Part shown: piece by piece, positions 1 through 64,000 of the stretch | Position numbering within the stretch: the stretch's first letter is position 1 | Layout of the letters: every line of letters starts with the position of its first letter | DNA from: Candidatus Pollutiaquabacter aromativorans | Lineage (GTDB): Bacteria > Bacteroidota > Bacteroidia > AKYH767-A > 2013-40CM-41-45 | Reading direction: 5' to 3' | Length of the DNA stretch: 64,000 nucleotides | Assembly: GCA_049177215.1 (NCBI GenBank) | Contig: CP185379.1 | Coordinates: 1,192,150 to 1,256,149 of the forward strand | Made by a program: the position numbers and the translations under genes | The notes under the pieces: generated by a model | Databases searched by the model: none | Seen by the model: only the letters and a program-made list of their open reading frames with translations | What the model was told of the DNA's origin: nothing

Positions 1-1063
1 CAATGCTGTCGATGATCGGGTCAAAGTAGTTATTACTGAAATCTTCCGACAGTAGGCACAACGCCTGAATGTAATCGCTCCGGTATCCCGGGTCGCCCAG
101 CACGCGTTGACACAAGGGTCGCCCTGTCGCATTACTGATGTAATCCCACGATAGGCTTTTGATCTGCGCAAGACTGAGTTGTTGCTGGAAATTCCCGAAC
201 GCTTCGTTGACGTCCCAGTGGATCCATTCGAAGCGATCGGATACACTTTCGTGATAAATGAAATAATTGTGACCGGAGCCGATGTAGGAATCCAGATTGG
301 CGAACAGGTTGTCGGCAGCCCAATGGCGGAAGAAAGGCCAGGTGTTCAGCACTTCGGCCAGTGAATCATGAAAGGCTGTTCCGCTGTTATTGATCTTATC
401 GATCAGTCGGATCAGGTCACTCCAGTCGTTGGCCGTTTCGTTATTATCCAGTTCATAACGGTTGTAATACAAGTTCGGACTGCTTCCATACCAGCGCAGG
501 TCACCGGAAGGATCACCCTTGAACCGATTGCCGGAGCTGCTACCGAACCAACGGTCGCAAAAGTCGTTATTGACCTCTTCGACCAATGTGTACAAACCCC
601 AATAGTTACCATTCACATAAACCCGGGCATAGGAGCACCTGGGAGCTGCAATGCCATGTGCCACCAGGAAGTCCAGCATCAGTTTTTCCCGGAGGAAGGA
701 GGGGTCCTTGAAACCGTTATTCAGATTGAACTTTTTGATGCCATCATATTCTTGTCCCGCTACGAATTCGTTCAAATCAAGCTTGAAAGATTTCTTCGGT
801 CCGGGATTGTTATAAGAGCTATTGCCTTTGTATTTGGCGCCGCTGTTAGAAAGCACTTGGCCGTCTATGGTCAGGTCGCATACGGTATAAACATCCGCTG
901 TATAATTGGTCGACAGCGTATCGAGATAGGAAAGCTGGTGGAACTGCAGGTACACATCATGAACGACGGCTTGCGACCAAAGCTGTTGTCCGGCTGTTTG
1001 GGCCGTCGCAAGATGCAATCCGGCGGACACGATCGAAAATACCAGGAACAGAAATTGACGCAT
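1..1063 (-). CDS. CotH-family protein (spore-coat-protein-H-like kinase fold), secreted; partial, C-terminus beyond window start
   Basis: Minus-strand translation from ATG at 1063 gives a signal peptide (MRQFLFLVFSIVSAGLHLATAQ) followed by CotH-like motifs (KYKGNSS...PKKSFKLDLNEF, LNNGFKDPSFLREKLMLDFL). No in-frame stop before position 1. The + strand ORF 368..1072 is antisense and low-complexity. Confidence 0.6.
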   Translation of the reverse strand, partial: MRQFLFLVFSIVSAGLHLATAQTAGQQLWSQAVVHDVYLQFHQLSYLDTLSTNYTADVYTVCDLTIDGQVLSNSGAKYKGNSSYNNPGPKKSFKLDLNEFVAGQEYDGIKKFNLNNGFKDPSFLREKLMLDFLVAHGIAAPRCSYARVYVNGNYWGLYTLVEEVNNDFCDRWFGSSSGNRFKGDPSGDLRWYGSSPNLYYNRYELDNNETANDWSDLIRLIDKINNSGTAFHDSLAEVLNTWPFFRHWAADNLFANLDSYIGSGHNYFIYHESVSDRFEWIHWDVNEAFGNFQQQLSLAQIKSLSWDYISNATGRPLCQRVLGDPGYRSDYIQALCLLSEDFSNNYFDPIIDSI

Positions 1064-1107
1064 GGCGGGTGATGGAAGTCCGTTGGACATCTAATGGGTA
1101 GCTGGGT

Positions 1108-2400
1108 TTAATCCGACCATCGCCCAAATCGATCACGCGCGGCCTGCTCGAGCAGTTCGCGGTCATCGGGATGAGCGATGCGGATCAATTCGCGGGCGCG
1201 TTCCCGCAGGTTTTTCCCGAACAGGTAGGCAATACCGTGTTCGGTGACCACATAGTGGACGTGGGCGCGCGTCGTTACGACTCCGCCACCTTGCTTCAGG
1301 AAGGGCGTTATCCGGGAAACACCTTTCTGTGTACGCGAGGGCAGCGCGATGATGGCTTTCCCGCCCTTTGACAAGGCCGCGCCACGCATGAAATCCATCT
1401 GACCACCCACACCGGAATACTGGTAAGTGCCGATAGAGTCCGAACAGATCTGTCCGGTCAGGTCGATTTCAATGCAACTGTTGATGGCCACCATCTGGTG
1501 GTTCTGACGGATAACGGATACTTCATTGACATAGTCGATGTCCAGAAAGGTGAAGAACGGGTTGTCATGAACATAGTCGTACAGTTTGCGGCTGCCCAGA
1601 CAAAATCCGGTCACCACCCGTCCGGGGTGTTTTGTTTTGAGTTTATTGTTGATGACACCCGATTCGATCAGCGGAATGATCCCATCGGAGAACATTTCCG
1701 TATGAACGCCCAGATCACGGTGGTTGCCGAGACAGCTCAGCACCGCGTCCGGAATGGCGCCTATGCCCATTTGCAGGGTAGCGCCATCGGGGATCAGTTC
1801 GGCGATGTATTCGCCGATTTTTCGTTCGGTAGCGGTGACCCGATCGCCGAATACCGTCTCGTGCAAGGGCTCCGGCGCATAAACGAGTGCATCCAGTTCG
1901 CTGACATGAATGAGTCCATCGCCGTGGGTTCGTGGCATAAGTGGATTGACCTGCGCAATGACATGTTCCGCTGTATTGACGGCGGCTCGGGCGATATCCA
2001 CAGAGGTGCCAAGGGATACGAAGCCATGCGCGTCCGGCTCCGATACCTGCACCAACGCGACATCGAGGGGCATGATACCGGTGCGGAATAGGTCCGGGAT
2101 TTCGCTGAGAAAAACCGGAATGTAGTCGGCACGCCCTTCGTTCACGGCGGGACGGATCGGTTCGGAAACAAAGAATGAATTGATGTTGAAGTTGCCCTCA
2201 TACCGGGATTCGGCAATCGGGAAGTCCCCCAGTACACTGATACAGACGATTTCCACGTCCTTTAGTCGTGGAGCTTCCCCGGCCAGTGCCCGTACAAGAT
2301 GGGTAGGAGTCGCCGCGCTGCCGTGAATGAAGACCCGCTGACCGGACTGGACTACCTGGAGCGCCTCCGAAGCCGGGAGGTAATCTACTTTGTATTGCAT
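1108..2400 (-). CDS. acetyl-CoA hydrolase/transferase family protein (4-hydroxybutyrate/succinyl-CoA:acetate CoA-transferase-like)
   Basis: Long ORF matching the family over its whole length (e.g. GIGAIPDAVL...SGGQMDFMRGAALSKGGKAIIALPS). Start placed at internal MQYKVDYLPASEALQ (about 431 aa, typical size) rather than the upstream ORF-track Met at 2502. Confidence 0.8.
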   Translation of the reverse strand: MQYKVDYLPASEALQVVQSGQRVFIHGSAATPTHLVRALAGEAPRLKDVEIVCISVLGDFPIAESRYEGNFNINSFFVSEPIRPAVNEGRADYIPVFLSEIPDLFRTGIMPLDVALVQVSEPDAHGFVSLGTSVDIARAAVNTAEHVIAQVNPLMPRTHGDGLIHVSELDALVYAPEPLHETVFGDRVTATERKIGEYIAELIPDGATLQMGIGAIPDAVLSCLGNHRDLGVHTEMFSDGIIPLIESGVINNKLKTKHPGRVVTGFCLGSRKLYDYVHDNPFFTFLDIDYVNEVSVIRQNHQMVAINSCIEIDLTGQICSDSIGTYQYSGVGGQMDFMRGAALSKGGKAIIALPSRTQKGVSRITPFLKQGGGVVTTRAHVHYVVTEHGIAYLFGKNLRERARELIRIAHPDDRELLEQAARDRFGRWSD

Positions 2401-2500
2401 AATGCGGGCAAAGATATTCCGAACTCCTGAATCGGCTCTGACCTTCATCAGGGAGAAACGTTGGAAAAGGTCGTGTACATCATATCCGTATCTTTCGGAC

Positions 2501-2923
2501 ATGACAGCGGATGACTATATCCGGTACTTTCACATGATTGCCCATCCGGAGGGAGGGTACTTTGTAGAGACCTTCCGAAGTGCAACGAACATCCGCTTGG
2601 CTGACTTTGACAGTGACCGATCACTTGCCACCAGCATTCTTTTTCTGCTGAAAGCGGGTCAGTCCTCTGCTTTGCATCGGATTAAAAGCGATGAACTTTG
2701 GTATTATCACGATGGCGAAGGACTGGAAATTGTGGAAATCGATGAACAGGGCAGGGAAGTGGTGACACGGCTGGGAAAGCGTTGTTTCGACGGCGAAGTC
2801 TTGCAACATGTCGTACCTGCAGGTCGATGGTTCGGGGCCAGGTTGGCGGCTGAAGGGTCTTTCTGCCTGGTGGGTTGTCAGGTCAGCCCCGGATTCGACT
2901 TTAGGGATTTTGAATTGAAGTGA
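2501..2923 (+). CDS. cupin-domain protein (DUF985-like)
   Basis: ORF 2390..2923. The conserved part starts at MTADDYIRYFHMIAHPEGGYFVETFRS (cupin_5-like). The earlier Met would overlap the convergent CoA-transferase. Confidence 0.55.
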   Translation: MTADDYIRYFHMIAHPEGGYFVETFRSATNIRLADFDSDRSLATSILFLLKAGQSSALHRIKSDELWYYHDGEGLEIVEIDEQGREVVTRLGKRCFDGEVLQHVVPAGRWFGARLAAEGSFCLVGCQVSPGFDFRDFELK

Positions 2924-2965
2924 GCATTTTTGCACCCCGGAATATCAACTATTGATTCAAACACT

Positions 2966-3673
2966 ATGAGCCTTCACATAAACGCTGAAAAGGGAAGCAT
3001 CGCACCCATCGTTCTGCTCCCGGGCGATCCGCTTCGCGCTAAGTACATCGCCGAGAACTGGTTGAAGGATCCAAAGCTGGTCAGTACCACGCGGAACATG
3101 TTCTACTTTACCGGTGAGTACAAAGGAAAGCGCGTTACTGTTGGAGGTAGCGGAATGGGCTGTCCGTCCATCGGAATCTACTCGTTCGAACTTTATACCG
3201 AATACCAGGTCGAAACCATTATCCGTATCGGAACGGCCGGTTCTTACCTCCCGAATCTGAAGACCTACGAGTTGGTAAACGCCGAGTTTGCCTGCAGTGA
3301 ATCGACCTACGCGCACAACGCTTTCGGCTTCGAAGGCAATAAGATGGTCCATCAAGGGCCTGCTTTTGAACGTATCAACGAAGCCGCTCGTCGGTTGAAC
3401 CAGCCGGTGCATGCCGGAACGATTCATTCCAACGATGTTTTTTACAGAGCCAGCAAGGAGTTGCCCGAGATCGTCGCTGAACACAACTGCCTGGCGGTGG
3501 AAATGGAGGCGTTCGCCCTCTTTGCCAATGCCCGTTACCTGAAAAAGACCGCTGGCACCTTGCTGACAATTTCCGACGTAATTCCGACCGGCGAGGTCAT
3601 CAGCCCAGAAGCAAGGGAAAAATCACTCAAGCCGATGATCGAGCTGGCTTTGGAGGCCTGTGTTGAGCTTTGA
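2966..3673 (+). CDS. deoD: purine nucleoside phosphorylase, DeoD-type
   Basis: MSLHINAEKGSIAPIVLLPGDPLRAKYIAE...GSGMGCPSIGIYSFEL...LAVEMEAFALF are canonical PNP-I (DeoD) motifs. Start placed at Met13 of the ORF-track frame. Confidence 0.85.
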   Translation: MSLHINAEKGSIAPIVLLPGDPLRAKYIAENWLKDPKLVSTTRNMFYFTGEYKGKRVTVGGSGMGCPSIGIYSFELYTEYQVETIIRIGTAGSYLPNLKTYELVNAEFACSESTYAHNAFGFEGNKMVHQGPAFERINEAARRLNQPVHAGTIHSNDVFYRASKELPEIVAEHNCLAVEMEAFALFANARYLKKTAGTLLTISDVIPTGEVISPEAREKSLKPMIELALEACVEL

Positions 3674-3697
3674 GTCCGGACTTTTCCGTAAGGATCG

Positions 3698-5102
3698 TCA
3701 CTTTCCGATACAGAACTTGGAAAAAATGTTTTCCAGGAGGTCATCGGTGCTGATTTCCCCGGTGATCTCGCCCAGGTGATGCAAGGCGACCCGCAGGTCA
3801 CTGGCGATAAAATCGTGCGTAACTCCGGAATCGAGACCGGCAAGTACCCTTTCAAGTGCAGCTTCCGTCTGCTGCAATGCAAGTGCATGCCGGGCGTTGC
3901 TGACGATCGTATCCCCGCTTTGCAAGCGCTCGGTGTCAACCGCCGACAACAAGCGATCTTCTAATGCAGAGAGTCCCGCTCCGGATTTTGCAGAAAGGAA
4001 AATGACTTCAGGATAGTTCTTGAACTCCTTTTCGAGCGCCTCGGGTTTGCTGCCGTCGGACTTGTTTCCGACAAGCAACAGACGGAACGTGTCACTGCCG
4101 GTTAGTTTTCGTAACGCTTCGAGTTCCAACTGCAGCGAGCCGGCAGTCGTTTCGGTAACGTCAAACAGGTAAAGCAGGAGCGGAGATTGCCGGATCTTGT
4201 CCAGCGTACGCTCCACACCGATCCGTTCGATCGTGTCGCTGGTATCCCGGATCCCTGCGGTATCGATGAAACGAAACCGTATTCCCTGGAGGCTGAGCTC
4301 TTCTTCGATCGTATCGCGGGTCGTTCCGGCTATGTCGCTGACGATGGCGCGTTCTTCCCGGAGCAGCGTATTGAGGAGTGTCGATTTACCGACATTCGGT
4401 TTACCCGGCGATCACGACCGGGATGCCATTCCGTAAGACATTGCCCAGTTCGAACGAGCGAATCAAGGCGTCCAATTGGCCACATAAACGCTTGACGAGA
4501 CCGCGCAATTGTTCGCGATTGGCGAACTCAACATCTTCTTCGGAAAAATCAAGTTCCAATTCAATCAGGGATGCAAAGTGGATGAGTTCGGCACGCAGGT
4601 CTTTGATCTTCCTGCTGAAACCTCCGCGCATCTGTTGCAAGGCCACGCGATGGGCAGCGGCCGAACCACTCGCGATGAGATCGGCGACCGCTTCGGCCTG
4701 CGACAGATCCAATTTTCCATTTAAAAAGGCGCGAAGCGTATACTCGCCCGGTTCAGCCAGCCGTGCCCCTTGCTGGCAAAGCGCCTGCAAGAGTTGTTGC
4801 TGGATGAAAGGTGAACCATGACAGGAAAATTCCAGGGTATCTTCACCCGTGTAGGAGTGAGGACCGCGAAAAACGGCAACGAGAACTTCGTCCAGGACCG
4901 CATCGTCGAAATGAAATTCACCGAAGTGCAGGCTATAGCCCGGTTGGTCCTGCAACGACTTTATTGACCGGGATTTTGCACGAAACACCCGGTCACCGAT
5001 GGTAAAAGCGGATTTCCCCGATAGCCGGATCACCGCAATGGCTCCGGTTCCGGGGGCTGTCGATAGCGCCGCAATGGTATCGTCTCGCTTGAAATTCAGC
5101 AT
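3698..5102 (-). pseudogene. mnmE: tRNA modification GTPase MnmE (TrmE), reading frame interrupted by an apparent +1 frameshift at about 4403-4406
   Basis: ORF 4401..5102 encodes the MnmE N-domain and ends ...VVIAG* exactly where the G1 P-loop (GKPNVGKST) should follow. The P-loop and the rest of the G-domain and C-terminus (...FCIGK) continue in another frame, with ORF 3698..4216 as the tail. An extra C in the run CCC at 4404-4406 (minus-strand GG to GGG) explains it. Confidence 0.75.
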
Positions 5103-5228
5103 GTTGAAAGGAGTGCAAATTTACCCATTCCGGTGGATTCATGGGGGCAAAACACTATTTTCGCGCTGGAATTGCGAGAAAAGTCAGACTTCTTCTTTAG
5201 CAACCTATAGCTTAGCAACCCTATTTCC

Positions 5229-6110
5229 ATGAGTGTACTCGTAAACAAGAACAGCAAGATCATCGTCCAGGGCTTCACCGGGAGCGAAGGAACCTTCCAC
5301 GCTTCGCAAATGATCGAATACGGAACCAATGTCGTAGGCGGCGTCACCCCGGGAAAAGGCGGCACTTCGCACCTCGAACGTCCGGTCTTCAACACGGTAG
5401 CCGATGCGGTCCGCCAGACCGGTGCGGATGTCTCCATCGTATTCGTACCGCCGGCTTTTGCAGCCGATGCGATCATGGAAGCGGCCGAATCCGGCATCAA
5501 GCTGGTTGTTGCGATCACGGAGGGTATCCCGACGCGCGATATGATCCAGGTAAAAGAATACCTGGCCGACAAACAAACCCGTCTCATCGGGCCGAATTGC
5601 CCGGGTGTGATTACCGCGGGTGAATGCAAGGTTGGCATCATGCCGGGCTTCGTGTTCAAACCCGGGAAAGTCGGTATCGTCTCCAAATCCGGAACCCTGA
5701 CTTACGAAGCTGCCGACCAGGTCGTGCGGGCCGGCATGGGAATCTCTACCGCCATCGGTATCGGAGGTGATCCGATCATCGGAACCACCACCCGGGAAGC
5801 TGTCGAACTCTTTATGAACGACCCGCTTACGGAAGGCATCATTATGATCGGCGAGATCGGCGGAAGCCTGGAAGCGGAAGCAGCCCGCTGGATCAAGAAG
5901 AACGGCACCAAACCCGTAGTCGGATTCATCGCCGGTCAAACGGCGCCTCCCGGACGTCGCATGGGACATGCCGGTGCGATCATCGGGGGAGCGGATGATA
6001 CCGCAGAAGCAAAAATGAAGATCATGCGCGAATGCGGCATTCACGTTGTCGATACCCCCGCCTTCATCGGCGTTACGATGGCCAAGGTGTTGAAAGGGGT
6101 GACGGCCTGA
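5229..6110 (+). CDS. sucD: succinate--CoA ligase [ADP-forming] alpha subunit
   Basis: Full-length match to SucD ([15 protein letters not shown]...[20 protein letters not shown]...[11 protein letters not shown]). Confidence 0.9.
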
Positions 6111-6124
6111 GGGGGGAAGATTTG

Positions 6125-6276
6125 TAATTAGTAATTAGTAATTCGGGAAAGTTGAAGCTGGAAGGTTGAAAGTTGAATGTTGAAAGTTGAAGGACAACTC
6201 TTCACTCTTCACTATTCACTCTTCACTATTCGCTATTCGCTATTCACTATTCACTATTCACTGTTCACTGTTCACT
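6125..6276. repeat. three adjacent heptamer tandem arrays in the sucD-fabG intergenic region: (TAATTAG)x2.5 at 6125-6143, (GTTGAAN)x5 at 6151-6193, (NTTCACT/TTCGCT)x11 at 6198-6276
   Basis: Read directly: taattagtaattagtaatt ... gttgaagctggaaggttgaaagttgaatgttgaaagttgaagg ... ctcttcact cttcact attcact cttcact attcgct attcgct attcact attcact attcact gttcact gttcact. The array ends 3 nt before the fabG ATG. Confidence 0.8.
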
Positions 6277-6279
6277 AAA

Positions 6280-7026
6280 ATGAAACTACTCTCCGGAAAA
6301 ACCGCCCTTGTCACCGGTGCATCGAAAGGCATTGGTCGCGGGATCGCCCTTAAGTTGGCGGAGCACGGCGCCAATGTCGCGTTCACGTATCTCTCTTCGG
6401 TTGAGAAAGGGCAAGCACTTGAGGCCGAACTGGCGGCATTCGGTATCAAAGCCAAAGGCTATCGAAGTGACGCCTCCGACTTCAAAGCCTCCGAAGAACT
6501 GGTGAATGCGATCGTAAGCGACTTCGGTTCACTCGAGGTCATCGTCAACAATGCGGGCATCACCCGTGACGGTTTGCTCATGCGCATGACGGAGGAGCAA
6601 TTCAACGAAGTCATCCGGATCAACCTGAATTCGGTTTTCAACGTTACCAAAGCTGCGATCCGCCAGTTGCTCAAACAGAAGCAGGGCAGCATTATCAATA
6701 TTTCGAGCGTCGTAGGCGTAAAGGGAAATGCCGGCCAGGCGAATTATGCCGCTTCCAAGGCCGGGATAATCGGCTTCACCAAATCTGTTGCCCTGGAATT
6801 GGGGTCCCGCAACATCCGCTGCAACGCTATCGCACCGGGATTCATCGAGACGGAAATGACGGGAGTCCTCAACGAGGAAACCGTCAAGCAATGGCGCGAA
6901 GCCATTCCGCTCAAGCGCGGCGGCACACCCGACGATGTGGCTAACGCCGTGATCTTCCTGGGATCCGAGCTGTCGGCTTATATCACCGGACAGGTCCTGA
7001 ACGTAGATGGTGGGATGTTGACCTGA
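6280..7026 (+). CDS. fabG: 3-oxoacyl-[acyl-carrier-protein] reductase
   Basis: MKLLSGKTALVTGASKGIGRGIA...NAG...SVVG..YAASKAG is the SDR/FabG signature. The ORF-track start at 6187 would read through the heptamer repeat, so the canonical FabG N-terminus at 6280 was chosen. Confidence 0.85.
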   Translation: MKLLSGKTALVTGASKGIGRGIALKLAEHGANVAFTYLSSVEKGQALEAELAAFGIKAKGYRSDASDFKASEELVNAIVSDFGSLEVIVNNAGITRDGLLMRMTEEQFNEVIRINLNSVFNVTKAAIRQLLKQKQGSIINISSVVGVKGNAGQANYAASKAGIIGFTKSVALELGSRNIRCNAIAPGFIETEMTGVLNEETVKQWREAIPLKRGGTPDDVANAVIFLGSELSAYITGQVLNVDGGMLT

Positions 7027-7040
7027 TACAGTTTGAATGA

Positions 7041-7085
7041 AAAAAGAAACGCCATGCATCATACTCAGCATGGCGTTTCGTTTTA
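7041..7085. terminator. bidirectional rho-independent terminator between convergent fabG and the 7099..7620 gene
   Basis: Perfect 10-bp stem aacgccatgc / gcatggcgtt (7048-7057 and 7069-7078) with an 11-nt loop, followed by TTTCGTTTTAT. There is an A-run on the other side. Confidence 0.6.
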
Positions 7086-7098
7086 TAGCGGTAGTCGA

Positions 7099-7620
7099 TC
7101 AATCGCACCATTGAAGCTTGTCCAGCTCACGGGTGTGTACCTGAATCCTGATTACCTCATGGGCAGGACTGACCCAGACCAACAACCAACCATAAGGTCG
7201 CTTGAAATGGTAGATGCTCGTAATGGGTGAATCCTCGTAATCCTGTTTGTCCGTAACGCGGACAGGTTGTCCGAGAACTTCCTCGAGGTAGGCTTCGTCG
7301 TGGCCGAACAGCTGATAGTTGATCTTGCCACTGAAACCGGGCAGGACCTCAAAGCAATTCAATCCGGTGTACATGCGCAGCCCCATGTTCTCGAAATCCA
7401 AGCCACCGCCGCAGAACTCTTCCCCGCCTTCTTCCGTGAATTGAGAATAGCAGGGAAAGTACTTCTTGAGGCTATCCACTGGAGCGTCGGGTCGCCATTT
7501 ATTGACCTTTCCGGAATCCAGGTCCAGCTTCAACGTGTCACAAATCGGCTTTTTGTCCTCCGCTTTGACGTTGGAGAAGAAGGCGAACAGGATCAAAGAA
7601 AGCAAGATAGCGCTGCGCAT
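7099..7620 (-). CDS. hypothetical secreted protein (signal peptide, Cys-containing)
   Basis: N-terminal MRSAILLSLILFAFFSNVKA signal peptide. No recognisable domain. Confidence 0.45.
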   Translation of the reverse strand: MRSAILLSLILFAFFSNVKAEDKKPICDTLKLDLDSGKVNKWRPDAPVDSLKKYFPCYSQFTEEGGEEFCGGGLDFENMGLRMYTGLNCFEVLPGFSGKINYQLFGHDEAYLEEVLGQPVRVTDKQDYEDSPITSIYHFKRPYGWLLVWVSPAHEVIRIQVHTRELDKLQWCD

Positions 7621-7717
7621 TCGAAGATGTTTTATTCTTCAAAGATAAGCCGATAGGGGCGCGGACGCAAGGCGGAATCAGGCCAATGGATTATCTTCGT
7701 CGACCCATTCTACTACC

Positions 7718-9763
7718 ATGAAGCGAATCCTGCTTTCGGCTTTCATAAGCCTGTCGATGACTGTGAACGCGCAGTCCACACTGACTCCTGAACTATTATG
7801 GAAATTCGGTCGGGTTGCCGAACCGGTTGTGGCACCTCAGGGTGATAAAGCCGCCTATAGCGTTCGAACCATCGACCTGTCCAGTGGTAAGAGCAATTTT
7901 GATATCTGGGTTGTGGAGCTTTCTACCGGGAAATCACATTTGATGGCCGGAGAAACCGCGACGGAAACCAATCCGGTTTGGAGTCCGAATGGTTCGATCC
8001 TGTATTACCTGAGCGATGCCGGCGGGACCTCCCAGATCTGGCGTGTCCGCTCCGATCTTTCCGATCGTCGGCAAGTATCACGCCTGGATAAGGATATCAA
8101 CGCCTTTGGACTATCGGGAAATGGTAAACAGATCTGGTTTGCTCAGGATGTCGCCATAAATAAGACACTGGGAAAGGATATTTATCCTGACCTGCCGAAG
8201 AACAGCGCGCGCATCTATGACGATCTCAATGCGCGTCATTGGGATACCTGGGACGATGGTTCCCGTAGTCATGTCTTTACTGCTTCGCTCAACGATACGA
8301 CCCTGGGACCCGTAGTCGATATCATGGCCGGCGAGCCCTTTGACGCGCCGATGAAGCCGATGGGCGGGGGAGAGGAGATCGCGATTTCAACGGATGGTGC
8401 TCGCATCGCTTATACCTGTAAAAAGATGAACGGGGTTGAGTATGCCACCAGTACCAATTCTGAAATTTATCTCTACGAATTGGCCACAGGGAAAACCACG
8501 AATCTGTCGGAAGGAAACAAAGGATATGATCGGGTACCGGAATTCTCACCGGATGGTTCACGCTTGGTTTGGCAAAGTATGGCCGAAGACGGCTATGAAG
8601 CCGATCAAAACCGATTGATACTGTATGACTTTAAGACCCGGACCAAACGTGACCTGACGCAAGGATACGACAACAGCGTCGAGGCTCACCATTGGAGCCC
8701 GAATGGTCAGGTAGTGTATTTCACTTCAGGAATCAACGCAACCATTCAATTTTTCGTTGCCGATCCACGCATGCGTTCCGCTATCGTGTGGCGACAACTC
8801 TCCGATGAACTTGCGGATTATACGGCATTCACCGTAGCGACAAATGGAAAGCGTGAAGACGTAATCGTAGCAACACGGGAAGACTTATCGCATCCGGCTG
8901 AGCTATTCGTGTTCGACCCGAAGACAAAATCGAGCCGGCAGCTGACCCAGGTGAATGGAGAAGCGTTGAAAGCGCTGAAGATGGGTGAAGTAAGGAAGCG
9001 CATGGTCAAGGCCACTGACGGCAAGGAGATCCTGACGTGGGTGGTTTATCCGCCCAACTTTGATGCTAGTAAAAAGTATCCGACACTGCTCTACTGCCAG
9101 GGCGGACCTCAATCGATGGTTGGTCAGTTCTTTTCCTACCGATGGAACCTGCAACTCATGGCTGCCAATGGATATATCGTCGTAGCGCCGAATCGTCGCG
9201 GACTACCGGGATTCGGAAAAGCGTGGAACGATGATATCCAGGGTGATTGGGGAGGACAGCCCATGCGTGATCTGATCAGCGCGATCGACGACGTGGCGAA
9301 AGAGCCATACGTGAACAAGGATAAATTGGGTGCCGTCGGCGCCAGCTTTGGCGGCTATTCGGTCTTCTGGCTGGCGGGTCATCACGAGAAGCGATTCAAG
9401 TGCTTCATTGCCCACAACGGTGTCTACAACCTGGAGTCCTGTATTGCGACCGAAGAACCTTTTTTCCCGATCCACGAGTTTGAAGGAAATTTCTGGCAGA
9501 GCCCCAAGCCTAAGAGCTACGAGCAGTATTCACCGCATAAATTCGTTCAGTTCTGGGATACACCCATTCTGATCATCGCTAACGAAAAAGACTATCGTGT
9601 CCCTTATACACAGGGATTGGAAGCCTTTTCGGCGGCACGTCTGCGTGGAATCCCGGCCCGACTGCTTAGTTTCCCGGATGAGAACCATTGGGTCCTTAAA
9701 GCCCAAAATAGCGTCGTCTGGCAACGTGTTTTCTTCGACTGGTTGGATCGATACTTGAAGTAA
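7718..9763 (+). CDS. S9-family serine peptidase (prolyl oligopeptidase/acylaminoacyl-peptidase-like) with N-terminal PD40/TolB-like beta-propeller
   Basis: Signal peptide, then WSPNGS/FSPDGS propeller repeats, then a C-terminal alpha/beta-hydrolase domain with catalytic GxSxGG (GAVGASFGGY) and the Asp/His region (DYRVP...DENHW). Confidence 0.85.
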   Translation: MKRILLSAFISLSMTVNAQSTLTPELLWKFGRVAEPVVAPQGDKAAYSVRTIDLSSGKSNFDIWVVELSTGKSHLMAGETATETNPVWSPNGSILYYLSDAGGTSQIWRVRSDLSDRRQVSRLDKDINAFGLSGNGKQIWFAQDVAINKTLGKDIYPDLPKNSARIYDDLNARHWDTWDDGSRSHVFTASLNDTTLGPVVDIMAGEPFDAPMKPMGGGEEIAISTDGARIAYTCKKMNGVEYATSTNSEIYLYELATGKTTNLSEGNKGYDRVPEFSPDGSRLVWQSMAEDGYEADQNRLILYDFKTRTKRDLTQGYDNSVEAHHWSPNGQVVYFTSGINATIQFFVADPRMRSAIVWRQLSDELADYTAFTVATNGKREDVIVATREDLSHPAELFVFDPKTKSSRQLTQVNGEALKALKMGEVRKRMVKATDGKEILTWVVYPPNFDASKKYPTLLYCQGGPQSMVGQFFSYRWNLQLMAANGYIVVAPNRRGLPGFGKAWNDDIQGDWGGQPMRDLISAIDDVAKEPYVNKDKLGAVGASFGGYSVFWLAGHHEKRFKCFIAHNGVYNLESCIATEEPFFPIHEFEGNFWQSPKPKSYEQYSPHKFVQFWDTPILIIANEKDYRVPYTQGLEAFSAARLRGIPARLLSFPDENHWVLKAQNSVVWQRVFFDWLDRYLK

Positions 9764-9794
9764 AAAAATCTGAAAAAAGCCGGTTAGGAATCTA

Positions 9795-9830
9795 AAAAAG
9801 GTTATTTTTGCAGCCCCGTTGCGATAAAAC
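9795..9830 (+). promoter_or_regulatory. putative Bacteroidetes sigma-A -7 element (TAttTTTG, 9803-9810) for the tRNA-Leu pair
   Basis: ggTTATTTTTGcagccccgt lies about 60 nt upstream of tRNA-Leu. The same TTTTGCAGCCCCGT string occurs upstream of tRNA-Arg at 35537-35553. Confidence 0.4.
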
Positions 9831-9870
9831 GACTCATTTACAGTCGGTTTACCGGACGATCAATCCCCTT

Positions 9871-9950
9871 GCCCAGGTGGCGAAATTGGTAGACGCACCA
9901 CTTTGAGGGGGTGGCGGGCAACCGTGCGAGTTCGAGTCTCGCCCTGGGCA
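9871..9950 (+). tRNA. tRNA-Leu (anticodon GAG)
   Basis: Cloverleaf read by hand: acceptor gcccagg/cctgggc, D-loop with GG, anticodon stem ccact/ggtgg with loop ttGAGgg, long variable arm, T-arm gcgag-ttcgagt-ctcgc, discriminator A. Confidence 0.85.
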
Positions 9951-10007
9951 CACCGTTTACCGGGGGAGGTCTTTACCGGCCTTCCCGATGCTGTTGCATC
10001 GAAAGAT

Positions 10008-10091
10008 GCCCGGGTGGCGAAATTGGTAAACGTTGCGGTCTCAGAAGCCGTTGGAGTTACATCCTTGTGAGTTCGAGTCTCACCCCGGGCA
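10008..10091 (+). tRNA. tRNA-Leu (anticodon CAG)
   Basis: Acceptor gcccggg/cccgggc, anticodon stem gcggt/gccgt with loop ctCAGaa, long variable arm, T-arm gtgag-ttcgagt-ctcac, discriminator A. Confidence 0.85.
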
Positions 10092-10095
10092 CCGC

Positions 10096-10131
10096 AAAAG
10101 CCCCTTCGAAAGAAGGGGCTTTCTCTTTTTT
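10096..10131 (+). terminator. rho-independent terminator after the tRNA-Leu pair
   Basis: aaagccccttc-GAAA-gaaggggcttt hairpin followed by TCTCTTTTTT. Confidence 0.65.
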
Positions 10132-10469
10132 AAACGTTTTCAATAGTGGATCTGCCCAGATCCACTTGCTGGTATTCTGTAATCGCGGATCAGCTTTTCC
10201 GTCAATTCGGTGCACCGAATATGCCCTTCTCCGGTTACGAAAGTTTCTATCGAATAGTCTCCGTATTAATTCTGGAATCGCTGTATTCGAAGGGCCTCTT
10301 TTTTTATCAATTACCACGAGTTGTTGGATGCCCTTCACCCGGATTTCGAAAAGCGATGCCAATTCAACCCCATCCCTTACAGTTGTAAGCAGTGGGCGCT
10401 TCTGACCTTAACTGATGGGGTACTTCCTGACTATATAACAGTCGGAATCAAATCTCAACTTCTACGGTC

Positions 10470-12188
10470 ATGAAGAAATTTACCCTGGCGTTATTTCTGA
10501 TAGCGCTTAATCTGACAGCAGCGCTGTGGGCGCGTGCCGAAGGCATTCAACCCGCATCGCAACTTGCAGCAACTGCGACACCCGGACCGATCACAGGTCC
10601 GACAGCAGTGTGCGCCAACCAAACCGGTGTAGCGTATGCCGTAGCGGCATTACCCGGAAGCGTTACCTACGACTGGACACTACCCATTGGTGCATCCATC
10701 GTCTCTGGTGCCGGTACAGCATCGATTGTCGTTGATTTCGGAAGCGATTTCGGCGACATCTGCGTTACGGCCGATGACGGAAGCGGAGCCAGTAGCCCGT
10801 CCTGCATCACCACCATCGCAGCTGCCGGACGACCGAATTCTCCGGATTCGATCGTGGGCCCTGTTTACAGCGTATGTCCCGGTCAAGTCGTGACGTATTC
10901 CGTCCTGACTCCTGATCCCAATGCTGCTTCGTACGACTGGATCGTTCCACCGACCATGACCATCCTCAGCGGGCAAGGAACTGCTACCATCACGGTAGAA
11001 GCGGGTCCCGCTTTCAGCTGGGGGTACTTGCGTGTCTCGGCGAGCAACTGTCGCGGAACCACCGGACAAAAAGTGATCACCGTATTCAATGCACCGACCA
11101 AACCAGGCGCCATTTCCGGCCCGCCGACCGGCGCCTGTCCGAACGGTACCTATACGTATTCGATCCAGGCAGTCCCCGGCGCTACCTCGTACACCTGGTT
11201 CGCACCGGCAGGTTGTGTCATTGCCTCCCCGGTGACGAGCGGTAACCCGTTGACCACCTCTGTCACCTCCGTGGATATCACTTTCCCGGCAGGTTTTGTG
11301 AACGGCTCGATCTACGTACAATCGAACAGCGGTTGTAACTCTTCCGAGCGCCGTGAACTGAAGATTCGTTCAGTGCCGGTCAAGCCGGGTGGAATCCGTG
11401 GTCCACTCTTCGGCGTCTGTGATATGACGAGCGTAATGTACTATGTCGATTCTGTGCCGGGCGCGGAGTCGTACACCTGGACGTTTACCCCCGGAACTTA
11501 CACGACGATCAATGGAAACGGGAACGATACCATCTACGTGGATTTCGCTACCGGCTTCACCCAAGCCACGCTCTGCGTGACGGCGAACAATTCCTGTGGT
11601 AGTTCAGTGGCTCGTTGTGGAGTGGTATTCGCGCGTCCGCAAACGCCTCGCTTCATCGATGGACCGACCGGCGCATGCAATTCCAATCCGGCGACCAGCA
11701 TTGCATATTACGAGGTACAACCGATGTTCGGCGCGAACGGATATGACTGGAGTGTACCGCCGGGTGCCAACATCACACTCGGACAAGGAACTACGCGCAT
11801 TACCGTAGACTTTTTGGGTGCTTCGACCGGAAATGTAAGTGTGCGCGCATTCAACGACTGTGGCATCAGCCCGGCCCGCACGCTGGAAGTGATCGTCAAT
11901 CCTTGCCGTACTGCTGGTTCTGAGAGCAATACCGAATTCCTGGAGCTGATCGCGTTCCCGAATCCGGCGAAGAATTCCATACAGATCGCCTTCCAATCTA
12001 CCGTTGCTCAGGATTACGGTTTGAAAGTGGTCGACATCACCGGCCGCGACGTCATGTCGCTGAATCGTTCAAGCTCAATCGGTTCAAACCGTGAACTGTT
12101 GGATCTGACCGGCATGAGCCCTGGTATCTACCTCATCTGCCTCAATTCGGCAGGATCGCAGGAGAAAATCCGGGTAATTGTAGAGTAA
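10470..12188 (+). CDS. T9SS cargo protein: five tandem ~95-aa Cys-containing PKD-like repeats plus a type-A T9SS C-terminal sorting domain
   Basis: Signal peptide. Repeated module GP..VC.....Y.V..VPGA.SY.W..P.GA.I.SG.GT..I.VDF......G.I.V.A.N.CG.S..R. C-terminal ...FPNPAKNSIQIAF...GIYLICLNSAGSQEKIRVIVE. Confidence 0.75.
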   Translation: MKKFTLALFLIALNLTAALWARAEGIQPASQLAATATPGPITGPTAVCANQTGVAYAVAALPGSVTYDWTLPIGASIVSGAGTASIVVDFGSDFGDICVTADDGSGASSPSCITTIAAAGRPNSPDSIVGPVYSVCPGQVVTYSVLTPDPNAASYDWIVPPTMTILSGQGTATITVEAGPAFSWGYLRVSASNCRGTTGQKVITVFNAPTKPGAISGPPTGACPNGTYTYSIQAVPGATSYTWFAPAGCVIASPVTSGNPLTTSVTSVDITFPAGFVNGSIYVQSNSGCNSSERRELKIRSVPVKPGGIRGPLFGVCDMTSVMYYVDSVPGAESYTWTFTPGTYTTINGNGNDTIYVDFATGFTQATLCVTANNSCGSSVARCGVVFARPQTPRFIDGPTGACNSNPATSIAYYEVQPMFGANGYDWSVPPGANITLGQGTTRITVDFLGASTGNVSVRAFNDCGISPARTLEVIVNPCRTAGSESNTEFLELIAFPNPAKNSIQIAFQSTVAQDYGLKVVDITGRDVMSLNRSSSIGSNRELLDLTGMSPGIYLICLNSAGSQEKIRVIVE

Positions 12189-12207
12189 TTACAGAATTTT
12201 TGATAAA

Positions 12208-12250
12208 AAGGGCCTTGGAGGTACAACTTCCAAGGCCCTTTTACTTTTTC
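12208..12250 (+). terminator. rho-independent terminator after the T9SS cargo gene
   Basis: agggccttgg / ccaaggccct 10-bp stem (12209-12218 and 12231-12240) followed by TTTTACTTTTTC. Confidence 0.55.
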
Positions 12251-12391
12251 TGTTACCGTACAAAACGGTCCATTCACCCCGGAATGTGCGATAAACAGGC
12301 CTGAATTATGCTCCGTTTACCAAAGTAAATTGCAGCCCGGCAGGTGCTGAAGGTATTATTGTTCAACAATCAACTAAAAACACCTGTCGAT

Positions 12392-12643
12392 ATGAGTATC
12401 CGCGAAATGCAAAACCTGATTTACCAACAAGGCAATTTCACTTTTTCCGATGGACGCAAAGACGAGGGGATGGTCATCTCCCGTTACAACATCAAAGAAG
12501 CCCGGGTAGAATTCTACTTTATCCCTGCGAAGAACCTCCTGGCATTCGAATCGGCACGCTCGCACCATGACCTGGAAGCTCACAAAAAAATGGGTCAATT
12601 GGTGGACGTACAATCGATCGTTACTGCCACTACGATTCACTGA
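12392..12643 (+). CDS. hypothetical small protein (83 aa from MSIREMQNL...)
   Basis: ORF 12344..12643 with no recognisable domain. Followed 12 nt later by a 47-aa single-TM ORF (12655..12798, MQRLSTFNRLFLVFFILLFAFIIWKVP...). Confidence 0.3.
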   Translation: MSIREMQNLIYQQGNFTFSDGRKDEGMVISRYNIKEARVEFYFIPAKNLLAFESARSHHDLEAHKKMGQLVDVQSIVTATTIH

Positions 12644-12815
12644 AATCCACAGTCATGCAACGTTTGAGCACTTTCAACCGACTGTTTCTGGTTTTCTTTA
12701 TCCTGCTGTTCGCCTTCATCATTTGGAAGGTGCCGCATGAACCGAAGCAATCAGAAAGCGGCGGCACGATCTCGACTACGCTTTCGGCGGACGAATGATC
12801 CGATCCTGAACAAGC

Positions 12816-12856
12816 AAAAACGGCAGCCTTATCGGGCTGCCGTTTTCATTTTTCCG
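12816..12856. terminator. bidirectional rho-independent terminator between the small ORFs and convergent dnaN
   Basis: aaacggcagcc-ttatcg-ggctgccgttt hairpin with T-run (tttcatttttcc) on the + strand and A-run on the - strand. Confidence 0.55.
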
Positions 12857-12863
12857 GGTTTGA

Positions 12864-13988
12864 TCAGTTGTTCAACATAACCGGCATCACCAGCATGAGC
12901 AGGTCTTCGCCCGAACTTTCGGTGCCGGACGGAATCAAAAGTCCTGCACGGTTGGGTGCCGAAAGTTCCATCATCACTTCCTCGCTGTCGAGGTTGGATA
13001 ACATCTCGACGAGGAAGCGGGCGTTGAATCCGATCTCCATGTCTTCACCCGTGTATTGGCAGCTCAGGCGTTCGTTCGCCTCATTGGCGAAATCAAGGTC
13101 CTCCGCGCTGATTTGCAACGCGCTCCCCTGGATCTTGAGCCGTACCTGGTGGGTAGTCTTGTTCGAAAAGATCGAGACCCGTCGCACGGATTGAAGGAAC
13201 TGGATGCGATCGATCGTTAGTTTGTTCGGATTGTCAACCGGAATAACCGCTTCGTAATTCGGATACCGTCCGTCGATCAACCTGCAAATGAGCGAGAAGT
13301 TGCCGAACGTGAAGAATGCATTGCTGTCGTTGTAGGCGATGGAGACAGGTTCGTCACCCGTACCCAGAATACCCTTCAGGAGATTGAGCGGCTTCTTTGG
13401 CAAAATGAAAGCCCCTTCCTGCTTGGCACGATGGTCAGTACGCCGGTATCGCACCAACTTGTGCGCATCGGTAGCTACAAAGGTGAGACTGTCTTTGGAG
13501 AATTGAGAGAACACCCCCGACATCACAGGCCGCAGTTCATCGTTGCCGGTCGCGAAGAGGGTCTTGGCAATGGCCTTCTGCAACAACGAAGCCGGAACTT
13601 CGATACTCTTGGCGCCGTCCAAGGCCGGAACTTTCGGGAACTCGTCACCATCGAAACCGGTCAACTTGTATTTTCCGTTGTCGCTGACGATTTCAATCCC
13701 TTTCGTCTTATCGTCGATCAGGAAGGTGAGGGGATGTTCCGAAAAAGTCTTGAGTGTCTCCAGCAGGATCTTGGCGGGGATGGCGATCTTTCCGGATTGC
13801 TTCCCTTCGATCAGGGTGACCTCGGTGGTCATCGTTGACTCAAGATCCGAAGCGGAAATGGTCAGGTTGCCTTTCTCAACAATGAAAAGGAAATTGTCCA
13901 GGATGGGAAGCGGGTTACTGGAGTTCAAGACTCCGGAGATCTGTTGTAACTGCTTCAGGAGCGTACTGCTCGATACGATGAATTTCAT
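12864..13988 (-). CDS. dnaN: DNA polymerase III beta subunit (sliding clamp)
   Basis: MKFIVSSSTLLKQLQQISGVLNSSNPLPILDNFLF... is a full three-domain clamp (about 374 aa). Start placed at Met7 of the ORF-track frame. Confidence 0.9.
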   Translation of the reverse strand: MKFIVSSSTLLKQLQQISGVLNSSNPLPILDNFLFIVEKGNLTISASDLESTMTTEVTLIEGKQSGKIAIPAKILLETLKTFSEHPLTFLIDDKTKGIEIVSDNGKYKLTGFDGDEFPKVPALDGAKSIEVPASLLQKAIAKTLFATGNDELRPVMSGVFSQFSKDSLTFVATDAHKLVRYRRTDHRAKQEGAFILPKKPLNLLKGILGTGDEPVSIAYNDSNAFFTFGNFSLICRLIDGRYPNYEAVIPVDNPNKLTIDRIQFLQSVRRVSIFSNKTTHQVRLKIQGSALQISAEDLDFANEANERLSCQYTGEDMEIGFNARFLVEMLSNLDSEEVMMELSAPNRAGLLIPSGTESSGEDLLMLVMPVMLNN

Positions 13989-14181
13989 AGGTTCGGAAGG
14001 AAACAAAAGGCGAACTACCGTCGCCTTCGACCCACAAACCTACCACATTCCCCGTAAAATCTGAGTTCCTGACAGCGTGATTGCTCCTTAAAATATGAAC
14101 AAGCGATACTACCTAGAGTAATGCTATGTTGTTAATAAACAGCTATTTACGAGGGCGCGGAAAGGGTTTCTTCCGGACTGT

Positions 14182-15204
14182 TTATTTCTTTCCTCCTGAT
14201 AAAAAGTCACTTCTCTTCCGAAGCAGCGGATCAAAGGTGAAATGTTGCAGCACCCACCACTTCAACTGAACAGGATCGGTTGCATAAAAGCGATCTGCAT
14301 CGTGCTGGAGTGGGTTTCCCAGGGAGTCATGTGTTGCCAGCGCACCGGTTTGAACGGGCATCGGGAACAACCTCAAGCCGTGAACCCGTCCAGCGGTATC
14401 GGTGACTTCCAACTCAGCAACCGGCGTCAGTCGGGAGAGTGAATCTTGTTCTTCTTTTCGCATCTTCATCGCTTCTGTCTCGAAGGGTACTTTTCGAAAC
14501 AGGTAGAGATAGTTCCTGACCGAAGTCGTGTCGGCAATGCCGATCGAAGTTCCATCAAGTGGATCACCGAGAACGAATCCGTTGGATGTACGGCTCAGCG
14601 AATACGACCAGTCTGGTCGGGACGGGTAATGCACGCGGACCTTCGTGATCTCTTCCGGTTGCAACGAGTAGATCACTTTGTCGCGCCATTCAAGCGAATT
14701 AGCTGTATACCGGGGGCTGAGATAACCGTTGAAGCCCGGTAGTTCACAGATGAATGGCAGGTCAGCGCCTTCTTTCATCATGAAGGTGCCCAGTTGGTCC
14801 GCAGTCGGCCCTCCGACATAATACGTCATTACAGGTTGCTCCGAATCGCCGGAATAGATCTCGCATTTGACGCCGTCGGCAGCCAACGCTTTCACCACAT
14901 TGTTGAACCCGGCTTTCGAAACACGGGTCTTGACTTCCACGCCGGCGATAGCCGTTAACAGGCTTTTCAAGAGGTCCTGACGAGCGGGGAATGAATCATT
15001 CACCAACCAGGTGGCTCCACCGGCGCGTTCGATGGTAATGGACCTTCCGGTACGATCGGCGAGGAAAATTTTCCGGACACTTCCCGTATCGACTGCGAAT
15101 CGGAGTTCTTCCTTGTCGATCGTACTGTTCTTATTCGACCATCCGAACCAAACCGCGGTAATCGCTAAAAGGACAGCTGCAAGGAAGAGGATTTTGTTTT
15201 TCAT
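14182..15204 (-). CDS. hypothetical periplasmic/lipoprotein, probably the DUF4340-type protein commonly encoded downstream of gldG
   Basis: N-terminal TM/signal (MKNKILFLAAVLLAITAVWFGW). Sits immediately downstream (13 nt) of gldG in the same orientation. Confidence 0.45.
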   Translation of the reverse strand: MKNKILFLAAVLLAITAVWFGWSNKNSTIDKEELRFAVDTGSVRKIFLADRTGRSITIERAGGATWLVNDSFPARQDLLKSLLTAIAGVEVKTRVSKAGFNNVVKALAADGVKCEIYSGDSEQPVMTYYVGGPTADQLGTFMMKEGADLPFICELPGFNGYLSPRYTANSLEWRDKVIYSLQPEEITKVRVHYPSRPDWSYSLSRTSNGFVLGDPLDGTSIGIADTTSVRNYLYLFRKVPFETEAMKMRKEEQDSLSRLTPVAELEVTDTAGRVHGLRLFPMPVQTGALATHDSLGNPLQHDADRFYATDPVQLKWWVLQHFTFDPLLRKRSDFLSGGKK

Positions 15205-15216
15205 GTTTGACCCGCC

Positions 15217-16917
15217 TTATTTGCGTTGATAACGGCGACGCCGACCGAGGTGGAACAGCCAGCCCGCGATCCAAAGCAGGAGCAAAGGCAGCACGACATT
15301 GGCCCAGCGGATGATCGTTCCCTGCTCGTTCAACTTACCGGCATCCAGCAAACGCAGCCGGAATTCCTTGGCACGAAGTGCGAGCACTCCGGTATCGTCA
15401 CACAGGTAATCGGCAGCATTCAGGATGAAATTCCGATTGCCGAATTGTTGCTGCGAAAACCGGTCGTATCCGAGCGGATAAATAGCGCCTTTCTTACTTA
15501 CCTGACTTTCGATCAGATTTCCGTCACCCGCAACGATCATCTTGCTGCTGTCTCCTGCGGCTCGGAAACCGATTCCGGGATCCTTCGCGATCGTGTCCGG
15601 TAACCGGTTTTCATAAAGGGAACGAAAGTTACCTTCCAGGAGCAAGACGATCGGCACATGCCGGCGTGGAAAGGTCGCGGGATCCGGCTCCTGTTGCAGG
15701 ATATTCATGGAGATACGGGCGGGCGGCAACTGCAGACGGCAATACTGACTGCCCGCCAGCAAAACGGTTTTCTTGATCCCGGTTACATCAATGGTGTCGA
15801 CGGAGGAAGGGAATTCCGTTTTAACTGCGTTCAGGTTGCGGACGATCGGATGGTTATCCGTGCTTTCCAACAGGGGAAAATAATACCAGGGTAGTAATTC
15901 CTGCTTGGGTTGATTACCCACATACCCGGTCACCACCGGGATGGGTGCCGCCTGAAGGTCCATGACCAGATCGGTATTGACGCGAGCTCCGTAGCGGAAT
16001 AGCTGGTCGTCGAGGTTAAGCTCGTACGGGATTGCCACAGTCGTGCCGGTCTGGCCAAGGCTGTCCATCTCCGCCTGCATGCGATCGATCAGCCATAACA
16101 CCCGTCCGCCTCGCATGATGAACTGATCGATGACGAACTTGTCCTTCTCGTCAAACGACAGCGTTGGCTTGGCGATGATCAGCAACCGGTGGTCCTTCAG
16201 GGCGTCGAGTCGACCACCAATGAAGACGGTATCTACATTGTAATATTCGTTCAACGCGCGCGCTGCGTCGGAAATATGCTTGTTGTCCAATTCGCCGTGA
16301 CCGCGCAGGAAGCCGATACGCGGGGCTCCGCCGGTGCGGGTGAAGCGACGTAACACTCCCGCGATCTCATACTCCAGGTTTTCGACCGACGTGTTCAACA
16401 TCTCTTCTGGCGAGCTGCCAAGCCGGCTCTTCAGCAATTGAACGGGAATTTCCTCCCCACCGAAGGAAGCGATCGCGCCGGGGAAAATGATCTTCTGACT
16501 ACTCCCGCCTTTTTCACGTTCCTCTAAATTGGTTGGGAGCAGACCTTTCCTGGCTAATTGCTTGTAGAGTTCCAGCCGTTTCTTTTCCTCCGGTTCGGCG
16601 GAGGGGTCGACGAACTCATATTCGATATTGCCGCCCGCGTAGATCCTGAATTCATCGAGTAATTCCCGGGTAGCATTTCGAAGCCGCCGGAATCCCGGTG
16701 GTAGTTCGCCATCGAGGTAGACCTTGAAATAAACCACATCATTCAGCGAGCCGGCCAGTTCGCGTGAAGCATCGCTGATGCTGTATCGCTTTTCAGCGGT
16801 CAGATCGATCCGGAAAAAGAGAAAGTTGCCGATGATGTTGACCGAGACCAGGATCACCAGGGAGGCGATCAGCCGAAGCAGACTATCCTTGCGTTGCTTG
16901 CCCGAACTCATGACCAT
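15217..16917 (-). CDS. gldG: gliding-motility-associated ABC transporter substrate-binding protein GldG
   Basis: About 566 aa with N-terminal and C-terminal TM helices (LLRLIASLVILVSVNIIG..., ...VVLPLLLLWIAGWLF) and the GldG-family fold. Start chosen at ATGGTCATGA overlapping the gldF stop. The ORF-track 5' extension to 17175 is antisense overlap with gldF. Confidence 0.8.
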   Translation of the reverse strand: MVMSSGKQRKDSLLRLIASLVILVSVNIIGNFLFFRIDLTAEKRYSISDASRELAGSLNDVVYFKVYLDGELPPGFRRLRNATRELLDEFRIYAGGNIEYEFVDPSAEPEEKKRLELYKQLARKGLLPTNLEEREKGGSSQKIIFPGAIASFGGEEIPVQLLKSRLGSSPEEMLNTSVENLEYEIAGVLRRFTRTGGAPRIGFLRGHGELDNKHISDAARALNEYYNVDTVFIGGRLDALKDHRLLIIAKPTLSFDEKDKFVIDQFIMRGGRVLWLIDRMQAEMDSLGQTGTTVAIPYELNLDDQLFRYGARVNTDLVMDLQAAPIPVVTGYVGNQPKQELLPWYYFPLLESTDNHPIVRNLNAVKTEFPSSVDTIDVTGIKKTVLLAGSQYCRLQLPPARISMNILQQEPDPATFPRRHVPIVLLLEGNFRSLYENRLPDTIAKDPGIGFRAAGDSSKMIVAGDGNLIESQVSKKGAIYPLGYDRFSQQQFGNRNFILNAADYLCDDTGVLALRAKEFRLRLLDAGKLNEQGTIIRWANVVLPLLLLWIAGWLFHLGRRRRYQRK

Positions 16918-17645
16918 TTTCTTTTTTCGAGCGTGAAGCGGGCAAGTAGCAGGAAGCAGGTGGTCAGGCTGACGAAATAGAGCAAGTCGCGGGAATCCAT
17001 CACGCCTCGACTCATCGCGGCATAGTGATTGGCGATTCCCAACTGCGACAGGATGTTCTGCAACCGTACAGGAATTCCTAACAAGGCGAATGCGTCGAAT
17101 CCGGCGTAGAAGAAGTAACAGAGGATCAGCGCGAACAAGAACGCGACGACCTGATTGTTCGTTTGCGCCGAGCAAAAGATGCCGATTGCCACGAAGCCGG
17201 AGGACAGGAACAATAATCCGATGTAAGAACCCGCTATGCCTGCCGTGTCAACATTACCGGCTGGAACCGCCAAACGGTAGACCGTGAAGTAGTAGATCAG
17301 GGTAGGAATCAACGACAACACCACCAAGACGAACGCGGCGAGGAACTTTGCGAAGACCAATTGAAATTCGCTCAGGGGACGCGTTAGCAGGAGTTCAAGT
17401 GTTCCGGTCTTCTGCTCTTCGGAAAACATCCGCATGCTGATCGCCGGGATCAGGAACAGGAACAACCAGGGCGCGACGATGAACAAGCCGTCCAGGGCGG
17501 CGATCCGGTTATCCGGAATGCTGAAGGAAGTATCCGGAAAAATCCACAGGAGTATTCCGACCGACAACAGGAAAACGGTCATCACCAGGTACCCGGTCAG
17601 GGATCCCAGAAAGCTCGATAGTTCTTTACGAAAGAGTGCGTACAC
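16908..17645 (-). CDS. gldF: gliding-motility-associated ABC transporter permease GldF (ABC-2 family)
   Basis: 245-aa six-TM ABC-2 permease immediately upstream of, and overlapping, gldG. Confidence 0.8.
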   Translation of the reverse strand: MYALFRKELSSFLGSLTGYLVMTVFLLSVGILLWIFPDTSFSIPDNRIAALDGLFIVAPWLFLFLIPAISMRMFSEEQKTGTLELLLTRPLSEFQLVFAKFLAAFVLVVLSLIPTLIYYFTVYRLAVPAGNVDTAGIAGSYIGLLFLSSGFVAIGIFCSAQTNNQVVAFLFALILCYFFYAGFDAFALLGIPVRLQNILSQLGIANHYAAMSRGVMDSRDLLYFVSLTTCFLLLARFTLEKRKWS

Positions 17646-17723
17646 GGGCAGGAATGCGCCGCAAAAATAGCGTATTTCCTGTTGGCGCCCACTTCACTTT
17701 TGAAGCGATGCTAAGGCGGGTTA

Positions 17724-19307
17724 TCAGTACTTTATCAACCGGATGGTCTCGCTGCCGGAAGGCTGAAGGATCGTCAGCAGGTAAGTTCCTGCCGGGTAGT
17801 TGCGCAAAGGGATTTCAATCTCAGCGCCATCACGCCGCGGTGTAATCACTTGCAATTGTCGGCCAAGTGCGTCTGATAAAAACAGGGTTGTGCCTTCCGG
17901 ATATTCAGGGTCCAGCAGTACCGTTGTCAAATCACCAGCAGGATTCGGCGAAACCCGTAGCAGGGGAGAGTCGGTCGGACGTGCCGAACGTTGATCATTG
18001 CAATTCACTGCGGTTGCCACGATCGTCGATTGCTGTTGACAACCATGATCATCGGTGACGGATACGGAATATTTTCCGGCCCGGTTGACCGACAAGGAAC
18101 TATGTCGGCTGCCATCGCTCCATTCAACCGTATGCCATGCATTCCCGGCTGATAGCGCGACCTGACTACCTTGACAGAATTCAATGGTAGCCGGCATCTC
18201 CAGCTTTGGACTTTGGGATCTTGCTTCGATCGACAATTCCAGTGTAGCGGAGCATCCGGCGGCATCGGCAACCTGAACGGTATAAAGTCCGGCAGTGAGC
18301 GCTGCTGCATGCTGTGCTGATCCGCCGTAAGGAAACCACTCGATCTCATAAGGAGCAGTGCCACCATTGATTGTAATGGACGCGCTACCGTCCGCTTGTT
18401 CCGGGCAGGAGGCTGGCTGGATCTTGGCATTTTGTACCATCAGTGCTGCTGACGGAACATGAATGCGGTCCCGAAGACTGCATCCATTCGCATCGGTTAA
18501 GGCTAATCCATAATACCCTTCCGCTACGGGACCCAATTCAGGTTCGGATCCGGACAAGCCGTTCCAGTCATACTGGTATGGCCATGTTCCACCTGATACT
18601 TCCAGTTTGATTCGGCCGTTGACTATTCGGCAATCGGAGGGAATCACCGTGTATTTCGTGGTCAACGCTTCTGGTTCATCCAGCACGAATTCTCTTTCAA
18701 TGGAACATCCGTTCGGGTCGCTGATAACGACTAAGTAGCTGCCGGCTTTCAAATGATCTCGCTCCGGAGTTTGTCCAGGGGTGTCGCTCCAGGTGTAGAA
18801 ATACTCATCAACTGCAGGGATTGATTCCAGTAGGATCTGACCATCATCCATTCCTTTGCAACTGATCTCCTTCGTCACGCTTCTGATCTGGATGTGCGGG
18901 ACCAGTAAGGTGTACTCCACGGGAACTTCTGTGTTTTCAGTCCCTGCGAAAATGGTGAAGCGATAAGGCTCCTCGCGTGCATCCTGTTCGCCCGGCGTCC
19001 AGCATAAATGACCGCTGTTTCCTTGCGCGTTTAACAGCTCAAACAGGGCGTTGGGAAGATCCCCCACCCAGCGTCGGATCTGCACGTCCTTATCGGGTTG
19101 AGTGAATACATCAAAGCAGATGCTGCTGCCTGCGCAAACGGTTGCTGAGTAACGATCCGTACCATCGATTCCCGTGAGTGGAAGTGCTCCGGGAGCTTCC
19201 GCGTTTACCGGACTTGATGAGGTGAATGCAGCAACAACAAGTGCGAGAAGACCAAGCGTTAAATTACGGGGAGTAGTTTCAAATAGATGTTGCACGCGTG
19301 AATCCAA
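17724..19307 (-). CDS. T9SS cargo adhesin with SprB-type repeats and type-A C-terminal sorting domain
   Basis: Signal peptide. Repeats of the SprB pattern C.G..DG.I.L...GG..PY.Y.W. C-terminal SPNPAGDLTTVLL...GTYLLTILQPSGSETIRLIKY. Confidence 0.75.
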   Translation of the reverse strand: MDSRVQHLFETTPRNLTLGLLALVVAAFTSSSPVNAEAPGALPLTGIDGTDRYSATVCAGSSICFDVFTQPDKDVQIRRWVGDLPNALFELLNAQGNSGHLCWTPGEQDAREEPYRFTIFAGTENTEVPVEYTLLVPHIQIRSVTKEISCKGMDDGQILLESIPAVDEYFYTWSDTPGQTPERDHLKAGSYLVVISDPNGCSIEREFVLDEPEALTTKYTVIPSDCRIVNGRIKLEVSGGTWPYQYDWNGLSGSEPELGPVAEGYYGLALTDANGCSLRDRIHVPSAALMVQNAKIQPASCPEQADGSASITINGGTAPYEIEWFPYGGSAQHAAALTAGLYTVQVADAAGCSATLELSIEARSQSPKLEMPATIEFCQGSQVALSAGNAWHTVEWSDGSRHSSLSVNRAGKYSVSVTDDHGCQQQSTIVATAVNCNDQRSARPTDSPLLRVSPNPAGDLTTVLLDPEYPEGTTLFLSDALGRQLQVITPRRDGAEIEIPLRNYPAGTYLLTILQPSGSETIRLIKY

Positions 19308-19469
19308 TAGGGTGGAAATGCAAAATATCCCTACCGGCCAGCGGCATCAACTTATTTATGCTTTCAGCTTAAAATGGCAGGTCAACAGTGACCCAGCTGG
19401 GGTGAATCGTGATAGTTGTTAAAGTGCCCGTTATTCGGAAAGTATTGTATATAATTGAAAATCAATATA

Positions 19470-19511
19470 TTATAAAAATAGAAAAGGGCGCACCTTGCGG
19501 TACGCCCTTGA
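19470..19511 (-). terminator. rho-independent terminator downstream of the 19530..22118 gene
   Basis: aagggcg...cgccctt hairpin (19484-19510) followed on the minus strand by a U-run (plus strand tataaaaatagaaaa). Confidence 0.45.
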
Positions 19512-19529
19512 CTAATCACTACAATCAAC

Positions 19530-22118
19530 TTATTCTTTGACGAGTCGGATGGTCTCGTTCTGACCGGCGTACGTTACGTTAACCGTATAGATACCGGCAG
19601 CGAGGCCCTTGATGTCAAGGTTCTTGATGTAACCGTGACCGGCGTTCTCACGGGAGAAGGACATCACGTTACCCAGGATATCGCGTACGATGACCGTTAC
19701 TTCCGTATCCTTAACACCCGGAACCGTCAGTTGTACACGGTTGCGGCCAGGGTTCGGGAAGAGGTCGATGCCAGGTCCACCCACCGGGGTGATTTCAGGA
19801 CGAACCGTCTGGCACTGGATGAAGTTCACGACCACTGCGTCGAAGTTCTCGCAGCCGTTGTTGTCGGTGACGAGTACGGAGTACGTACCATCAACCGTGA
19901 CATCCAGCGTTTGAGCGGTGGAGTTGTCGTTCCACAGATAGGATGCGAAACCGGCACCAGCGTCGAGGGTAACCGTAGAACCGATGCAGCCGGTCACATC
20001 CGGACCAAGATCAACAACCGGAGCCTGGTTGACGGAACCAATCGTTACCGTCACGTAGCCGGTGCAACCGAAGTAGTCGGATACGGCAACCGTATAAGTG
20101 CCAGGAGCGAGGTTGTTAACCGTAGCGGTGGTGTCACCGTTCGGCATCCACAGGTAGGAGTAAGGAGCAGTACCACCCGAACCGGCAACCGTGGCAGAGC
20201 CATCATCACCGTTCGAACAGGTAGCGTCGGTCTGGCTGACGATCGAAGCGACAATGCCGCTCGAGTTAACCGTTCCGCTCAGGTTGGCGATACAACCGTT
20301 GGCGTCGGTTACCGTTACATCGTACATGCCAGGAGTCAGGCCGGTAGCGGTGCTTCCGGTGCTGACATTCGGATTCCATACATAGTCGAACGGACCCGTG
20401 CCGCTGGTCACGACCACTTCGATCGCACCATCGTTACCGTTACAGGTAGCGTCGGTGATAACCAGGCTGGCCAGAACCGGATCCGTACCGGTTACCGTAG
20501 CGGTAGCCGTAGCGGAACACTGATTGTTGTCGGTTACCGTCACCGTATAGGTGCCGGGAGCAAGTCCGGTAGCCGTTTCAGTGGTCTGAACCGGGCTGGT
20601 GTTCCAGCTATAATCATACTGAGGGGTACCACCCGTTACTGCAGCGGTAGCCTGACCCGCACCGCCGGTGCAGGAAGAGGTGGTTCCGGAAGCGGTGACA
20701 GACAATTGAGCCGGCTCGGTGATGGTGAAAGAGCGGGTACCTGCGCATCCAGCGCCATCGGTGATGGTTACAGAGTAGGTACCGGCGCCAAGACCGGAGA
20801 TGCTGGAAGTGGTGTCGGTTGTTGACCACAGGAAGCTGTACGGAGGAACGCCATTGGCGGACGCACTGGCAGAACCATCAAGATCTCCGAAGCAGGTTAC
20901 GCTCGGAGTACTCGTAACCGCTACATTGAGACCACCCACAAGGATGGAATAGGAGTAGGTCTGAACACCGTTGGAAGGACAAGCGTTGTCGCGTACCGTA
21001 ACCGTAAAGGTGTAAGGCTGGGGACGAGCATCGCCAGGACCCGGGGTCCAGCAGAAGGTTCCAACCGGCAGACGTCCGCCGCTTACCGTAAAGGTTGCGC
21101 CCGGGATACCGTTGTTCCAGGTCATGGTCAGGGTGTCACCGGGATCGGTGTCCGCCGTGATGATGTCGAAACAAAGCTGACCACCTGCGCAGGAAGAAGC
21201 GTTGAAGTTGGTCGTACCGTTGATACCGGTCGCGGTCGGCAGGGTATTGTTGCACTGCACCGTGTAAACCTGAAGATCGCGCATTACGCTGCCGATCAGT
21301 ACACCATTGCGGTACTCAAGGATCAGTACTGCGATCACACCAACTTCCGAAGCGGTCGGGTGGGTGAAGATGTCGCCCGTTACCGGGTCAATGCTGACGG
21401 CCGGGGAAGACGTGATCGGGTTCGAGATCGAGTAGCCCGGCTGGTAAGCCAGGTTGGTGTTCTGAGCGTCGCGCGGCGGGATGAAGAAGTAAGCGAGCGA
21501 ATCGCCTTCTGCATCAATGACACCGTGGTTGTAATAGTTATCCTGGCCGATGCACAGGAAGGTAACCGGTACGTTGGTAAAGGTCGGCGAAGTGTTGTCG
21601 AATACGGTGTTGTTCAACTTCGCTTCGATGTACAGGCTGTAGCTGTCGGGCGTACCGATCGTCGTGATCGCGCCGTTGCGGCAACAATCGGAAACCGAGA
21701 ACGTCCAGTCAGGACACTGAGCCGGAAGCGTAACGATTGCCGAGTATTCCCACTCCTGGAAACCAGGTGCTGTACCACCCGAACAGGTCGTCAGTGTGCC
21801 GGGACAAGCATAAGAGATTTCCTGTCCGGTTCCGGGTACCGCGTTGAGTGTAACGGACTGCGAGAAGTTGTTGCAGGACGCTGAACTCATCGTCATGAAA
21901 GCCGATGTCGGTGCAGGAATACCGAAACAGTCACGGTACAATGTGTAAGTCACAAGGTACTGTCCGTTGCCCAGGTATTCATACGTCAGGTCGGCACCAG
22001 CCATGTGACTGGCGTTGGCCGTCCGTCCACCCAGCAGCAGTGCTACCAGGAAGAAGAGGGCTCGAGCTGTCGCGCGAATCCCCGTTGTTTTGTGTACGTT
22101 GTACATCTTTTTAGTCAT
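19530..22118 (-). CDS. large T9SS cargo adhesin (862 aa) with five or more SprB-type repeats and type-A C-terminal sorting domain
   Basis: Signal peptide. Repeated C.GD.DGSA...GG..PYSY.W module. C-terminal LFPNPGRNRVQL...GIYTVNVTYAGQNETIRLVKE. Confidence 0.75.
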   Translation of the reverse strand: MTKKMYNVHKTTGIRATARALFFLVALLLGGRTANASHMAGADLTYEYLGNGQYLVTYTLYRDCFGIPAPTSAFMTMSSASCNNFSQSVTLNAVPGTGQEISYACPGTLTTCSGGTAPGFQEWEYSAIVTLPAQCPDWTFSVSDCCRNGAITTIGTPDSYSLYIEAKLNNTVFDNTSPTFTNVPVTFLCIGQDNYYNHGVIDAEGDSLAYFFIPPRDAQNTNLAYQPGYSISNPITSSPAVSIDPVTGDIFTHPTASEVGVIAVLILEYRNGVLIGSVMRDLQVYTVQCNNTLPTATGINGTTNFNASSCAGGQLCFDIITADTDPGDTLTMTWNNGIPGATFTVSGGRLPVGTFCWTPGPGDARPQPYTFTVTVRDNACPSNGVQTYSYSILVGGLNVAVTSTPSVTCFGDLDGSASASANGVPPYSFLWSTTDTTSSISGLGAGTYSVTITDGAGCAGTRSFTITEPAQLSVTASGTTSSCTGGAGQATAAVTGGTPQYDYSWNTSPVQTTETATGLAPGTYTVTVTDNNQCSATATATVTGTDPVLASLVITDATCNGNDGAIEVVVTSGTGPFDYVWNPNVSTGSTATGLTPGMYDVTVTDANGCIANLSGTVNSSGIVASIVSQTDATCSNGDDGSATVAGSGGTAPYSYLWMPNGDTTATVNNLAPGTYTVAVSDYFGCTGYVTVTIGSVNQAPVVDLGPDVTGCIGSTVTLDAGAGFASYLWNDNSTAQTLDVTVDGTYSVLVTDNNGCENFDAVVVNFIQCQTVRPEITPVGGPGIDLFPNPGRNRVQLTVPGVKDTEVTVIVRDILGNVMSFSRENAGHGYIKNLDIKGLAAGIYTVNVTYAGQNETIRLVKE

Positions 22119-22329
22119 ATTGATTGGAGTTGATTCGTAGTGTACGCAGTTAAGATAGGGCTAAATGTACTATGGGAGCGATCGGTAAGCCTAAATTCTT
22201 CGGTGAAAGGCGGAAGCGGAGTGGTGAAAGGCATGACTTCCGTTGCGAATCTTGGCCGGATTTTGATCGTTAGATGAAGCAATATTATTCATAAAACCCG
22301 TATCTGACAAGGCTTTCACGGGTAATCTT

Positions 22330-22626
22330 TCAAGAATCCACCGGATTCTTGCGAACACTCCAGGCTTCCGCAGGAGCCTTAAAAAGGGGCTTAACATGCG
22401 CCCAAACGGACTTGAAAAGGGGGGAAAACCGGTAATGGTCCAGGGAAGCTTCCGAATCCCATTGAGAAAACGTGAAAAAAACGCCTTTTTCACGTAAATC
22501 TTCCCATAATTCAAGGTGCAGACAGCCCGGGAATGCCCGGATCTTCCCGGAAACTTCCCGAAATAGCTCCGTGAACTTCCCTGCATCCTCCGCGTGAAAA
22601 CTAAGCTTGACCAACCGGTTAATCAT
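22330..22626 (-). CDS. antibiotic-biosynthesis-monooxygenase (ABM/Dabb) family protein
   Basis: About 98-aa ferredoxin-like fold: MINRLVKLSFHAEDAGKFTELF...FTFSQWDSEASLDHY. Confidence 0.55.
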   Translation of the reverse strand: MINRLVKLSFHAEDAGKFTELFREVSGKIRAFPGCLHLELWEDLREKGVFFTFSQWDSEASLDHYRFSPLFKSVWAHVKPLFKAPAEAWSVRKNPVDS

Positions 22627-23413
22627 GAAACTCGATGCGTAGGGTGTCAAATTGTTTTAAGCCAAGCAGTTTGGATGCATTGTCACGATTGATGGCGATC
22701 TCTAAATACCCGTCCTGATTGAACAGGGCGACGATCTCACCGGTTTCAACCGATCCGTAATCATGCATGATCTGCCGGACCGTGTAATTGGCTCGCCTCA
22801 GCAATATCGAATAGGACCGGTCCTTTCGTTCGCGTTCAAAGAGTTCGCGGGAAATATTGAAAATGCTGTTTCCGAAGCCATCCACATAAACGAGTGCGCC
22901 GCGTATGCCACCCGGATCAACGGTCGGCTGAGCAAAGAAACTCGGTAAAAGATGGTCGACCTCCAGGCCGAGTTGACGCGGATGCTTGCCGGTACAGAGT
23001 TTTATCAGGACATCGACCAGTTGGTCCTGCACTTCCCGGTGCCCCGTACGAATCGGATCGATCGGCAGGCGATGAATTTTCTTTTCCTCCTCGCCCAACA
23101 GCAGGGAGAATATTCCACTGTCGACTCCGACAAAGTGATGTCCGTTCGCTGTCACGATCAGATAGTCACGCCCTGGCTCGTCTTGTGCCGAATTTCCGGC
23201 GCCGTCCAGTCCGATGTAATGGACCGTACCGGTCGGAAATGCGGAATACGCGTTGCGTAAGACGAATGCAGCGTGCAGGGTATTGAACGGATCGATCTCG
23301 TGAGAAATATCGATGATGCCGAGATCAGCGGATCGGGAGAGCAGCTTGCCTTTGAATGAAGCGACGTAATGATCGCGTAATCCCCAATCAGTAATAAGCG
23401 TAAGGAAAGCCAT
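22619..23413 (-). CDS. SAM hydrolase / SAM-dependent halogenase family protein (SAM hydroxide adenosyltransferase, DUF62)
   Basis: N-terminus MAFLTLITDWGLRDHYVASFKGKLL matches the DUF62 hallmark (I.L.TDFG..D.YVG..KGVI). Size and C-terminal beta-barrel region are consistent. Confidence 0.7.
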   Translation of the reverse strand: MAFLTLITDWGLRDHYVASFKGKLLSRSADLGIIDISHEIDPFNTLHAAFVLRNAYSAFPTGTVHYIGLDGAGNSAQDEPGRDYLIVTANGHHFVGVDSGIFSLLLGEEEKKIHRLPIDPIRTGHREVQDQLVDVLIKLCTGKHPRQLGLEVDHLLPSFFAQPTVDPGGIRGALVYVDGFGNSIFNISRELFERERKDRSYSILLRRANYTVRQIMHDYGSVETGEIVALFNQDGYLEIAINRDNASKLLGLKQFDTLRIEFHD

Positions 23414-23578
23414 CGTTCTGCTGCGCCCCGGTGTTGAAAACTTCTGATCCTGCTTCGGTCAAAAGTAATGGCTTTTGGGGTACTATTGAATCGACGCTCG
23501 CGCAAATCCATTCACACCAAAGGCTATCCTTGGTGTTGATAACTTGTAACCGGATTTCGCGACCCAATCCAGCCCGAC

Positions 23579-24523
23579 GTGAGTGAAGTAATCATTCCTA
23601 TCGACACGTTCAACCCGGTGGAATTTTTCGGTGTGAACGATGCGAACCTCGACATCATCCGAAAGAATTTTCCCGAACTCAAACTGGTTGCCCGTGGCAA
23701 TGAGATCAAGGTCATCGGCGATGAGAAGAACATCCACCTCTTCAGCGAAAAGATCAACAAGCTGATCCAGCACTACCAGAAGGTCGGGAGCCTGACACCC
23801 GATAACGTGCTCCATTTCCTGGGCGACCGGGATGGCGCCGCACCACCACCCAGCCCGCAGACGGCCGATGTCCTCGTCTTTGGCCAGAACGGACTCATGG
23901 TCCGCGCCCGTACGGCTAACCAGAAACGAATGGTGGAGTCGTCCGAAAAGAACGACGTGGTGTTCGCGATCGGCCCCGCCGGTACCGGTAAGACCTATAC
24001 CGCTGTCGCCCTCGCAGTACGTGCACTGAAGAACCGGGAGATCAAGCGTATCATCCTCACCCGCCCGGCAGTGGAAGCCGGGGAGAACCTGGGCTTTCTG
24101 CCCGGCGACCTCAAGGAAAAGATCGATCCGTATCTCCGTCCGCTCTATGATGCCCTTTACGATATGATCCCTTCCGATAAGGTGAAGTCCTACATCGAGA
24201 ACGGAATCATCGAAGTAGCGCCGCTGGCCTTCATGCGTGGTAGAACACTCGACAATGCCTTTGTCATCCTCGACGAGGCCCAGAACGCAACCGAGAGCCA
24301 GTTGAAGATGTTCCTCACCCGTATGGGACCTTCAGCCAAGTTCATCGTTACGGGCGATGTGACGCAGATCGATCTGCCCAAACACCAACCGTCCGGACTG
24401 GTGCAGGCCATCAAGATACTGTCCAATGTGCGGGGTATCGATTTCATCTATCTCGACGCGCAGGATGTCGTTCGCCACCGTCTGGTGAAGGAGATCATCG
24501 AAGCGTATAACAAGGACCGCTGA
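23579..24523 (+). CDS. phoH: PhoH-like ATPase
   Basis: Walker A GPAGTGKTYTAVALAV and the PhoH-family C-terminal region. Confidence 0.85.
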   Translation: MSEVIIPIDTFNPVEFFGVNDANLDIIRKNFPELKLVARGNEIKVIGDEKNIHLFSEKINKLIQHYQKVGSLTPDNVLHFLGDRDGAAPPPSPQTADVLVFGQNGLMVRARTANQKRMVESSEKNDVVFAIGPAGTGKTYTAVALAVRALKNREIKRIILTRPAVEAGENLGFLPGDLKEKIDPYLRPLYDALYDMIPSDKVKSYIENGIIEVAPLAFMRGRTLDNAFVILDEAQNATESQLKMFLTRMGPSAKFIVTGDVTQIDLPKHQPSGLVQAIKILSNVRGIDFIYLDAQDVVRHRLVKEIIEAYNKDR

Positions 24524-24526
24524 TCC

Positions 24527-25507
24527 ATGATGCACGCTATGCAGGCAACGGCAGTCAGCACGACGGACTTTAATTTCCCCGGCCAGTCCGCTTTTTACCG
24601 GGGCAAGGTGCGGGATGTCTATACGATCGATGGTAAATACCTGGTCATGATCGTTACGGATCGGATATCCGCGTTCGATGTGGTGCTTCCGCGTCCCATT
24701 CCTCATAAAGGGGCCGTGCTCAATCAGATCGCAGCGAAGATGCTGCAGGCAACGGCGGATATTGTTCCGAATTGGGTGATCGATGTCCCGGATCCGAATG
24801 TGACGATCGGACGGGTTTGCAGTACGTTTAAAGTGGAGATGGTCATTCGGGGCTACCTCTCCGGCCATGCCGCACGCACCTATGCTTCGGGTGGCCGCGT
24901 ACTTTGTGGTGTGGCACTCCCGGAAGGGATGAAGGAGAATGACCGTTTTCCCACACCGATCATCACGCCCACAACAAAGGCTGCTGCAGGACACGACGAG
25001 GATATCAGCCGGGAAGACATCATCGCTAAAGGAATCGTTTCGGAAGAAGATTATACCAGGATCGAATCCTATACGCAACAATTGTTCAAACGCGGATCCG
25101 AGATCGCAGCATCACACGGTCTGATCCTCGTAGATACCAAGTACGAGTTCGGAAAGGACGAGGATGGCACGATCCGTTTGATCGATGAGATCCACACTCC
25201 CGACAGTTCACGTTATTTCTACGCCGACGGCTACGCGGAGCGTCAGGCAAAGGGAGAACAACAAAAACAACTCTCGAAAGAATTCGTACGCCAGTGGTTG
25301 ATCGCTAACGGCTTCCAGGGCAGAGCGGGGGAGTCGGTGCCGGAAATGCCGGATACCTGGCTGGACGAGATCAGCAGTCGCTACATTGAACTCTACGAAA
25401 AGCTGACAGGGGAGTCGTTCACTCCGGCCCCTCCCGGCGATCCGCGGGAACGCATTGAATATAATGTTCGCCGGGCATTGAGCCTGCTCGGCTACCAGTC
25501 CGACTGA
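24527..25507 (+). CDS. purC: phosphoribosylaminoimidazole-succinocarboxamide synthase (SAICAR synthetase); true start possibly Met5 at 24539
   Basis: [31 protein letters not shown] is the canonical PurC N-terminus. Size about 320 aa (long form). Confidence 0.85.
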
Positions 25508-26898
25508 TTTTTTCGAATTCCTTCTTCCAAGTCCCGTTGATCGGCGGAAGAAAGCAGCGCACGCATCGCCGTTTCGCTTTCCAGCCTGCTTAGGTCCTTG
25601 AACCCGTATTGTACGGAGCGTTTCAGATAGCTGAGTACGGAGTCTTTCTGGCCAACCTGGGAGAAGAGTTTCGCGGCCAGGAAATTCGGTTCGGCATTTT
25701 CCTGATCGGCCAGTAAATAGATCCGGTTCAGGCGCGCCACTTCGGGCATGTTGCCTTGTTCCATCGCCTGCCGGGTCAGGCTGTAACAGGCCAGCGAAAT
25801 GTAGCCGAGCAGCCGATCGTTCATCGGATCCTGTTTTCGCTTCTGCAAATCCCCGATCACGTGCGACCACCAATCCTCTTCCTGGGAACGAAACGCATCC
25901 AGTAAGAACTGCCGGCGGTTAAGCTCTGCAGAGAGCGCCCGTGAATCTTCCGGTATGGATTGCTGATAGACAGGATCCTTCATCAACCGCTGGACACTAT
26001 TTTCCCACTCGGGAACCGGCGACAATCCCTGCAGGCAATCGATTCCACATCGGTAGATCCGCATGCGTTGGATCGGGTCAGTGGTCCTGGCAGCCAGGGT
26101 GTTGATCTGTCTGGTGAATTGCTGGAGTACTGGTCGCTCGCAATTCCCGCCGGATTTGCAGGCGAGTACCTTGCACCAGCTAAATGCACGGCGCATGTCG
26201 GTCGTCTCGGGCCATGCATGTTTTCCATCGGTGATGTCCAGGTGATGCATGGGTTGTCTGCCCAGACGGTTGACGAATTCGATTACTTCGGAGTAGTTCA
26301 TATCCCGATTGCCCGTCACACCATAGGTTGGTACCGTAGGCGCCGGAATCCCATCCGGAAGTCCGGCACCACAATGCACCACGCCCGAAACACCTTTCAT
26401 GTTACCGGGAGCTACCAGCGCGACTTTGGCGCCGCCGGAAAACCCGCAGAGGAACAGACCCGCGTGGGTGGTTTTCATTTTCTCGAGTACCGCGGCTGCA
26501 AGTTCCCGGGCCATGGAAGCGGATGCGTCGATGCCCAGGCCGTTTCGTACTTGATTGGATCCGGCCAGAATAAAACCGAATTCATCGGCCAGGGATGCGT
26601 AGCGATGTACCGGCACGCGACCGTTGCCTTGCGGGTCAAAGCACACCATCAACGGCATGGGCAGGCTGTCGCGAAAGGATCGGGGAATGTAGAGGATGTA
26701 CGCCTGCCCACTGTTGGTGACTGATTCCAGATAGCTCCCTGGAATCAGTGTCGTCAGCGTATCCCGGACAGGCGGGGCTGGAGCAGGTACACTGTCTTGC
26801 ACAGGCGGCGGAACGGAATTCGTCGCCCGATGATCCGACGAAGTACAGGCTGTGAAACACCACAGCGCGATGAGGAGAGCGGTCAGTGATCGTAGCAT
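25492..26898 (-). CDS. lipoprotein: alpha/beta-hydrolase (esterase, GFSGG nucleophile elbow) fused to a C-terminal helical/TPR-like domain
   Basis: Lipoprotein signal [18 protein letters not shown], then GxSxG ([10 protein letters not shown]), then a C-terminal helical-repeat region. Confidence 0.55.
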
Positions 26899-26967
26899 TG
26901 TTTGCGAAACTACTCTTTCGCGCGCTCAGGAAGATGGGTACACGGTGAATTCGTTTCTTTGCAACCC

Positions 26968-28155
26968 ATGAGCCGGCTGGGACAACAGGTAGAGCGAGTC
27001 GAACGGGTGGTGCGATCCTGGAAACCGGGCGAATCGGTCGCGCGTCATCTCTCCGATCATTTTTCCTGTCACCGCAACATGGGCGCACGCGACCGCCGGG
27101 AATGTCGTGCCTGGGTCTATGCCTGGATTCGACTCGGTCGCTCCCTGGAGGATCTCCCGTTTGCGAAACGCCTTGCTGTTGCCACTTACCTGACGACTCC
27201 GGAACCTTATCCGGCACTGGAGGCGTTGTTGAATTCCGAGTTGTCGGACATTGAGCTCCCGTCATTGCAGTCGTCGGTGGAAGAGAAGACCAACGCGGTT
27301 GCCCGGTCCTTTCCGGGATTCAGCCTGGAAAAAATATTCCCCGGTTCCTCCCGCATTTCTTCCGGTCTTGACCGGGCGGCTTTTCTGTCGGGCTTGTTCC
27401 TTCCCCCTGAATTGTGGATTCGCGTCAGGACAAAGTACCGGGAACAAGTGATACAGGAGTTGACGGATCGATCCATACCGTTTTCCGTGGATCCGATTTT
27501 GCCCAACGCGATCCGGCTACCGAACAGGACGTCGATCGATGATCTTGAAGCAAGCAGAAAGCACCTGCTCGAAGTGCAGGATCGTAGCAGTCAGGCTACC
27601 GCTGAATTTTTCCAGCCCAAGTCGGGTGAAACCTGGTGGGATGCCTGCGCAGGTTCCGGTGGTAAATCCCTGTTATTGCTGGACCAGGAACCGGGCTTGC
27701 ACCTCACGGTTTCTGACCGGCGCCCGTCGATCCTGAAAAACCTGAAAGAGCGGTTTGGGCTCGCAAAATTGAAACCGGACGAGTTGGTGGTCTGTGACCT
27801 GACCCAACCGGAGACTGACTGGCCGGAGCAGATGTTCGATGTTATTTTAGCCGATGTTCCCTGTTCAGGATCAGGAACTTGGACAAGAAAACCGGAAGGA
27901 CTTTTTACCGAAGTGGATGAAGCCTTCTTTCAGCGGTTCAGAAGCCTGCAGCAGAAAATCGTCAAGAATCTTTCATCCAGGATTAAGCCCGGCGGCCGCC
28001 TCATTTATCTGACATGTTCAGTTTTTTCTGCTGAAAATGAAGAAATGCTTTCCTGGGTAGAGCAGGAAACCAACCTGAAACTACAGCAATACCGCTATTT
28101 CGAAGGTGCCGCTTACAGGGCCGATACACTGTTTGGTGCTTCTTTTCTTAATTAA
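26968..28155 (+). CDS. RsmB/RsmF (NOL1/NOP2/Sun) family rRNA cytosine-C5 methyltransferase
   Basis: SAM-binding DACAGSGGKSLLL, PC motif (ADVPCSGSGTWTRKPE) and TC region. Start placed at MSRLGQQ... downstream of the ORF-track start. Confidence 0.7.
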   Translation: MSRLGQQVERVERVVRSWKPGESVARHLSDHFSCHRNMGARDRRECRAWVYAWIRLGRSLEDLPFAKRLAVATYLTTPEPYPALEALLNSELSDIELPSLQSSVEEKTNAVARSFPGFSLEKIFPGSSRISSGLDRAAFLSGLFLPPELWIRVRTKYREQVIQELTDRSIPFSVDPILPNAIRLPNRTSIDDLEASRKHLLEVQDRSSQATAEFFQPKSGETWWDACAGSGGKSLLLLDQEPGLHLTVSDRRPSILKNLKERFGLAKLKPDELVVCDLTQPETDWPEQMFDVILADVPCSGSGTWTRKPEGLFTEVDEAFFQRFRSLQQKIVKNLSSRIKPGGRLIYLTCSVFSAENEEMLSWVEQETNLKLQQYRYFEGAAYRADTLFGASFLN

Positions 28156-28254
28156 GCCCCAATAGCTTGTAAATCAATCAAATAATGCCACTGCAGGCAG
28201 GAACTATTCGGGCTTGGATGAAGTATACATTCTAATCCCACACCAGGGAGTATT

Positions 28255-31200
28255 ATGTACCTACGAATCCTATTCATCCTGACGGGCCTGTTGCTGACAC
28301 AGGTTGTAGTATCAGGACAAAATCAGGCTAATTCCGAATCCGAGCTGCGTAAGCGGGCAGATAAGTTATTTCAGGATCAGGAATATCTGACCGCTGTCGG
28401 GCCTTATTCCCAGTTGCTCAGCCTGCAGCCGAATGATGCCACCCTGAATTATCGTTATGGCACGGCCCTGTTGCTTTCCGGAAAAGACAAACGGAACGCG
28501 GTAAGCTACCTGGAAAAAGCCATGAACGACCCGGCACAACCGATGGAGGGCTGGGTGTACCTCGGACGATCTTACATGTTTCTGGGAAAGTACGAGGATG
28601 CTAAAAGTTGTTTCAACCGGTTTAATACCCGGGCAACGGACGCGCAGCGCAAGAAGTTCAATTCGGAAGAATGGCTTCGTTCCGCGGGTGCCGCATCGGA
28701 GTTATCCCGTCAACGCAGGATGGTCAGCGTGACCGCGCAGAAGGAAGTTTTACGTTCTGCAGCTTACTCTCAAATCGACTATACGAATGCTGCCGGTAGG
28801 ATCCTGCCGGTGCCGGAAAAGTTCCAGACGACAGCCGACAAAGACAAACAGGCTGCTCCGGTCATGTATCTGTCGCGCGACGGACAGACGATCTACTACG
28901 CCAGCTATGGGAAAGGGAGTGTGGGAGGAAAGGACCTCTATCTCATTCGTAAGATGACGAATGGGGAATGGGCACAACCCGAACACCTGGGGTCCGTGCT
29001 AAACTCCGTCTACAACGAGGATTATCCGTTCCTTGACCGGGATGGCAAAACGCTCTACTTCGCGAGCCAGGGTCACAATTCGATCGGTGGCTACGATATT
29101 TTCAAATCCGTTTTCAATTTCAATACCGGCCAATGGTCGGCACCTGAAAACCTGGGAATACCGCTGAACACTCCGGACGATGATCTGCTGTATGTGCCCG
29201 GCTCCGATGGTGTAACCGCCGTATACACCACCGCCGACTTTACAGATAACACGCACACCGAAATCCGTACCATCCACCTCGATGACCAGCGGAATCCTTT
29301 CGCTACCATTCGCGGAACGTATTATTCGATTGACCAGCCCATGCGTCGCGATGCTCGGGTCATTGTGCTGCGTGCAGCCGATCGTTCTGTTGTGACAACT
29401 GTTCGAACCGATCCGAGGACCGGAGATTATGAATTGGTTTTGCCGGGCGGTGAGTCGTACTGGCTTGTCATCGATGGCGGCGGCTATGTTCCGCATACCG
29501 AATCATTCGACCTGCCTGCAGGTCTCGAAAAAGCCGCGCTCCGACAGGAAGTGCGCATGAACCGCAACAAGCAGGAAGAATTGATGACGGTCACCAATTT
29601 CTTCACGCCCATGCCATCTGCCATTGGTGCTGATGTGATTGCAGTGAACGACCGTCCTAGTTCTACCGAAACATCTGCTACAACTCCGTCATCGGAGACA
29701 GTTCAAATCTCGGTCGGAAACGAAACGCTGATTGTTAGCAAACCGGTCAGTCAGCCGGTAACATCCCCTGAACAAGCCGGTGAAGTTCCGGTAACAGCCG
29801 ACCAGGCTGCAGATGAGGACACCTCACTCGCGGACAACTACAATCCGCTGTTGGACCGGGAGATGACCCAGGACGAAATCCGTCAACGCCAGGAAGAACA
29901 GCTTCGCTCGGAAGAAGTGGTCGCGGATGAAAAGATCCCCGCAGAGCAACTCCATGTGCCCGTCGATGAACACGAACTTGCACGCAGCGCCGTGGAGGAT
30001 GGTGTCGCCCTGCAACGCGAAGCGGACAGTCTGCAGGATCGCAGCCGGGAATTGTATGCGTCGGCTGCAAACCGCGAAGAGGAAGCAGTACGCTTACTCG
30101 AAGAAGCGCAGTCCATCAAAGAGGATACCGTTCGCGCAGCCAACCTCTACCTGCAATCGGATGATATGAAGCAGATGGCCCTTGCGGAAAAACAGCAGGC
30201 CAGGGAATTGGACGGGCTTGCAACCGAGCGTCGCGCTGAAGCAAAGCAGGCATTGACCGACGCGAAAGCCTTGATCAGTTCGACGAATACGAAAGACAAG
30301 GAACTTTCCGCTTCAGTTGACAGAGCCTTGGCCGGAACCAGTGAAAAGGCATCCGTTACTGCATCAAGTCCTAGTGCGGCTCAAGGAGTCACATCTCCCT
30401 CGTTGGAACCCATGGCCGAACAGGCTGTTGAAGTTCGTACGGAAGGTGTCTCTTCAACGGCCAACCCGACCAGTCAAACAACTCCGGCTGCCGGACAGCC
30501 GCAAGCTGCGGATGAAGAACAGTTGGCGACAACTTCTCCAAATCAGCAAGAGCAAAATCAAACTGCGGCGACAACTTCCAGGGTATCTCCCGATTCAAAC
30601 GATTCCGGCGTCGTCGCCGTCCAGCAAAATGTCTCAGAAGAATCTCAACCAACTGCGGACTTTAAACGTGGACATGCGGCTGAATCGTCCGGAAAGGAGA
30701 CTGGGAAACCGGTTGTCGGTACGAATCCGGAGGGCTCGTCTGTTTCAGAGAAAAATACTGCTGATGTCCTTGCTGCCGGAACCAACCCTGCAATTACTGC
30801 AAGCGATGAGCATGCAGCAAACGACAAGCAATCGGTTATTGAACCCGAAACAACCGTAAATGCAACCACTAAGCCTGAAGGATTACCGGAACAAAAGGCA
30901 CAGCAATCGGCTGATGAGCGGACTGTAGCGATCCATCAAGCGTCCGAAGAACAACCAAAGGCCGAACCGAATGCAATGGAGAACAGGCCCAAAGATCAGG
31001 CAACTTCGTCGGGAGAGCCTGTTGTCATCGCCGGGCAGCCCACAAGGGAATCAGAGAGCCGTCAACAACCGACCGCCAATCAGCCTTCCGCTGGAAAATC
31101 AAAAGATGATAAAGTTGCAGCGACAACCGGGACGTCGCAACCGACATCTTCTACTGCAGCTAACGCAACGACCATTCGTTCCACGGATGATGCTGCGCAA

Positions 31201-34200
31201 TCGGTACCGGTGGCTGTCAACGCAGACGGTGCTCCGGTTTCCCCCCAGACTACGCAAAACACAGACAGGACCAGAGCTACGACCGGAACTCAAACCGGCA
31301 GCACTGATCGGAGCACCTCAGCAACCCGACTGACGATGGTTCCGGCTATGGAAGGTGTAAGCGAAGAAACGAGGCTGGCTTATCAGAACTACAAGCAACG
31401 GATGGAATTCTCCTCGCGGCTCGACGAACGTTCAAAAGAACTGCAGACGCAAGTGGCAACGATGAAGAACTCTCCGGAACGGGATAGCCTCATCCAGTTG
31501 TCCAACTCCATGAGTATGGAATCAATCCGACAGTGGCAATCGGCTCAACAACAATTACAACTTGCCAAGGCGGATGATCCGGAGATCCAAACCAAAGCGG
31601 AAACTGCCATCGCAACGGCAAAGGCTGCAGAACCTGCAGCGGAGCCCGTCGTAACGAGTCAGGAGCTTGCCACTGTTGCAAACCCGGTGCGACGCGACGC
31701 TGTGCCGACCGGCGAGTCAGCTGCCAGGACCGGCGTATCCGGAAACCAGTCGGCGAATACGAATCGTGCTGATCGTTCGGAGCAACCGGCGGGAACACAA
31801 CCTGCCACTTCCGGACAAGTTAGCGCGATAAAAACCGATGTCGAGGAAACGAATCAACTTTCGGTTACACCAACGACCCCGTCGGTTGAACCGGCTTCCG
31901 GGGAAGCGCGGAATGATGGACAGCTTGCTTCCAACGTGTCCGGAAATCAAGCTGCTGACCGTGTTAGCAACGATGGCGAAGGCCAGCGATTAGAAGTTTC
32001 AGCAAATAACCCGAACGAGCCCCGACCAGTGTCGGGTGGAGATGTCGCTCCAGCAACATCCACTGGCGAAATAAGCCGGAACGAATCAAGGCAGGGTGCG
32101 ATCTCGCCTTCGGCTGAACAAGGTACTACCACTGCCCGGCAGGATCGGAGCGATGCTACGCCTGCGGCTGGACGAGGCGATGAGCAGGCGGTTGCCACGA
32201 AACCATCAACGATTCCATCCGGCGCAGAGCGTGCGGGACAAGTCGTTGCCAACCCGGATCAGACACCAGGTGAAAGACCGGCTTCTGCTGAGCGATCGAA
32301 CCCTGTTTCGAAAGAAGCTGCGCCTACTGTATCCGGTCAGGAAACCGTCACCAACCAATCCGAAAGGCAGGAATCCGTTCGTTCGTCGGAAACCCAGGAG
32401 TCCGGAGGTCAACGGAATTCCAATGCGGTTCAAACTGCAACAGACCGGACAAGGATCGCAGACAATACGGAGCCGGCAGTTACTCCAGCCAATGCTGTTT
32501 CCAACACTCCTACGAATACAACCACTCAAGCGGCAGACAACCGAAATACCGTCAATGAACAGCAGCCGGGCGCGATGCAGCAACCTGCTCAACCCGCAAC
32601 CTCCCAGGTTGAACTGGTGTACGATACGGCTTCCGTTCGGAGCAAATTGCAATCCAATGAAGATGTTCCGGTCGCACAACTGGACTCCTCCCACAAGGAT
32701 TTTCCGCGTTACCTCAAATTGCGCCAGGAAGTGGGAGAGAAGCAGGACGAAACCATCCGCTTGTTTTCTTCGGCTATCGAGTTGAACAAGAAAGCATCCC
32801 AAGAGAAAGAAGAACAAGTCGATCTGATGCAAAAAGCGGAAGCTACCGCCGATGCCAACGAAAAAGCCAAACTGCTCCGCAGCGCTGAAAAGCGTAAACA
32901 CGATTCGGAAGAACACGAAGCGGAAGCCGGCAAACTGATGGCGCAGGCGCAAAAGCTTTCCGACGAGATCTGGGAAAACAACCAGTCGCTCGAAGCGCTC
33001 AGCCTGGCGATCCGAAAGTCGGGTCCTGCACGTACTTCTCCTGCCACTACGCCTGGAACTTCCGGAACAACGACTACCGACATTCGACCGGCAACTATTC
33101 CGGAAATGGATGAGACGGTACGCGCTGAATCATCTGTTTCAATACAGCAGACCGGCAATGATCGTGCGCCGGTCAAAGCAGGCCCGCTTACCGTTCCGGG
33201 CATCGAACGCATGGTCGTGCGCAGCGACAAACCCGCGTACACCGATACTGCACCGATACCGGTGGATCAACCCCTGCCCGAAGGACTCGTCTTCAAAGTC
33301 CAGATCGGCGCTTTCCGCAAACCGATTCCGAACGAAGCCTTTGGCGGTTTGTCGCCCGTCAGCGGCGAAAACACCCGTCCGGGTTGGATCCGTTACTGTG
33401 TCGGTCTCTTCCGCACCTTCGAGCCGGCCAACCTGGTGAAGAAAGCCATGCGCGGACAGGGTTTCAAAGACGCGTTCGTCGTCGCTTACTTTAACGGCAA
33501 ACGGATCTCACTTGGCGAAGCCTATGCCATGCTGAACCAGGCGGGCAGTGACTCCCGTGCGACCTATGCTTCCGTATCCCGTGAAGAATTACAACGCCTG
33601 AAAGCACTCAACATCGTTCCGCAGCGTACCAGCGCACCGGATCGTGACGAACAGGAATTCTTCGGAGGAACTACTTCGGCATCGGCTGACGGTTTCGGTA
33701 CCGGTACGGCTTATGCGGTGCAGGTGGGTGTGTATCGATCTTCCATTCCGCCTGCCGTACTGGGCAGTCTGCAACCTTTACAGCAGGAAGCTTTGCAGCG
33801 CGGTCTTTTCCGCTATACCACCGGACGATACCAGGTTTACGCTTCCGCCGATTCCATGCGCCGAGTCGCTGTGGCCGCCGGTATCCCGGATGCCTTTGTT
33901 GTCGCTTACCGCGATGGTCGTCGTGTCAGCCTGAGCAACGCGCGGCGCAGCGAGACCGGTACGTCAGGATCTACGGTGGTGCGTCCACAACCTGCAGCTT
34001 CAACACCCGCCGCGCAACCGGCAGTTGAAACCGGAGCCATCACGTTCCGGGTACAGGTTGGGGCATTCCGTCAGCAGGTTCCTTTCCAGGTGGTCGATGC
34101 ACTCCTGAAAGTATCGGATCGTGGCGTAGAACGCGAGCAGGATCCGCGCGGACTGCAGGTCTTCTTCGCCGGACGTTTCTCGGACTACGAATCCGCCCGG

Positions 34201-34311
34201 AAGCTGAAGGAAGAAGTGGTGGGCCGCGGTGTGCCGGATGCTTTCGTGGTAGCCTTCAGCGGCACGAAACGGATCCCCCTGGCCGAGGCCTTGCGGCAGG
34301 TAGGTCAATAA
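28255..34311 (+). CDS. giant (2018 aa) secreted protein: TPR, then PD40/TolB-like propeller, then about 1300 aa of low-complexity/coiled-coil, then three C-terminal SPOR (septal peptidoglycan-binding) domains
   Basis: Signal peptide. TPR (YRYGTALLLSGKDKRNAVSYLEKA...). PD40 repeats (YLSRDGQTIYYAS..., LDRDGKTLYFAS...GGYDIFKS). Long A/T/S/Q/E/P-rich and coiled-coil stretches. Three SPOR units (FKVQIGAFR...GFKDAFVVAY, YAVQVGVYR...IPDAFVVAY, FRVQVGAFR...VPDAFVVAF). The ORFs on the opposite strand and in other frames inside it look spurious. Confidence 0.8.
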   Translation: MYLRILFILTGLLLTQVVVSGQNQANSESELRKRADKLFQDQEYLTAVGPYSQLLSLQPNDATLNYRYGTALLLSGKDKRNAVSYLEKAMNDPAQPMEGWVYLGRSYMFLGKYEDAKSCFNRFNTRATDAQRKKFNSEEWLRSAGAASELSRQRRMVSVTAQKEVLRSAAYSQIDYTNAAGRILPVPEKFQTTADKDKQAAPVMYLSRDGQTIYYASYGKGSVGGKDLYLIRKMTNGEWAQPEHLGSVLNSVYNEDYPFLDRDGKTLYFASQGHNSIGGYDIFKSVFNFNTGQWSAPENLGIPLNTPDDDLLYVPGSDGVTAVYTTADFTDNTHTEIRTIHLDDQRNPFATIRGTYYSIDQPMRRDARVIVLRAADRSVVTTVRTDPRTGDYELVLPGGESYWLVIDGGGYVPHTESFDLPAGLEKAALRQEVRMNRNKQEELMTVTNFFTPMPSAIGADVIAVNDRPSSTETSATTPSSETVQISVGNETLIVSKPVSQPVTSPEQAGEVPVTADQAADEDTSLADNYNPLLDREMTQDEIRQRQEEQLRSEEVVADEKIPAEQLHVPVDEHELARSAVEDGVALQREADSLQDRSRELYASAANREEEAVRLLEEAQSIKEDTVRAANLYLQSDDMKQMALAEKQQARELDGLATERRAEAKQALTDAKALISSTNTKDKELSASVDRALAGTSEKASVTASSPSAAQGVTSPSLEPMAEQAVEVRTEGVSSTANPTSQTTPAAGQPQAADEEQLATTSPNQQEQNQTAATTSRVSPDSNDSGVVAVQQNVSEESQPTADFKRGHAAESSGKETGKPVVGTNPEGSSVSEKNTADVLAAGTNPAITASDEHAANDKQSVIEPETTVNATTKPEGLPEQKAQQSADERTVAIHQASEEQPKAEPNAMENRPKDQATSSGEPVVIAGQPTRESESRQQPTANQPSAGKSKDDKVAATTGTSQPTSSTAANATTIRSTDDAAQSVPVAVNADGAPVSPQTTQNTDRTRATTGTQTGSTDRSTSATRLTMVPAMEGVSEETRLAYQNYKQRMEFSSRLDERSKELQTQVATMKNSPERDSLIQLSNSMSMESIRQWQSAQQQLQLAKADDPEIQTKAETAIATAKAAEPAAEPVVTSQELATVANPVRRDAVPTGESAARTGVSGNQSANTNRADRSEQPAGTQPATSGQVSAIKTDVEETNQLSVTPTTPSVEPASGEARNDGQLASNVSGNQAADRVSNDGEGQRLEVSANNPNEPRPVSGGDVAPATSTGEISRNESRQGAISPSAEQGTTTARQDRSDATPAAGRGDEQAVATKPSTIPSGAERAGQVVANPDQTPGERPASAERSNPVSKEAAPTVSGQETVTNQSERQESVRSSETQESGGQRNSNAVQTATDRTRIADNTEPAVTPANAVSNTPTNTTTQAADNRNTVNEQQPGAMQQPAQPATSQVELVYDTASVRSKLQSNEDVPVAQLDSSHKDFPRYLKLRQEVGEKQDETIRLFSSAIELNKKASQEKEEQVDLMQKAEATADANEKAKLLRSAEKRKHDSEEHEAEAGKLMAQAQKLSDEIWENNQSLEALSLAIRKSGPARTSPATTPGTSGTTTTDIRPATIPEMDETVRAESSVSIQQTGNDRAPVKAGPLTVPGIERMVVRSDKPAYTDTAPIPVDQPLPEGLVFKVQIGAFRKPIPNEAFGGLSPVSGENTRPGWIRYCVGLFRTFEPANLVKKAMRGQGFKDAFVVAYFNGKRISLGEAYAMLNQAGSDSRATYASVSREELQRLKALNIVPQRTSAPDRDEQEFFGGTTSASADGFGTGTAYAVQVGVYRSSIPPAVLGSLQPLQQEALQRGLFRYTTGRYQVYASADSMRRVAVAAGIPDAFVVAYRDGRRVSLSNARRSETGTSGSTVVRPQPAASTPAAQPAVETGAITFRVQVGAFRQQVPFQVVDALLKVSDRGVEREQDPRGLQVFFAGRFSDYESARKLKEEVVGRGVPDAFVVAFSGTKRIPLAEALRQVGQ

Positions 34312-34352
34312 CCCGGAATTTCGTATCTTTACGCATCCGAAAGCAGGATGCC

Positions 34353-34643
34353 ATGATCCGTTTCCAGAACGAAGGCGAACTCGCCTTTGAAGAGCTAGTA
34401 GACAACAAGACCGAAGAAGTCCGGGTCCGCGATCTCGTGTTGTACAACGACGACGTGAACACCTTCGATTTCGTCATCCAGTGCCTCATCGAAGTCTGCA
34501 AGCACGACGCCTTGCAAGCCGAGCAATGCACCTATATCGTGCATTACAACGGTAAGTGTACCGTCAAGACCGGGTCCTACCTGCAACTGAATCCCATGCG
34601 TCAGGCTTTGCTCGACCGTGGACTTTCCGCCGTAATCGATTGA
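34353..34643 (+). CDS. clpS: ATP-dependent Clp protease adaptor ClpS
   Basis: VRDLVLYNDDVNTFDFVIQCLIEVCKHD is the ClpS core. 96 aa. Confidence 0.8.
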   Translation: MIRFQNEGELAFEELVDNKTEEVRVRDLVLYNDDVNTFDFVIQCLIEVCKHDALQAEQCTYIVHYNGKCTVKTGSYLQLNPMRQALLDRGLSAVID

Positions 34644-34707
34644 CGGTTTTTACACCAATTTCTTTTCCGGTACACCTTTTGATTACCGGTAGCCAAACTT
34701 CCCGACC

Positions 34708-35512
34708 ATGAGTTCCCGTTCCCTGTTCGCCGGCCTGGCGCTGGCCGTAGTGCTGGTTTCCTGTAGCAAAGTACCCATCACCAAGCGCAAGCAGATGAAC
34801 CTGCTGCCGGAATCCCAGTTGGTTTCCCTGAGCCTGACCAATTATCAGGACTTCCTCAAGCAAAACCCGCCGGTCAAGGGCACCGCCGATGCGGCCCTGG
34901 TGCAGCGGGTCGGAACGAAGGTGGCCGACGCGGTCATCAAGTTCATGAACCAAAACAAGATGGGCGACCGGATCAAAGGCTATCAGTGGGAATTCAACCT
35001 CGTGAACAGTCCGGATGTCAATGCCTGGTGCATGCCGGGAGGTAAGGTGGTCGTGTATGCAGGCCTGTTGCCCGTTACGCAGGATGAGACCAGCCTGGCC
35101 ATTGTCATGGGACACGAGATCGCCCATGCGGTGGCACGACACGGCAACGAGCGCATGAGCCAGATGATGGTAGCGCAAGGGGATGGGCATGGCCCTGGAT
35201 GTGGCCCTTTCCCAGCAGCCGGCCCAGACCCGCAACATGTTCCTCACGGCCTACGGCGCGGGTTCGACCCTCGGCATCCTGGCCTATTCGCGTACCCACG
35301 AAACCGAAGCCGACAAGCTCGGACTCATCTTCGCCGCCATGGCCGGGTATGATCCGCGCCTGTCGGTCGCCTTTTGGGAGCGCATGAGCGCCAAGAGCAG
35401 CGGCAACAAACCGCCCGAATGGATGAGTACCCACCCCAGCGACGCGACCCGCATCAGCAACCTCAAAGCCTTCATGCCCACGGCTTTGAAATATTACAAA
35501 ACCGGCTCCTGA
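34708..35512 (+). pseudogene. M48-family zinc metallopeptidase lipoprotein (HExxH...E), interrupted by an apparent +1 frameshift in a G4 run at about 35179-35182
   Basis: ORF 34708..35352 carries HEIAHAVARHG and then runs out of frame after ...MSQMMVAQG. ORF 35183..35512 in the +1 frame carries the rest, including the third Zn ligand in HETEADKLGL. Removing one G of GGGG restores a single about 267-aa M48 protein. Confidence 0.7.
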
Positions 35513-35514
35513 AG

Positions 35515-35544
35515 TTTGGAAATCTCAAAAAGTTCGTACTTTTG
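35515..35544 (+). promoter_or_regulatory. Bacteroidetes-type promoter for tRNA-Arg: -33 TTTG (35515-35518), 18-nt spacer, -7 TActTTTG (35537-35544)
   Basis: gaagTTTGgaaatctcaaaaagttcgTACTTTTGcagccccgtcaccgacgggg. The leader contains a 7-bp hairpin (ccccgtc/gacgggg) before the tRNA. Confidence 0.5.
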
Positions 35545-35585
35545 CAGCCCCGTCACCGACGGGCTTCCGAAAGGAAGACCTAGCA

Positions 35586-35659
35586 GGACCCGTAGCTCAA
35601 CTGGATAGAGCATCTGACTACGGATCAGAAGGTTAGGGGTTCGACTCCCTTCGGGTCCG
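35586..35659 (+). tRNA. tRNA-Arg (anticodon ACG)
   Basis: Acceptor ggacccg/cgggtcc, D-arm tagctcaactggatagagca, anticodon stem tctga/tcaga with loop ctACGga, T-arm ggggttcgactccct. Confidence 0.85.
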
Positions 35660-36164
35660 CTACTGACACAATAGACCCTTGATTATCAAGATGATAGTCG
35701 AGGGTTTTTTGTTGGTGGACGCCTGTGTGGGCACTCTTTTGCTTTGCTTGCCTTTTCCAAGAACCTCTCGAGGGCGGATTTGCTTGTGCACAGCTCGTTA
35801 AGCTTTTTCAAAGTACGAACGCTTACAAACTTCTTCTAAAATATTGGGGTGTTAAGAATGCCTGGGTCGGTAGTATTCCTTAAATGAAACTTTCATCTGG
35901 ATAATTTATATTAGCAAGGCAATCTTTATGGTCGCGCCCTTTTGCTTGACAGCAAAGGTTCCTACTCAGATGCGAAACCATTTAACGGCATTCGCAATTT
36001 TCGCCATTGTGTCATATTACAATGGAATCTAAATGTTGTTATGATATAGCAGCTGGATTGTTTTAAAAACAGTTTCCGAAGAAGGCTTCTGATAATATAA
36101 CTCGAACTTTCTGTTACCCCTGGATGATTAATTAGGTATTTCCCAACTTCTAAATAAACTAGCT

Positions 36165-37748
36165 ATGCGAGTCTTGCTCTTTCAATGGTTTTTACTAATT
36201 ACAATACAGATTATTAATGCCACTTCTTCGATTGCTCAGCAGCAACAGGGGATAGAGTGGGCCGTGTCTTATGGAGGAGCTAGCATTGACGTAGGAAACT
36301 CTATTCAACTTACCAGCGATGGTGGTTATGTTGCAATTGGAAAGAGTCGTTCAAGTGATGGTGACATCACTGTAAATCACGGCAGGGAAGATTACTGGGT
36401 TGTAAAGATCTCGAGCGATGGGAGTATTCAATGGCAAAAGTCTTTTGGCGGATCATCAGAGGATAATGGAAGATTCGTCCAGGGCACCTCAGATGGAGGA
36501 TACATTTTGATTGGATTTACAATGTCTAATGATGGCGACGTAATTGGAAATCATGGTGGTTATGATTGTTGGGTTGTAAAGCTGGATAGCATAGGGGATA
36601 TTGAATGGCAGAGAGCTTTAGGAGGATCGGGCATGGATGCCGGTGTATCAATTATTCAAACTTCCGATGGAGGTTATGCCATGATTTCTGTGTCAGATTC
36701 TAATGATGGAGATGTATACGGGAACAATGGCCAAACAGACTTTTGGGTTGTGAAACTTTCAGAATTAGGTAACATTGAATGGCAAAAATCTTTAGGGGGG
36801 AGTAGTTCTGAAACGGCATCCTCTATTCAACAAACTGCTGATGGGGGATACATTGTATCGGGTCAGAGTAGTTCCAATGATGGCGATGTTACTGGAAACC
36901 ACGGGGACTCTGATTTTTGGATAGTTAAATTGTCGAGTTTCGGAGATATACAATGGCAGAATTCGTACGGAGGGGCAGCTTATGATCATGGTCTGTCGAT
37001 TCAAGAAACTGCAGATGGAGGGTATATAACATGTGGTTTTGTTGAATCAAATAATGGTAACGTGACTTTTAATCACGGAAGTCGTGATGTTTGGGTACTT
37101 AAGTTATCTAATAATGGTGATTTGGAATGGGAAAAGTCATTTGGAGGCACTGGGGATGATTGGGGGCATGAAATTCAAATCACTTCTGATGGCGGATATG
37201 TGATTCTCGGACACAGTAATTCTAATGATGGAGATGTATTTAATATTCATGGATCAAGGGATTATTGGGCGATAAAGTTGTCTAATTTTGGTGTATTGGA
37301 GTGGCAAAAGACCTTAGGTGGTTCAGAATCTGACATAGGGCATTCTATTCGGCAAACCCTTGACGGTGGGTTTATCCTAATTGGTGAAAGTCAATCAAAT
37401 GATGGCGATGTGACTGGAAATCATGGTGCTTCCGACTATTGGATTGTAAAGTTAAATGCAACAATTGGGTTGTCCGAGTTTTCTGACTTTGAATGGACAA
37501 TTGTTTCCCCAAATCCAGTAACTAGTAGATTAACCATTAAAGTATCACTTACAAATTCTGAAGATCTTCAAGTTTATATACGGGACTTGCTTGGTCATGT
37601 AGTTTTAGAACCAATAAAATTGAATAATGTCAGCGGATTGGTTGAACAATCAATATCAACAACTATGCTTTCCGACGGAATGTACTTGCTTGATATTGTT
37701 GGGCTAAAATGGAGAAAAACTAAGCGAATAATCATAGTTCAAAGATGA
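36165..37748 (+). CDS. T9SS cargo protein with eight tandem ~48-aa SBBP-type beta-propeller repeats and a type-A C-terminal sorting domain
   Basis: Signal peptide. Repeat (I/L)EWQKS.GGS..D.G.SI.QTSDGGY...G.S.SNDGDV.GNHG..D.WVVKL occurs 8 times. C-terminal SPNPVTSRLTIKV...GMYLLDIVGLKWRKTKRIIIVQR. Confidence 0.7.
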   Translation: MRVLLFQWFLLITIQIINATSSIAQQQQGIEWAVSYGGASIDVGNSIQLTSDGGYVAIGKSRSSDGDITVNHGREDYWVVKISSDGSIQWQKSFGGSSEDNGRFVQGTSDGGYILIGFTMSNDGDVIGNHGGYDCWVVKLDSIGDIEWQRALGGSGMDAGVSIIQTSDGGYAMISVSDSNDGDVYGNNGQTDFWVVKLSELGNIEWQKSLGGSSSETASSIQQTADGGYIVSGQSSSNDGDVTGNHGDSDFWIVKLSSFGDIQWQNSYGGAAYDHGLSIQETADGGYITCGFVESNNGNVTFNHGSRDVWVLKLSNNGDLEWEKSFGGTGDDWGHEIQITSDGGYVILGHSNSNDGDVFNIHGSRDYWAIKLSNFGVLEWQKTLGGSESDIGHSIRQTLDGGFILIGESQSNDGDVTGNHGASDYWIVKLNATIGLSEFSDFEWTIVSPNPVTSRLTIKVSLTNSEDLQVYIRDLLGHVVLEPIKLNNVSGLVEQSISTTMLSDGMYLLDIVGLKWRKTKRIIIVQR

Positions 37749-37798
37749 TGACTGTCCATACTACTAAGCCCGAATTAAAATAGTTACTATAAGTTGCC

Positions 37799-39250
37799 AT
37801 GTTCGAACAAACCTTCAAAAACATCGACGACATCCTCCACAAAGACGCCGGTTGCGGTAGCGAACTGGACTATGTGGAACAGACTTCATGGGTGTTGTTT
37901 CTAAAATACCTGGATGACCTGGAGAAAGACCGCGCCACGGCTGCTGAACTGACGGGTAAGACGTACACGCCCATCATCGACAAAAAGTACCAGTGGTCGG
38001 TCTGGGCGGCGCCCAAGGGTAAGGATGGCAAACTGGACCACCACAAGGCGATGACCGGTGACGACCTGACCGACTTCGTGAACGGCAAGCTGTTTCCCTA
38101 CCTGAAAAAGTTCAAGACGGATGCGGACAGCGCGGATACCATCGAATACAAGATTGGCGAAATCTTCAGCGAACTGAAAAACCGCCTGCAAAGCGGATAT
38201 AACCTGCGGGAGGTCATCAACCTCATTGACGAGTTGCGTTTCCGTACCCACGCAGAGAAGCACGAAATGAGCCACCTCTACGAGGAGAAGATCAAGAACA
38301 TGGGCAACGCCGGGCGCAACGGCGGCGAGTACTACACGCCGCGCCCGCTCATCACCACCATCGTGAAGGTGATTGACCCGAAGATTGGCGAGAAGATCTA
38401 CGACGGCGCCTGCGGCTCGGCAGGCTTCCTGTGCGAAGCTTTTGCCTACCTCAACAAGAAAGGGCTGTCCAGCAAGGATACAGTGACTCTCCAGAAGAAG
38501 ACCTTCTATGGCAAGGAAAAGAAATCGCTGGCCTACATCATCGGCATCATGAACATGATCCTGCACGGTGTGGAAGCCCCCAACATCATACACACCAATA
38601 CACTGGCCGAAAACCTCGCGGACATACAGGAAAAAGACCGCTACGATGTGGTGCTTGCCAATCCGCCTTTTGGTGGAAAGGAGCGTGCCGAAGTGCAACA
38701 AAACTTCCCGATTAAAACAGGCGAAACCGCTTCGCTCTTTTTACAGCACTTCATTAAAATATTGAAAGCAGGTGGCAAGGCAGGTGTGGTTATTAAAAAC
38801 ACTTTTTTGAGTAATACCGATAACGCCTCTGTCGCCATCCGAAAGACCTTGTTGGAGAGTTGTAACCTTCATACGGTGCTGGATTTGCCAGGTGGCACGT
38901 TTACAGGAGCTGGTGTAAAAACGGTAGTGCTGTTTTTTGAAAAAGGTAAGCCCACAAAGAAGGTATGGTATTATCAGCTGAACCTTGACCGTAATTTAGG
39001 TAAGACCAACCCGCTCAATGAAAAAGACTTGGCGGACTTCGTGCAGCTCCAAAAATCCTTCAAGGATAGCGAGAACTCTTGGACGATAAACGTAAAGGAC
39101 ATCGACCAGAGCACGTTTGACTTGAGCGTGAAGAATCCGAATAAAAAGCAGGAAGTTGCCTTGCGTCAACCGCAAGAAATTTTAGAGGAGATGAAGGCGC
39201 TGGATGAAGAGAGTGCGGAAATCTTTAATTCAATATTGGAGCTGTTATGA
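37799..39250 (+). CDS. hsdM: Type I restriction-modification system, DNA methyltransferase subunit M
   Basis: HsdM N-terminal domain (WVLFLKYLDDLEK), SAM motif I (DGACGSAGFL) and catalytic NPPFGG (VLANPPFGGKE). 483 aa. Stop overlaps the hsdS start (ATGA). Confidence 0.9.
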   Translation: MFEQTFKNIDDILHKDAGCGSELDYVEQTSWVLFLKYLDDLEKDRATAAELTGKTYTPIIDKKYQWSVWAAPKGKDGKLDHHKAMTGDDLTDFVNGKLFPYLKKFKTDADSADTIEYKIGEIFSELKNRLQSGYNLREVINLIDELRFRTHAEKHEMSHLYEEKIKNMGNAGRNGGEYYTPRPLITTIVKVIDPKIGEKIYDGACGSAGFLCEAFAYLNKKGLSSKDTVTLQKKTFYGKEKKSLAYIIGIMNMILHGVEAPNIIHTNTLAENLADIQEKDRYDVVLANPPFGGKERAEVQQNFPIKTGETASLFLQHFIKILKAGGKAGVVIKNTFLSNTDNASVAIRKTLLESCNLHTVLDLPGGTFTGAGVKTVVLFFEKGKPTKKVWYYQLNLDRNLGKTNPLNEKDLADFVQLQKSFKDSENSWTINVKDIDQSTFDLSVKNPNKKQEVALRQPQEILEEMKALDEESAEIFNSILELL

Positions 39251-39732
39251 AGCAGGGTTGGGAAATAAAGAAGTTGGGAGAGATTGTTGATATTGTTAAT
39301 GGAAGGAATCAATCTTCAGTGCTCTCTGAAAATGGACCATATCCTATTTACGGAAGTGCTGGTAATTTGATGGGCTATTCAACGGAGTATTTGTGTGATA
39401 AAGGCACCACTATAATCGGAAGAAAGGGGAATATCTCTACCCCAATCTTCATTGATGAAAGATTTTGGAACGTAGATACTGCCTTTGGATTATTCCCCAA
39501 AAATGGAAGCATCCCCAAGTTTATTTATTATTTATGTCTTACCATTGATTTCAAAAGTCGAAACAGGGGTACAACTATTCCGAGTTTAGTCAAATCAGAC
39601 TTATTGACCATTGATGTCCCATTTGTTAAGTCCCTCCCCGAACAACAACGCATTGTTTCCATATTAGACGAGTGCTTTGCCGCCATAGCCAAGGCAAAAG
39701 CCAATGCCGAAGAAGAACCTCAAAAACGCTAA
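39247..39732 (+). CDS. hsdS: Type I R-M specificity subunit S, N-terminal target-recognition-domain half (ends in the central conserved region)
   Basis: MKQGWEIKKLGEIVDIVNG... is a typical HsdS start. It ends ...ILDECFAAIAKAKANAEEEPQKR* inside the central conserved spacer. Confidence 0.75.
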   Translation: MKQGWEIKKLGEIVDIVNGRNQSSVLSENGPYPIYGSAGNLMGYSTEYLCDKGTTIIGRKGNISTPIFIDERFWNVDTAFGLFPKNGSIPKFIYYLCLTIDFKSRNRGTTIPSLVKSDLLTIDVPFVKSLPEQQRIVSILDECFAAIAKAKANAEEEPQKR

Positions 39733-40348
39733 GGAACTTTTTGAGAGTTATTTGCAGGGGGTGTTTGAGAATGGGGATTGGGACACGAAAACCATTGAAC
39801 TGGTATGTGATGAAATATTTGCAGGTGGTGATGCGCCCCAAAACAATTTTTCATTGGAGTCCAATAAAAAACATAATATTCCTATATACGCAAATGCTGT
39901 AAAAGATAGAGGTCTGTACGGCTATACTGACTTTGCAAGAGTTAACAAGCCTTGTGTGACAATAGCAGCAAGGGGGAGTGGTACAGGGCACACGGAATTA
40001 AGGAATGAACCATTTTTGCCTATTGTAAGGCTCATTGTATGTATTCCAAACTGCAAAATAATCACAGCCGAATTCCTCAAATACACGATAGATAATTTAG
40101 TGATTCAGCGCAGCGGTAGTGCGATTCCACAACTAACTGTTCCGATGATAAAGGACTATATTATACCAGTTCCACTTATTGAAGAGCAAAAACAGATTAT
40201 TGAAAAGGCAGAAGCACTTAAAGAACAAAAAGCAAGACTCGAAAATGTATATCAAAAGAAGTTGGAAGACTTGGAGGAGTTGAAGAAGGCCATCCTTCAA
40301 AAGGCATTTGCTGGGGAGTTGAAAACAGGAAAACCGGTTGCGGCATGA
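39704..40348 (+). CDS. hsdS: Type I R-M specificity subunit S, C-terminal target-recognition-domain half (different frame, overlaps previous ORF by 29 nt)
   Basis: Continues the conserved central/C-terminal regions (NLKNAKELFESYLQ ... EEQKQIIEKAEALKEQKARLENVYQKKLEDLEELKKAILQKAF). Together the two ORFs make a normal two-TRD HsdS. Confidence 0.7.
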   Translation: MPKKNLKNAKELFESYLQGVFENGDWDTKTIELVCDEIFAGGDAPQNNFSLESNKKHNIPIYANAVKDRGLYGYTDFARVNKPCVTIAARGSGTGHTELRNEPFLPIVRLIVCIPNCKIITAEFLKYTIDNLVIQRSGSAIPQLTVPMIKDYIIPVPLIEEQKQIIEKAEALKEQKARLENVYQKKLEDLEELKKAILQKAFAGELKTGKPVAA

Positions 40349-41235
40349 GTTGGAACGAAAAAAGCATGTTAAATGAGCCATCCGGAGAATGGGGTGGTCC
40401 CTGGACTGAAAAAAAGCTTGAAGCTTTTTCAAAATATGTGTGGTCTTACCTAACCATTATGAAGAAGTTCCCTTTTTGGAAAACCATCTACTTTGATGGC
40501 TTTGCGGGAAGCGGAACAAGGGATAAGCGGGCGAATGCTCATTTGATGCAACAACTAAAAATCACAGACGAAGAAGAAGAAACTTATAAAGGTGCTGCCG
40601 AAAGGGTTTTAGGTTTGCAAGAATTGGGGTTTGACTTTTACTATTTTATTGACAAAAACGACACTTCGCTGAATAAATTGAAAACAAAACTGGGTGATAG
40701 ATTTAAAGATAAAACGATTGTTTACCGGTCAGGAGATGCGAACGTTCAAATAGCCGAGCTTGCAAAAGCCTTGCGAACCAAAGATTACGCAGCATTGGTT
40801 TTTCTTGACCCTTTCGGCATGCAAATAGATTGGAATTCCATAGAAGAATTAAAAGATACACGTTCTGATGTATGGATTTTAGTTCCAACGGGCGTTATTG
40901 TAAATCGTCTATTGGACAGAGCAGGAAAATTGGAGTTTAGCGATAAACTCCAATCATTTTTCGGCTTGCCAATTGAAGAAATCAAAACACATTTCTACGA
41001 AGAAAAAAAAGTGCAGACACTTTTCGGAGTAGAAGAAATCATCACAAAGGTTTCTCGACCTATTGAGAAAATTTCAAGTTTGTATGCCGAACGAATGAAA
41101 ACTATCTGGAAGCACGTTACGGATGAACCACTAGTATTGAAGAACCGAAACGGCTCACCTATATTTCATTTCGTATTTGCATCAAATAATCAGAATGCAA
41201 AAAAGATTGCTAAACAAATTATTCATAACATTTAA
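40345..41235 (+). CDS. TcmP-like (three-Cys-motif partner protein) family protein; unknown function
   Basis: 296 aa. N-terminal W..KKLEAF.KYV..Y, glycine-rich YFDGFAGSG and VFLDPFG motifs as remembered for the TcmP family (TIGR04474). Start overlaps the hsdS stop by 4 nt and it is followed 3 nt later by a Gp37/Gp68 gene. Family assignment is from memory, not a search. Confidence 0.55.
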   Translation: MSWNEKSMLNEPSGEWGGPWTEKKLEAFSKYVWSYLTIMKKFPFWKTIYFDGFAGSGTRDKRANAHLMQQLKITDEEEETYKGAAERVLGLQELGFDFYYFIDKNDTSLNKLKTKLGDRFKDKTIVYRSGDANVQIAELAKALRTKDYAALVFLDPFGMQIDWNSIEELKDTRSDVWILVPTGVIVNRLLDRAGKLEFSDKLQSFFGLPIEEIKTHFYEEKKVQTLFGVEEIITKVSRPIEKISSLYAERMKTIWKHVTDEPLVLKNRNGSPIFHFVFASNNQNAKKIAKQIIHNI

Positions 41236-41238
41236 CCT

Positions 41239-41964
41239 ATGGCACAATCAAGTATAGAATGGACTGAAATGACTTGGAATCCAACAACGGGTTGCGATAA
41301 AATTTCGGCAGGTTGCAAATTCTGTTATGCGGAAGTAATGGCAAGGCGATTAAAAGCAATGGGCGTTGAAAAATATGCCAATGGCTTTGAGTTGGCTATT
41401 CACGAAGATGAATTGCAAACACCTTACACTTGGAAAAAATCGAAAATGGTATTTGTAAATTCAATGAGCGACTTATTTCATAAAGACGTGCCCGTTGAAT
41501 TTATTCAAAAGGTATTCAGAGTAATGAAAGAAAATCCGCAACACGTTTTTCAAATTTTGACCAAACGGGCTGATTTGCTTTTATATTATGATAAAGAAGG
41601 ATTGTTGGAATGGGCGCACAACATCTGGATGGGTGTTTCGGTAGAAAGCGAAAAAGTGATGAACCGGATTGACCTTTTGCGTCAAACCAATGCAAGAGTA
41701 AAATTTTTAAGTTGCGAGCCGTTAATAAGCCCTCTGCCAAATTTGAATTTAAAAGGCATTGATTGGGTAATAGTAGGCGGTGAAAGCGGAAGAACGCCAA
41801 GACCCATGAAAAAGGAATGGGTAATGGAAATTAAAGAACAATGTAGGAAAAAAGATGTAGCGTTTTTCTTTAAGCAATGGGGCGGAACGAACAAAAAGAA
41901 AACAGGCAATCTGCTTAACGGCAAAAAATATTTAGAAATGCCAGAAATAGTTGAATCGAAATGA
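41239..41964 (+). CDS. phage protein Gp37/Gp68 family (DUF5131), three-Cys-motif radical-SAM-like protein
   Basis: IEWTEMTWNPTTGCDKISAGCKFCYAE carries the family-defining N-terminal Cys triad (C-x6-C-x2-C). 241 aa. Stop overlaps the hsdR start (ATGA). Confidence 0.75.
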   Translation: MAQSSIEWTEMTWNPTTGCDKISAGCKFCYAEVMARRLKAMGVEKYANGFELAIHEDELQTPYTWKKSKMVFVNSMSDLFHKDVPVEFIQKVFRVMKENPQHVFQILTKRADLLLYYDKEGLLEWAHNIWMGVSVESEKVMNRIDLLRQTNARVKFLSCEPLISPLPNLNLKGIDWVIVGGESGRTPRPMKKEWVMEIKEQCRKKDVAFFFKQWGGTNKKKTGNLLNGKKYLEMPEIVESK

Positions 41965-44312
41965 ACGAGGCAGAAACACGCGCTGAACTAATCGACCCCA
42001 AGCTCAAGGCTTGCGGCTGGGGCGTGGTGGAAGGCTCCAAAATCCTGCGAGAGTATAAAATCACCGCGGGGAGGATTCAGGCTGGCGGAAGAGGCAAGCG
42101 TGATATTGCAGATTATGTGCTGGTCTATAAAGGCATCAAGCTGGCGGTAGTGGAAGCGAAAAGCGCTTCGGTGGAAGTGGGTGAGGGTGTGATGCAAGCC
42201 AAGAAGTACGCGGAGAAACTGCAAACCGGCACCACGTACAGCACCAACGGGAAGGAAATCTACCAGATTTGCATGGAGACCGGCGCTGAGGGCTTGGTGC
42301 CGGAGTTCCTCAGCCCCGACCAGCTATGGAACAAGACTTTTTCGCCGGCCGGTGCCGAACCGATAGCTACCGCCCAATGGCGCGAGCGATTCACCAATGT
42401 TCCTTTTGAAGACAAAGGAGGCAGCTGGCAGCTTCGCTACTATCAGGAAATCGCCGTGCAACGCGCCATTGAGGCCATTGCACAAAACAAAAACCGAATC
42501 CTGCTCACCCTTGCCACGGGAACAGGCAAAACGGCTATCGCCTTCCAAATCGCCTGGAAGCTATACCAAACCCGCTGGAACCTGAGACGGGATGGCAGCC
42601 GCAGACCGCGCATCCTGTTCCTGGCCGACCGCAACATCCTCGCCGATCAGGCCTACAACGCCTTTTCGGCGTTTCCGGAAGATGCGCTGGTGCGCATTAA
42701 GCCGAATGAGATTAGGAAAAAGGGCAAAGTGCCGACCAATGGCAGCGTCTTCTTCACCATCTTCCAGACCTTCATGAGCGGGCAGGATGCAGCGGGTAAG
42801 CCCACCCCATATTTCGGAGAGTACCCACCGGACTACTTCGATTTCATCATCATTGACGAGTGCCACCGCGGCGGAGCAAACGATGAAAGCAACTGGCGCG
42901 GGATTCTGGAGTATTTCAGTCCGGCGGTACAGTTGGGTCTGACCGCAACCCCCAAGCGACAGGACAACGTGGATACGTATGCTTACTTCGGCGAACCGGT
43001 GTACGTGTATTCGCTCAAAGAGGGCATCAACGACGGCTTCCTCACCCCGTTCAAAGTAAAACGCATCCAGACGACCCTCGACGACTACCGCTATACGTCC
43101 GACGATACCGTGGTAGAGGGCGAAATCGAGGAGGGTAAATTGTACGAGGAGAAGGACTTCAACCGCACCATTGAGATCGTGGAACGGGAGGCCAAGCGGG
43201 TGAATGTGTTTCTTTCAGAGGCAAACCAACACGAAAAAGCAATAATCTTCTGTGCTAACCAAGGGCACGCCGCCTTGATACGGGATTTAGTAAATCAGCA
43301 CGCTAAGCACAAAGACCCCTTTTACTGCGTACGAGTGACTGCCAATGACGGGGAGGAAGGGGAGCGCCTGCTGCGGGAGTTTCAGGACAATGAAAAGACG
43401 TTGCCGACGATTCTGACCACCTCGCAAAAACTCTCCACCGGGGTTGATGCACGGAACATTCGAAACATCGTCCTGCTGCGCCCCGTCAACTCGATGATCG
43501 AGTTCAAGCAAATCGTCGGCCGGGGTACCCGCCTGTTCGATGGGAAGGAGTTTTTCACCATCTACGATTTTGTCGATGCCTACCGCCACTTTTCCGATCC
43601 CGAATGGGATGGGGAACCGGAGGGCGAAGTGGACAAGGTCGTCAGCGATCACGGTCAAGAGAAATACGATCCAAGAGCTCCCCGTGAGCCTGAGGAAGCA
43701 GGAGATCCCAAGGAACCTCGGCGGAAAGTAAAGGTTAAGCTACGAGACGGTAAAGCGCGGGAGATACAGCACATGGTGTCCACCTCGTTTTGGAGTGCGG
43801 ACGGAAGGCCGATCTCTGCACAAGAATTCCTGAGCAATCTGTTCGGAGAACTGCCGAAACTTTTCAAAGACGAAGAGGAACTGCGAAAGCTGTGGAGCAA
43901 TCCATTGACCCGCCGTACGCTGCTTGAAAAGCTGGAAGAGGCCGGTTTCCCCAAGGCAGACCTGCTCACCTTGCAGCAGTTGGTCGATATGGAAAAGAGC
44001 GACCTGTATGATGTGTTGGAATATGTTTTCAATGGCGACTATATCGCCATGACAAGAGAAGCCAGAGCCAAAGCAGCCGAAGCGACCATTTTTGCCCTGC
44101 TCAACGACAAGCAAAAGGAGTTCATTGCATTTGTGCTCAGTAAATACATTGAAACCGGCGTGGATGAGCTTGACCAGGATAAGCTGCCTATCCTGTTGAC
44201 GAACAAATATCAGTCACTGGAAGACGCTAAAGCGGTCTTGGGGGATGTGGCGAATATCAGTCGGTTGTTTGTGGAGTTTCAGGAGCATCTTTATAAGCAG
44301 CGGGTTGCGTAA
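41961..44312 (+). CDS. hsdR: Type I restriction enzyme R subunit (EcoEI-like, 783 aa)
   Basis: HsdR_N PD-(D/E)xK domain (DIADYVLVYKGIKLAVVEAK), SF2 helicase motifs (LATGTGKT, DECHRG, later motifs) and an EcoEI-R-type C-terminal domain. Confidence 0.9.
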   Translation: MNEAETRAELIDPKLKACGWGVVEGSKILREYKITAGRIQAGGRGKRDIADYVLVYKGIKLAVVEAKSASVEVGEGVMQAKKYAEKLQTGTTYSTNGKEIYQICMETGAEGLVPEFLSPDQLWNKTFSPAGAEPIATAQWRERFTNVPFEDKGGSWQLRYYQEIAVQRAIEAIAQNKNRILLTLATGTGKTAIAFQIAWKLYQTRWNLRRDGSRRPRILFLADRNILADQAYNAFSAFPEDALVRIKPNEIRKKGKVPTNGSVFFTIFQTFMSGQDAAGKPTPYFGEYPPDYFDFIIIDECHRGGANDESNWRGILEYFSPAVQLGLTATPKRQDNVDTYAYFGEPVYVYSLKEGINDGFLTPFKVKRIQTTLDDYRYTSDDTVVEGEIEEGKLYEEKDFNRTIEIVEREAKRVNVFLSEANQHEKAIIFCANQGHAALIRDLVNQHAKHKDPFYCVRVTANDGEEGERLLREFQDNEKTLPTILTTSQKLSTGVDARNIRNIVLLRPVNSMIEFKQIVGRGTRLFDGKEFFTIYDFVDAYRHFSDPEWDGEPEGEVDKVVSDHGQEKYDPRAPREPEEAGDPKEPRRKVKVKLRDGKAREIQHMVSTSFWSADGRPISAQEFLSNLFGELPKLFKDEEELRKLWSNPLTRRTLLEKLEEAGFPKADLLTLQQLVDMEKSDLYDVLEYVFNGDYIAMTREARAKAAEATIFALLNDKQKEFIAFVLSKYIETGVDELDQDKLPILLTNKYQSLEDAKAVLGDVANISRLFVEFQEHLYKQRVA

Positions 44313-44362
44313 TTAGGTAATTAAAATTCTCAGTTATTTAACCATATTGCTCAGTCTGGCTA

Positions 44363-45118
44363 ATGAAAAATCTTACAGTAAGTAGTTTCGACGAAATAAT
44401 TAATATATTGACTAACGATAAATATGGTTGTGGCCATGTTGTTTATCGTGGAGTTTCTGATTCTAAGAAACATGACTTAAGACCGTCTGTTGGAAGGATA
44501 GATCCCTCATTGTTAAAGGGCAAAGATCTTCAAGAGTTGGAGCGTGAGATGCTAACCCGTTTTAAATTGAGAGCAAACTTTGAAATTAGTCCGCAACCTA
44601 AGGATGATTGGGAGTGGTTGGCTTTAGCTCAACATCACGGCCTGCCAACAAGACTTCTTGACTGGACATTTAGTCCATTAATTGCAATCTACTTTGCATG
44701 TAAACCCATTCTCAATGACAATGGTTTATTTGATAGTTCTAACAGTGACGCAAGAGCTGTTTACGCACTACATACATGTTCGTACCTAGACACCAGTTGC
44801 TTAGATCCATTTTCAGTTAGTGAATGCTGCTTATTTTACCCCCCTCACATCACAAAGCGTATATCTGGTCAGTTTGGTCTATTCTCTGTTCAGCCAGACC
44901 CCATGACAGCATTCGATTCTCAGTTAGAGGAGTCGGATGAAAACTGGGTAGATAAGATTGAAATTCCACTGGACCTAGCTATTGAAGCTCAAAAGAAGCT
45001 GTTTCTTTTGGGAATAAGGCATGAAACTATTTTTCCAGATTTGGAAGGCTACACATATGACCTAAGAGTAAAGTTCAATATTGCTTCATGTCATACTTTG
45101 AAAAATCTTTGCTTGTAG
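44363..45118 (+). CDS. FRG-domain protein
   Basis: VVYRGVSDSKKHDLRPSVGR and WEWLALAQHHGLPTRLLDWTFSPLIAIYFA match the FRG-domain signature. 251 aa. Confidence 0.65.
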   Translation: MKNLTVSSFDEIINILTNDKYGCGHVVYRGVSDSKKHDLRPSVGRIDPSLLKGKDLQELEREMLTRFKLRANFEISPQPKDDWEWLALAQHHGLPTRLLDWTFSPLIAIYFACKPILNDNGLFDSSNSDARAVYALHTCSYLDTSCLDPFSVSECCLFYPPHITKRISGQFGLFSVQPDPMTAFDSQLEESDENWVDKIEIPLDLAIEAQKKLFLLGIRHETIFPDLEGYTYDLRVKFNIASCHTLKNLCL

Positions 45119-45277
45119 TGTCCTTTTAAAGGCCCAATTGGTTCTCCGACATGATGAATTTCACAAATGGGCGCAGCAGATTCTAATTTAACTCGGTGAA
45201 TTGGCAGGAAAATATTTGGGCTAAACTCTTTGGGTATTTATAAAAACTATATATTAGTCATCAAACCTAACGTCTTT

Positions 45278-46990
45278 ATGAAAACTAAAGTTCTACTTTC
45301 CTTGCTGATTTGTATCAGCATCTCGGTGTCGGCATTATCTCAAGCAACCCCCTCTTATGTGCCAACCAACGGATTGGTCGGCTGGTGGCCTTTTAATGGG
45401 AATGCAGATGATGCGAGTGGGAATGGGAATAACGGGACATTTTCTAACGGCAGTTATGTGCCTAGTATATGGGACATGGCCGCTGAATTTAATGGTAATA
45501 GTTCACTGATAACTATACCAAGCAGCAGTAGCTTTGATACTGATTCATTTACCTTTTCTTTAAGAGTGAATTTGTCTTCACACTTAGGGCACAATGAAAT
45601 TCAGTTTGGTATTCCAGGTGATTCGCTGAGATGGTCTATTGGTTGGGATCCTAATCAGTTATATCTATTACCGATGACCTGTGCAGGAACTTATGGGACA
45701 GGGCAAAATTATCCTCAAGTACCTATAAATGTCGGAACCTGGTATCATATGGTGTTTGTTAATCATGGAATTTATACTGATTATTATTTGGATGGGGTGT
45801 TTTTGGGAACATCCGATATGACAACCCCTTTGAATTGTTGGAGCCCCAGTATGAACCTATACCTGGGCGGAGACATTGGCGGGGGGGCCATCGAGTATTT
45901 TGCTGGTCTAATGGATGAATGCGGATTTTGGAACCGTGCCCTCACCCAACAGGAAATCACAAATCTTTATAATGCCACAACTTCTCCTCCTTGCAACCCG
46001 CTGCCAATTAATTTAATGAATGGACTTGTGGGCTACTGGCCTTTTTGTGGGAATGCGAATGATGAGTCAGGTAATGGAAACAATGGAACCGTAAATGGAG
46101 CAACCATGGCGGCTGATAGGTTTAGCAATGCAGGTAATGCGTTTTCATGGAACACTTCTCCGGATAAAATAGTGGTGCCTAATAGCAATAGCCTACAACT
46201 TACTTCAGCTTTCTCGGTTGGTCTCTGGTTGAAGCCAATTAATAATACTTACGGAACCGGCCCCAATTATCATGCAATAGTAGAGAAGTGGGGGGCAGCT
46301 AACGACGCATCTTATCTATTTGAGCTATTTACTAATGGTATCCCAGCATTCCGAACTCATAATTCTGGAAGTGATGCGGTGATTCAAGCAAGACAAGCGG
46401 TTCCTTTTGATGTTTGGACACACCTTCTTTATACTCAAAATGCAGATACCGGGAGACTATATGTGAATGGCCTTTTGGATACTGTTGTAATGGGAATGAT
46501 AACCCCCATGGTTATGAATAATGACCTGCTATTTGGAAGTAATGATGCTTACAATGTTGGTTCTTCCGGGGATGCATACGAAGGATTAATAGATGATATC
46601 GGTATTTGGAATCGGGTGCTCAGCCAGTCTGAAGTCAACCAAGTATATAACCAAAATATCTGCTTTCAAACCATCACCGTTACCGACACCCTGCTTATCA
46701 ATGTAAATATAACTAACCTGAATCCGGTCACTTATCAGAATACAATCAAGGTCTTCCCGAATCCGACCAATGACCATATCACGGTCGACTTCGGGCCGAA
46801 CTACGCGTCGTTGACGGGTTACAGCTTGCGCATCGACAACACCCTTGGACAGACGATGTTTACCTCCCCTGTGCAGCAGCAATCTGCCTATATCGACCTA
46901 AACACCTGGACAGGTGTGGGGGTCTATTTTGTCTATCTACTGGACGCTCAGGGCCATACCGTGGATGTGAGGAAAATTGTATTGCAGTAG
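45278..46990 (+). CDS. T9SS cargo protein with two LamG/concanavalin-A-like lectin domains and a type-A C-terminal sorting domain
   Basis: Signal peptide MKTKVLLSLLICISISVSALSQA. Duplicated LVGWWPFNGNADDASGNGNNGT / LVGYWPFCGNANDESGNGNNGT LamG hallmarks. C-terminal IKVFPNPTNDHITVDF...GVYFVYLLDAQGHTVDVRKIVLQ. Confidence 0.7.
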   Translation: MKTKVLLSLLICISISVSALSQATPSYVPTNGLVGWWPFNGNADDASGNGNNGTFSNGSYVPSIWDMAAEFNGNSSLITIPSSSSFDTDSFTFSLRVNLSSHLGHNEIQFGIPGDSLRWSIGWDPNQLYLLPMTCAGTYGTGQNYPQVPINVGTWYHMVFVNHGIYTDYYLDGVFLGTSDMTTPLNCWSPSMNLYLGGDIGGGAIEYFAGLMDECGFWNRALTQQEITNLYNATTSPPCNPLPINLMNGLVGYWPFCGNANDESGNGNNGTVNGATMAADRFSNAGNAFSWNTSPDKIVVPNSNSLQLTSAFSVGLWLKPINNTYGTGPNYHAIVEKWGAANDASYLFELFTNGIPAFRTHNSGSDAVIQARQAVPFDVWTHLLYTQNADTGRLYVNGLLDTVVMGMITPMVMNNDLLFGSNDAYNVGSSGDAYEGLIDDIGIWNRVLSQSEVNQVYNQNICFQTITVTDTLLINVNITNLNPVTYQNTIKVFPNPTNDHITVDFGPNYASLTGYSLRIDNTLGQTMFTSPVQQQSAYIDLNTWTGVGVYFVYLLDAQGHTVDVRKIVLQ

Positions 46991-47011
46991 ACGGAGATAA
47001 AAGGTTGGAGG

Positions 47012-47048
47012 TAAGGGGGCTTGCTTGGGTGAAGCCCCCTTTTTTATT
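47012..47048 (+). terminator. rho-independent terminator after the LamG cargo gene
   Basis: agggggctt-gcttgggtg-aagccccct hairpin followed by TTTTTTAT. Confidence 0.6.
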
Positions 47049-47310
47049 GCCCCTTGTATGATTACAATTAGGGCTGTTCTAAACAAGCTTAAACATAACC
47101 TCCGGAATTTCAGCCTTTGAGGGCCATAAAAACCTTCTTTGCCTAAGATCCATATCATCCTAGATTTCCGGGAATTTATAGGCCGATACCTGTGAAGCAA
47201 GTCAAGTTCGTTGCAACAGCCTTGTCTTCCAACGCGCTTTGGGTATTCAAAAGAGCCTCGAAAAACCCCCGAAATCACTATCTTTACGGCCATTCTAAAG
47301 GAGACGAACA

Positions 47311-48717
47311 TTGGCACTTATAAAATCCATTTCAGGTATTCGGGGTACGATCGGCGGGAAACCGGGCGACGGATTGACGCCTCCGGATATCGTCCGTTTT
47401 ACCGCCGCTTTTGGAACCTGGGTGACACGCCAGGGGATCAGCAACAAGCGTCCGGTCATCGCCCTCGGGCGGGATGCCCGGATCTCGGGGGAGATGGTAC
47501 AGAATCTGGTGGCCGGCACCCTGAAGGGGCTGGGCATCGATGTGATCTACATGGGGCTTTGTACCACGCCGGGCGTTGAGATGGCCGTAGTGGACCTCAA
47601 AGCTGACGCGGGTATCATCCTCACCGCCAGCCATAATCCGAAACAGTGGAACGCCCTCAAGTTGCTCAACCGGAAAGGCGAGTTCATCTCCGCCGCCGAT
47701 GGAGCCGAGGTGCTGCGCATTGCCGACGCGGGTGAATTTTCCTTCGCCGAAGTCAACAAGCTGGGTCGTTATACGACCGAACCCAACTACCACCTCAAGC
47801 ATATCGAGAAGATACTGGCGCTTCCGCTGGTCGATGTTAAGGCCATCAAAGCCAGGAAGTTCAAGGTAGTGATCGATTGCGTCAATTCGGTGGGCGGCAT
47901 CGCCGTTCCGGCCCTGCTCAAGGCGCTGGGCGTTGAGGAGACGATCGAGCTGTACTGTGAACCCAACGGCCAGTTCCCGCACAATCCGGAGCCGCTGCCG
48001 GAGCATCTGGGCGATATCTCCAAGGAGGTCCGCAAGCGGAATGCCCACCTGGGTATCGTGGTGGATCCCGACGTAGACCGCCTGGCACTGGTCTGTGAAG
48101 ACGGAGAGATGTTCGGGGAAGAATATACCCTGGTTGCTGTGGCCGATTACGTGCTACGCAGCCAAAAGGGCAATACGGTATCCAACCTGTCGTCGACCCG
48201 CGCGCTGCGCGACGTGACCGAAAAAGCCGGCGGGCACTACTTTGCCGCAGCCGTAGGCGAGGTGAACGTGGTGGAAGCGATGAAGGAACACAAGGCCGTG
48301 ATCGGCGGGGAAGGCAACGGCGGGATCATTTACCCGGAGTTGCACTACGGCCGCGACGCGCTGGTGGGCATCGCCCTATTCCTGAGCCACCTGGCAAAGT
48401 TCGGCAAGAGCGCTTCGCTGCTGCGGGCGACCTATCCGAACTATTACATCTCCAAGAACAAGATCGAACTGACGGCCGAGATCGATGTCGACGGCATCCT
48501 GAGCGGCATCCAGACCAAATACAAGAAACAACCGATCAACACCATCGACGGTGTGAAGATCGAGTTCGACCGCGAATGGGTCCACCTGCGCAAGTCGAAC
48601 ACCGAACCGATCATCCGCATCTACGCAGAGAGCCAGTCGCAGACCACCGCGCAGAACCTGGCCGAGAAGATCATCCACGACATCAAAGACATGATCAGCG
48701 AGAAGCATAGCCGCTGA
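47311..48717 (+). CDS. glmM: phosphoglucosamine mutase / phosphohexomutase
   Basis: Active-site TASHNP (ILTASHNPKQWNALK), metal-binding DPDVDR and the sugar-binding GGEGNGG loop. Confidence 0.8.
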   Translation: MALIKSISGIRGTIGGKPGDGLTPPDIVRFTAAFGTWVTRQGISNKRPVIALGRDARISGEMVQNLVAGTLKGLGIDVIYMGLCTTPGVEMAVVDLKADAGIILTASHNPKQWNALKLLNRKGEFISAADGAEVLRIADAGEFSFAEVNKLGRYTTEPNYHLKHIEKILALPLVDVKAIKARKFKVVIDCVNSVGGIAVPALLKALGVEETIELYCEPNGQFPHNPEPLPEHLGDISKEVRKRNAHLGIVVDPDVDRLALVCEDGEMFGEEYTLVAVADYVLRSQKGNTVSNLSSTRALRDVTEKAGGHYFAAAVGEVNVVEAMKEHKAVIGGEGNGGIIYPELHYGRDALVGIALFLSHLAKFGKSASLLRATYPNYYISKNKIELTAEIDVDGILSGIQTKYKKQPINTIDGVKIEFDREWVHLRKSNTEPIIRIYAESQSQTTAQNLAEKIIHDIKDMISEKHSR

Positions 48718-48728
48718 TTTAGCACCGC

Positions 48729-49877
48729 ATGAACCCGCGCATCTACCTCGACAACGCCGCCACCACACCGCTCGACCCCGAAGTGCTGGAGGCGATGCTG
48801 CCTTTTATGCAGCACCACTTCGGAAACCCTTCGTCCATCCACGCGTTCGGGCGGGAGGTGCGTTCGGGTATTGAAAAGGCCCGTAAGACCGTTGCGAAGC
48901 TGCTGAACGCTTCACCCTCGGAGATTTTCTTTACCTCCGGTGGTACGGAAGCCAACAATACGGCCTTGTTCTGTTCGGTGCGCGACCTGGGTATCCAACA
49001 CGTGATCTCGTCGCCGATCGAACACCATGCGGTGACGCATACGCTGGAGCAGATGGCCAGGGAGGGAAAGATCCGGCTCAGTTATGTCAAACTCGACGAC
49101 AAAGGACGCGTGGATCTGACCGATCTGGAGCGCTTGCTGGCTGAAGGAGGAAAGACGCTGGTTTCACTCATGCATGCCAACAACGAACTGGGCAACCTGT
49201 TACCGATCGCAAAAGTGGCTACGCTGTGCAAGCAATACGGCGCCTTGTTCCATTGTGATACGGTGCAAACGATGGGACATTTCCCGATCGATCTCAAGGA
49301 GATCCCGGTTGATTTCATCACCTGTGCCGCGCATAAGTTTCACGGCCCGAAGGGCGTCGGCTTTCTGTTCATTCGCTCGGGTGTCAGCATTCACCCGTTC
49401 ATTTTCGGTGGCGCGCAGGAACGCAACATGCGGGGCGGGACGGAGAACGTGTACGGTATCGTCGGCCTGGCAAAGGCGCTCGAACTGGCTGTTTCCCACA
49501 TGGAGGAGCACCATCAGTATATCCAGGGGCTGAAGGACCACATGGTCAGGCGCCTCAAAGCGGAGATACCCGGAGTTGCTTTCAATGGCGATACGCTGGG
49601 AGAGAGTCTCTACACGGTCCTGAACGTCAGTTTCCCGGCGAGTGAAGCGGGCGAGATGCTGCTCTTCAATCTCGACATTGCCGGTATTTCCTGTTCGGGC
49701 GGCAGCGCCTGTTCAAGCGGATCCAATGCGGGTTCGCACGTTTTGGCTGCGATCTATCCCGATAGCACCCGTCCGGCGGTTCGGTTCTCCTTCAGTAAGC
49801 TGAATACAAAAGCGGAGATCGATCGTACGGTTGACAAGCTGAAGGAGTTGACCGTAGCGAACGTGATCAATTCCTGA
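48729..49877 (+). CDS. cysteine desulfurase (class I, IscS/NifS-like)
   Basis: YLDNAATTP, SGGTEANN, PLP-lysine region CAAHKFHGPKG and active-site Cys loop SCSGGSACSSGS. Confidence 0.85.
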   Translation: MNPRIYLDNAATTPLDPEVLEAMLPFMQHHFGNPSSIHAFGREVRSGIEKARKTVAKLLNASPSEIFFTSGGTEANNTALFCSVRDLGIQHVISSPIEHHAVTHTLEQMAREGKIRLSYVKLDDKGRVDLTDLERLLAEGGKTLVSLMHANNELGNLLPIAKVATLCKQYGALFHCDTVQTMGHFPIDLKEIPVDFITCAAHKFHGPKGVGFLFIRSGVSIHPFIFGGAQERNMRGGTENVYGIVGLAKALELAVSHMEEHHQYIQGLKDHMVRRLKAEIPGVAFNGDTLGESLYTVLNVSFPASEAGEMLLFNLDIAGISCSGGSACSSGSNAGSHVLAAIYPDSTRPAVRFSFSKLNTKAEIDRTVDKLKELTVANVINS

Positions 49878-49886
49878 TTGAGTTGT

Positions 49887-50360
49887 TTATCTGCCCGGTC
49901 CGCGTGGCGGGCCGTCGCGACCTTCCCGGCGTTCCTGCAACATTTCCAGCAGCTTTCGCTTAAAGGCTTCTTCCGCCTGGTAGAGGCGCGCGACTTTTTT
50001 GATCGGCAACACTTTTCTGAACTGCGGATCGTATTTGCGGATAATGTCGAGTTCCGATTGGCGGAATTGTAATTCGGTATCCACGGCTTTCGCTACTTCA
50101 CCATCGCTCATCTCGTCGAAGTTCTGACGGGCGTTGATCAGGTTGTCGCGACGGCCTTTGCGCAGCGCTTCCAGTTCGTCCTGGTACTTGTTGTAGATCG
50201 GCCAAAACGATTTGGCTTCTTCCGGGCTGAGATCAAGGCGTTCCGTCAGGAAGCCGATCTTCATGGCTTCCACGCGCTCGCGACGGCCTTCGGGCGGCTG
50301 TCCGTTGGAGAAGAAGAAGAGCAGGAGGAATGCCGGGATAAGCAGCAGGGTACGGTTCAT
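49887..50360 (-). CDS. hypothetical periplasmic protein (signal peptide; helical, LTxxQ/Spy-like)
   Basis: The conserved part begins MNRTLLLIPAFLLLFFFSNG. The ORF-track 5' extension to 50837 overlaps the upstream gene and looks spurious. Confidence 0.45.
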   Translation of the reverse strand: MNRTLLLIPAFLLLFFFSNGQPPEGRRERVEAMKIGFLTERLDLSPEEAKSFWPIYNKYQDELEALRKGRRDNLINARQNFDEMSDGEVAKAVDTELQFRQSELDIIRKYDPQFRKVLPIKKVARLYQAEEAFKRKLLEMLQERREGRDGPPRGPGR

Positions 50361-50364
50361 GGCT

Positions 50365-50898
50365 TCAGAGTTCGAGTTGAGAAAGATCGATGTCGTTCTC
50401 CAGGAGGTATTGTTTGAGTTCTTGTTCGTTTGTCCCGGTTTCTTCACTCGCCGGTAAGAGACTGGCAACTGTGGAAGGATCAAGGTCGAGGTAGTCCAGC
50501 GCTTCACTGACTTCATCAACCGACAAAGGTTGAATCGCTGCGGTATAGTCGACTTTCCGGTCGGTGAAATAGCTGCGCGTTCCAAGGAACAGGCAAACCA
50601 GCAGGGCCGCGATCGAGAGGGACCATTCCGGCTGCTTCCACCAGCGGAAGGCGGGCGAGGCGCCACCCCGGATGCGGGCATGAATCGACGATTCGAGCTG
50701 TTCAAAATACCGTTCGGGAGCGACGAATCCGTCCGGTTCGGGTCTTGCCGTTTCAGTATGGAGGAGCTCGACCCGCCGCTCGATCTCCCGCGGCAGCTTT
50801 TCAAAGTAGTCTTCGGGAGTCTGGAACGGCAATACACGGTTTCCGGCAGTGATCTCCGGATCCTGATCGTGTGGCAGTGGTTGGTTTCGCCGTTTCAT
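50365..50898 (-). CDS. putative anti-sigma factor (single-TM membrane protein)
   Basis: Sits immediately downstream of an ECF sigma factor on the same strand. 177 aa with one TM helix (WSLSIAALLVCLFLG). Confidence 0.45.
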   Translation of the reverse strand: MKRRNQPLPHDQDPEITAGNRVLPFQTPEDYFEKLPREIERRVELLHTETARPEPDGFVAPERYFEQLESSIHARIRGGASPAFRWWKQPEWSLSIAALLVCLFLGTRSYFTDRKVDYTAAIQPLSVDEVSEALDYLDLDPSTVASLLPASEETGTNEQELKQYLLENDIDLSQLEL

Positions 50899-50933
50899 GG
50901 TTCTGTAGTTGGAGCGGTTCTTTCCGGCTTGGT

Positions 50934-51482
50934 TTAATCGCCCAGCATGTATTTTTCAATTTTCTTGACCGCATGATGGTAGGAAGCCTTGAGGGCACCA
51001 ACCGTGACGCCGAGAACTTCCGAGATATCCTCGTATTTCATGCCGTCGAAATACTTCATGTTGAAGACGATCCGTTGCTGCGTTGGCAGTTTCAAAATGG
51101 CCTGCTGCAGTTTGAGTTGTATACGGTCACCTTTGAAATAAGGATCGTTGTGCAGGGTATTGGAGAGTTGATTCTCCACATCCGACCAGGGGACGAAGAA
51201 GCGACGACGTTTCTGGTTGAGAAACGAGATCGATTCGTTGGTCGCGATGCGATAGAGCCAGGTGAAGAGTTTGGAGTCGGACCGGAAGTTGTCGAGGTTC
51301 TTCCAGACTTTCACAAATACGTTCTGGGCAACATCATTCGCATCATCGTGGTCGATGACGATCTTTCGAATGTGCCAGTAAATACGTTGCTGGTAACGGC
51401 GGACCAGGGTGTTGAACGCGACGTGCCGGGTCGATTCCTGTCGGAATTGTTCGAGCAATTCTTCGTCGGAGTACTCCGTCAT
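50934..51482 (-). CDS. RNA polymerase ECF-type sigma-70 factor
   Basis: Region 2 (RIYWHIRKIV.D..DANDVAQNVFVKVW) and region 4 (QRIVFNMKYFDGMKYEDISEVLGVTVGALKASYHHAVKKIE). Start placed at internal MTEYSDEEL. Confidence 0.8.
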   Translation of the reverse strand: MTEYSDEELLEQFRQESTRHVAFNTLVRRYQQRIYWHIRKIVIDHDDANDVAQNVFVKVWKNLDNFRSDSKLFTWLYRIATNESISFLNQKRRRFFVPWSDVENQLSNTLHNDPYFKGDRIQLKLQQAILKLPTQQRIVFNMKYFDGMKYEDISEVLGVTVGALKASYHHAVKKIEKYMLGD

Positions 51483-51513
51483 ACCGTGCTGGGCGGCTGA
51501 GCCGCGGCGGGGA

Positions 51514-52488
51514 TCAGGTGGAAGAGAGTTCGTGCTTGCGCCGGCGGATGACCCGTTCGGCTGCGGCTGCGATGTTTTCTGCTTCCAATCCATACTTTTT
51601 CATCAACTGTTCCGGCGTACCGCTTTCCCCGAAGCTGTCGTTGACGGCTACATACTCCTGCGGAACCGGATGCTGGCTAACCAATACTCGAGCGATCGCG
51701 TCGCCCAGGCCGCCGTTGACCTGATGTTCCTCTGCGGTGACAGCACATCCGGTCTTACGGGCAGACCGTAAGACTGCCTGAACGTCCAGGGGTTTAATCG
51801 TATGAATGTTGATGATTTCGGCGCTGATGCCTTTTTCTTCGAGCATTTCGCAGGCCTCGAGCGCTTTCCAGACGAGGTGACCGGTGGCGAAGATGCTCAC
51901 GTCGGTTCCTTCGGCCAGGGTTACGGCTTCGCCGATCTTGAATACCTGATCGGCCGGGGTGAAGTTGGGAACGACCGGTCGTCCGAAGCGCAGGTACACC
52001 GGACCCTTATAGGCGGCAATAGCGAGTGTTGCGGCTTTGGTTTGGTTGAAATCGCAGGGGTTGATGACCACCATGTCGGGGAGCATACGCATCATGCCGA
52101 TGTCTTCCAGGATCTGGTGCGTGGCGCCGTCTTCGCCGAGCGTAATGCCGGCGTGGGAGGCGCAGATCTTGACGTTCTTACCGGAATACGCGATCGACTG
52201 ACGGATCTGGTCGTAAACACGTCCGGTCGAGAAATTGGCGAAGGTGCCCGTGAACGGGATCTTGCCGCCGACTGTCATGCCCGCAGCGAGGCCCATCATG
52301 TTCGCCTCGGCAATGCCGACCTGGAAAAAGCGGTCCGGGAATTCTTTCTCAAAGGCGTCCATCTTGAGACTGCCGGTCAGGTCGGCACAGAGTGCGACGA
52401 CCTGCGGGTTGCTGCGGCCCAGTTCGAGGAGCCCGGCGCCAAAGCCGGAGCGGGTGTCTTTCTTGTCGGTAAAAGTGAAACGTTTCAT
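51514..52488 (-). CDS. transketolase, C-terminal (pyrimidine-binding plus C-terminal domain) subunit
   Basis: 324 aa matching the transketolase Pyr and C-terminal domains (FQVGIAEANMMGLAAGM...SHAGITLGEDGATHQ). Confidence 0.85.
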   Translation of the reverse strand: MKRFTFTDKKDTRSGFGAGLLELGRSNPQVVALCADLTGSLKMDAFEKEFPDRFFQVGIAEANMMGLAAGMTVGGKIPFTGTFANFSTGRVYDQIRQSIAYSGKNVKICASHAGITLGEDGATHQILEDIGMMRMLPDMVVINPCDFNQTKAATLAIAAYKGPVYLRFGRPVVPNFTPADQVFKIGEAVTLAEGTDVSIFATGHLVWKALEACEMLEEKGISAEIINIHTIKPLDVQAVLRSARKTGCAVTAEEHQVNGGLGDAIARVLVSQHPVPQEYVAVNDSFGESGTPEQLMKKYGLEAENIAAAAERVIRRRKHELSST

Positions 52489-52503
52489 GCGTGTAGGGTG
52501 GGT

Positions 52504-53916
52504 TCAATTCATGATGACGACATTCGATTCGCCGGACACGATCGAGAATTCCTTTTCGAGTGTGTAGATACTTTCCCGGGAAGCCCGCGGACGGAAGACC
52601 GCGCGGTAACGACCGGGTTGGAGAATGAAGGTTTCTTTGCTGAGGTTTTCGTCGAGGTTGGTGACCCATTTCAGGGTCTTGCCTTCGACCGTATAGATAC
52701 TGCCGAAGCCGGGATTATTGGTAACGAGTGTCACGATGCCGGGACGCGGAATCGTGACCGTAGTGGTTTTACTCTGGCTTATATCTACGTTGTCGAGCAG
52801 GATACGAGGTAATGTAAGAATCTCGAGATTGTACTTGCCAACCCGGTACTTTTCCGTCGCGTTGATGTCCTGGACGACGAGGGTAGCCATATCGCCCGGT
52901 TGGCGAACGATCGCCTGGATCTTCCGGTATTCCGATGGGCCGTCGTACCGGATCATCAGGGAGCCCTGTCCGGCATCAATACCCACGGTGCTGTGTTTCC
53001 CGGGTACGAGCACCACCGAGTCCTTGACGGCTTGCGGGACGGTGTGGACCACGATCCGATAGATCGGAAGCGGGTCGATGACAAGCGTGTCCGGATTGCC
53101 CTTGGCGTTCAGCGTGTGAATGTAATTGTACTTGACCTCGCCGGTGTTACGGTCGTAGAACGTCATGTTCACATTCGTCTCGCTGGGTACACCGTTCACG
53201 TCGAGCAGGTTCACCTGCATGGTCGTGGAATTGAGCGCCTGGGAAATGACGATATCCATCGCCTGCCGGAACATCACTTCATTCGTCGCGTCGAAGTATC
53301 GGCCCACGCAATCGAACGTCTTCTTCAACGATTCGTCGAGTCCCATCCCGATGACGAAAGGTTTCAGGAAAATCCCTTTTCGCTGAAGCGCTGCCGAGAC
53401 GGCACACGGATCACCGCCGCATTCTTCGATACCGTCGGTGATCAGGATCAGGATATTGCGAGCGGGGCTCGCGGGGAAATCGTCGGCGCAAAGTTCGAGT
53501 GAACGCGCGATCGGTGTAGTGCCTCTGGGAGTGATGTTCTTCAGCGCGTCCTGGATGCGTGTCGCGTTACCGCTTGCGAAAGGAACCTCCAATCGGCTGT
53601 CGTCGCAATCCTGGGGAGGATAGGGCTTCTGGTGACCGTACACGCGCAAAGCCAGCTCGATGTTGGGGACGAACCGCAGGCTGTCGAGCAATTGGTTCAT
53701 CAGGTTTTTCGCGACATCGATCTTGGCGCCGCTTTGCCAGCGCCCGTACATGCTTTGCGAAGCATCGAAGAGGAACTCGATGCGGGTGAGGGTAGGCTGT
53801 ACCTGCTTCCGGCTGGTCACCTGAGCCTGCACAGGAAGTCCCAGCCCGAGCAGGACCATCAGGAAAAAGATCCGGTCCGTGTACAGCTTGAATTTGTTCC
53901 CCTTCATTCCTCGCAT
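52504..53916 (-). CDS. von Willebrand factor type A (VWA) domain protein, secreted
   Basis: Signal peptide MKGNKFKLYTDRIFFLMVLLGLGLPVQA and MIDAS DxSxS motif (LFDASQSMYGRW). The ORF-track 5' extension to 54006 is discounted. Confidence 0.7.
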   Translation of the reverse strand: MRGMKGNKFKLYTDRIFFLMVLLGLGLPVQAQVTSRKQVQPTLTRIEFLFDASQSMYGRWQSGAKIDVAKNLMNQLLDSLRFVPNIELALRVYGHQKPYPPQDCDDSRLEVPFASGNATRIQDALKNITPRGTTPIARSLELCADDFPASPARNILILITDGIEECGGDPCAVSAALQRKGIFLKPFVIGMGLDESLKKTFDCVGRYFDATNEVMFRQAMDIVISQALNSTTMQVNLLDVNGVPSETNVNMTFYDRNTGEVKYNYIHTLNAKGNPDTLVIDPLPIYRIVVHTVPQAVKDSVVLVPGKHSTVGIDAGQGSLMIRYDGPSEYRKIQAIVRQPGDMATLVVQDINATEKYRVGKYNLEILTLPRILLDNVDISQSKTTTVTIPRPGIVTLVTNNPGFGSIYTVEGKTLKWVTNLDENLSKETFILQPGRYRAVFRPRASRESIYTLEKEFSIVSGESNVVIMN

Positions 53917-53927
53917 AAATGGGCGAC

Positions 53928-54770
53928 TCAATAGTCGCCGAGGGTTTCTTCGAGTTGAGCCAGCGCCGTGGCGGTTTGTTCGGCATTCGGTGCCACGCCG
54001 TGCCACTTGTGGGTACCCATCATGAAATCCACGCCCATGCCCATTTCGGTTTTCATCAGGATCACCACCGGCTTTTTATTGCCGCAAAGCGATCGTGCTT
54101 TTTGTAAGGTAAGCACGACATCTTCCATATGATTGCCGTTCATTTCGAGTACTTCCCATCCAAACGCCTCGAACTTGGGGCGCAAGGGACCATAGGGGAG
54201 GACCTGGTCGATCGAGCCGTCGATCTGTTGGTTGTTGACGTCGATCGTGGCGATGATGTTGTCAACTTTCTTAGCGCCGGCATACATGACCGCTTCCCAG
54301 ATCTGGCCTTCTTCCATTTCGCCGTCGCCGCAGAGACAATATACCAACTGATTATCCTTGTTCAGTTTCTTCGCCAGGGCGGCACCCAGGGCAACACTCA
54401 TGCCTTGGCCGAGAGATCCGGAAGCCATGCGAACACCCGGAAGCCCTTCGTGTGTGGCCGGGTGACCTTGCAGACGGGAATCGATCTTACGGAAGGTGCT
54501 CAGTTCCTGTAAAGGGAAATAGCCGGATCGTGCCAGCACACTGTACCAGAGCGGTGAAATGTGACCGTTACTGAGGAAGAACAGATCTTCGCCGGCACCG
54601 TCCATCGAAAATTGTTTCGGCTCATGCTTCATCACCGAGAAATAGAGCGCGACAAGGAAGTCGGTGCAGCCCAGGGAACCTCCCGGGTGTCCGGAATTCA
54701 CGCCATGTACCTGTCGGATGATATCGCGGCGAACCTGTGAGGCGATGCGTTTCAATTGATCTGTATTCAT
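53928..54770 (-). CDS. transketolase, N-terminal (thiamine-diphosphate-binding) subunit
   Basis: HGVNSGHPGGSLGCTDFLVALYF, GHISPLWY and GDGEMEEGQIWEA are TPP-binding motifs. Start placed at MNTDQLKRIASQ. Confidence 0.85.
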   Translation of the reverse strand: MNTDQLKRIASQVRRDIIRQVHGVNSGHPGGSLGCTDFLVALYFSVMKHEPKQFSMDGAGEDLFFLSNGHISPLWYSVLARSGYFPLQELSTFRKIDSRLQGHPATHEGLPGVRMASGSLGQGMSVALGAALAKKLNKDNQLVYCLCGDGEMEEGQIWEAVMYAGAKKVDNIIATIDVNNQQIDGSIDQVLPYGPLRPKFEAFGWEVLEMNGNHMEDVVLTLQKARSLCGNKKPVVILMKTEMGMGVDFMMGTHKWHGVAPNAEQTATALAQLEETLGDY

Positions 54771-54920
54771 ACGGGAATGGTTAATGCGGTGGAATGATGC
54801 GATCCACATCACCGGCCTCTAAGGTAGAAACGCGTTCCGCTACGCGCTTCTTGTGTGGATGCTTGTTTTTCAGAAAATATCAACAAAAACAGGACGATTC
54901 GCCGGAAATTTCGCCAATTA

Positions 54921-55325
54921 TCAGTCGGGAAACTCCCATTCCCCGTCCATGAAATCATCCAGCGCCCGGCGTTCCTTCTTAGTAGGTCGTCCGGTACCGG
55001 GATCTCGAAAAACGGTCACGCGGCTGATGCGGGCTTTATAGGCATCCAGCTCTTCTTTCGGTGTAAGGTCCGCACAGAAATCGGGAACCAGTTTTGCGCC
55101 CAGGCGGTTTTCGGTTAACTGCTTCACCGACAAGATCCGGGTGAGTCCTGCTCTGCGGATGTGGAGGGTGTCACCGGGTTTCACCAGTCGACTGGCTTTA
55201 ACGGGATGACCATCCATGTGTACCCGACCCTGTTCACAGGCCAGGGTCGCCTGGGAACGGGTTTTAAAAAGGCGGACCGCCCACATCCATTTGTCGATTC
55301 GGGTACGTGTGCCGGCGGGTTCCAT
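54921..55325 (-). CDS. hslR: ribosome-associated heat-shock protein Hsp15 (S4 domain)
   Basis: RIDKWMWAVRLFKTRSQATLACEQGRVHMDG is the Hsp15/S4 signature. Confidence 0.8.
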   Translation of the reverse strand: MEPAGTRTRIDKWMWAVRLFKTRSQATLACEQGRVHMDGHPVKASRLVKPGDTLHIRRAGLTRILSVKQLTENRLGAKLVPDFCADLTPKEELDAYKARISRVTVFRDPGTGRPTKKERRALDDFMDGEWEFPD

Positions 55326-55369
55326 ATCGCAAAGATAGGCCTTCCGGAAATGCCGTATCTTCGAATCCT

Positions 55370-56383
55370 ATGGCAGGTGATCGACTTCGTAAAAAATATA
55401 CCCACCAATTCGTGCTGGCCGCCATCATTATCCTGGGTGGTCTTATTCTCTTTACCATGCGAACGTTCATCGACGCTTTCCTGGGCGCGGTGACCTTGTA
55501 TGTTCTCTTCAGGCCGATGATGCGGAAACTCGTCGAAGTCCGCAAGTGGCCGCGTGGGGGAGCGGCTGTCCTGATCTTGTTTCTTTCATTCCTGATCGTC
55601 CTTATTCCACTGATCGCGATCACCTATATGATCGTTCCGAAGGTTTCCCTGTTTTTCTCCGATTCTTCGGTGATCATGTCGGTGTTGAATTCCGCGGATG
55701 CCAAGATCCAGGCGATGACCGGGTACGAACTCATGAACCAGGAAAACATCCGAAAGGTGCAGGAGTCAGCGGGTGAATTCATCACGCGATTTCTGGGTGA
55801 ATCCATGGGTATTCTGGCTGATATCGCCGTATTATATTTCCTGCTTTATTACTTTCTGGTGAATACCGGGAAGGTGGAAAATTTCTTCGAACGTTATCTG
55901 CCATTGTCCAAAGACAATACCTCCCGATTAACCGATGAGTTGGAAACTCAAACTTTCTCCAACGCCTTAGGTGGACCCTTGCTGGCGCTCATCCAGGGCA
56001 TCTTTGCAGCGCTGGGGTATTGGCTTTTCGGTTTACAGGAACCGGTGTTCTGGGGGCTGATGACGGGCTTCTTCTCCTTCTTGCCCGTTGCAGGCTCCAT
56101 GCTCATCTGGCTGCCCGCAGCGATCTATCAATTGTCAACCGGTATGATCTGGCAGGGCATCGCCATTTTCGCTTATGGCGTGCTCGTAATTTCAGTGGTG
56201 GACAATGTGTTCCGCTTCGTTTTCCAGAAAAAGTTCGCGGATGTACATCCCCTGATCACCGTGATCGGGGTAATTGTCGGATTGCAATTGTTCGGCGTTC
56301 CCGGAATCATTTTCGGTCCGCTGCTGATCTCCTATTTCCTGATCATGTTGCGGATCTTCCGGGAGGAATTCCTCTCCGTCTGA
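55370..56383 (+). CDS. AI-2E family transporter (PerM/UPF0118)
   Basis: Eight predicted TM helices. Conserved C-terminal FGVPGIIFGPLLIS. Start placed at MAGDRLRKKY. Confidence 0.8.
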   Translation: MAGDRLRKKYTHQFVLAAIIILGGLILFTMRTFIDAFLGAVTLYVLFRPMMRKLVEVRKWPRGGAAVLILFLSFLIVLIPLIAITYMIVPKVSLFFSDSSVIMSVLNSADAKIQAMTGYELMNQENIRKVQESAGEFITRFLGESMGILADIAVLYFLLYYFLVNTGKVENFFERYLPLSKDNTSRLTDELETQTFSNALGGPLLALIQGIFAALGYWLFGLQEPVFWGLMTGFFSFLPVAGSMLIWLPAAIYQLSTGMIWQGIAIFAYGVLVISVVDNVFRFVFQKKFADVHPLITVIGVIVGLQLFGVPGIIFGPLLISYFLIMLRIFREEFLSV

Positions 56384-56386
56384 CGA

Positions 56387-57946
56387 TTATCGAAAGATCG
56401 CCGCCCGGTCGATCGGACGCTGGGCTTCCTTCCAGTTAAAACCTTTCAGGCGCAGTTCCCGGGTACTGATCTGCTTGACCGGGTACAATACTCCCTCCGG
56501 TGACTGGAGCAGGGAAAGTCCTTTGACTTTATTTTCTTCGAGGTAGATGGTCATGTCACTGCAATCGGCTCGGTTGACGGCGAAGTTCTTTTCTTCCTTG
56601 TTGCGTGCGTAATAAATGGTCTGACCGTTGCCGGAGACGTCGATCCGGTAGAGATTATTATCGATAAAGTAGCCGGTCATGGTCTTACCTCTGACCTGGT
56701 TGAAGCGCAAGGAATCGATCGGCCCTGTTTGACTGCTGTCGGCACGTGACGCGATGAATGCAGAATTGACCAGGTACAGCCGGTGAATTCCGCCGCCGGC
56801 TGCGATGATGTCGATCGAGTCGGCAGTGAGTTGGTTGAGCCCCGACCAGAGGACAGGATCCCGGAACATCCGAAGGGTCGAATCCTTCAGTGTATACGCG
56901 ATGGAATCGCAACGACCTTGCAGGTCCGGTTTAAACAGGCGCACATGATGGAACGCGAACAAGTTCCGGTTGTTCTGCTTTGCCGTATCGCCTGAAGCGG
57001 CGGGGAGTGAATCGGCAGCGGTGGCCAGGAGGGTGTCGGCATGCATGAACAGGCTGTCGGTATCGAAGATCTGCACCAGCTCGGCATTTCCGGCCACCCA
57101 GGAACTATCCGTTAGTTCATGGTGTTCCCCGTAGTCTCCGCGGATGATCAGGCGGTTGACGGTATCGGTGATGCTGACATGGCCGAATACCCGGCCGATC
57201 CCGCTGCTGCGGTCATAGAGTATGGAATCTCCACGAAGCATCTGCGTCCGGGTCAGGAGATAAGAATTTCCCTGAAAGCTGGTCTGCTGACTGTTGGTGT
57301 TGTACCAGCCTTGTTCGCAATACATCGTATTGCTGGAGGAGTTAATACGGGTGGGTCCTAAGAAGTAGGCGGTCTTTTCGACCGTATTGTAGCGAAGTGT
57401 ATCGCAGGTGAGGGTGTAACGCGGATTCACCAGCAATACATTTTGCTTGAAGTAAAGATCACGCCGATCACTGTAGTAGTACCCTGTCTTACTGCTCAGA
57501 CGATTATCGCCATCGAGGATCATGGCGCTGTCGGTATAGCTTGCTATATCCGTACCGAGGTTATAATCCAACTGACGGGTATGCAGGGTCATGCGACCAT
57601 CGCTCAGGACCACATCTTCGAACACCTGGGCGATCTTGGTATTCCCATCGTAATACAGATGCTTTCCGCGCAATTGGAGTGAATCGCCCTGGCGCATGTT
57701 GATGCGAGAAAACGCTTCGAGGCGATTGTCGTCTCGGTACAGGTAGGCGGAATCACATTGCATGGTAGCCCCTTCGTGCCGGAAGGCCACATTGCCTATC
57801 AATCGTAAGGCGTTAGCTTCCAGGGATTCGTCGAATTCGGAAACGTCCGCGTTCAATAATTCTATTCGCGTCGGTTGTTGCGCGAATACGACTGAGCCGG
57901 TGAAAAGCAAGAGCAGGCAGATCGCCAGGAAAAAGCGGGAACGCAT
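56387..57946 (-). CDS. OstA-like (LptD N-terminal-like) periplasmic protein
   Basis: Signal peptide MRSRFFLAICLLLLFTGSVVFAQ. Beta-jellyroll-like repeats. Low-confidence family call from memory. Confidence 0.5.
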   Translation of the reverse strand: MRSRFFLAICLLLLFTGSVVFAQQPTRIELLNADVSEFDESLEANALRLIGNVAFRHEGATMQCDSAYLYRDDNRLEAFSRINMRQGDSLQLRGKHLYYDGNTKIAQVFEDVVLSDGRMTLHTRQLDYNLGTDIASYTDSAMILDGDNRLSSKTGYYYSDRRDLYFKQNVLLVNPRYTLTCDTLRYNTVEKTAYFLGPTRINSSSNTMYCEQGWYNTNSQQTSFQGNSYLLTRTQMLRGDSILYDRSSGIGRVFGHVSITDTVNRLIIRGDYGEHHELTDSSWVAGNAELVQIFDTDSLFMHADTLLATAADSLPAASGDTAKQNNRNLFAFHHVRLFKPDLQGRCDSIAYTLKDSTLRMFRDPVLWSGLNQLTADSIDIIAAGGGIHRLYLVNSAFIASRADSSQTGPIDSLRFNQVRGKTMTGYFIDNNLYRIDVSGNGQTIYYARNKEEKNFAVNRADCSDMTIYLEENKVKGLSLLQSPEGVLYPVKQISTRELRLKGFNWKEAQRPIDRAAIFR

Positions 57947-58010
57947 GCGGGATACCGGAATTACCATGATTCCCGGCGAAAATACTCAATCGAAACGATC
58001 CTGAACAGGG

Positions 58011-59003
58011 TCAGGAGTTCCCGCGGGTACTTTGGACCATTTGTCCGACCGTGCTCAGTACATCCGGGAGTTTGGTGCGATCAAGTCCTTTCGTCATGAC
58101 CGTCAACAGGAAAGGCGAGGAGCCAATGTAAACGATGGCCGTCTCGTGTAATTGCTGATCACCTTCGTTAAAGCGTTCGCCGAATTTGTGAGCGACCAAT
58201 TGATCGTTCGGCAACTCTTTCACCAGTCCGATCTTAAAATCGCTACGGCTCAAAAGATCCAGGGCGAATTCGGAAGATGAGGGGAACAGAAAGGTGGAAC
58301 TGTATAATACCCGCATGAACTTGCTTACCTCGAATACATTGACCTGATAGTCCCAGTCCTTCATATCGGGCACCCTAAGCTGTAATGACTCAAACAGCGA
58401 TTTGAAGACTTTAGGATCCACCTCCCGGTTGAGGAGTGCCGTAGCGTCGTTGTTTGAATGGATGATCATCGATTCCAACAATTGGCGAACCGAATAGCTT
58501 TTTCCGGTTTCCATGGGTTTGCTGAAAAGCGTCTGTTCCGGGAGTTCGGAAAAATGTCGCTTCAGCAGGATCTGTTTGTTCAACAGGCCGGGATTCGCCT
58601 CGGCTTGTTTCAATATACATTCCAGGGTAACCAGTTTCATGATACTGCCCGGACTATAACTTTCACCTTCGTTGATGCTGAACCATTGACCGGTGTTCAG
58701 GTCCCTGAAATACACCGCAGCAGAACGAATCAGACCCTTTTGCTTCTGGTCGTCCAGATAGGACATGATGTTACCTTTCAGGGAGGCGTAAACCGGACTT
58801 TCGTTCGGAATATCCACCATGATGAGCGGTTTGGTCAGCTTGTACTGCCCATTCCGGACAAGTTGAACATCGCAAGAGCCTTGAGCGGCCACACGTTCAA
58901 TTACCTTGACGTGCGATTTGACCACCAGCGCCGTGGCGGCCGAAGAAACTGCGATGGCAATGAGTACGAACCCGATGGGAATCCGGGCGTGAAGAAAATT
59001 CAT
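58011..59003 (-). CDS. serine hydrolase, class A beta-lactamase-like
   Basis: N-terminal TM/signal, SxxK (SPGSIMKL), an SxN-like element (HSNND) and a KxG-like element (AHKFGERF). Whether it is a true beta-lactamase or a PBP-like hydrolase cannot be told from sequence alone. Confidence 0.55.
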   Translation of the reverse strand: MNFLHARIPIGFVLIAIAVSSAATALVVKSHVKVIERVAAQGSCDVQLVRNGQYKLTKPLIMVDIPNESPVYASLKGNIMSYLDDQKQKGLIRSAAVYFRDLNTGQWFSINEGESYSPGSIMKLVTLECILKQAEANPGLLNKQILLKRHFSELPEQTLFSKPMETGKSYSVRQLLESMIIHSNNDATALLNREVDPKVFKSLFESLQLRVPDMKDWDYQVNVFEVSKFMRVLYSSTFLFPSSSEFALDLLSRSDFKIGLVKELPNDQLVAHKFGERFNEGDQQLHETAIVYIGSSPFLLTVMTKGLDRTKLPDVLSTVGQMVQSTRGNS

Positions 59004-59117
59004 GGGCGCTTTCTGATAAGGAGTGGCGAATTTACCTTTGTCAAATGGTTCAAACCATGAATTTGGTCAGGATTTGACCAAGACATTCTAGCACTTCACC
59101 GACGGAATCAACCTGTT

Positions 59118-61619
59118 TTGGCTTTTTTACAATACGCTGACATCATCCTGCCGCTTTCGGTGCCCCGGGCCCTGACCTATGGGGTCCCGGAACATCTGGC
59201 GGGTGAGGTCCTGCCGGGCAAGCGGGTCATCGTACCGCTGGGTAGGAACAAGCTATTCTCCGGTGTGGTACGAACCGTCCATGAGCATGCTCCCAGCGGG
59301 GTGGAAGTAAAAGCGATCGCGTCGGTCCTGGATGATCTTCCGGTTGTTCTCGAATCGCAGTTCAGGCTTTGGGAGTGGATTACCGAGTATTACCTCTGCA
59401 ATCCGGGTGATGTACTCACGAGCGCGCTGCCGGCCTCTTTCCGTTTGCAGAGCGAGACTTCCGTTTCGCTGAATCCGGACAAGGATTTTCTCGATGCAGG
59501 ACTTTCAGCGGACGCCTTGACCATTTTGGAACAGGTGAAGGAAGAGGATGAAATTTCCCTGCACGACCTGAACCGACTTTTCCCTGAAAAGGGAATGCCG
59601 AAATTGATCAAGTCGTTGTTGGAGGAGGGTTGGTTGCTGGTGAAGGAGGAGATACAGGAACGCTATAAGCCGCTCCAGGAAGCGCGCATCCGCTTGCGGG
59701 ATGCTTACCGGGACGATGCAGGACTGGAAACTGTTTTCCTCCAACTGGAACAGGATAAAAGGAAAAGCCGGCAACTGGAAACACTCTTGGTTTTTCTGAA
59801 ACTGCGGTTGGATCAAGCCGGGACCGACTATGTCCGGAAATCAGCTTTAACTGCGCATGAGCAGGTCTCCGGTTCCGCGCTTCAAACCCTGATCCGAAAC
59901 GGGATCCTGGAAGAATACGCAGCGGTGATCGACCGCGTCCCTGCATTTTCCGGCAATGTTCAGCCCGTTGCGGAGTTGAGTGAGAACCAACAACTCGCTT
60001 TGCAGCAGATACAAGCGGCCTTGCTGGAGCATCCGGTGGCCTTGCTGCATGGTGTAACGTCGAGCGGAAAGACGGAATTGTACATCCACCTGATTGATGA
60101 ACAGCTTCGGGCTGGTCGTCAGGTATTGTATCTCCTTCCGGAAATCGCGTTAACGACGCAACTGGTGCAACGCTTGCAGCGATATTTCGGAGCAGCCGTA
60201 TCCGTTTACCACTCGCGGTTCAACAGCAATGAACGGGTAGAGGTTTGGAAGCAGGTCCTGCATTTCGATCAGACGGACCAGCAAACTCCGTTTCCGCGAA
60301 AGGGGCAGTTGGTCCTGGGGGCGCGATCGTCCATTTTCCTTCCGTTTTCCCGTTTAGGACTAGTCATCGTCGATGAAGAGCACGATCCTTCCTATAAGCA
60401 ACAAGACCCTGCGCCACGCTATAACGGACGGGACGCGGCGATTGTCCTCGCTGCAGGTCATGGCGGCAAGGTGTTGTTGGGTTCTGCCACGCCTTCCCTG
60501 GAGAGCTACACCAATGCGCGGCAGGGTCGCTATGGATTGATCAACCTGCACGAGCGTTTCGGGGGTATTCGTATGCCGGAGATCAGTGTTGCGGATATCG
60601 CTGACGCTTCCCGGAAGAAACTGATGAAGGCCCACTTCACGCCGGAATTACTCGATGCCGTGCGCAGCGCGTTAGCGAAGGAAGAACAAGTGATCCTTTT
60701 TCAAAACAGGCGCGGCTTTTCATCGTTTCTGGAATGCCGTCATTGTAACTGGATCCCGCATTGCAAGAACTGTTCGGTCACGCTGACCTATCACAAGCAG
60801 CAACACCAGATCAAATGTCACTATTGCGGATATGCCCAGTCGGTGCCTTCGGCTTGTCCGAACTGCGGCGATCATCATATTGAAGTCAGAGGCTTCGGAA
60901 CGGAGCGGATCGAGGAGGAGATTGCCGTGTTCTTTCCGGATCACCGCATCGCTCGCTTCGACCTGGATACTGTCCGAACCAAATCGTCCCTGCATCGGCT
61001 GTTGCATGATTTCTCAGAGCGCCGCATAGACCTGCTTGTCGGGACACAGATGGTCTCGAAGGGTCTGGACTTCGACAATGTCAGTACCGTAGGGATTCTG
61101 GATGCCGACCAGATGCTCAACTTCCCTGACTTCAGGTCTTTTGAGCGCAGCTTTCAGCTGATGTCACAGGTTGCAGGTCGGTCGGGCAGGAGAAGCAAAC
61201 AAGGAAAGGTCATTATCCAGACGCGTAATCCGGGGCATTGGGTCATCCGGGCCGTGATGAATCACGACTATGCTTCCTTTTACCACCAGGACATGGAAGA
61301 GCGGCGCCACTTTGGTTATCCGCCGCATTGCCGACTGGTGTCCTTCACAATCCGTCATCGGGAGGAAGCCCTGACGCATGACGCGGCTACGCGGTTCTGT
61401 ACTTTGTTACGAAACAAATTCGGGTCGCGGGTCCACGGTCCGCATATCCCGGTCGTTCACCGTGTACGGAATCAGTACATCCGCCACATTTTGCTCAAGA
61501 TCGAACGCGAGCAGAAAACCGCGGGCGTTCGTGAGACCATTCGATCCTGCATGCGCGAATTTTACCAGGAGCGGATCTACCATCCGGTCCAGCTTTTTGC
61601 GGACGTTGATCCCGTATAA
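59118..61619 (+). CDS. priA: primosomal protein N' (replication restart helicase PriA)
   Basis: 3'-binding-domain N-terminus, Walker A (GVTSSGKTE), DEEHD and the Cys-rich zinc-binding region (CRHCNWIPHCKNC...CHYCGY...CPNCGD). Confidence 0.9.
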   Translation: MAFLQYADIILPLSVPRALTYGVPEHLAGEVLPGKRVIVPLGRNKLFSGVVRTVHEHAPSGVEVKAIASVLDDLPVVLESQFRLWEWITEYYLCNPGDVLTSALPASFRLQSETSVSLNPDKDFLDAGLSADALTILEQVKEEDEISLHDLNRLFPEKGMPKLIKSLLEEGWLLVKEEIQERYKPLQEARIRLRDAYRDDAGLETVFLQLEQDKRKSRQLETLLVFLKLRLDQAGTDYVRKSALTAHEQVSGSALQTLIRNGILEEYAAVIDRVPAFSGNVQPVAELSENQQLALQQIQAALLEHPVALLHGVTSSGKTELYIHLIDEQLRAGRQVLYLLPEIALTTQLVQRLQRYFGAAVSVYHSRFNSNERVEVWKQVLHFDQTDQQTPFPRKGQLVLGARSSIFLPFSRLGLVIVDEEHDPSYKQQDPAPRYNGRDAAIVLAAGHGGKVLLGSATPSLESYTNARQGRYGLINLHERFGGIRMPEISVADIADASRKKLMKAHFTPELLDAVRSALAKEEQVILFQNRRGFSSFLECRHCNWIPHCKNCSVTLTYHKQQHQIKCHYCGYAQSVPSACPNCGDHHIEVRGFGTERIEEEIAVFFPDHRIARFDLDTVRTKSSLHRLLHDFSERRIDLLVGTQMVSKGLDFDNVSTVGILDADQMLNFPDFRSFERSFQLMSQVAGRSGRRSKQGKVIIQTRNPGHWVIRAVMNHDYASFYHQDMEERRHFGYPPHCRLVSFTIRHREEALTHDAATRFCTLLRNKFGSRVHGPHIPVVHRVRNQYIRHILLKIEREQKTAGVRETIRSCMREFYQERIYHPVQLFADVDPV

Positions 61620-61624
61620 GACGA

Positions 61625-64000
61625 TCACTCCCGGATCAACTGGATCCAGCCTTTCAACTCCTTTGTTTTCGTCTTCATCACGTAATAGTAGACGCCTTCG
61701 TTGGCCAGTTCGCCTCCGGTCGTTTTTCCATCCCATTGAAAATCCGGGTCCGAAGATTCGTAAATGATGCGACCCCAGCGATTGTAGATACGGAACTCGA
61801 AACCGTCGTAATTGCAAAGGTCCTTGACGTAGTAGGTATCGTTCTTGCCGTCATCATCCGGCGTGAACACGTTCGGGATCTTCAATTCGCCCTCGCAGAC
61901 ACGGTACACCACGAGCACGGAATCGATGGCAGAGCAGCCGGAAACTCCGAAGGGAACACTGACATAGTAGTACTGGGTATTGCCCGTGGTCGTGGCGTAG
62001 AACGTCTCGTCATCCAACAGGTCCTGGGTCACCTGACTGGCAGGAGTCCAGTTGTAGGTGTAGGGCGGGTTGTTATTGGGATCGGTGACGAAGACGTGGA
62101 GCGTGTCCTGTTCTCCGTCCGTGACTACGATCGTGTCTTCCAGAATGTCGACACCGATGAGGGACGTGACCTTTACGGTGTCAAAGATCGGTACTGGCAC
62201 ATAACAGAACGACTGGCTGACGGGTAACTGGAATCCGAGATAGAACTGGGGGACGTAGCTTCCATTTCCGGTGTAGGTATGTGAAACAGTGTCGAGTTCC
62301 ACTTCACTGAGAACCGTTCCGTCACCGAAATCCCAAGAGTAGAACGCAGCGCCGGTACTTGTTCCGTTGAACGTGACCGAAAGGGGACTGCATCCGCTAT
62401 CCGGGGCAAACGTGAAACTTCCGGTCGGACCAGGGACCACGATCGCACCGGGCAGGATGACCGTGTCCCGGCAACCGAACTGGTTGAGGACCGTCAGGCT
62501 GACATCGTAGGAGCCTGGCGGAACACTGTAAGCATATTGAACGGTCGATAAGGACGAATTCGGGAAAGCCGTAACGCCTAGATTCCAGGACCAACTTGAT
62601 ACGTAAGCGTTGCTGTCGCTGACGATCGTCGCGTACACCTGAGCCTTCTTGATACCGTTTTCAACCACACAAGTATCGGTCGTGGTGATACTCACGGAGG
62701 CGGGAGTCGTATAAACCTTGATCGTGCGAATTGTTGAATCCGTACAACCGTTGGCATCGGTCACGACGACCGTTACCGGGTAATCGCCATTGGCCGTGTA
62801 GCTGTGCAGTTCATTTGAACTGCCGGACGGCAGGGTGTTCCCATCGCCGAAATTCCACGAATAGGTAAGCGGATTCGCGACATAAGGTCCCGGGTTGACG
62901 CTCATGCCGATCGTTTCGTTGATGCAGGCGTTGGTGTCAATAGGGTTAAAGGCCAGAATCGGTGTGGGCCGGGTAGGTCGGATGTAGTTCGTCAGCGTGA
63001 TCACATCGGTACAGCCGTTCACGTCGGTCACAGTCAGCGTGACATTGTAGTTGCCGGGCGTAGTATAGCTGCTGGTATCGGTTGAATTGGTGGTAACGTG
63101 GGTGTTGCCGTTGCCGAAATTCCAGGACCACTGGGCGATCGCTCCTCCGAAAGTCTGGCTGCTGTCGCGGAAGGTGACGGTCATGGGGGCACAGTCGGTC
63201 AACGGGCTTGCCGTGAAATGCGCGTCCGGGCCTACAATGGCAATCGGAACCTGAGCCGTGTCGATGCAACCGTGAATGTCGGTAATGGAGAGCGTCGCGG
63301 TGTAATTGCCTACGCTATTGTAGAGATGCAGGGTGTCGGCAAAGCGTGTGGTATCACGTACACCCGCGATGCCTTCTCCGAACGTCCACTGGTATTGGTT
63401 GGCGTCCTGCGAGCCGCTTCCGGTGAAATAGATGGTTCCCGGATAACAGGCTTGCTGAGTATTCACCACAGCATTGGCGATCGGTTCACGAATCTGCGCG
63501 ACCAGGGTCGTTTCCACCACACATCCGTTGTCGGCGTTGGTCGCTTCGAGCGTTACGGGATAATTGGTGTTGTCAGGAAAAACGTGGGTAGGGCTCGTCT
63601 GCGTCGATAGGCCGGAACCGTCCGCGAAGTCCCAGGAGTAGGATGTGGCTCCGCCGGATGTATTGGTGAACGCGACGGAATAAGGGTTGGCGCAATTGTA
63701 CGTGATCGTGAAAGCGGGAATCGGCCCCAGTACGACGATTTGATCCTGGAGGACAAACGTATCGGGACAGCCGTTATAAAATGCGATCAGGGTGATGTCG
63801 AAAGGATCGGAGACTCCGGAAGTGTCCATGTTGAACTGATGGCTGGGGTTCTGCGTAGTACTGGAACCACCATCACCGAAGTTCCACAACCAGCCGGTAA
63901 CAGGTGGCAGGGAGGCGTCGAGGAAAGAGACCGTTTCCTTGAAGCAAATGGTATCGATCGGAGAAGTAATTCCTGCTGTCGGGCGGGTACCGACACGGAT
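61625..64000 (-). CDS. large PKD-repeat adhesin with T9SS type-B ('gliding-motility-associated') C-terminal domain; partial, N-terminus beyond window end
   Basis: Multiple PKD units (WNFGDG motif) and a C-terminal ...PNVFTPDDDGKNDTYYV...YNRWGRIIYESSD... type-B CTD. The frame is open to position 64000; the ORF-track start at 63889 is a TTG. Confidence 0.75.
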   Translation of the reverse strand: MRVGTRPTAGITSPIDTICFKETVSFLDASLPPVTGWLWNFGDGGSSTTQNPSHQFNMDTSGVSDPFDITLIAFYNGCPDTFVLQDQIVVLGPIPAFTITYNCANPYSVAFTNTSGGATSYSWDFADGSGLSTQTSPTHVFPDNTNYPVTLEATNADNGCVVETTLVAQIREPIANAVVNTQQACYPGTIYFTGSGSQDANQYQWTFGEGIAGVRDTTRFADTLHLYNSVGNYTATLSITDIHGCIDTAQVPIAIVGPDAHFTASPLTDCAPMTVTFRDSSQTFGGAIAQWSWNFGNGNTHVTTNSTDTSSYTTPGNYNVTLTVTDVNGCTDVITLTNYIRPTRPTPILAFNPIDTNACINETIGMSVNPGPYVANPLTYSWNFGDGNTLPSGSSNELHSYTANGDYPVTVVVTDANGCTDSTIRTIKVYTTPASVSITTTDTCVVENGIKKAQVYATIVSDSNAYVSSWSWNLGVTAFPNSSLSTVQYAYSVPPGSYDVSLTVLNQFGCRDTVILPGAIVVPGPTGSFTFAPDSGCSPLSVTFNGTSTGAAFYSWDFGDGTVLSEVELDTVSHTYTGNGSYVPQFYLGFQLPVSQSFCYVPVPIFDTVKVTSLIGVDILEDTIVVTDGEQDTLHVFVTDPNNNPPYTYNWTPASQVTQDLLDDETFYATTTGNTQYYYVSVPFGVSGCSAIDSVLVVYRVCEGELKIPNVFTPDDDGKNDTYYVKDLCNYDGFEFRIYNRWGRIIYESSDPDFQWDGKTTGGELANEGVYYYVMKTKTKELKGWIQLIRE

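Follow-up and report, generated by a model that had tools for sequence, protein, structure and literature searches.

Strain-variable heptanucleotide repeat arrays fill the sucD-fabG spacer of Candidatus Pollutiaquabacter aromativorans up to the fabG start codon

Introduction

Among the long simple repeats of bacteria, those with heptanucleotide units are the commonest; very little has been learned about their function, and the one dissected case is that of a pathogen adhesin. Mrazek, Guo and Shah (2007), whose work is summarised in PMC4679880 and PMC4692102, found heptamers to be the most abundant class of long SSRs in most genomes and attributed them to polymerase slippage. Calothrix PCC 7601 carries three different STRR heptamers, according to the work cited in PMC4692102. 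Arrays of GGGAATC and GGGGA(T/C)T have been described in Xanthomonas and Nostoc, together with inverted pairs in which the purine arm comes first, formed by GGGAATC in Xanthomonas (Rehm et al. 2015, PMC4692102). TAACTGA arrays are found in Beggiatoaceae, Cyanobacteria and five Bacteroidetes, where they end a few nucleotides from start codons lacking a ribosome-binding site, those of essential genes included (MacGregor 2015, PMC4679880). In the dissected case, the (ATCTTTC)n tract in the 5'-UTR of Haemophilus influenzae hmw1A and hmw2A forms a hairpin with a G-rich arm and is cleaved by RNase III, and its length sets the level of expression (PMC12721329, PMC8262952).

Here we analyze a cluster of three heptanucleotide arrays located between sucD and fabG in a 64-kb stretch (64,000 nucleotides, hereafter the window) of the genome of Candidatus Pollutiaquabacter aromativorans. 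Unstructured CA- or pyrimidine-rich leaders that act independently of a Shine-Dalgarno (SD) sequence have been defined by reporter assays and include the CAA region of the TMV omega leader and the S1-dependent AU- or CU-rich enhancers. The fabG leader shares several of their traits, and in addition its length changes from strain to strain in steps of one repeat unit. The locus thus offers a natural allelic series of 8 to 15 units upstream of an essential gene, within a phylum whose translation initiation does not depend on SD pairing.

Three heptanucleotide arrays occupy the sucD-fabG spacer

The sucD stop codon ends at position 6110 of the window and the fabG ATG lies at 6280, leaving a spacer of 169 nt made up of (TAATTAG)x3, (GTTGAAN)x6 and (NTTCRCT)x11, all tandem 7-nt units placed back to back. 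The elements discussed below are as follows.

5229..6110, + strand: sucD, succinate--CoA ligase alpha subunit (NF004230, 442 bits, cut-off 336)
6117..6124, + strand: AAGATTTG, a -7-like box and candidate fabG promoter element matching 5/6 specified positions of TAnnTTTG
6120..6145, + strand: array 1, TAATTAG TAATTAG TAATTCG at 6125-6145 with the half-unit ATTTGTA before it (TRF period-7 row 6120-6143, 3.4 copies, score 41)
between arrays 1 and 2, + strand: GGAAA, five bases, read from the sequence
6151..6192, + strand: array 2, GTTGAAG CTGGAAG GTTGAAA GTTGAAT GTTGAAA GTTGAAG (TRF period-7 row 6147-6191, 6.4 copies, score 55)
6177..6278, + strand: upstream ORF (ATG, 33 codons, TAA) crossing array 3, its stop 1 nt before the fabG ATG
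6193..6199, + strand: linker GACAACT, 7 nt, separating arrays 2 and 3 and forming the loop of a predicted imperfect hairpin
6200..6276, + strand: array 3, eleven G-poor NTTCRCT units (TRF period-7 row 6197-6277, 11.6 copies, score 113)
6277..6282, + strand: AAA (6277-6279) followed by the fabG ATG (from 6280)
6280..7026, + strand: fabG, 3-oxoacyl-ACP reductase (TIGR01830 equivalog, 333 bits, cut-off 298)

Array 2 consists of six C-poor GTTGAAN units, one of them the variant CTGGAAG. The units of array 3 begin with C C A C A A A A A G G in turn, the fifth and sixth being of the variant TTCGCT type, and the last base of the array (6276) stops 3 nt short of the fabG ATG with no purine-rich SD in between. 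Direct reading and Tandem Repeats Finder (TRF) agree on this arrangement of three abutting arrays, which had been described in the earlier note. To gauge what chance alone produces, TRF was run on 100 resamples drawn from a first-order Markov model of the window; they yielded a mean of 0.95 period-7 rows, with a top score of 42. Arrays 2 and 3 are far above this chance expectation. Array 1 is a genuine repeat although its TRF score is borderline, because its copy number is polymorphic (3 or 6 units, see below). The sequence TTCACTNTTCACT occurs nine times in the window when 0.24 occurrences are expected, and 9/9 lie in the sucD-fabG spacer. With their near-perfect head-to-tail units, of a size within the 5-11 nt range, and their beyond-chance length, the arrays belong to the long SSRs.

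The FabG protein encoded downstream is identical on many contigs, whose sources are MAGs of Bacteroidota/Bacteroidia, many of them from wastewater metagenomes. The window also encodes a T9SS sorting domain protein, and TAnnTTTG boxes precede two of its start codons by 13-20 nt (mnmE and the ORF at 7099-7620).

Array length varies in whole units between strains

Copy number was compared among 25 assemblies forming a species-level cluster, which match the window at 94.6-99.4% identity across as much as 6.7 kb (blastn). In this sample array 3 exists as alleles of 8, 9, 11, 12, 13, 14 and 15 units, with a mode of 12 units (14/25 assemblies), array 1 has either 3 or 6 units and array 2 between 3 and 6. 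Eleven different haplotypes are complete; where the spacer is complete, its length is 155, 169, 176, 183, 190 or 197 nt, and all differences are multiples of 7. The changes lie in runs of identical units (ATTCACT x3 to x7, GTTCACT x0 to x4), and unit gain and loss within identical runs is what replication slippage predicts. The window carries the 11-unit allele of array 3. L008 and L009, the assemblies most similar to it (no differences in sucD and fabG, 99.1-99.4% identity across 6.7 kb), carry 12 units; the members of the closest pair (99.4% identity) are one unit apart. A metagenome scan for further alleles returned a single contig, with a 9-unit allele. The locus is therefore a strain-level VNTR, and the array could be used as a strain-typing marker. 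The invariance that the earlier note had named as the mark of a neutral microsatellite is thus not what is observed.

In contrast, one identical 12-unit haplotype is common to 12 assemblies that diverge at up to ~2% of the compared flanking sites. The earlier note had proposed a slipped-strand contingency switch. Its slippage component is borne out by the whole-unit gain and loss among strains, whereas on/off switching finds no support, given the sharing of the 12-unit haplotype across this flank divergence. The gene concerned, a TIGR01830 FabG equivalog, also lies outside the surface, restriction-modification and host-interaction classes to which contingency-locus genes typically belong.

In one MAG of the species (GCA_016713765.1, L007), array 2 is interrupted by an IS481-family element of 1.2 kb that has terminal inverted repeats, which leaves 2 GTTGAA and 12 TTCACT units beside fabG. 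Provided that this assembly represents a viable strain, neither array 1 nor the greater part of array 2 nor the long hairpin described below would be required in cis.

The arrays are non-coding and lead to spurious FabG extensions

At the sucD-fabG locus the arrays are non-coding, because their copy numbers occupy all three residues modulo 3 and because relatives with unrelated spacers begin FabG at the same residue. This agrees with the earlier note, whose argument that 7 is not a multiple of 3 is nevertheless unsafe in general: L099, a contig from Nitrospirae, has two signal peptides whose charged and hydrophobic segments are encoded by (AAAGTT)n-(GTTCACT)n arrays.

A coding N-terminal extension of FabG, in the form of a 279-aa ORF starting at TTG 6187, was considered and rejected, its frame shifting with copy number and the family alignment beginning at ATG 6280. 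Stop codons are absent from all frames of array 3, and for this reason gene callers have produced FabG proteins of 272, 280 and 287 aa, in which the extra length tracks the repeat number; the true FabG has 248 aa. In practical terms, the array thus induces false N-terminal extensions in annotated proteins (272-287 instead of 248 aa). The fate of the predicted upstream ORF also depends on the allele: in 12-unit alleles it ends at a TGA overlapping the fabG start (ATGA), and in 13-unit alleles it is fused in frame with fabG.

Relatives carry different arrays at the same two start codons

The mnmE-sucD-fabG gene order is kept in relatives. In a sister species, whose FabG is 97% identical and whose third codon positions diverge by 0.31-0.44, the same three unit types follow one another in the same order with only 3-4, 3 and ~3 copies, and two contigs of this species differ by one TAATTAG unit. 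These short versions of the same units indicate that the arrays of the window lineage were expanded from short proto-arrays.

Between the window species and its sister the spacer is far better conserved than synonymous sites. Divergence also dips in the adjoining coding ends (0.10 in the first 30 fabG codons), which weakens the case for strong purifying selection on the spacer. Conservation of the spacer could mean a sequence-specific constraint; a recombination tract would fit equally well.

Other relatives have unrelated 7/8-nt arrays at the same positions. In L134, (CCTCCAA)x3.9 ends 3 nt before the fabG ATG and (TCAACCNG)x5.4 precedes sucD. L152 has (GAACACG)x9.7 before fabG and (AAACCCG)x5.9 before sucD. 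In L153 each gene is preceded by two successive arrays, (ATTGAGTT)x9.4 then (ACTAACA)x5.7 before fabG and (GGGACGG)x3.4 then (CTAACCA)x6.6 before sucD. The 275-nt spacer of L133 is purine-rich at first and C/A-rich near the ATG, that of L136 contains no array or repeats, and no arrays were found at neighbouring genes in the relatives' loci.

Despite this turnover the arrays share a polarity. Start-codon-abutting arrays in the clade are C-rich and G-poor on the sense strand (8 independent cases and the sister-species copy), distal arrays are G-rich in 4/4 cases, and 14/14 sucD and fabG leaders have a G content of 0.17 or less at -40..-1, compared with 0.27 genome-wide. What appears to be new here is this recurrence of different G-poor arrays at the same two start codons, sucD and fabG, within one clade. 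The earlier note had considered such arrays unusual in front of a core fatty-acid-synthesis gene. They are less exceptional than that, since relatives bear other arrays before both sucD and fabG, and heptamer repeats directly upstream of essential genes have been described (PMC4679880).

Heptamer arrays in other phyla follow no general position rule

A search for runs of three TTCACT units, with each species represented by a single genome, returned at least 120 stretches from many phyla and, among the matches listed, 411 period-7 TRF rows in which different heptamers often abut. Neither of two general rules considered for these arrays was retained. Among the matches listed, a start codon lies within 150 nt in the forward orientation in 54/148 cases and in the reverse orientation in 48, which excludes a universal position rule. 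A universal rule that the G-poor side faces the ATG is weak (29 vs 15, p = 0.05, among the matches listed) and drops to 13 vs 8 among these matches once the class used for selection is removed. In contrast to these results, the relative order of complementary arrays is strongly biased: among the matches listed, (AGTGAAN)n lies upstream of (NTTCACT)n in 20 loci and downstream of it in 3 (p = 2e-7), and these pairs mostly fill spacers between co-directional genes.

The fabG start region is predicted to be almost free of structure

Bacteroidia do not use the Shine-Dalgarno sequence, their initiation being tuned by low structure and favoured by upstream adenines at -3, -6, -12 and -13 (PMC6847099). 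The earlier note had found the array to leave no room for a conventional spacing before the ATG. This raises no problem in a lineage that does not use SD pairing.

Array 3 with the start region has a predicted folding energy of only -1.7 kcal/mol over 104 nt. For the -60..+30 region of fabG the predicted value is -2.7 kcal/mol. No other start among the 46 genes compared in the window folds so weakly (mean -18.3, sd 7.4), and all of 300 random 90-nt windows fold more strongly, none being as weak as -3 kcal/mol. The register of the array, together with the AAA that follows it, places an A at -3, -6 and -13 of fabG. The unpaired probability estimated for the start region did not change in any clear way with copy number.

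Between arrays 2 and 3 an imperfect hairpin is predicted, spanning 81 nt at -18.5 kcal/mol (z = -2.1 relative to mononucleotide shuffles), with 4 Watson-Crick pairs and one G-U pair per unit. The RNA fold of the whole spacer is no better than that of shuffled sequences (z = -0.36), and a permissive Rfam search (E<=1) of 5900-6500 gave 0 matches.

A scan of 5200-7200 for sigma-70 promoters and terminators revealed no promoter, nothing above chance and no terminator after sucD. The exact Bacteroidetes -7 box TAnnTTTG is absent from the spacer. The only -7-like box in the spacer, AAGATTTG, lies upstream of all three arrays and has the counterpart GAGATTTG in the sister species. L134 has a perfect TAGCTTTG box upstream of its array, and a CTAWTTTCGC box is conserved upstream of the sucD arrays in all relatives. 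We infer that the arrays form part of a transcribed fabG leader, transcribed either from the -7-like box or by read-through from sucD, the latter being also possible because no terminator follows sucD.

Discussion

We consider it moderately probable that this slippage-made heptanucleotide cluster constitutes an SD-less, unstructured fabG leader, the copy number of which is tolerated or mildly modulatory. Under this reading, replication slippage would create and resize the arrays, which would sit within the transcribed leader of fabG in a genome that does without SD sequences. Since array 3 reaches the start codon, the (NTTCACT)n array would itself be the initiation region, that is, the ribosome-landing region, and would provide an almost structure-free leader rich in pyrimidines and A, with adenines at -3, -6 and -13. 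Selection in the clade would retain the composition of the leader, G-depleted and unstructured, and neither the heptamer sequence nor the copy number; arrays could therefore arise, expand and be replaced while their polarity stays constant. The 8 to 15 copies found within the species would then be tolerated, or would at most slightly tune fabG translation.

Several points weigh against this leader model. A promoter that has escaped recognition could lie downstream of the arrays, and the predicted pairing of arrays 2 and 3 would be more in keeping with a structured regulatory leader than with one free of structure. The good conservation of the spacer relative to synonymous sites could reflect a sequence-specific constraint, with the reservation given above, and across phyla the G-poor side faces the ATG only as a weak tendency. 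In addition, there is only one such locus in 64 kb, so this genome does not use arrays as a general solution for its leaders. A stronger version of the leader model, in which G-poor, structure-free repeat "landing pads" are a selected substitute for the SD sequence and slippage acts as a heritable translation knob for housekeeping genes, appears doubtful to us; if true, it would place a contingency-like mechanism outside pathogens and surface genes.

Alternatively, the arrays may be neutral microsatellites that have expanded in a tolerant spacer, fabG being driven regardless by sucD read-through or another promoter. Several observations are in line with this: heptamer arrays are common and clustered in the intergenic DNA of many phyla (at least 120 loci, with 411 period-7 rows among the matches listed), their position and orientation relative to gene starts are not consistent across phyla (54 forward vs 48 reverse, among the matches listed), units turn over fast between species and an IS insertion is tolerated. 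Against it, every start-abutting array in the clade is C-rich and G-poor and the distal arrays are G-rich in 4/4 cases, which would be unexpected without selection on the leader, and an array filling -4 to -80 of the start of an essential gene cannot be irrelevant to initiation. Complete neutrality, which does not sit easily with the depletion of G throughout the clade or with the array position, is in our view unlikely.

Somewhat less credible still is a rheostat or contingency locus of the hmw type, in which the transcribed array would pair with the GTTGAA array into a 5'-UTR hairpin and its length, possibly through RNase III, would set fabG expression. Such a mechanism has a precedent in the RNase III-cleaved (ATCTTTC)n hairpin of the hmw 5'-UTR, where expression is inverse to repeat number (PMC12721329). 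At the present locus all three arrays are polymorphic in copy number, and the predicted array 2/3 hairpin (-18.5 kcal/mol, z = -2.1) has a 3-unit version in the sister species (fold of L132). The fold of the whole spacer (z = -0.36) speaks against the model, as do the hairpin arm, which ranges from 6 to 3 units and is reduced to 2 beside fabG by the IS insertion, and the relatives with an array at this position, which often lack a complementary arm (L134, L152). Nor is switching fast, given the identical 12-unit haplotype in strains with up to ~2% flank divergence, and fabG is a housekeeping gene, unlike typical contingency genes.

Finally, we regard as improbable the proposal of the earlier note that the units are iterated binding sites, here considered either for a DNA-binding regulator of AGTGAA/TTCACT or GTTGAA or for an RNA or ssDNA binder with a ~7-nt footprint (cold-shock protein, S1), such as has been suggested for TAACTGA repeats: a search of the 64 kb for other arrays found no second TTCACT array and a single 1-mismatch GTTGAA match (minus strand, 12362), copy number varies from 8 to 15 within the species and is ~3 in its sister, unlike in an operator, relatives have entirely different units at the same position and so no shared recognition sequence, and a contiguous, strict 7-bp period sets successive sites on different faces of the helix. 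Known heptamer-binding regulators, of the PhoB and SARP families, have sites phased by 10-11 bp. Compared with iterons or transcription-factor sites, which have a fixed number, helical phase and conserved sequence, the fabG arrays have a 7-bp period, variable copies and unrelated units between species. In favour of binding sites, the sister species has the very same units at a third-position divergence of 0.31-0.44, although this local conservation may stem from a recombination tract, and the array ends 3 nt before the ATG like most TAACTGA sets in 'Maribeggiatoa', for which a post-transcriptional regulator has been proposed (PMC4679880).

The interest of the locus lies in what the allelic series would mean in either case. 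If copy number affects translation, repeat-based tuning would extend to core metabolism in environmental bacteria; if it has no effect, the locus would be a clean example of leader composition filtering which microsatellites survive.

Comparison with described heptanucleotide repeats and unstructured leaders

The fabG arrays resemble the long SSRs of Mrazek and co-workers in being intergenic, in the tandem arrangement of 7-nt units, in their beyond-chance length and in length changes by whole units. That work consists of genome statistics and assigns no role; the fabG locus packs three units into one leader, the last of which abuts the start codon. The cyanobacterial STRR are likewise represented by several tandem heptanucleotides in intergenic or intercistronic positions and, in the accounts cited above, have no established function. 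As described there, they occur as many scattered copies in the genomes of heterocystous cyanobacteria, with units of their own, whereas the fabG locus belongs to the Bacteroidota, has other units, none of them STRR1-3, and is a single locus not dispersed within the 64-kb window.

The G-rich arrays of Xanthomonas and Nostoc are also intergenic, lie near ORF ends and vary in length between close relatives at conserved positions, and the (AGTGAAN)n-(NTTCACT)n pairs of our survey have the same purine-arm-first polarity as their inverted pairs. Their units form G-quadruplexes, whereas the proximal array at fabG is G-poor and its partner an imperfect complement. With the hmw tracts, the fabG locus has in common a pyrimidine-rich heptamer SSR upstream of a gene, variable copies and a purine-rich partner that could pair with it into a long hairpin. 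For hmw, a surface adhesin under host selection with at least 11 repeats, transcription, the hairpin and RNase III cleavage have been demonstrated by experiment, and expression falls as the repeat number rises; the fabG locus is described here at the level of sequence, and in one strain the partner arm appears dispensable.

The TAACTGA repeats share with the fabG locus a forward array ending near an SD-less start and indels in 7-nt steps between strains, and a translational role has been proposed for them. In that case each genome has ~170 loci with one and the same unit, as would be expected of a common binding factor; the units found here (TAATTAG, GTTGAAN, NTTCACT) are different, and the fabG-locus unit is specific to the locus and the species. 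The TMV omega and S1-type leaders are similarly repetitive, G-poor and structure-free, stand directly before the start codon and do not rely on an SD sequence; they are defined by reporter assays and the fabG leader by its composition, position and predicted lack of structure. The sucD-fabG spacer is a clear example of a known and poorly understood class of repeats.

Reading frames through the TTCACT array

In the public gene calls P0003, P0004 and P0005-P0007 (loci L138-L140), FabG is 272, 280 or 287 aa long. These proteins are over-long because the TTCACT array contains no stop codons and is read through; their length is an annotation artefact, and the added residues report the number of TTCACT repeats. 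The array is likewise covered by an open reading frame in the window itself:

6177-6278, upstream open reading frame of 33 codons, covering the TTCACT array and stopping 1 nt short of the fabG start codon

In alleles with 12 repeat units this upstream frame ends at a TGA overlapping the ATGA, and in those with 13 units it is joined in frame to fabG.

Changes in and around the sucD-fabG spacer

In L007, a metagenome-assembled genome of the same species (GCA_016713765.1), sucD and fabG are split apart by an insertion sequence located in the GTTGAA array, with the inverted ends TGTAATAGTTAG / CTAACTAGTACA:

L007:1674-2893, IS481-family insertion sequence
L007:1890-2810, minus strand, IS481-family transposase

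When window 5900-6400 was compared with L132, the sister species, third-codon-position divergence fell from 0.3-0.6 to 0.10 across fabG codons 1-30, adjacent to the spacer, and the final 60 nt of sucD dropped to about 5 differences. This low divergence on the spacer flanks may mark a tract exchanged by recombination, or the spacer and its surroundings may be under constraint.

Elsewhere in the window, 36000-46000 forms a low-GC island (0.38-0.41 vs 0.52-0.57 in the rest) in which a type I restriction-modification system is located:

36165-37748, T9SS-sorted protein
37799-39250, HsdM-like methyltransferase
41961-44312, EcoAI-family HsdR

Repeats in the sucD leader

Upstream of sucD, the window carries two features:

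5154-5163, -7-like box CTATTTTCGC, kept as CTAWTTTCGC in all relatives
5197-5224, 15-nt direct repeat TTAGCAACC(C)TAT, directly 5' of the sucD ATG

The box is probably the sucD promoter. In relatives, too, the sucD leader holds 7/8-nt arrays abutting the ATG (L134:536-578, L152:490-530 and L153:381-465); in L153, (GGGACGG)x3.4 lies ahead of the array, and its four G-runs could form a G-quadruplex.

Heptamer arrays at other loci

Among the matches listed, inverted pairs with (AGTGAAN)n 5' of (NTTCACT)n were found in 20 loci, as against 3 in the reversed order (the pairs include L011, L018, L025, L028, L043, L073, L081, L101, L118, L120 and L124, among others); such pairs are spread over many phyla and for the most part fill spacers between co-directional genes. 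The (AAAGTT)n-(GTTCACT)n arrays on one contig from Nitrospirae fall within coding sequence:

L099:1500-1623 and 2310-2381, minus strand, coding arrays

Two signal peptides owe their Lys-rich and hydrophobic parts to these arrays; in one case cleavage falls before a CbiM-like N-terminus, MHISEGILP. In contigs of Prevotella and other Bacteroidales (L036, L059, L060, L096, L101 and L118), TTTTCAC arrays stop immediately 5' of TAccTTTG -7 boxes and lie in the promoter-upstream region, not in the leader.

Follow-up and report, generated by a model that had tools for sequence, protein, structure and literature searches.

Several described systems come close to the protein reported here. PorE (PG1058) of Porphyromonas gingivalis is a 668-aa outer-membrane-associated lipoprotein in which a TPR domain (residues 25-153), a five-bladed PD40/WD40 propeller of ~270 aa and a CRD are followed directly by an OmpA_C domain that binds peptide-bearing peptidoglycan (PMC5053529). 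Within the T9SS its propeller binds the outer-membrane barrel PorP, and peptidoglycan binding by PorE is essential (PMC12773672). CHU_0125 of Cytophaga hutchinsonii is a Pal-like TPR-PD40-OmpA_C protein of 656 aa, without a spacer or SPOR domains, whose loss damages outer-membrane integrity and yields sixfold more vesicles with no division defect (PMC5891637). Known SPOR proteins carry one SPOR domain on a linker of tens to ~150 residues, and in addition either a catalytic domain or an anchor in the inner membrane. All characterised SPOR domains prefer denuded glycans, which are unevenly distributed (PMC6895207; bioRxiv 10.1101/2022.07.01.498525); the denuded glycan is contacted by Q270 and R309 in RlpA and by Q251 and R285 in FtsN (PMC6895207).

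Here we analysed a window of 64,000 nucleotides from Candidatus Pollutiaquabacter aromativorans. One of its genes encodes a protein that joins a PorE-like head to three SPOR domains through a spacer of about 1200 residues.

A 6-kb gene and its neighbours

The gene (28255..34311, + strand) is a single frame from the ATG at 28255 to a stop codon ending at 34311, 2018 codons plus stop, as the sequence-only reading had it. A near-identical NCBI protein (P0001) is titled 'PD40 domain-containing protein [Bacteroidia bacterium]'. The middle of the gene has an unusual composition with a strong A-over-T skew, and the adjoining M48 gene is frameshifted in the window, both of which could suggest that the long middle is an artefact of assembly or gene calling, or that the gene is a decaying pseudogene. 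We regard this as extremely improbable. The frame stays open over 6057 nt, and no DNA tandem repeats were found within the gene. It is collinear with loci L001 and L002 with 0 indels; the two independent assemblies compared, one an NCBI MAG and the other built by Logan from a separate run, contain the same gene, collinear over all 6057 nt with 0 indels and 25 mismatches. The 25 nucleotide differences from L001 comprise 15 synonymous and 10 amino-acid-changing ones, and hundreds of homologues share the three-part layout at a similar length. The sequence-only reading had itself proposed looking for an artefact in the low-complexity middle and at the lengths of homologues; on both counts the gene holds up. 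Both its existence and its product, an exported protein of 2018 residues, are confirmed.

The protein belongs to a large family, mostly from uncultured Bacteroidota. Homologous protein clusters numbered 330 in one search and 1669 in another; more than 1600 clusters are 1.4-2.7 kaa long, and the family is present in at least 540 species-level genomes. Among the fetched loci, 64 genes were complete, encoding 1450-2587 aa. The three-part architecture and the spacer length are conserved family-wide.

Immediately downstream, 41 bp after the end of the gene and as previously noted, lies clpS (34353..34643, +; Pfam ClpS on the equivalent L001 gene), which occupies this position in 39 of 70 related loci. 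It is followed by a gene for an M48 lipoprotein metallopeptidase (34708..35512, +), split in the window into two overlapping ORFs by a 1-nt insertion near 35177 and intact in L001 (267 aa, Pfam Peptidase_M48); such a gene occurs no more than 2.5 kb downstream in 31 of the 70 loci. A terminator-like hairpin with a 16-bp stem and a T run (35673..35707, +) closes a putative three-gene unit, no terminator-like site was found between the giant gene and position 35673, and clpS is probably co-transcribed with it. Synteny with L001 stops at position 35663. We found no division or cell-wall genes near the gene, its conserved neighbours being clpS, whose product is cytoplasmic, and the M48 peptidase gene.

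An exported head of the PorE and CHU_0125 type

The N-terminal signal peptide (aa 1-22, 28255..28320, +), read from the sequence as MYLRILFILTGLLLTQVVVSG followed by Q, ends in a signal-peptidase-I-type site, VSG before Q, with Gly-Gln at the cut; the AlphaFold2 model places a low-confidence helix at aa 2-22. There is no lipobox Cys, the only cysteines of the whole protein being C119 and C1715, with none in the first 118 residues. Consistent with this, a regular-expression search found an x-x-[AGS]-Q cleavage site in 79 of 120 homologues and a lipobox-like motif in only 10 of the 120.

Three globular parts make up the head, which AlphaFold2 models with TPR, beta and CRD folds at a pLDDT of 80. 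The TPR domain (aa 28-152, 28336..28710, +) consists of three repeats and capping helices, its tandem helix-turn-helix repeats being recognised by both profile and fold. Next comes a PD40-type beta-propeller(-like) domain (aa 157-345, 28723..29289, +), supported by Pfam, partial NCBIfam matches and AlphaFold2: Pfam PD40 scores 36.7 bits at aa 245-283 (cutoff 20.9) and 36.7-40.8 bits over two repeats, and the region is modelled entirely as beta-strand with a pLDDT of 81-91. A CRD-like beta-sandwich (aa 349-449) with three extra strands (aa 470-495) completes the head (29299..29739, +); here the evidence is AlphaFold2 and a weak Pfam CarboxypepD_reg match of 18.8 bits (cutoff 32.3), and the NCBIfam PorE profile match extends into it as far as aa 419. 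The NCBIfam models CHU_0125_OmpA (E=8.6e-30) and T9SS PorE (E=6.8e-25) both match the head, over the propeller and CRD region only. On this evidence PorE, CHU_0125 and our protein have homologous heads.

The sequence-only reading had stated that such a head usually ends in an OmpA domain. The matches to these two models agree, and in our protein OmpA_C is absent, with no match to an OmpA domain at E≤1 in Pfam or NCBIfam. Its description of the propeller as TolB-like was not supported. Profile and sequence searches of the PDB found no TolB chain, the fold search with the head model recovered neither a TolB nor a PorE structure, and the region spans only ~190 aa, compared to 270 aa for the five blades of PorE. 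TolB itself, which is recognised by a TolB N-terminal domain and a six-bladed PD40 propeller with TolB similarity, was rejected; neither a TolB_N domain nor TolQRA-type energising genes nearby were found.

Assignment to either described family was also rejected. The PorE family T9SS protein model (NF052230) scores 87.4 bits against a cutoff of 600, covering profile positions 231-489 of 648, and three SPOR domains stand in place of OmpA_C, with no lipoprotein signal (PMC5053529). The CHU_0125 family (NF053607), the best NCBIfam match and alike in head type, scores 103.8 bits against 620; its strongest stretch pairs aa 205-311 with profile positions 280-382 (of 639), and OmpA_C is again missing.

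The head could nonetheless belong to a PorE paralogue serving the T9SS or gliding, docked on a PorP/SprF-like barrel, with SPOR taking over from OmpA_C as a general attachment to the wall, holding a secretion or motility complex in place with no special link to division. The match of the T9SS PorE model to propeller and CRD fits such a protein, as does the known binding of PorP by the PorE propeller, and Bacteroidota have between 2 and 13 PorE-like paralogues, some of which are extended (PMC5053529). The organism also has T9SS cargo genes, among them genes for SprB-repeat proteins, which lie upstream at a distance of 6-10 kb, and one for a CTD protein on the downstream side. We still think this unlikely: the PorE score falls far short, both lipobox and OmpA_C are missing, none of the five annotated contexts places a T9SS core gene beside it, the uneven spread of the denuded glycans favoured by SPOR domains suits a generic anchor poorly, and the anchor of a fixed machine needs no flexible spacer of 1200 residues.

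A long spacer with conserved islands

The middle of the protein (aa 451-1660, 1210 residues) was correctly described as A/T/S/Q/E/P-rich and of low complexity: these residues make up 58% of it, hydrophobic residues 16%, and its net charge is -66. Across 114 homologues the spacer has a median length of 1192 aa (interquartile range 1066-1313) and a sequence identity of 2-14%; length and composition are conserved and sequence is not. The middle is, however, interrupted by three conserved helical islands, so that disorder is not uniform.

Island 1 (aa 539-693, 29869..30333, +) was delimited by AlphaFold2, the conservation profile and an HMM. Its predicted helices span aa 539-559, a hairpin of 572-620 and 625-676, and 682-693, the hairpin (aa 572-676) reaching a pLDDT of 86-94; the HMM matches 46 of 70 distant homologues immediately behind the head, at best with E=1e-14. 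Spacer 1 (aa 694-1034, 30334..31356, +), defined by conservation profile and composition, is 65% A/T/S/Q/E/P and 12% hydrophobic and aligns with gaps to 43 close homologues at 5-14% identity. Island 2 (aa 1035-1115, 31357..31599, +) shows 28-48% identity at full alignment occupancy and contains the motif S-P-x-R-D-S-L-I-x-V-S-N at aa 1073-1084, in which D1077 is invariant (44 of 44 sequences) and S1078 and L1079 nearly so (42 and 41 of 44). By the conservation profile, spacer 2 (aa 1116-1477, 31600..32685, +) is hypervariable, with 1-12% identity and alignment occupancy down to 7%. Island 3 (aa 1478-1595, 32686..33039, +), also drawn from the conservation profile, is E/A/K-rich and putatively helical, with F1504 conserved in 44 of 44 sequences, T1500 in 43 and Q1497 and Y1486 in 42 each; Pro and Gly are absent from aa 1495-1558. 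Coiled coils had been proposed at about aa 540-700 and 1500-1620. Long helices are indeed predicted in the first of these stretches; a heptad heuristic was marginal only at aa 1555-1590 and not significant at aa 628-658, so that true coiled coils are not demonstrated.

The earlier view of a periplasm-spanning scaffold does not account for the spacer. At 1200 residues it far exceeds the width of the periplasm, so spanning cannot explain its length, and since bridging the wall to the outer membrane needs no spacer of this size, its role is left unexplained by simple tethering. This bears on a second alternative, in which the protein would be a wall-anchored periplasmic polymer whose acidic, putatively disordered spacer acts as an entropic brush or gel, controlling how the periplasm is spaced, hydrated or crowded, with islands and head serving self-association or cross-linking rather than outer-membrane binding. 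Retention of length and composition without sequence is what such a polymer would show, as are the strong negative charge and a chain that, judged from its length, far exceeds the distance from wall to outer membrane. Strain differences likewise cluster in spacer 2: of the 24 codons changed relative to L001, 15 fall in aa 1107-1295. Against this, head and hairpin are better conserved and look like specific interaction modules, and the middle of distant homologues is more helical and charged and less of the S/T/P-rich type. We do not consider a brush a likely explanation.

SPOR domains and a possible tether

The C-terminus carries three SPOR domains, and with the Pfam PD40 match these paralogous copies bear out the TPR, PD40 and triple-SPOR layout of the sequence-only reading. 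SPOR domain 1 (aa 1675-1763, 33277..33543, +; Q1683, W1711, R1713), identified by Pfam, AlphaFold2 and the family profile, shows the strongest conservation anywhere in the protein, at 63-79% identity. Domain 2 (aa 1816-1903, 33700..33963, +; Q1823, R1853) was recognised by AlphaFold2 and by paralogy to domains 1 and 3 (E 4e-14 and 3.6e-11), and domain 3 (aa 1927-2018, 34033..34308, +; Q1934) by Pfam, AlphaFold2 and alignment A3. All three are mutual paralogues (E 1e-11 to 1e-14); some homologues have four copies. The C-terminal model (pLDDT 85.7) consists of three b-a-b-b-a-b units, with pLDDT values of 88-97, 84-94 and 80-96 for domains 1 to 3, and the predicted fold is RNP-like, with two helices packed against a four-stranded antiparallel sheet. 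With Foldseek the predicted C-terminus matches the CwlC SPOR structure 1x60 (probability 1.00, TMt 0.62, 25% identity), and DedD 6ztg is also listed.

At the profile level the Pfam check is divided. The C-terminal 359 aa pass as a whole against SPOR PF05036 (26 bits against a cutoff of 21, E=1.2e-5), whereas single copies fall below the cutoff (17.2 bits for domain 1; 18.1 bits for domain 3, over profile positions 4-75 of 76), domain 2 scanned alone has no Pfam match, and the full-length protein reaches only E=0.23. Aligned homologue C-termini, however, match Pfam SPOR in 26 of 26 cases (best 1.5e-13), and a single-domain family profile matches 1x60 at E=1.2e-5. The SPOR assignment is thus sound at the level of the family.

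The beta-1 Gln of each copy (Q1683, Q1823, Q1934) lies in a Q-[IV]-G-[AV]-[FY] motif; this Gln is at least 90% conserved (alignment A3) and lines up with QIGAF in CwlC. Domains 1 (R1713) and 2 (R1853) have the beta-2 Arg, whereas domain 3 has Val at this position; equivalence of both residues to those of FtsN and RlpA is drawn from motif, not from structural superposition. By analogy, the SPOR domains, whose block has a net charge of +11, may bind denuded glycans, and septal targeting of the protein can reasonably be expected from the behaviour of characterised SPOR domains.

Such targeting would also suit an FtsN-like divisome regulator, brought to the septum by SPOR, in which a helical island switches on or modulates the synthases or hydrolases of the septal wall as the E domain of FtsN does. 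Attachment of SPOR through a low-complexity linker is common to most SPOR proteins (PMC6895207), DamX and DedD stimulate the class A PBPs PBP1A and PBP1B (PMC7642682), the spacer contains short, nearly invariant motifs, and the JGI automatic name of one homologue includes 'cell division protein FtsN'. FtsN itself was rejected, as a cleavable signal peptide and TPR replace the bitopic anchor, SPOR domains number three and NCBIfam gives no FtsN family match. More broadly, the protein lacks an N-terminal transmembrane anchor and a cytoplasmic FtsA-binding peptide, beyond the SPOR domains nothing resembling FtsN turned up in Pfam or NCBIfam, and the gene lies outside any division gene cluster, making a divisome regulator quite improbable.

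The reading we tentatively favour, and hold to be plausible without regarding it as secure, is a Sec-exported, signal-peptidase-I-processed periplasmic protein that serves as a long tether, linking a protein partner to peptidoglycan. It builds on the export signal, domain homologies, folds and conserved glycan-binding residues that the analysis established. After Sec export and cleavage at Gly-Gln, the three basic SPOR domains would bind glycan strands stripped of their peptide stems by amidases, with three copies providing avidity. Such denuded strands are most abundant at the division septum and at new poles. Since the PorE propeller binds an outer-membrane barrel, this homologous head probably docks on an outer-membrane-associated partner; because the head, unlike PorE, lacks a lipid anchor, its outer-membrane association is argued from analogy only. 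The acidic spacer would lie between the two ends, its islands offering likely additional binding sites. Physiologically, such a tether would couple outer-membrane components to the amidase-processed (septal) wall.

Compared with PorE, the order of TPR, propeller and CRD is alike, with TPR boundaries that almost coincide, both proteins are periplasmic (ours as predicted from sequence) and both end in a non-covalent peptidoglycan-binding module; unlike PorE, our protein has no lipobox and a shorter propeller region, and it adds a conserved helical hairpin, a 1000-residue spacer and three SPOR domains. With CHU_0125 it may share its presumed role, envelope integrity through wall attachment (PMC5891637). 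With FtsN, DamX, DedD, RlpA, CwlC and CHU2221 it has in common a SPOR fold at the C-terminus, including the conserved beta-1 Gln and a basic patch, differing from known SPOR proteins in its three copies, its ~1200-residue linker and the soluble PorE-like head at the other end; each copy also has a conserved C-terminal extension, consensus DAFVVAY-x-NGKRI-xxx-EA (short strand and helix). Relative to Tol-Pal/CpoB of Proteobacteria, the parts are fused here in one polypeptide, and the TPR similarity is generic. If the favoured reading is right, the protein would achieve through SPOR the kind of anchoring for which PorE, CHU_0125 and Pal use OmpA_C.

The gene and its family

The giant gene is a single open reading frame on the + strand, running from an ATG at 28255 to a stop at 34311 (2018 codons) in the ORF list and its translation. 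GC along the gene is 51–61%, with a marked excess of A over T across its middle third, and no DNA tandem repeats were found in it beyond one trivial 15-bp doublet. A database record titled 'MAG: PD40 domain-containing protein [Bacteroidia bacterium]' differs from the window protein by 10 substitutions and 0 indels. The gene is collinear in two independent assemblies, NCBI GCA_020051655.1 (a near-identical MAG) and the Logan assembly of SRR11088434, with 25 mismatches and no indels over its 6057 nt, from which we conclude that the gene is real. The sequence-only reading had raised the prospect that the long low-complexity middle was an assembly artefact; the agreement of the two assemblies and the lack of tandem repeats rule out such an artefact or a repeat collapse, leaving it a practically negligible probability.

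Homologues amounted to 330 protein clusters in one search and 1669 in another, with listed members of 1.4–2.7 kaa and precomputed SPOR and PD40 matches on many of them; complete genes in the fetched loci (n = 64) encode 1450–2587 aa. When GTDB species, each represented by a single genome, were scanned with a pattern, relatives were confirmed in at least 540 genomes, of which the best 80 are MAGs without exception, labelled nearly always as Bacteroidota, Bacteroidia or Flavobacteriales, with a few evidently wrong species labels. The carrier MAGs at loci L059, L076 and L081 bear the names Akkermansia sp., Paludibacter propionicigenes and Hydrocarboniphaga daqingensis. As the other records seen with the family carry Bacteroidota or subgroup labels only, at least the Akkermansia sp. 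and Hydrocarboniphaga daqingensis bins seem to be mislabelled or contaminated. Vicingaceae are among the named sources, and since one MAG is labelled Vicingus serpentipes, a cultured carrier may exist. Annotation of family members is generic ('PD40 domain-containing' or 'hypothetical'), and the literature searched, SPOR terms included, yielded no published description of this architecture. The family is thus large (>1600 protein clusters, at least 540 species-level genomes) and comes almost wholly from uncultured Bacteroidia and Flavobacteriales.

Head, spacer and SPOR domains

The giant protein is exported and has no lipid anchor: residues 1–22, read from the sequence, form a signal peptide ending VSG/Q, Ala/Gly-Gln stands at the same cleavage position in most homologues, and a regular expression found a lipobox-like motif in only 10 of 120. 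The signal-peptidase-I pattern in Bacteroidota usually has Gln at +1. In Pfam scans PD40 was significant at 36.7 bits, TPR matches were many but sub-threshold, and CarboxypepD_reg matched weakly once the head was scanned by itself. Two curated Bacteroidota families from NCBIfam, CHU_0125_OmpA (E = 8.6e-30) and T9SS PorE (E = 6.8e-25), gave partial yet highly significant matches confined to the propeller and CRD and far under their full-length cutoffs. An AlphaFold2 model of aa 1–700, built on 18 homologues (pLDDT 80.3), places TPR helices at aa 28–152, an all-beta region corresponding to the propeller at aa 157–345 and a beta-sandwich at aa 349–449, with three further strands to aa 495. Both fold-search lists were filled by TPR hits, with no solved-structure match for the propeller. 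At ~190 aa it is shorter than the five-bladed propeller of PorE, which spans 270 aa (PMC5053529). The sequence-only reading was correct that such a head is normally terminated by OmpA_C, as the PorE and CHU_0125-type matches indicate; its description of the propeller as TolB-like was not demonstrated, no TolB chain being found among the sequence matches. The head is shown to be homologous to those of PorE from P. gingivalis and CHU_0125 from C. hutchinsonii.

The spacer (aa 451–1660) consists of 58% A/T/S/Q/E/P and 16% hydrophobic residues and has a net charge of −66. The region is not uniform: alignment with 43 closer homologues revealed three conserved islands: island 1 (aa ~520–690, 16–31% identity), island 2 (aa 1035–1115, up to 48%) and island 3 (aa 1478–1595, up to 42%), separated by two stretches of ~350 residues each with 1–14% identity and numerous indels. 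Island 1 was modelled by AlphaFold2 at a pLDDT of about 90 as a helix (aa 539–559) followed by a hairpin of ~50-residue helices (aa 572–620 and 625–676). Of 70 distant homologues, 46 have a match to its HMM right behind the head (E down to 1e-14), making it a family-wide module, and it is the only island that can be called so because the island 2 and 3 HMMs matched in just 4–5 of the 70. Island 2 contains a nearly invariant motif, S-P-x-R-D-S-L-I-x-V-S-N (aa 1073–1084, window 31471–31506), with the Asp present in 44/44 sequences, and island 3 the motif [YF]-P-x-Y...K-Q-x-E-T-I-x-x-F. With a simple home-made heptad score, the 95% shuffle level was reached, marginally, at aa 1555–1590 only, and not at aa 628–658. 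We therefore speak of helical islands rather than of the clear coiled coils that had been read from the sequence.

Across 114 homologues, the distance from the head to the first SPOR domain has a median of 1192 aa (interquartile range 1066–1313, full range 591–1544), and spacer composition is alike throughout; length and composition are maintained while the sequence drifts. A wall-anchored polymer brush, with the spacer as the working part, would fit this pattern and is an unlikely reading of the whole protein, which also retains a family-wide helical module and an anchor-type head. We also considered a mucin-like periplasmic glycoprotein and rejected it, the Bacteroidota O-glycosylation sequon D-[ST]-[AILVMT] not being enriched (6 observed vs 7.4 expected); one invariant D-S-L, in island 2, fits the sequon. 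Differences from a 99.6%-identical relative cluster at aa 1107–1295 (window 31573–32139), where 15 of the 24 differing codons, 8 of them with amino-acid changes, fall in 9% of the gene; either constraint is relaxed locally or this part of the spacer is a recombination tract.

The three C-terminal domains, each of ~90 residues, are paralogous to one another (E 1e-11 to 1e-14), and every one of three paralogue searches recovered them in triplicate from at least 106 of the 120 top homologues, with four copies in a few. Scanned alone, single copies lie slightly below the Pfam SPOR cutoff, copy 2 without any match; the whole 359-residue C-terminus clears it (26 bits vs 21), and 26/26 aligned homologue C-termini match. 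A single-domain family profile (39 sequences) matched the SPOR structure of B. subtilis CwlC over one continuous stretch (E = 1.2e-5). In the profile search of A3, the alignment of the family's SPOR domains, against the PDB, designed helical repeat proteins ranked higher and were dismissed as spurious, with many weak repeated stretches. AlphaFold2 modelled the C-terminus (pLDDT 85.7) as three b-a-b-b-a-b units, with a short strand and a helix trailing each of them. Foldseek with the entire three-domain model gave mostly meaningless multi-domain matches (ACT-, ferredoxin-like), the informative ones being single-domain CwlC (probability 1.00, TMt 0.62) and DedD.

The beta-1 Gln of RlpA (Q270) touches the lactyl group of the denuded glycan, and its counterpart in FtsN, Q251, is needed for septal localisation (PMC6895207). 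This Gln occurs in all three copies (Q1683, Q1823 and Q1934) and is at least 90% conserved through A3; the beta-2 Arg, equivalent to FtsN R285, is found in copies 1 and 2, and the SPOR block is basic (net charge +11). The family's SPOR domains also carry a conserved extension of their own, with consensus DAFVVAY-x-NGKRI-xxx-EA. Cutoff, CwlC match, predicted fold and Gln together led us to accept the triple SPOR assignment, and the three SPOR-fold domains are shown to keep the glycan-contacting residues. A regulator resembling FtsN is quite improbable; in membership tests the protein falls outside the FtsN family. Separately, some Flavobacteriales-type homologues (P0094 and similar in A3) have a fourth SPOR-like copy, and in several the last copy lacks the key Gln (KVK/QVL for KVQ) and the DAF motif, which suggests from sequence a degenerate terminal domain without glycan binding.

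Gene neighbourhood

In close relatives an rsmB-like methyltransferase gene precedes the giant gene, and clpS and the M48 peptidase gene follow it in that order. As first read, clpS lies immediately downstream of the giant gene, with a 41-bp gap, and 64 bp separate clpS from M48. These short gaps, together with a first terminator-like hairpin (35673–35707) only after M48, suggest one transcription unit; a sigma-70 promoter scan, which is uninformative for Bacteroidota, gave 4 sites vs 3.4 expected. Among 70 loci with sufficient downstream sequence, clpS is directly downstream in 39, M48 within 2.5 kb in 31 and both in 27, a recurrence that persists at SPOR-region identities as low as about 32% (loci L006–L085). 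A functional link from context was not adopted, as annotated contexts of distant homologues differ and clpS and M48 alone recur. The placement of a cytoplasmic N-degron adaptor beside a giant periplasmic protein gene is without obvious functional explanation.

No division, Tol or T9SS-core genes were found adjacent to the giant gene in the window or in annotated homologue contexts. An anchor for T9SS or gliding, to which the PorE-like head would be suited, is improbable, and the protein is not a member of the PorE family.

Several other features of the locus were observed. First, the M48 lipoprotein metallopeptidase gene (34708–35512) carries a 1-nt insertion (extra A near 35177) that breaks it into two overlapping ORFs, is intact in GCA_020051655.1 (267 aa) and is a divergence hot spot, with about 45 mismatches in about 700 nt vs 0.46% across a 17.4-kb collinear block. 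Second, synteny with that MAG stops at 35663, beside the strong hairpin, and gives way to a low-GC island (35663–44312, 38–46% GC) containing a repeat protein that ends in a T9SS-type C-terminal domain (36165–37748) and, along with additional genes, a type I restriction-modification system (37799–44312); it looks like a strain-specific insertion. Lastly, two large SprB-repeat protein genes with T9SS C-terminal sorting domains lie 6–10 kb upstream on the − strand (17724–22118), showing that the organism has a repertoire of type IX secretion or gliding-type cargo.

Proposed role and comparison with known wall anchors

The core of our preferred model, an exported protein that binds the wall via SPOR domains and bears a protein-binding head, is probable. 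Somewhat short of an even chance is the full model of a tether, in which the SPOR domains would, by avidity, anchor the protein where amidases have processed the wall, at the septum and the new poles, and the head, probably with the helical islands, would hold a partner associated with the outer membrane. The contour length of a disordered 1200-residue chain exceeds 400 nm, and our own polymer-scaling estimate puts its ends typically a few tens of nanometres apart. Because this reach far exceeds the gap between wall and outer membrane, the spacer must act along, not across, the periplasm, and the earlier term 'periplasm-spanning' is overstated. If true, the tether would show how outer membrane and septation are coordinated in these bacteria and make a natural test case for what very long disordered periplasmic chains do.

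In a more doubtful extension, the protein is what chiefly couples invagination of the outer membrane to wall processing at the septum in many Bacteroidota without an obvious single-gene equivalent. The triple SPOR would read septal amidase activity, the head would capture an outer-membrane partner, and the length-conserved, acidic 1200-residue chain would serve, in the periplasmic plane, as an entropic leash or brush whose reach is tens of nanometres on average and more than 400 nm when fully stretched. It would then be a SPOR-based, disordered-chain answer to the task done by Tol-Pal in Proteobacteria, and the conserved arrangement with clpS and the M48 protease, which is of the outer-membrane type, would be the mark of a dedicated unit for envelope maintenance.

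Attachment of proteins to the Gram-negative cell wall is best understood for two kinds, SPOR proteins and PorE/Pal-type anchors, and here an outer-membrane-anchor head and a SPOR wall-binding module are united in one protein. All SPOR domains tested, including one from C. hutchinsonii, bind denuded glycans with micromolar affinity and are septal (bioRxiv 10.1101/2022.07.01.498525; PMC6895207). The PorE propeller binds the outer-membrane barrel PorP, and PorE wall binding is essential (PMC12773672), while loss of CHU_0125 leads to a weaker outer membrane and sixfold more vesiculation (PMC5891637). In membership tests the giant protein grouped with SPOR and TPR proteins and not with PorE, CHU_0125, TolB or FtsN. 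The family is conserved, large and unstudied, with a striking design, familiar parts and a role proposed from sequence and models. The giant protein most resembles a PorE/CHU_0125/Pal-type anchor in which SPOR domains at the tip of a very long leash take the place of OmpA_C; this leash is about ten times the length of the linker in any studied SPOR protein and is conserved in length, not sequence. We see the protein as a variant on known themes and not as a category of its own.

What the first reader, a model, noticed from the sequence alone, without database searches (positions are those of the whole stretch)
35586..47300. Integrase-less AT-rich island inserted immediately 3' of tRNA-Arg(ACG)
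From the end of tRNA-Arg to just upstream of glmM the base composition is clearly lower in GC than both flanks. The segment carries accessory-type genes only: an SBBP-repeat T9SS cargo, the Type I R-M/TcmP/DUF5131 operon, an FRG-domain gene and a LamG T9SS cargo. tRNA 3' ends are classic integration sites, but I could find neither an integrase/recombinase ORF nor a direct repeat of the tRNA 3' end at the distal boundary. About 500 bp of non-coding AT-rich DNA (35.66-36.16 kb) follows the tRNA. This suggests an old, degraded insertion or a defence-island hot spot.
Basis: partly seen in the sequence, partly recalled or inferred. Interest (0 to 1): 0.6.

Follow-up and report, generated by a model that had tools for sequence, protein, structure and literature searches.

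The report
Strain-variable surface-protein and defence hot spot
The AT-rich stretch after tRNA-Arg is one of at least five interchangeable gene cassettes that strains of one wastewater bacterium carry at the same chromosomal spot; it was most likely swapped in by ordinary recombination rather than inserted by a mobile element, which is a known kind of genome variation.

Summary
Window 35661-47256 has 44.2% GC against 54% in the flanks, with no integrase and no tRNA repeat. The low GC is patchy: most of hsdM and nearly all of hsdR have flank-like composition.

The organism is Candidatus Pollutiaquabacter aromativorans. About 20 contigs from conspecific strains (98-99.5% identical flanks) all lose homology within 6 nt of the tRNA-Arg 3' end. 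They regain it about 55 nt (one allele about 40 nt) upstream of glmM. Between these points lie at least five unrelated alleles. Every allele encodes cargo of the type IX secretion system (T9SS). None has an integrase, transposase or tRNA repeat, and no strain has an empty site. SNP density rises at both borders.

This fits a replacement-type flexible genomic island exchanged by homologous recombination, not a degraded tRNA-targeted insertion. The window's allele is a minority one. Two low-GC T9SS cargo genes bracket a 7.3-kb EcoAI-family Type I R-M module. That module has TcmP-DUF5131 embedded between hsdS and hsdR, followed by an FRG gene. The same six-gene order occurs elsewhere on an integrase-bearing element.

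It is a new member of a known kind and of moderate interest.

The parts
35586..35660 (+). tRNA-Arg(ACG), the left anchor of the variable locus
   Evidence: ARAGORN and Rfam tRNA at 66.9 bits. All 10 conspecific left-flank loci stay homologous up to 35660-35666.
35661..36164 (+). Allele-specific non-coding leader: the allele's own tRNA terminator hairpin (35673-35707 plus T run), then AT-rich DNA upstream of the first cargo gene
   Evidence: Terminator scan. No Rfam family. Only ORFs of 52 aa or less. The terminator differs from the homologous one shared by alleles B, C and D.
36165..37748 (+). 527-aa beta-propeller (SBBP / delta-60-like repeats of 174 nt) T9SS cargo protein; GC3 0.31
   Evidence: Por_Secre_tail 2.4e-10. 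Repeat family D1. The nearest non-self homologue is at most 54% identical. There are 0 differences from other allele-A contigs.
37799..39250 (+). hsdM, Type I methyltransferase. The first 900 nt have flank-like composition (GC3 0.62-0.92); GC3 falls to 0.44-0.48 over 38699-38998 and is 0.72 in the last bin
   Evidence: N6_Mtase 7.8e-65 and HsdM_N. PADLOC MTase_I 1.7e-164. GC3 profile. 88-93% amino-acid identity to proteins from several Bacteroidota families.
39247..40348 (+). hsdS specificity subunit, split into 161-aa and 214-aa ORFs by one extra A at 39710 found only in the window
   Evidence: Methylase_S hits on both halves. Four other allele-A contigs encode an intact 366-aa HsdS; the single-base difference is seen against L085, L103 and L105.
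40345..41235 (+). TcmP (three-Cys-motif partner protein), component PDC-M41A; predicted SAM-methyltransferase fold
41239..41964 (+). DUF5131 (phage Gp37/Gp68 family), component PDC-M41B; Cys19-x6-Cys26-x2-Cys29
   Evidence: PF07505 4.1e-97. PDC-M41B 2.9e-127. Sequence. 279 relatives in viral contigs.
41961..44312 (+). hsdR, EcoAI/FtnUII-family Type I restriction subunit; flank-like GC3 of 0.66
   Evidence: NF046051 at 797 bits against a cutoff of 550. ResIII and EcoEI_R_C. Composition.
44363..45118 (+). FRG-domain protein (PADLOC candidate PDC-S15); it sits directly after hsdR here and in L118
   Evidence: PF08867 4.6e-26. PDC-S15 4.9e-67. An FRG-domain gene in the same position in L118, with no nucleotide-level match to the window's FRG gene.
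45230..46990 (+). 586-aa protein with two LamG domains, T9SS cargo; GC3 0.42
   Evidence: Laminin_G_3 7.7e-42 and Por_Secre_tail 1.8e-6. Internal 651-nt duplication D6.
46991..47256 (+). Allele-specific distal spacer. The right boundary of the variable locus is at 47256/47257, about 55 nt upstream of the glmM start at 47311
   Evidence: Eleven right-flank loci regain homology at 47256-47257; allele B does so at 47272.
34400..35598 (+). A tract private to the window strain, about 4% divergent (46 differences), covering the ClpS 3' end, the M48 peptidase gene and the tRNA 5' part, and abutting the island. It includes the 1-nt insertion at 35177 that frameshifts M48
   Evidence: The same differences appear against every other strain compared in detail, including allele-A strain L085.

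Best explanation
Window 35661-47256 is one allele of a multi-allelic, replacement-type flexible genomic island. It lies between tRNA-Arg(ACG) and glmM in Candidatus Pollutiaquabacter aromativorans.

Shown:
- Conspecific strains carry at least five mutually non-homologous cassettes between the same two breakpoints.
- Every cassette encodes T9SS-secreted cargo.
- No cassette carries a recombinase or tRNA repeats.
- The flanks next to the cassettes are unusually polymorphic.

Inferred:
- Whole cassettes are exchanged when imported DNA recombines homologously in the conserved flanks (ClpS/M48/tRNA on the left, glmM/aminotransferase on the right).
- The diversity is kept by selection on phage- or grazer-exposed surface proteins and on phage defence.

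The window's allele is composite. Two recently acquired low-GC T9SS cargo genes bracket a 7.3-kb defence module, hsdM-hsdS-TcmP-DUF5131-hsdR-FRG. That module is built on a widely transferred EcoAI-family Type I R-M backbone. Its hsdM and hsdR have near-host composition. Its hsdS and the genes embedded between hsdS and hsdR are AT-rich and can be swapped between backbones. The low GC is therefore that of three separate segments, not of one inserted element.
For: Identity of the organism: a 100% identical HsdM protein is named Ca. Pollutiaquabacter aromativorans.

Breakpoints:
- Ten left-flank loci, 98.1-99.4% identical over 11.3 kb, end homology at 35660-35666.
- Eleven right-flank loci, mostly 98.5-99.5% identical over up to 12.6 kb, start homology at 47256-47257; allele B (L084, L095) starts at 47272, and the 5-kb L084 flank is only 95.4% identical.

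Alleles:
- A: 11.6 kb, the window's allele.
- B: a 1196-aa PKD/T9SS protein.
- B': a 1203-aa protein, with only about 64% identity to B over a few hundred nt.
- C: a 417-aa T9SS protein plus a 67-aa ORF, 2.1 kb; seen in 6 of the 10 left-flank loci.
- D: a 511-aa protein plus a beta-helix T9SS protein of more than 2499 aa.

No mobility signature:
- No integrase or transposase Pfam hit in any allele.
- No tRNA 3' repeat in any allele.
- No empty site among about 20 loci.

Replacement rather than insertion:
- Alleles B, C and D share a homologous post-tRNA terminator.
- Allele A has an unrelated terminator, and nothing C-like remains at its distal end.

Border polymorphism:
- The first kb of glmM has 14-32 differences per kb, and 91-94 per kb for allele B. 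Most bins further out have 0-14 per kb, with a few patchy higher bins.
- The window strain has a private 4% divergent tract at 34400-35598.

Recent spread: SBBP, FRG and LamG differ at 0-2 positions in about 5.5 kb between allele-A strains.

Independent assemblies: the same junctions are seen in contigs from at least three samples, ERZ22680409, JGI 3300009870 and SRR30862795.

R-M backbone:
- In other Bacteroidota the backbone carries different embedded genes (PHP-domain, Y1 transposase, RhuM, ORF6N, PDDEXK, SLFN) and has no adjacent integrase in the fetched flanks.
- It also occurs on plasmids.
- In four other hosts hsdM has host-like GC3 and hsdR is intermediate, while hsdS and most embedded genes are more AT-rich.

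Literature: replacement fGIs are defined by homologous recombination, dissimilar alleles of similar role and SNP-rich borders. Additive fGIs are defined by repeated tRNA 3' ends (PMC10872708).
Against: - No recombination event was observed directly. The mechanism is inferred from population patterns in metagenome contigs and MAGs, which can be strain mixtures.
- The left breakpoint lies exactly at a tRNA 3' end, the classic integrase target.
- A relative of the defence module (69-78% nucleotide identity) sits in an element with a tyrosine integrase, an HTH_17 protein and a VapE-like protein (L118). An integrase-mediated arrival in the past therefore cannot be excluded.
- One locus (L093) shows a larger or rearranged arrangement that I could not resolve.
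- Selection by phages is conjecture.
- Family-level relatives give no outgroup: none of the 80 fetched loci has ClpS, M48 or RsmB within 10 kb upstream of glmM, and none of the 58 of them scanned has a tRNA-Arg.
Confidence: 0.72

Rival explanations
1. A degraded tRNA-integrating island. An integrative element carrying the R-M module, and perhaps the cargo genes, inserted site-specifically into the 3' end of tRNA-Arg. It later lost its integrase and its distal att repeat.
For: The left boundary coincides with the tRNA 3' end. The composition is foreign. The same six-gene module order occurs in L118 next to a Phage_integrase, an HTH_17 protein and a VapE-like gene.
Against: - No tRNA repeat at 14-45 nt with relaxed mismatch, in this allele or any other.
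- No integrase in any of at least five alleles.
- No empty site.
- The ancestral terminator and the C-type distal sequence are absent rather than displaced.
- The L118 integrase lies next to mnmE, and no tRNA was found in that 21-kb locus.
- The cargo segments are nearly identical between strains, so there has been little time for decay.
Confidence: 0.15
2. An additive hot spot. Cassettes accumulate one after another at a recombination-prone site. Allele A was built stepwise: first the cargo genes, then the R-M module inserted between them, then the TcmP-DUF5131 cassette inserted into the R-M.
For: - Allele A has three compositional blocks and two host-like blocks.
- TcmP-DUF5131 is 84.6% identical at the nucleotide level to a cassette inside a different R-M backbone, whose hsdM is only 68.8% identical.
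- Divergence within allele A is patchy: 1.8% in the R-M and about 0 in the cargo genes.
Against: Every contig that carries the SBBP gene and extends far enough (six of ten) also carries hsdM directly after it, so no intermediate SBBP-LamG allele was seen. There are no repeats marking cassette joints. This explains how allele A was built, not how alleles replace one another. It is compatible with the main explanation.
Confidence: 0.08
3. An assembly artefact or native core DNA. Either the low-GC stretch is a chimeric join in a MAG, or it is ordinary core genome whose composition happens to be AT-rich.
For: The window has two single-base frameshifts, in M48 and in hsdS, which hints at consensus errors. 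Many contigs break at this locus.
Against: Both junctions of allele A are reproduced in independent assemblies from different samples (L085/L122, L103/L123, L104). Conspecific genomes have other DNA here, so it is not core.
Confidence: 0.03

Closest known systems
Replacement flexible genomic islands (Rodriguez-Valera and Lopez-Perez concept; for example fGI-1 of Methylophilaceae, PMC10872708, and the O-antigen/glycocalyx islands of Alteromonas, PMC3698932)
   Same: Fixed position between conserved genes, here tRNA-flanked. Mutually dissimilar alleles with a similar cell-surface role. SNP-rich borders. No integrase or att repeats. A presumed role in phage evasion.
   Different: The cargo is single T9SS-secreted proteins of 417 to more than 2499 aa rather than polysaccharide gene clusters. 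The locus is small (2-12 kb). One allele adds an R-M and defence module.
tRNA-integrating genomic islands, additive fGIs and tycheposons
   Same: It lies immediately 3' of a tRNA gene, has foreign composition and carries accessory genes.
   Different: No tyrosine recombinase, no repeat of the tRNA 3' end, no empty site and no tandem accretion marked by repeats.
Type I R-M systems with embedded defence genes (prrC in EcoprrI; PADLOC 'guilt-by-embedding' candidates, Payne et al. 2024, bioRxiv 10.1101/2024.01.29.577857)
   Same: hsdM-hsdS-[embedded genes]-hsdR, all on one strand. The embedded pair matches PDC-M41 and the trailing FRG gene matches PDC-S15. The same backbone carries other embedded genes in other hosts.
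   Different: The defence function of TcmP-DUF5131 and of FRG has not been tested. In this window hsdS carries a frameshift.
E. coli immigration control region (hsd-mrr-mcrBC); recalled from general knowledge, not tested here
   Same: A hypervariable chromosomal locus where alternative restriction systems replace one another between conserved flanks without a dedicated recombinase.
   Different: Here most alleles carry no restriction system at all, only surface or secreted proteins.

Membership tests
Replacement flexible genomic island | Same chromosomal position between conserved core genes in conspecific genomes | tested here: met
   About 20 loci with 98-99.5% identical flanks share breakpoints at 35660-35666 and 47256-47272.
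Replacement flexible genomic island | Alleles show little or no sequence similarity but have a similar functional role | tested here: met
   Alleles A, B, B' and C/D give no or only marginal blastn matches to each other. All encode Por_Secre_tail (T9SS) cargo, although the hits in the C-type 417-aa and 169-aa proteins are below Pfam's threshold.
Replacement flexible genomic island | Raised SNP/dS density at the island borders | tested here: met
   The first kb of glmM has 14-94 differences per kb, against 0-14 in most bins further out. The window has a private 4% divergent tract at 34400-35598. dS itself was not computed.
Replacement flexible genomic island | Under-recruitment of each allele in metagenomes relative to the core | tested here: inconclusive
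   Only a rough proxy is available. Exact-sequence FRG occurs in 26 index blocks and SBBP in 13. ClpS occurs in 732 and the aminotransferase in 284. No read mapping was possible.
tRNA-targeted integrative island / additive fGI | Direct repeat of the tRNA 3' end at the distal boundary or between cassettes | tested here: not met
   No match with 14-45 nt probes at roughly 7-25% mismatch in six allele sequences. None in the window at 3 or fewer mismatches in 23 nt.
tRNA-targeted integrative island / additive fGI | Integrase or recombinase gene in the island | tested here: not met
   Pfam, NCBIfam and PADLOC scans of all ten ORFs. Precomputed or fresh Pfam results for the other alleles. The intergenic gaps are too short to hold such a gene.
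tRNA-targeted integrative island / additive fGI | Empty (unoccupied) site in some strains | tested here: not met
   The shortest allele is 2.1 kb (L086). No locus joins the tRNA directly to glmM.
Tycheposon | tRNA at the border plus a tyrosine recombinase and a replicative or mobility module | tested here: not met
   The tRNA is present, but there is no recombinase, primase or helicase mobility gene.
Type I R-M, EcoAI/FtnUII (type IB-like) family | HsdR matches the family equivalog above its cutoff, and HsdM and HsdS lie in one operon | tested here: met
   NF046051 at 797 bits (cutoff 550). HsdM has N6_Mtase and HsdM_N. HsdS has two Methylase_S halves. hsdS is frameshifted in this window only.
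PADLOC candidate PDC-M41 (TcmP + DUF5131) | Both component HMMs matched by adjacent genes, embedded in a known defence system | tested here: met
   PDC-M41A 1.3e-109 and PDC-M41B 2.9e-127, located between hsdS and hsdR.
PADLOC candidate PDC-M41 (TcmP + DUF5131) | Confers phage resistance | not testable with these tools
   PDC systems are predictions by 'guilt-by-embedding'. No experimental paper was found.
Defence island (Makarova et al.) | Clustering of several independent defence systems | tested here: inconclusive
   There is one established system (Type I R-M) plus two untested candidates (PDC-M41, PDC-S15). The other alleles at the locus carry no defence genes.

The most novel reading that the evidence does not exclude
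The conserved hsdM and hsdR genes of this widely transferred Type I R-M backbone may act as homology arms. They would let the AT-rich middle (hsdM 3' end, hsdS, and embedded cassettes such as TcmP-DUF5131) be swapped as a unit between unrelated hosts without any recombinase. On a larger scale, the tRNA-Arg and glmM flanks would do the same for whole T9SS-cargo/defence alleles. On this reading the locus is a two-level, recombinase-free cassette exchange system. TcmP-DUF5131 (an RlmJ-like SAM-methyltransferase fold plus a three-Cys Fe-S-like partner that is abundant in phage contigs) would be a nucleic-acid-modifying module shuttling between phages and R-M backbones.
Probability: 0.3. Interest if true: 0.55.

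Novelty: new member of a known kind. Interest (0 to 1): 0.35.

Why it matters
It shows that an 'integrase-less island next to a tRNA' need not be a decayed mobile element. Here the tRNA end and the glmM promoter are simply the edges of conserved DNA between which whole cassettes are exchanged.

For an abundant, uncultured wastewater Bacteroidota species, it pinpoints a locus where strains differ in secreted or surface T9SS proteins and, in a minority of strains, in restriction and candidate defence genes. Such a locus is likely to control phage susceptibility, and it breaks metagenome assemblies.

It also adds natural examples of the TcmP-DUF5131 and FRG candidates travelling with one R-M backbone. 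These are useful for choosing constructs to test.

Tried and rejected
- **tRNA 3' repeats.** Searched with exact, 3-mismatch and relaxed probes in six allele sequences. Nothing found.
- **ncRNA and regulatory scans.** Rfam at E <= 0.1 over 35-48 kb found only the tRNA. The sigma-70 promoter and terminator scan gave counts close to the shuffled controls (25 against 18.7 +/- 4.1 promoter-like sites; 12 against 11.7 terminator-like sites), apart from the tRNA terminator.
- **Family-level synteny.** I fetched 80 glmM loci from GTDB species representatives. None of the 58 scanned has a tRNA-Arg, and none of the 80 has ClpS, M48 or RsmB within 10 kb upstream of glmM. There is therefore no outgroup for the ancestral state. 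The window's own species was not among the hits; the best was 80% identical.
- **Donor search for the first cargo gene.** No homologue above 54% identity was found.
- **Plasmid search.** Only the R-M backbone matched, at 66-72% identity.
- **Sequence search of PDB** with TcmP, DUF5131 and FRG gave nothing usable.
- **Literature.** No paper on Pollutiaquabacter and none that characterises TcmP or DUF5131.
- **L093.** Its glmM-proximal 1.8 kb matches the C allele, preceded by host-GC genes. It may be a larger allele, a rearrangement or a mixed-strain MAG join; left unresolved.
- **Repeats within the region** (for example I7 and D14) were judged to be chance.

Full report
**Observation.** ARAGORN and Rfam place tRNA-Arg(ACG) at 35586-35660. 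The stretch 35661-47256 has 44.2% GC, against 53.8% on the left and 54.7% on the right. In 1-kb windows outside it the mean is 0.540 with sd 0.025. Most windows inside it lie 4-6.6 sd lower.

The deviation is real but patchy. The first 900 nt of hsdM (37800-38700) and hsdR (41961 to about 44100) have flank-like GC. GC3 is 0.67 and 0.66 for these two genes, against 0.71-0.77 for ClpS, glmM and the aminotransferase. The other seven reading frames have GC3 of 0.31-0.42.

- a 527-aa beta-propeller T9SS cargo protein
- hsdM
- a frameshifted hsdS
- TcmP
- DUF5131
- an EcoAI-family hsdR
- an FRG-domain gene
- a LamG T9SS cargo protein

There is no integrase or transposase, and the intergenic gaps (504, 50, 50, 111 and 320 nt) leave no room for one. 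No copy of the tRNA 3' end exists. The 504-nt leader contains only a tRNA terminator hairpin.

**Organism and comparison set.** A 100% identical HsdM protein is named Candidatus Pollutiaquabacter aromativorans, which belongs to its own order within Bacteroidia. Looking up the exact ClpS, aminotransferase, glmM, FRG and SBBP proteins returned about 30 contigs of the same species from many metagenomes and MAGs. Their flanks are mostly 98-99.5% identical to the window over 11-12.6 kb.

Family-level relatives were no help. Of 80 glmM loci from GTDB representatives, 65 keep the glmM-aminotransferase pair. None of the 80 has ClpS, M48 or RsmB, and none of the 58 scanned has a tRNA-Arg, within 10 kb upstream.

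**What the comparison shows.** All ten left-flank loci lose homology to the window at 35660-35666, which is within 6 nt of the tRNA 3' end. Right-flank loci regain it at 47256/47257, about 55 nt before the glmM start codon. One allele regains it 15 nt later.

Between these points there are at least five alleles:

| Allele | Example loci | Content | Size / GC |
|---|---|---|---|
| A | window, L085, L103-L105 | cargo genes plus the R-M module | 11.6 kb, GC 0.44 |
| B | L084, L095 | one 1196-aa PKD/T9SS protein | 4.0 kb, GC 0.48 |
| B' | L001, L094, L096-L098 | a 1203-aa protein, only about 64% identical to B over a few hundred nt | GC 0.46 |
| C | L086, L089-L092, L099, L100 (L087 is a diverged C-like variant) | a 417-aa T9SS protein plus a 67-aa ORF | 2.1 kb, GC 0.50 |
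| D | L083, L088 | a 511-aa protein, 77% nucleotide identity to the C gene, plus a beta-helix T9SS protein of more than 2499 aa | - |

Allele C is the one seen most often: it accounts for 6 of the 10 left-flank loci.

Every allele encodes a Por_Secre_tail protein. None has an integrase, a transposase or a tRNA repeat. No locus is empty. Alleles B, C and D share a homologous terminator hairpin right after the tRNA. Allele A has a different terminator, and nothing C-like survives at its distal end. Allele A therefore replaced the ancestral sequence rather than being inserted into it.

Many short metagenome contigs end at these two breakpoints, as expected where strains diverge.

**Evidence for homologous exchange.**
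- Relative to the window, the first kb of glmM carries 14-32 differences per kb in most strains. It carries 91-94 per kb in allele-B strains, decaying over 1-2 kb to the 0-14 per kb seen in most bins further out. Allele B was therefore imported together with a roughly 9% divergent piece of glmM.
- On the left, the window strain has a private tract at 34400-35598 with 46 differences (about 4%) from every other strain compared in detail, including allele-A strain L085. The tract ends inside the tRNA.
- Within allele A, the SBBP gene and the FRG-LamG segment differ at 0-2 positions in about 5.5 kb between the window and three other contigs. The R-M operon differs at 108 positions (1.8%) in patches.

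The low-GC cargo genes are thus younger than the divergence between strains. This argues against an old, decayed insertion.

These features match the published definition of a replacement flexible genomic island: homologous recombination, dissimilar alleles of similar role, and SNP-rich borders. They do not match the additive type, which is marked by repeated tRNA 3' ends, nor the tycheposon type, which has a tRNA plus a tyrosine recombinase (PMC10872708).

**Anatomy of the window's allele.** The centre (37799-45118) is a defence module. HsdR is an EcoAI/FtnUII-family enzyme (797 bits against a cutoff of 550). HsdM is 88-93% identical to proteins from Cyclobacteriaceae, Niabella, Chitinophagaceae and others. 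That is far above the 70-75% seen for glmM between such taxa, so the backbone is horizontally spread.

Four such loci carry the same hsdM...hsdR frame, inserted between unrelated housekeeping genes with no integrase in the fetched flanks. Their embedded genes differ: PHP-domain, Y1 transposase, RhuM, ORF6N, PDDEXK, SLFN/AlbA. In each of them hsdM has host-like GC3 and hsdR is intermediate, while hsdS and most embedded genes are more AT-rich. The backbone also occurs on plasmids of cyanobacteria and proteobacteria with toxin-antitoxin or PDDEXK genes embedded.

TcmP-DUF5131 matches PADLOC candidate PDC-M41 and the FRG gene matches PDC-S15. Both are 'guilt-by-embedding' predictions with no experimental test.

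The TcmP-DUF5131 cassette is 84.6% identical at the nucleotide level to one inside a different R-M backbone whose hsdM is only 68.8% identical (L120). The cassette therefore moves independently of the backbone.

The full order hsdM-hsdS-TcmP-DUF5131-hsdR-FRG recurs in L118. There it lies in an element with HTH_17, VapE-like and Phage_integrase genes next to mnmE. This shows the module can ride on integrative elements elsewhere. No tRNA was found in that 21-kb locus, and nothing of that element is present in the window.

**Verdict.** It is a small replacement-type hypervariable locus for T9SS cargo. One minority allele also carries a mosaic Type I R-M and candidate-defence module. As a rough guide to its rarity, exact FRG occurs in 26 index blocks against 732 for ClpS.

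The remaining uncertainty is that all population evidence comes from metagenome contigs and MAGs, and that the recombination mechanism is inferred rather than observed. The finding is a new member of a known kind, of moderate interest.

Noticed in passing
window 39704-39732 (extra A at 39710): hsdS is split into 161-aa and 214-aa ORFs by a 1-nt insertion found only in the window. Four other allele-A contigs encode an intact 366-aa HsdS. This could be real inactivation, a split-HsdS variant or a consensus error.
   Followed up: partly
window 34400-35598 (extra A at 35177): The M48 peptidase gene upstream of the tRNA is frameshifted only in the window. It lies in a private tract of about 4% divergence that ends at a C/T difference inside the tRNA D-arm (35598).
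   Followed up: partly
window 28255-34311, especially 30001-33000: A 2018-aa PD40-repeat giant protein gene shows strong AT skew (+0.26 to +0.30) over 3 kb. It is conserved in all conspecific loci.
   Followed up: no
window 40345-41964; L120 10001-11657; L118 9906-11610: The TcmP-DUF5131 cassette is more similar between different R-M backbones (84.6% nucleotide identity) than the backbones are to each other (about 67-69%). The TcmP model has an RlmJ/DUF519-like SAM-methyltransferase fold. DUF5131 has a Cx6Cx2C motif and many relatives in phage contigs.
   Followed up: partly
window 39632-39791: The central conserved region of hsdS is 87-94% identical at the nucleotide level to distant backbones (L113, L114, L118, L120), while the flanking target-recognition domains show little or no nucleotide-level match. 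This is the expected recombination point for specificity shuffling.
   Followed up: no
L093 1-8527 (GCA_046330005.1) versus L091: This MAG has the C-allele right end preceded by host-GC genes (a SprB-like protein of more than 2661 aa, a BNR protein, a methyltransferase). Its other contig ends 381 nt after the tRNA with a 92% variant of the same sequence. It could be a larger allele, a rearrangement or a strain mixture.
   Followed up: partly
L115 15828-18599: In a related R-M backbone the HsdR (923 aa) carries an inserted GIY-YIG domain. That locus also has RhuM, PDDEXK_3 and SLFN/AlbA-HATPase genes embedded.
   Followed up: no
window 9871-10093: Two tandem tRNA-Leu genes (GAG and CAG), 56 nt apart.
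   Followed up: no
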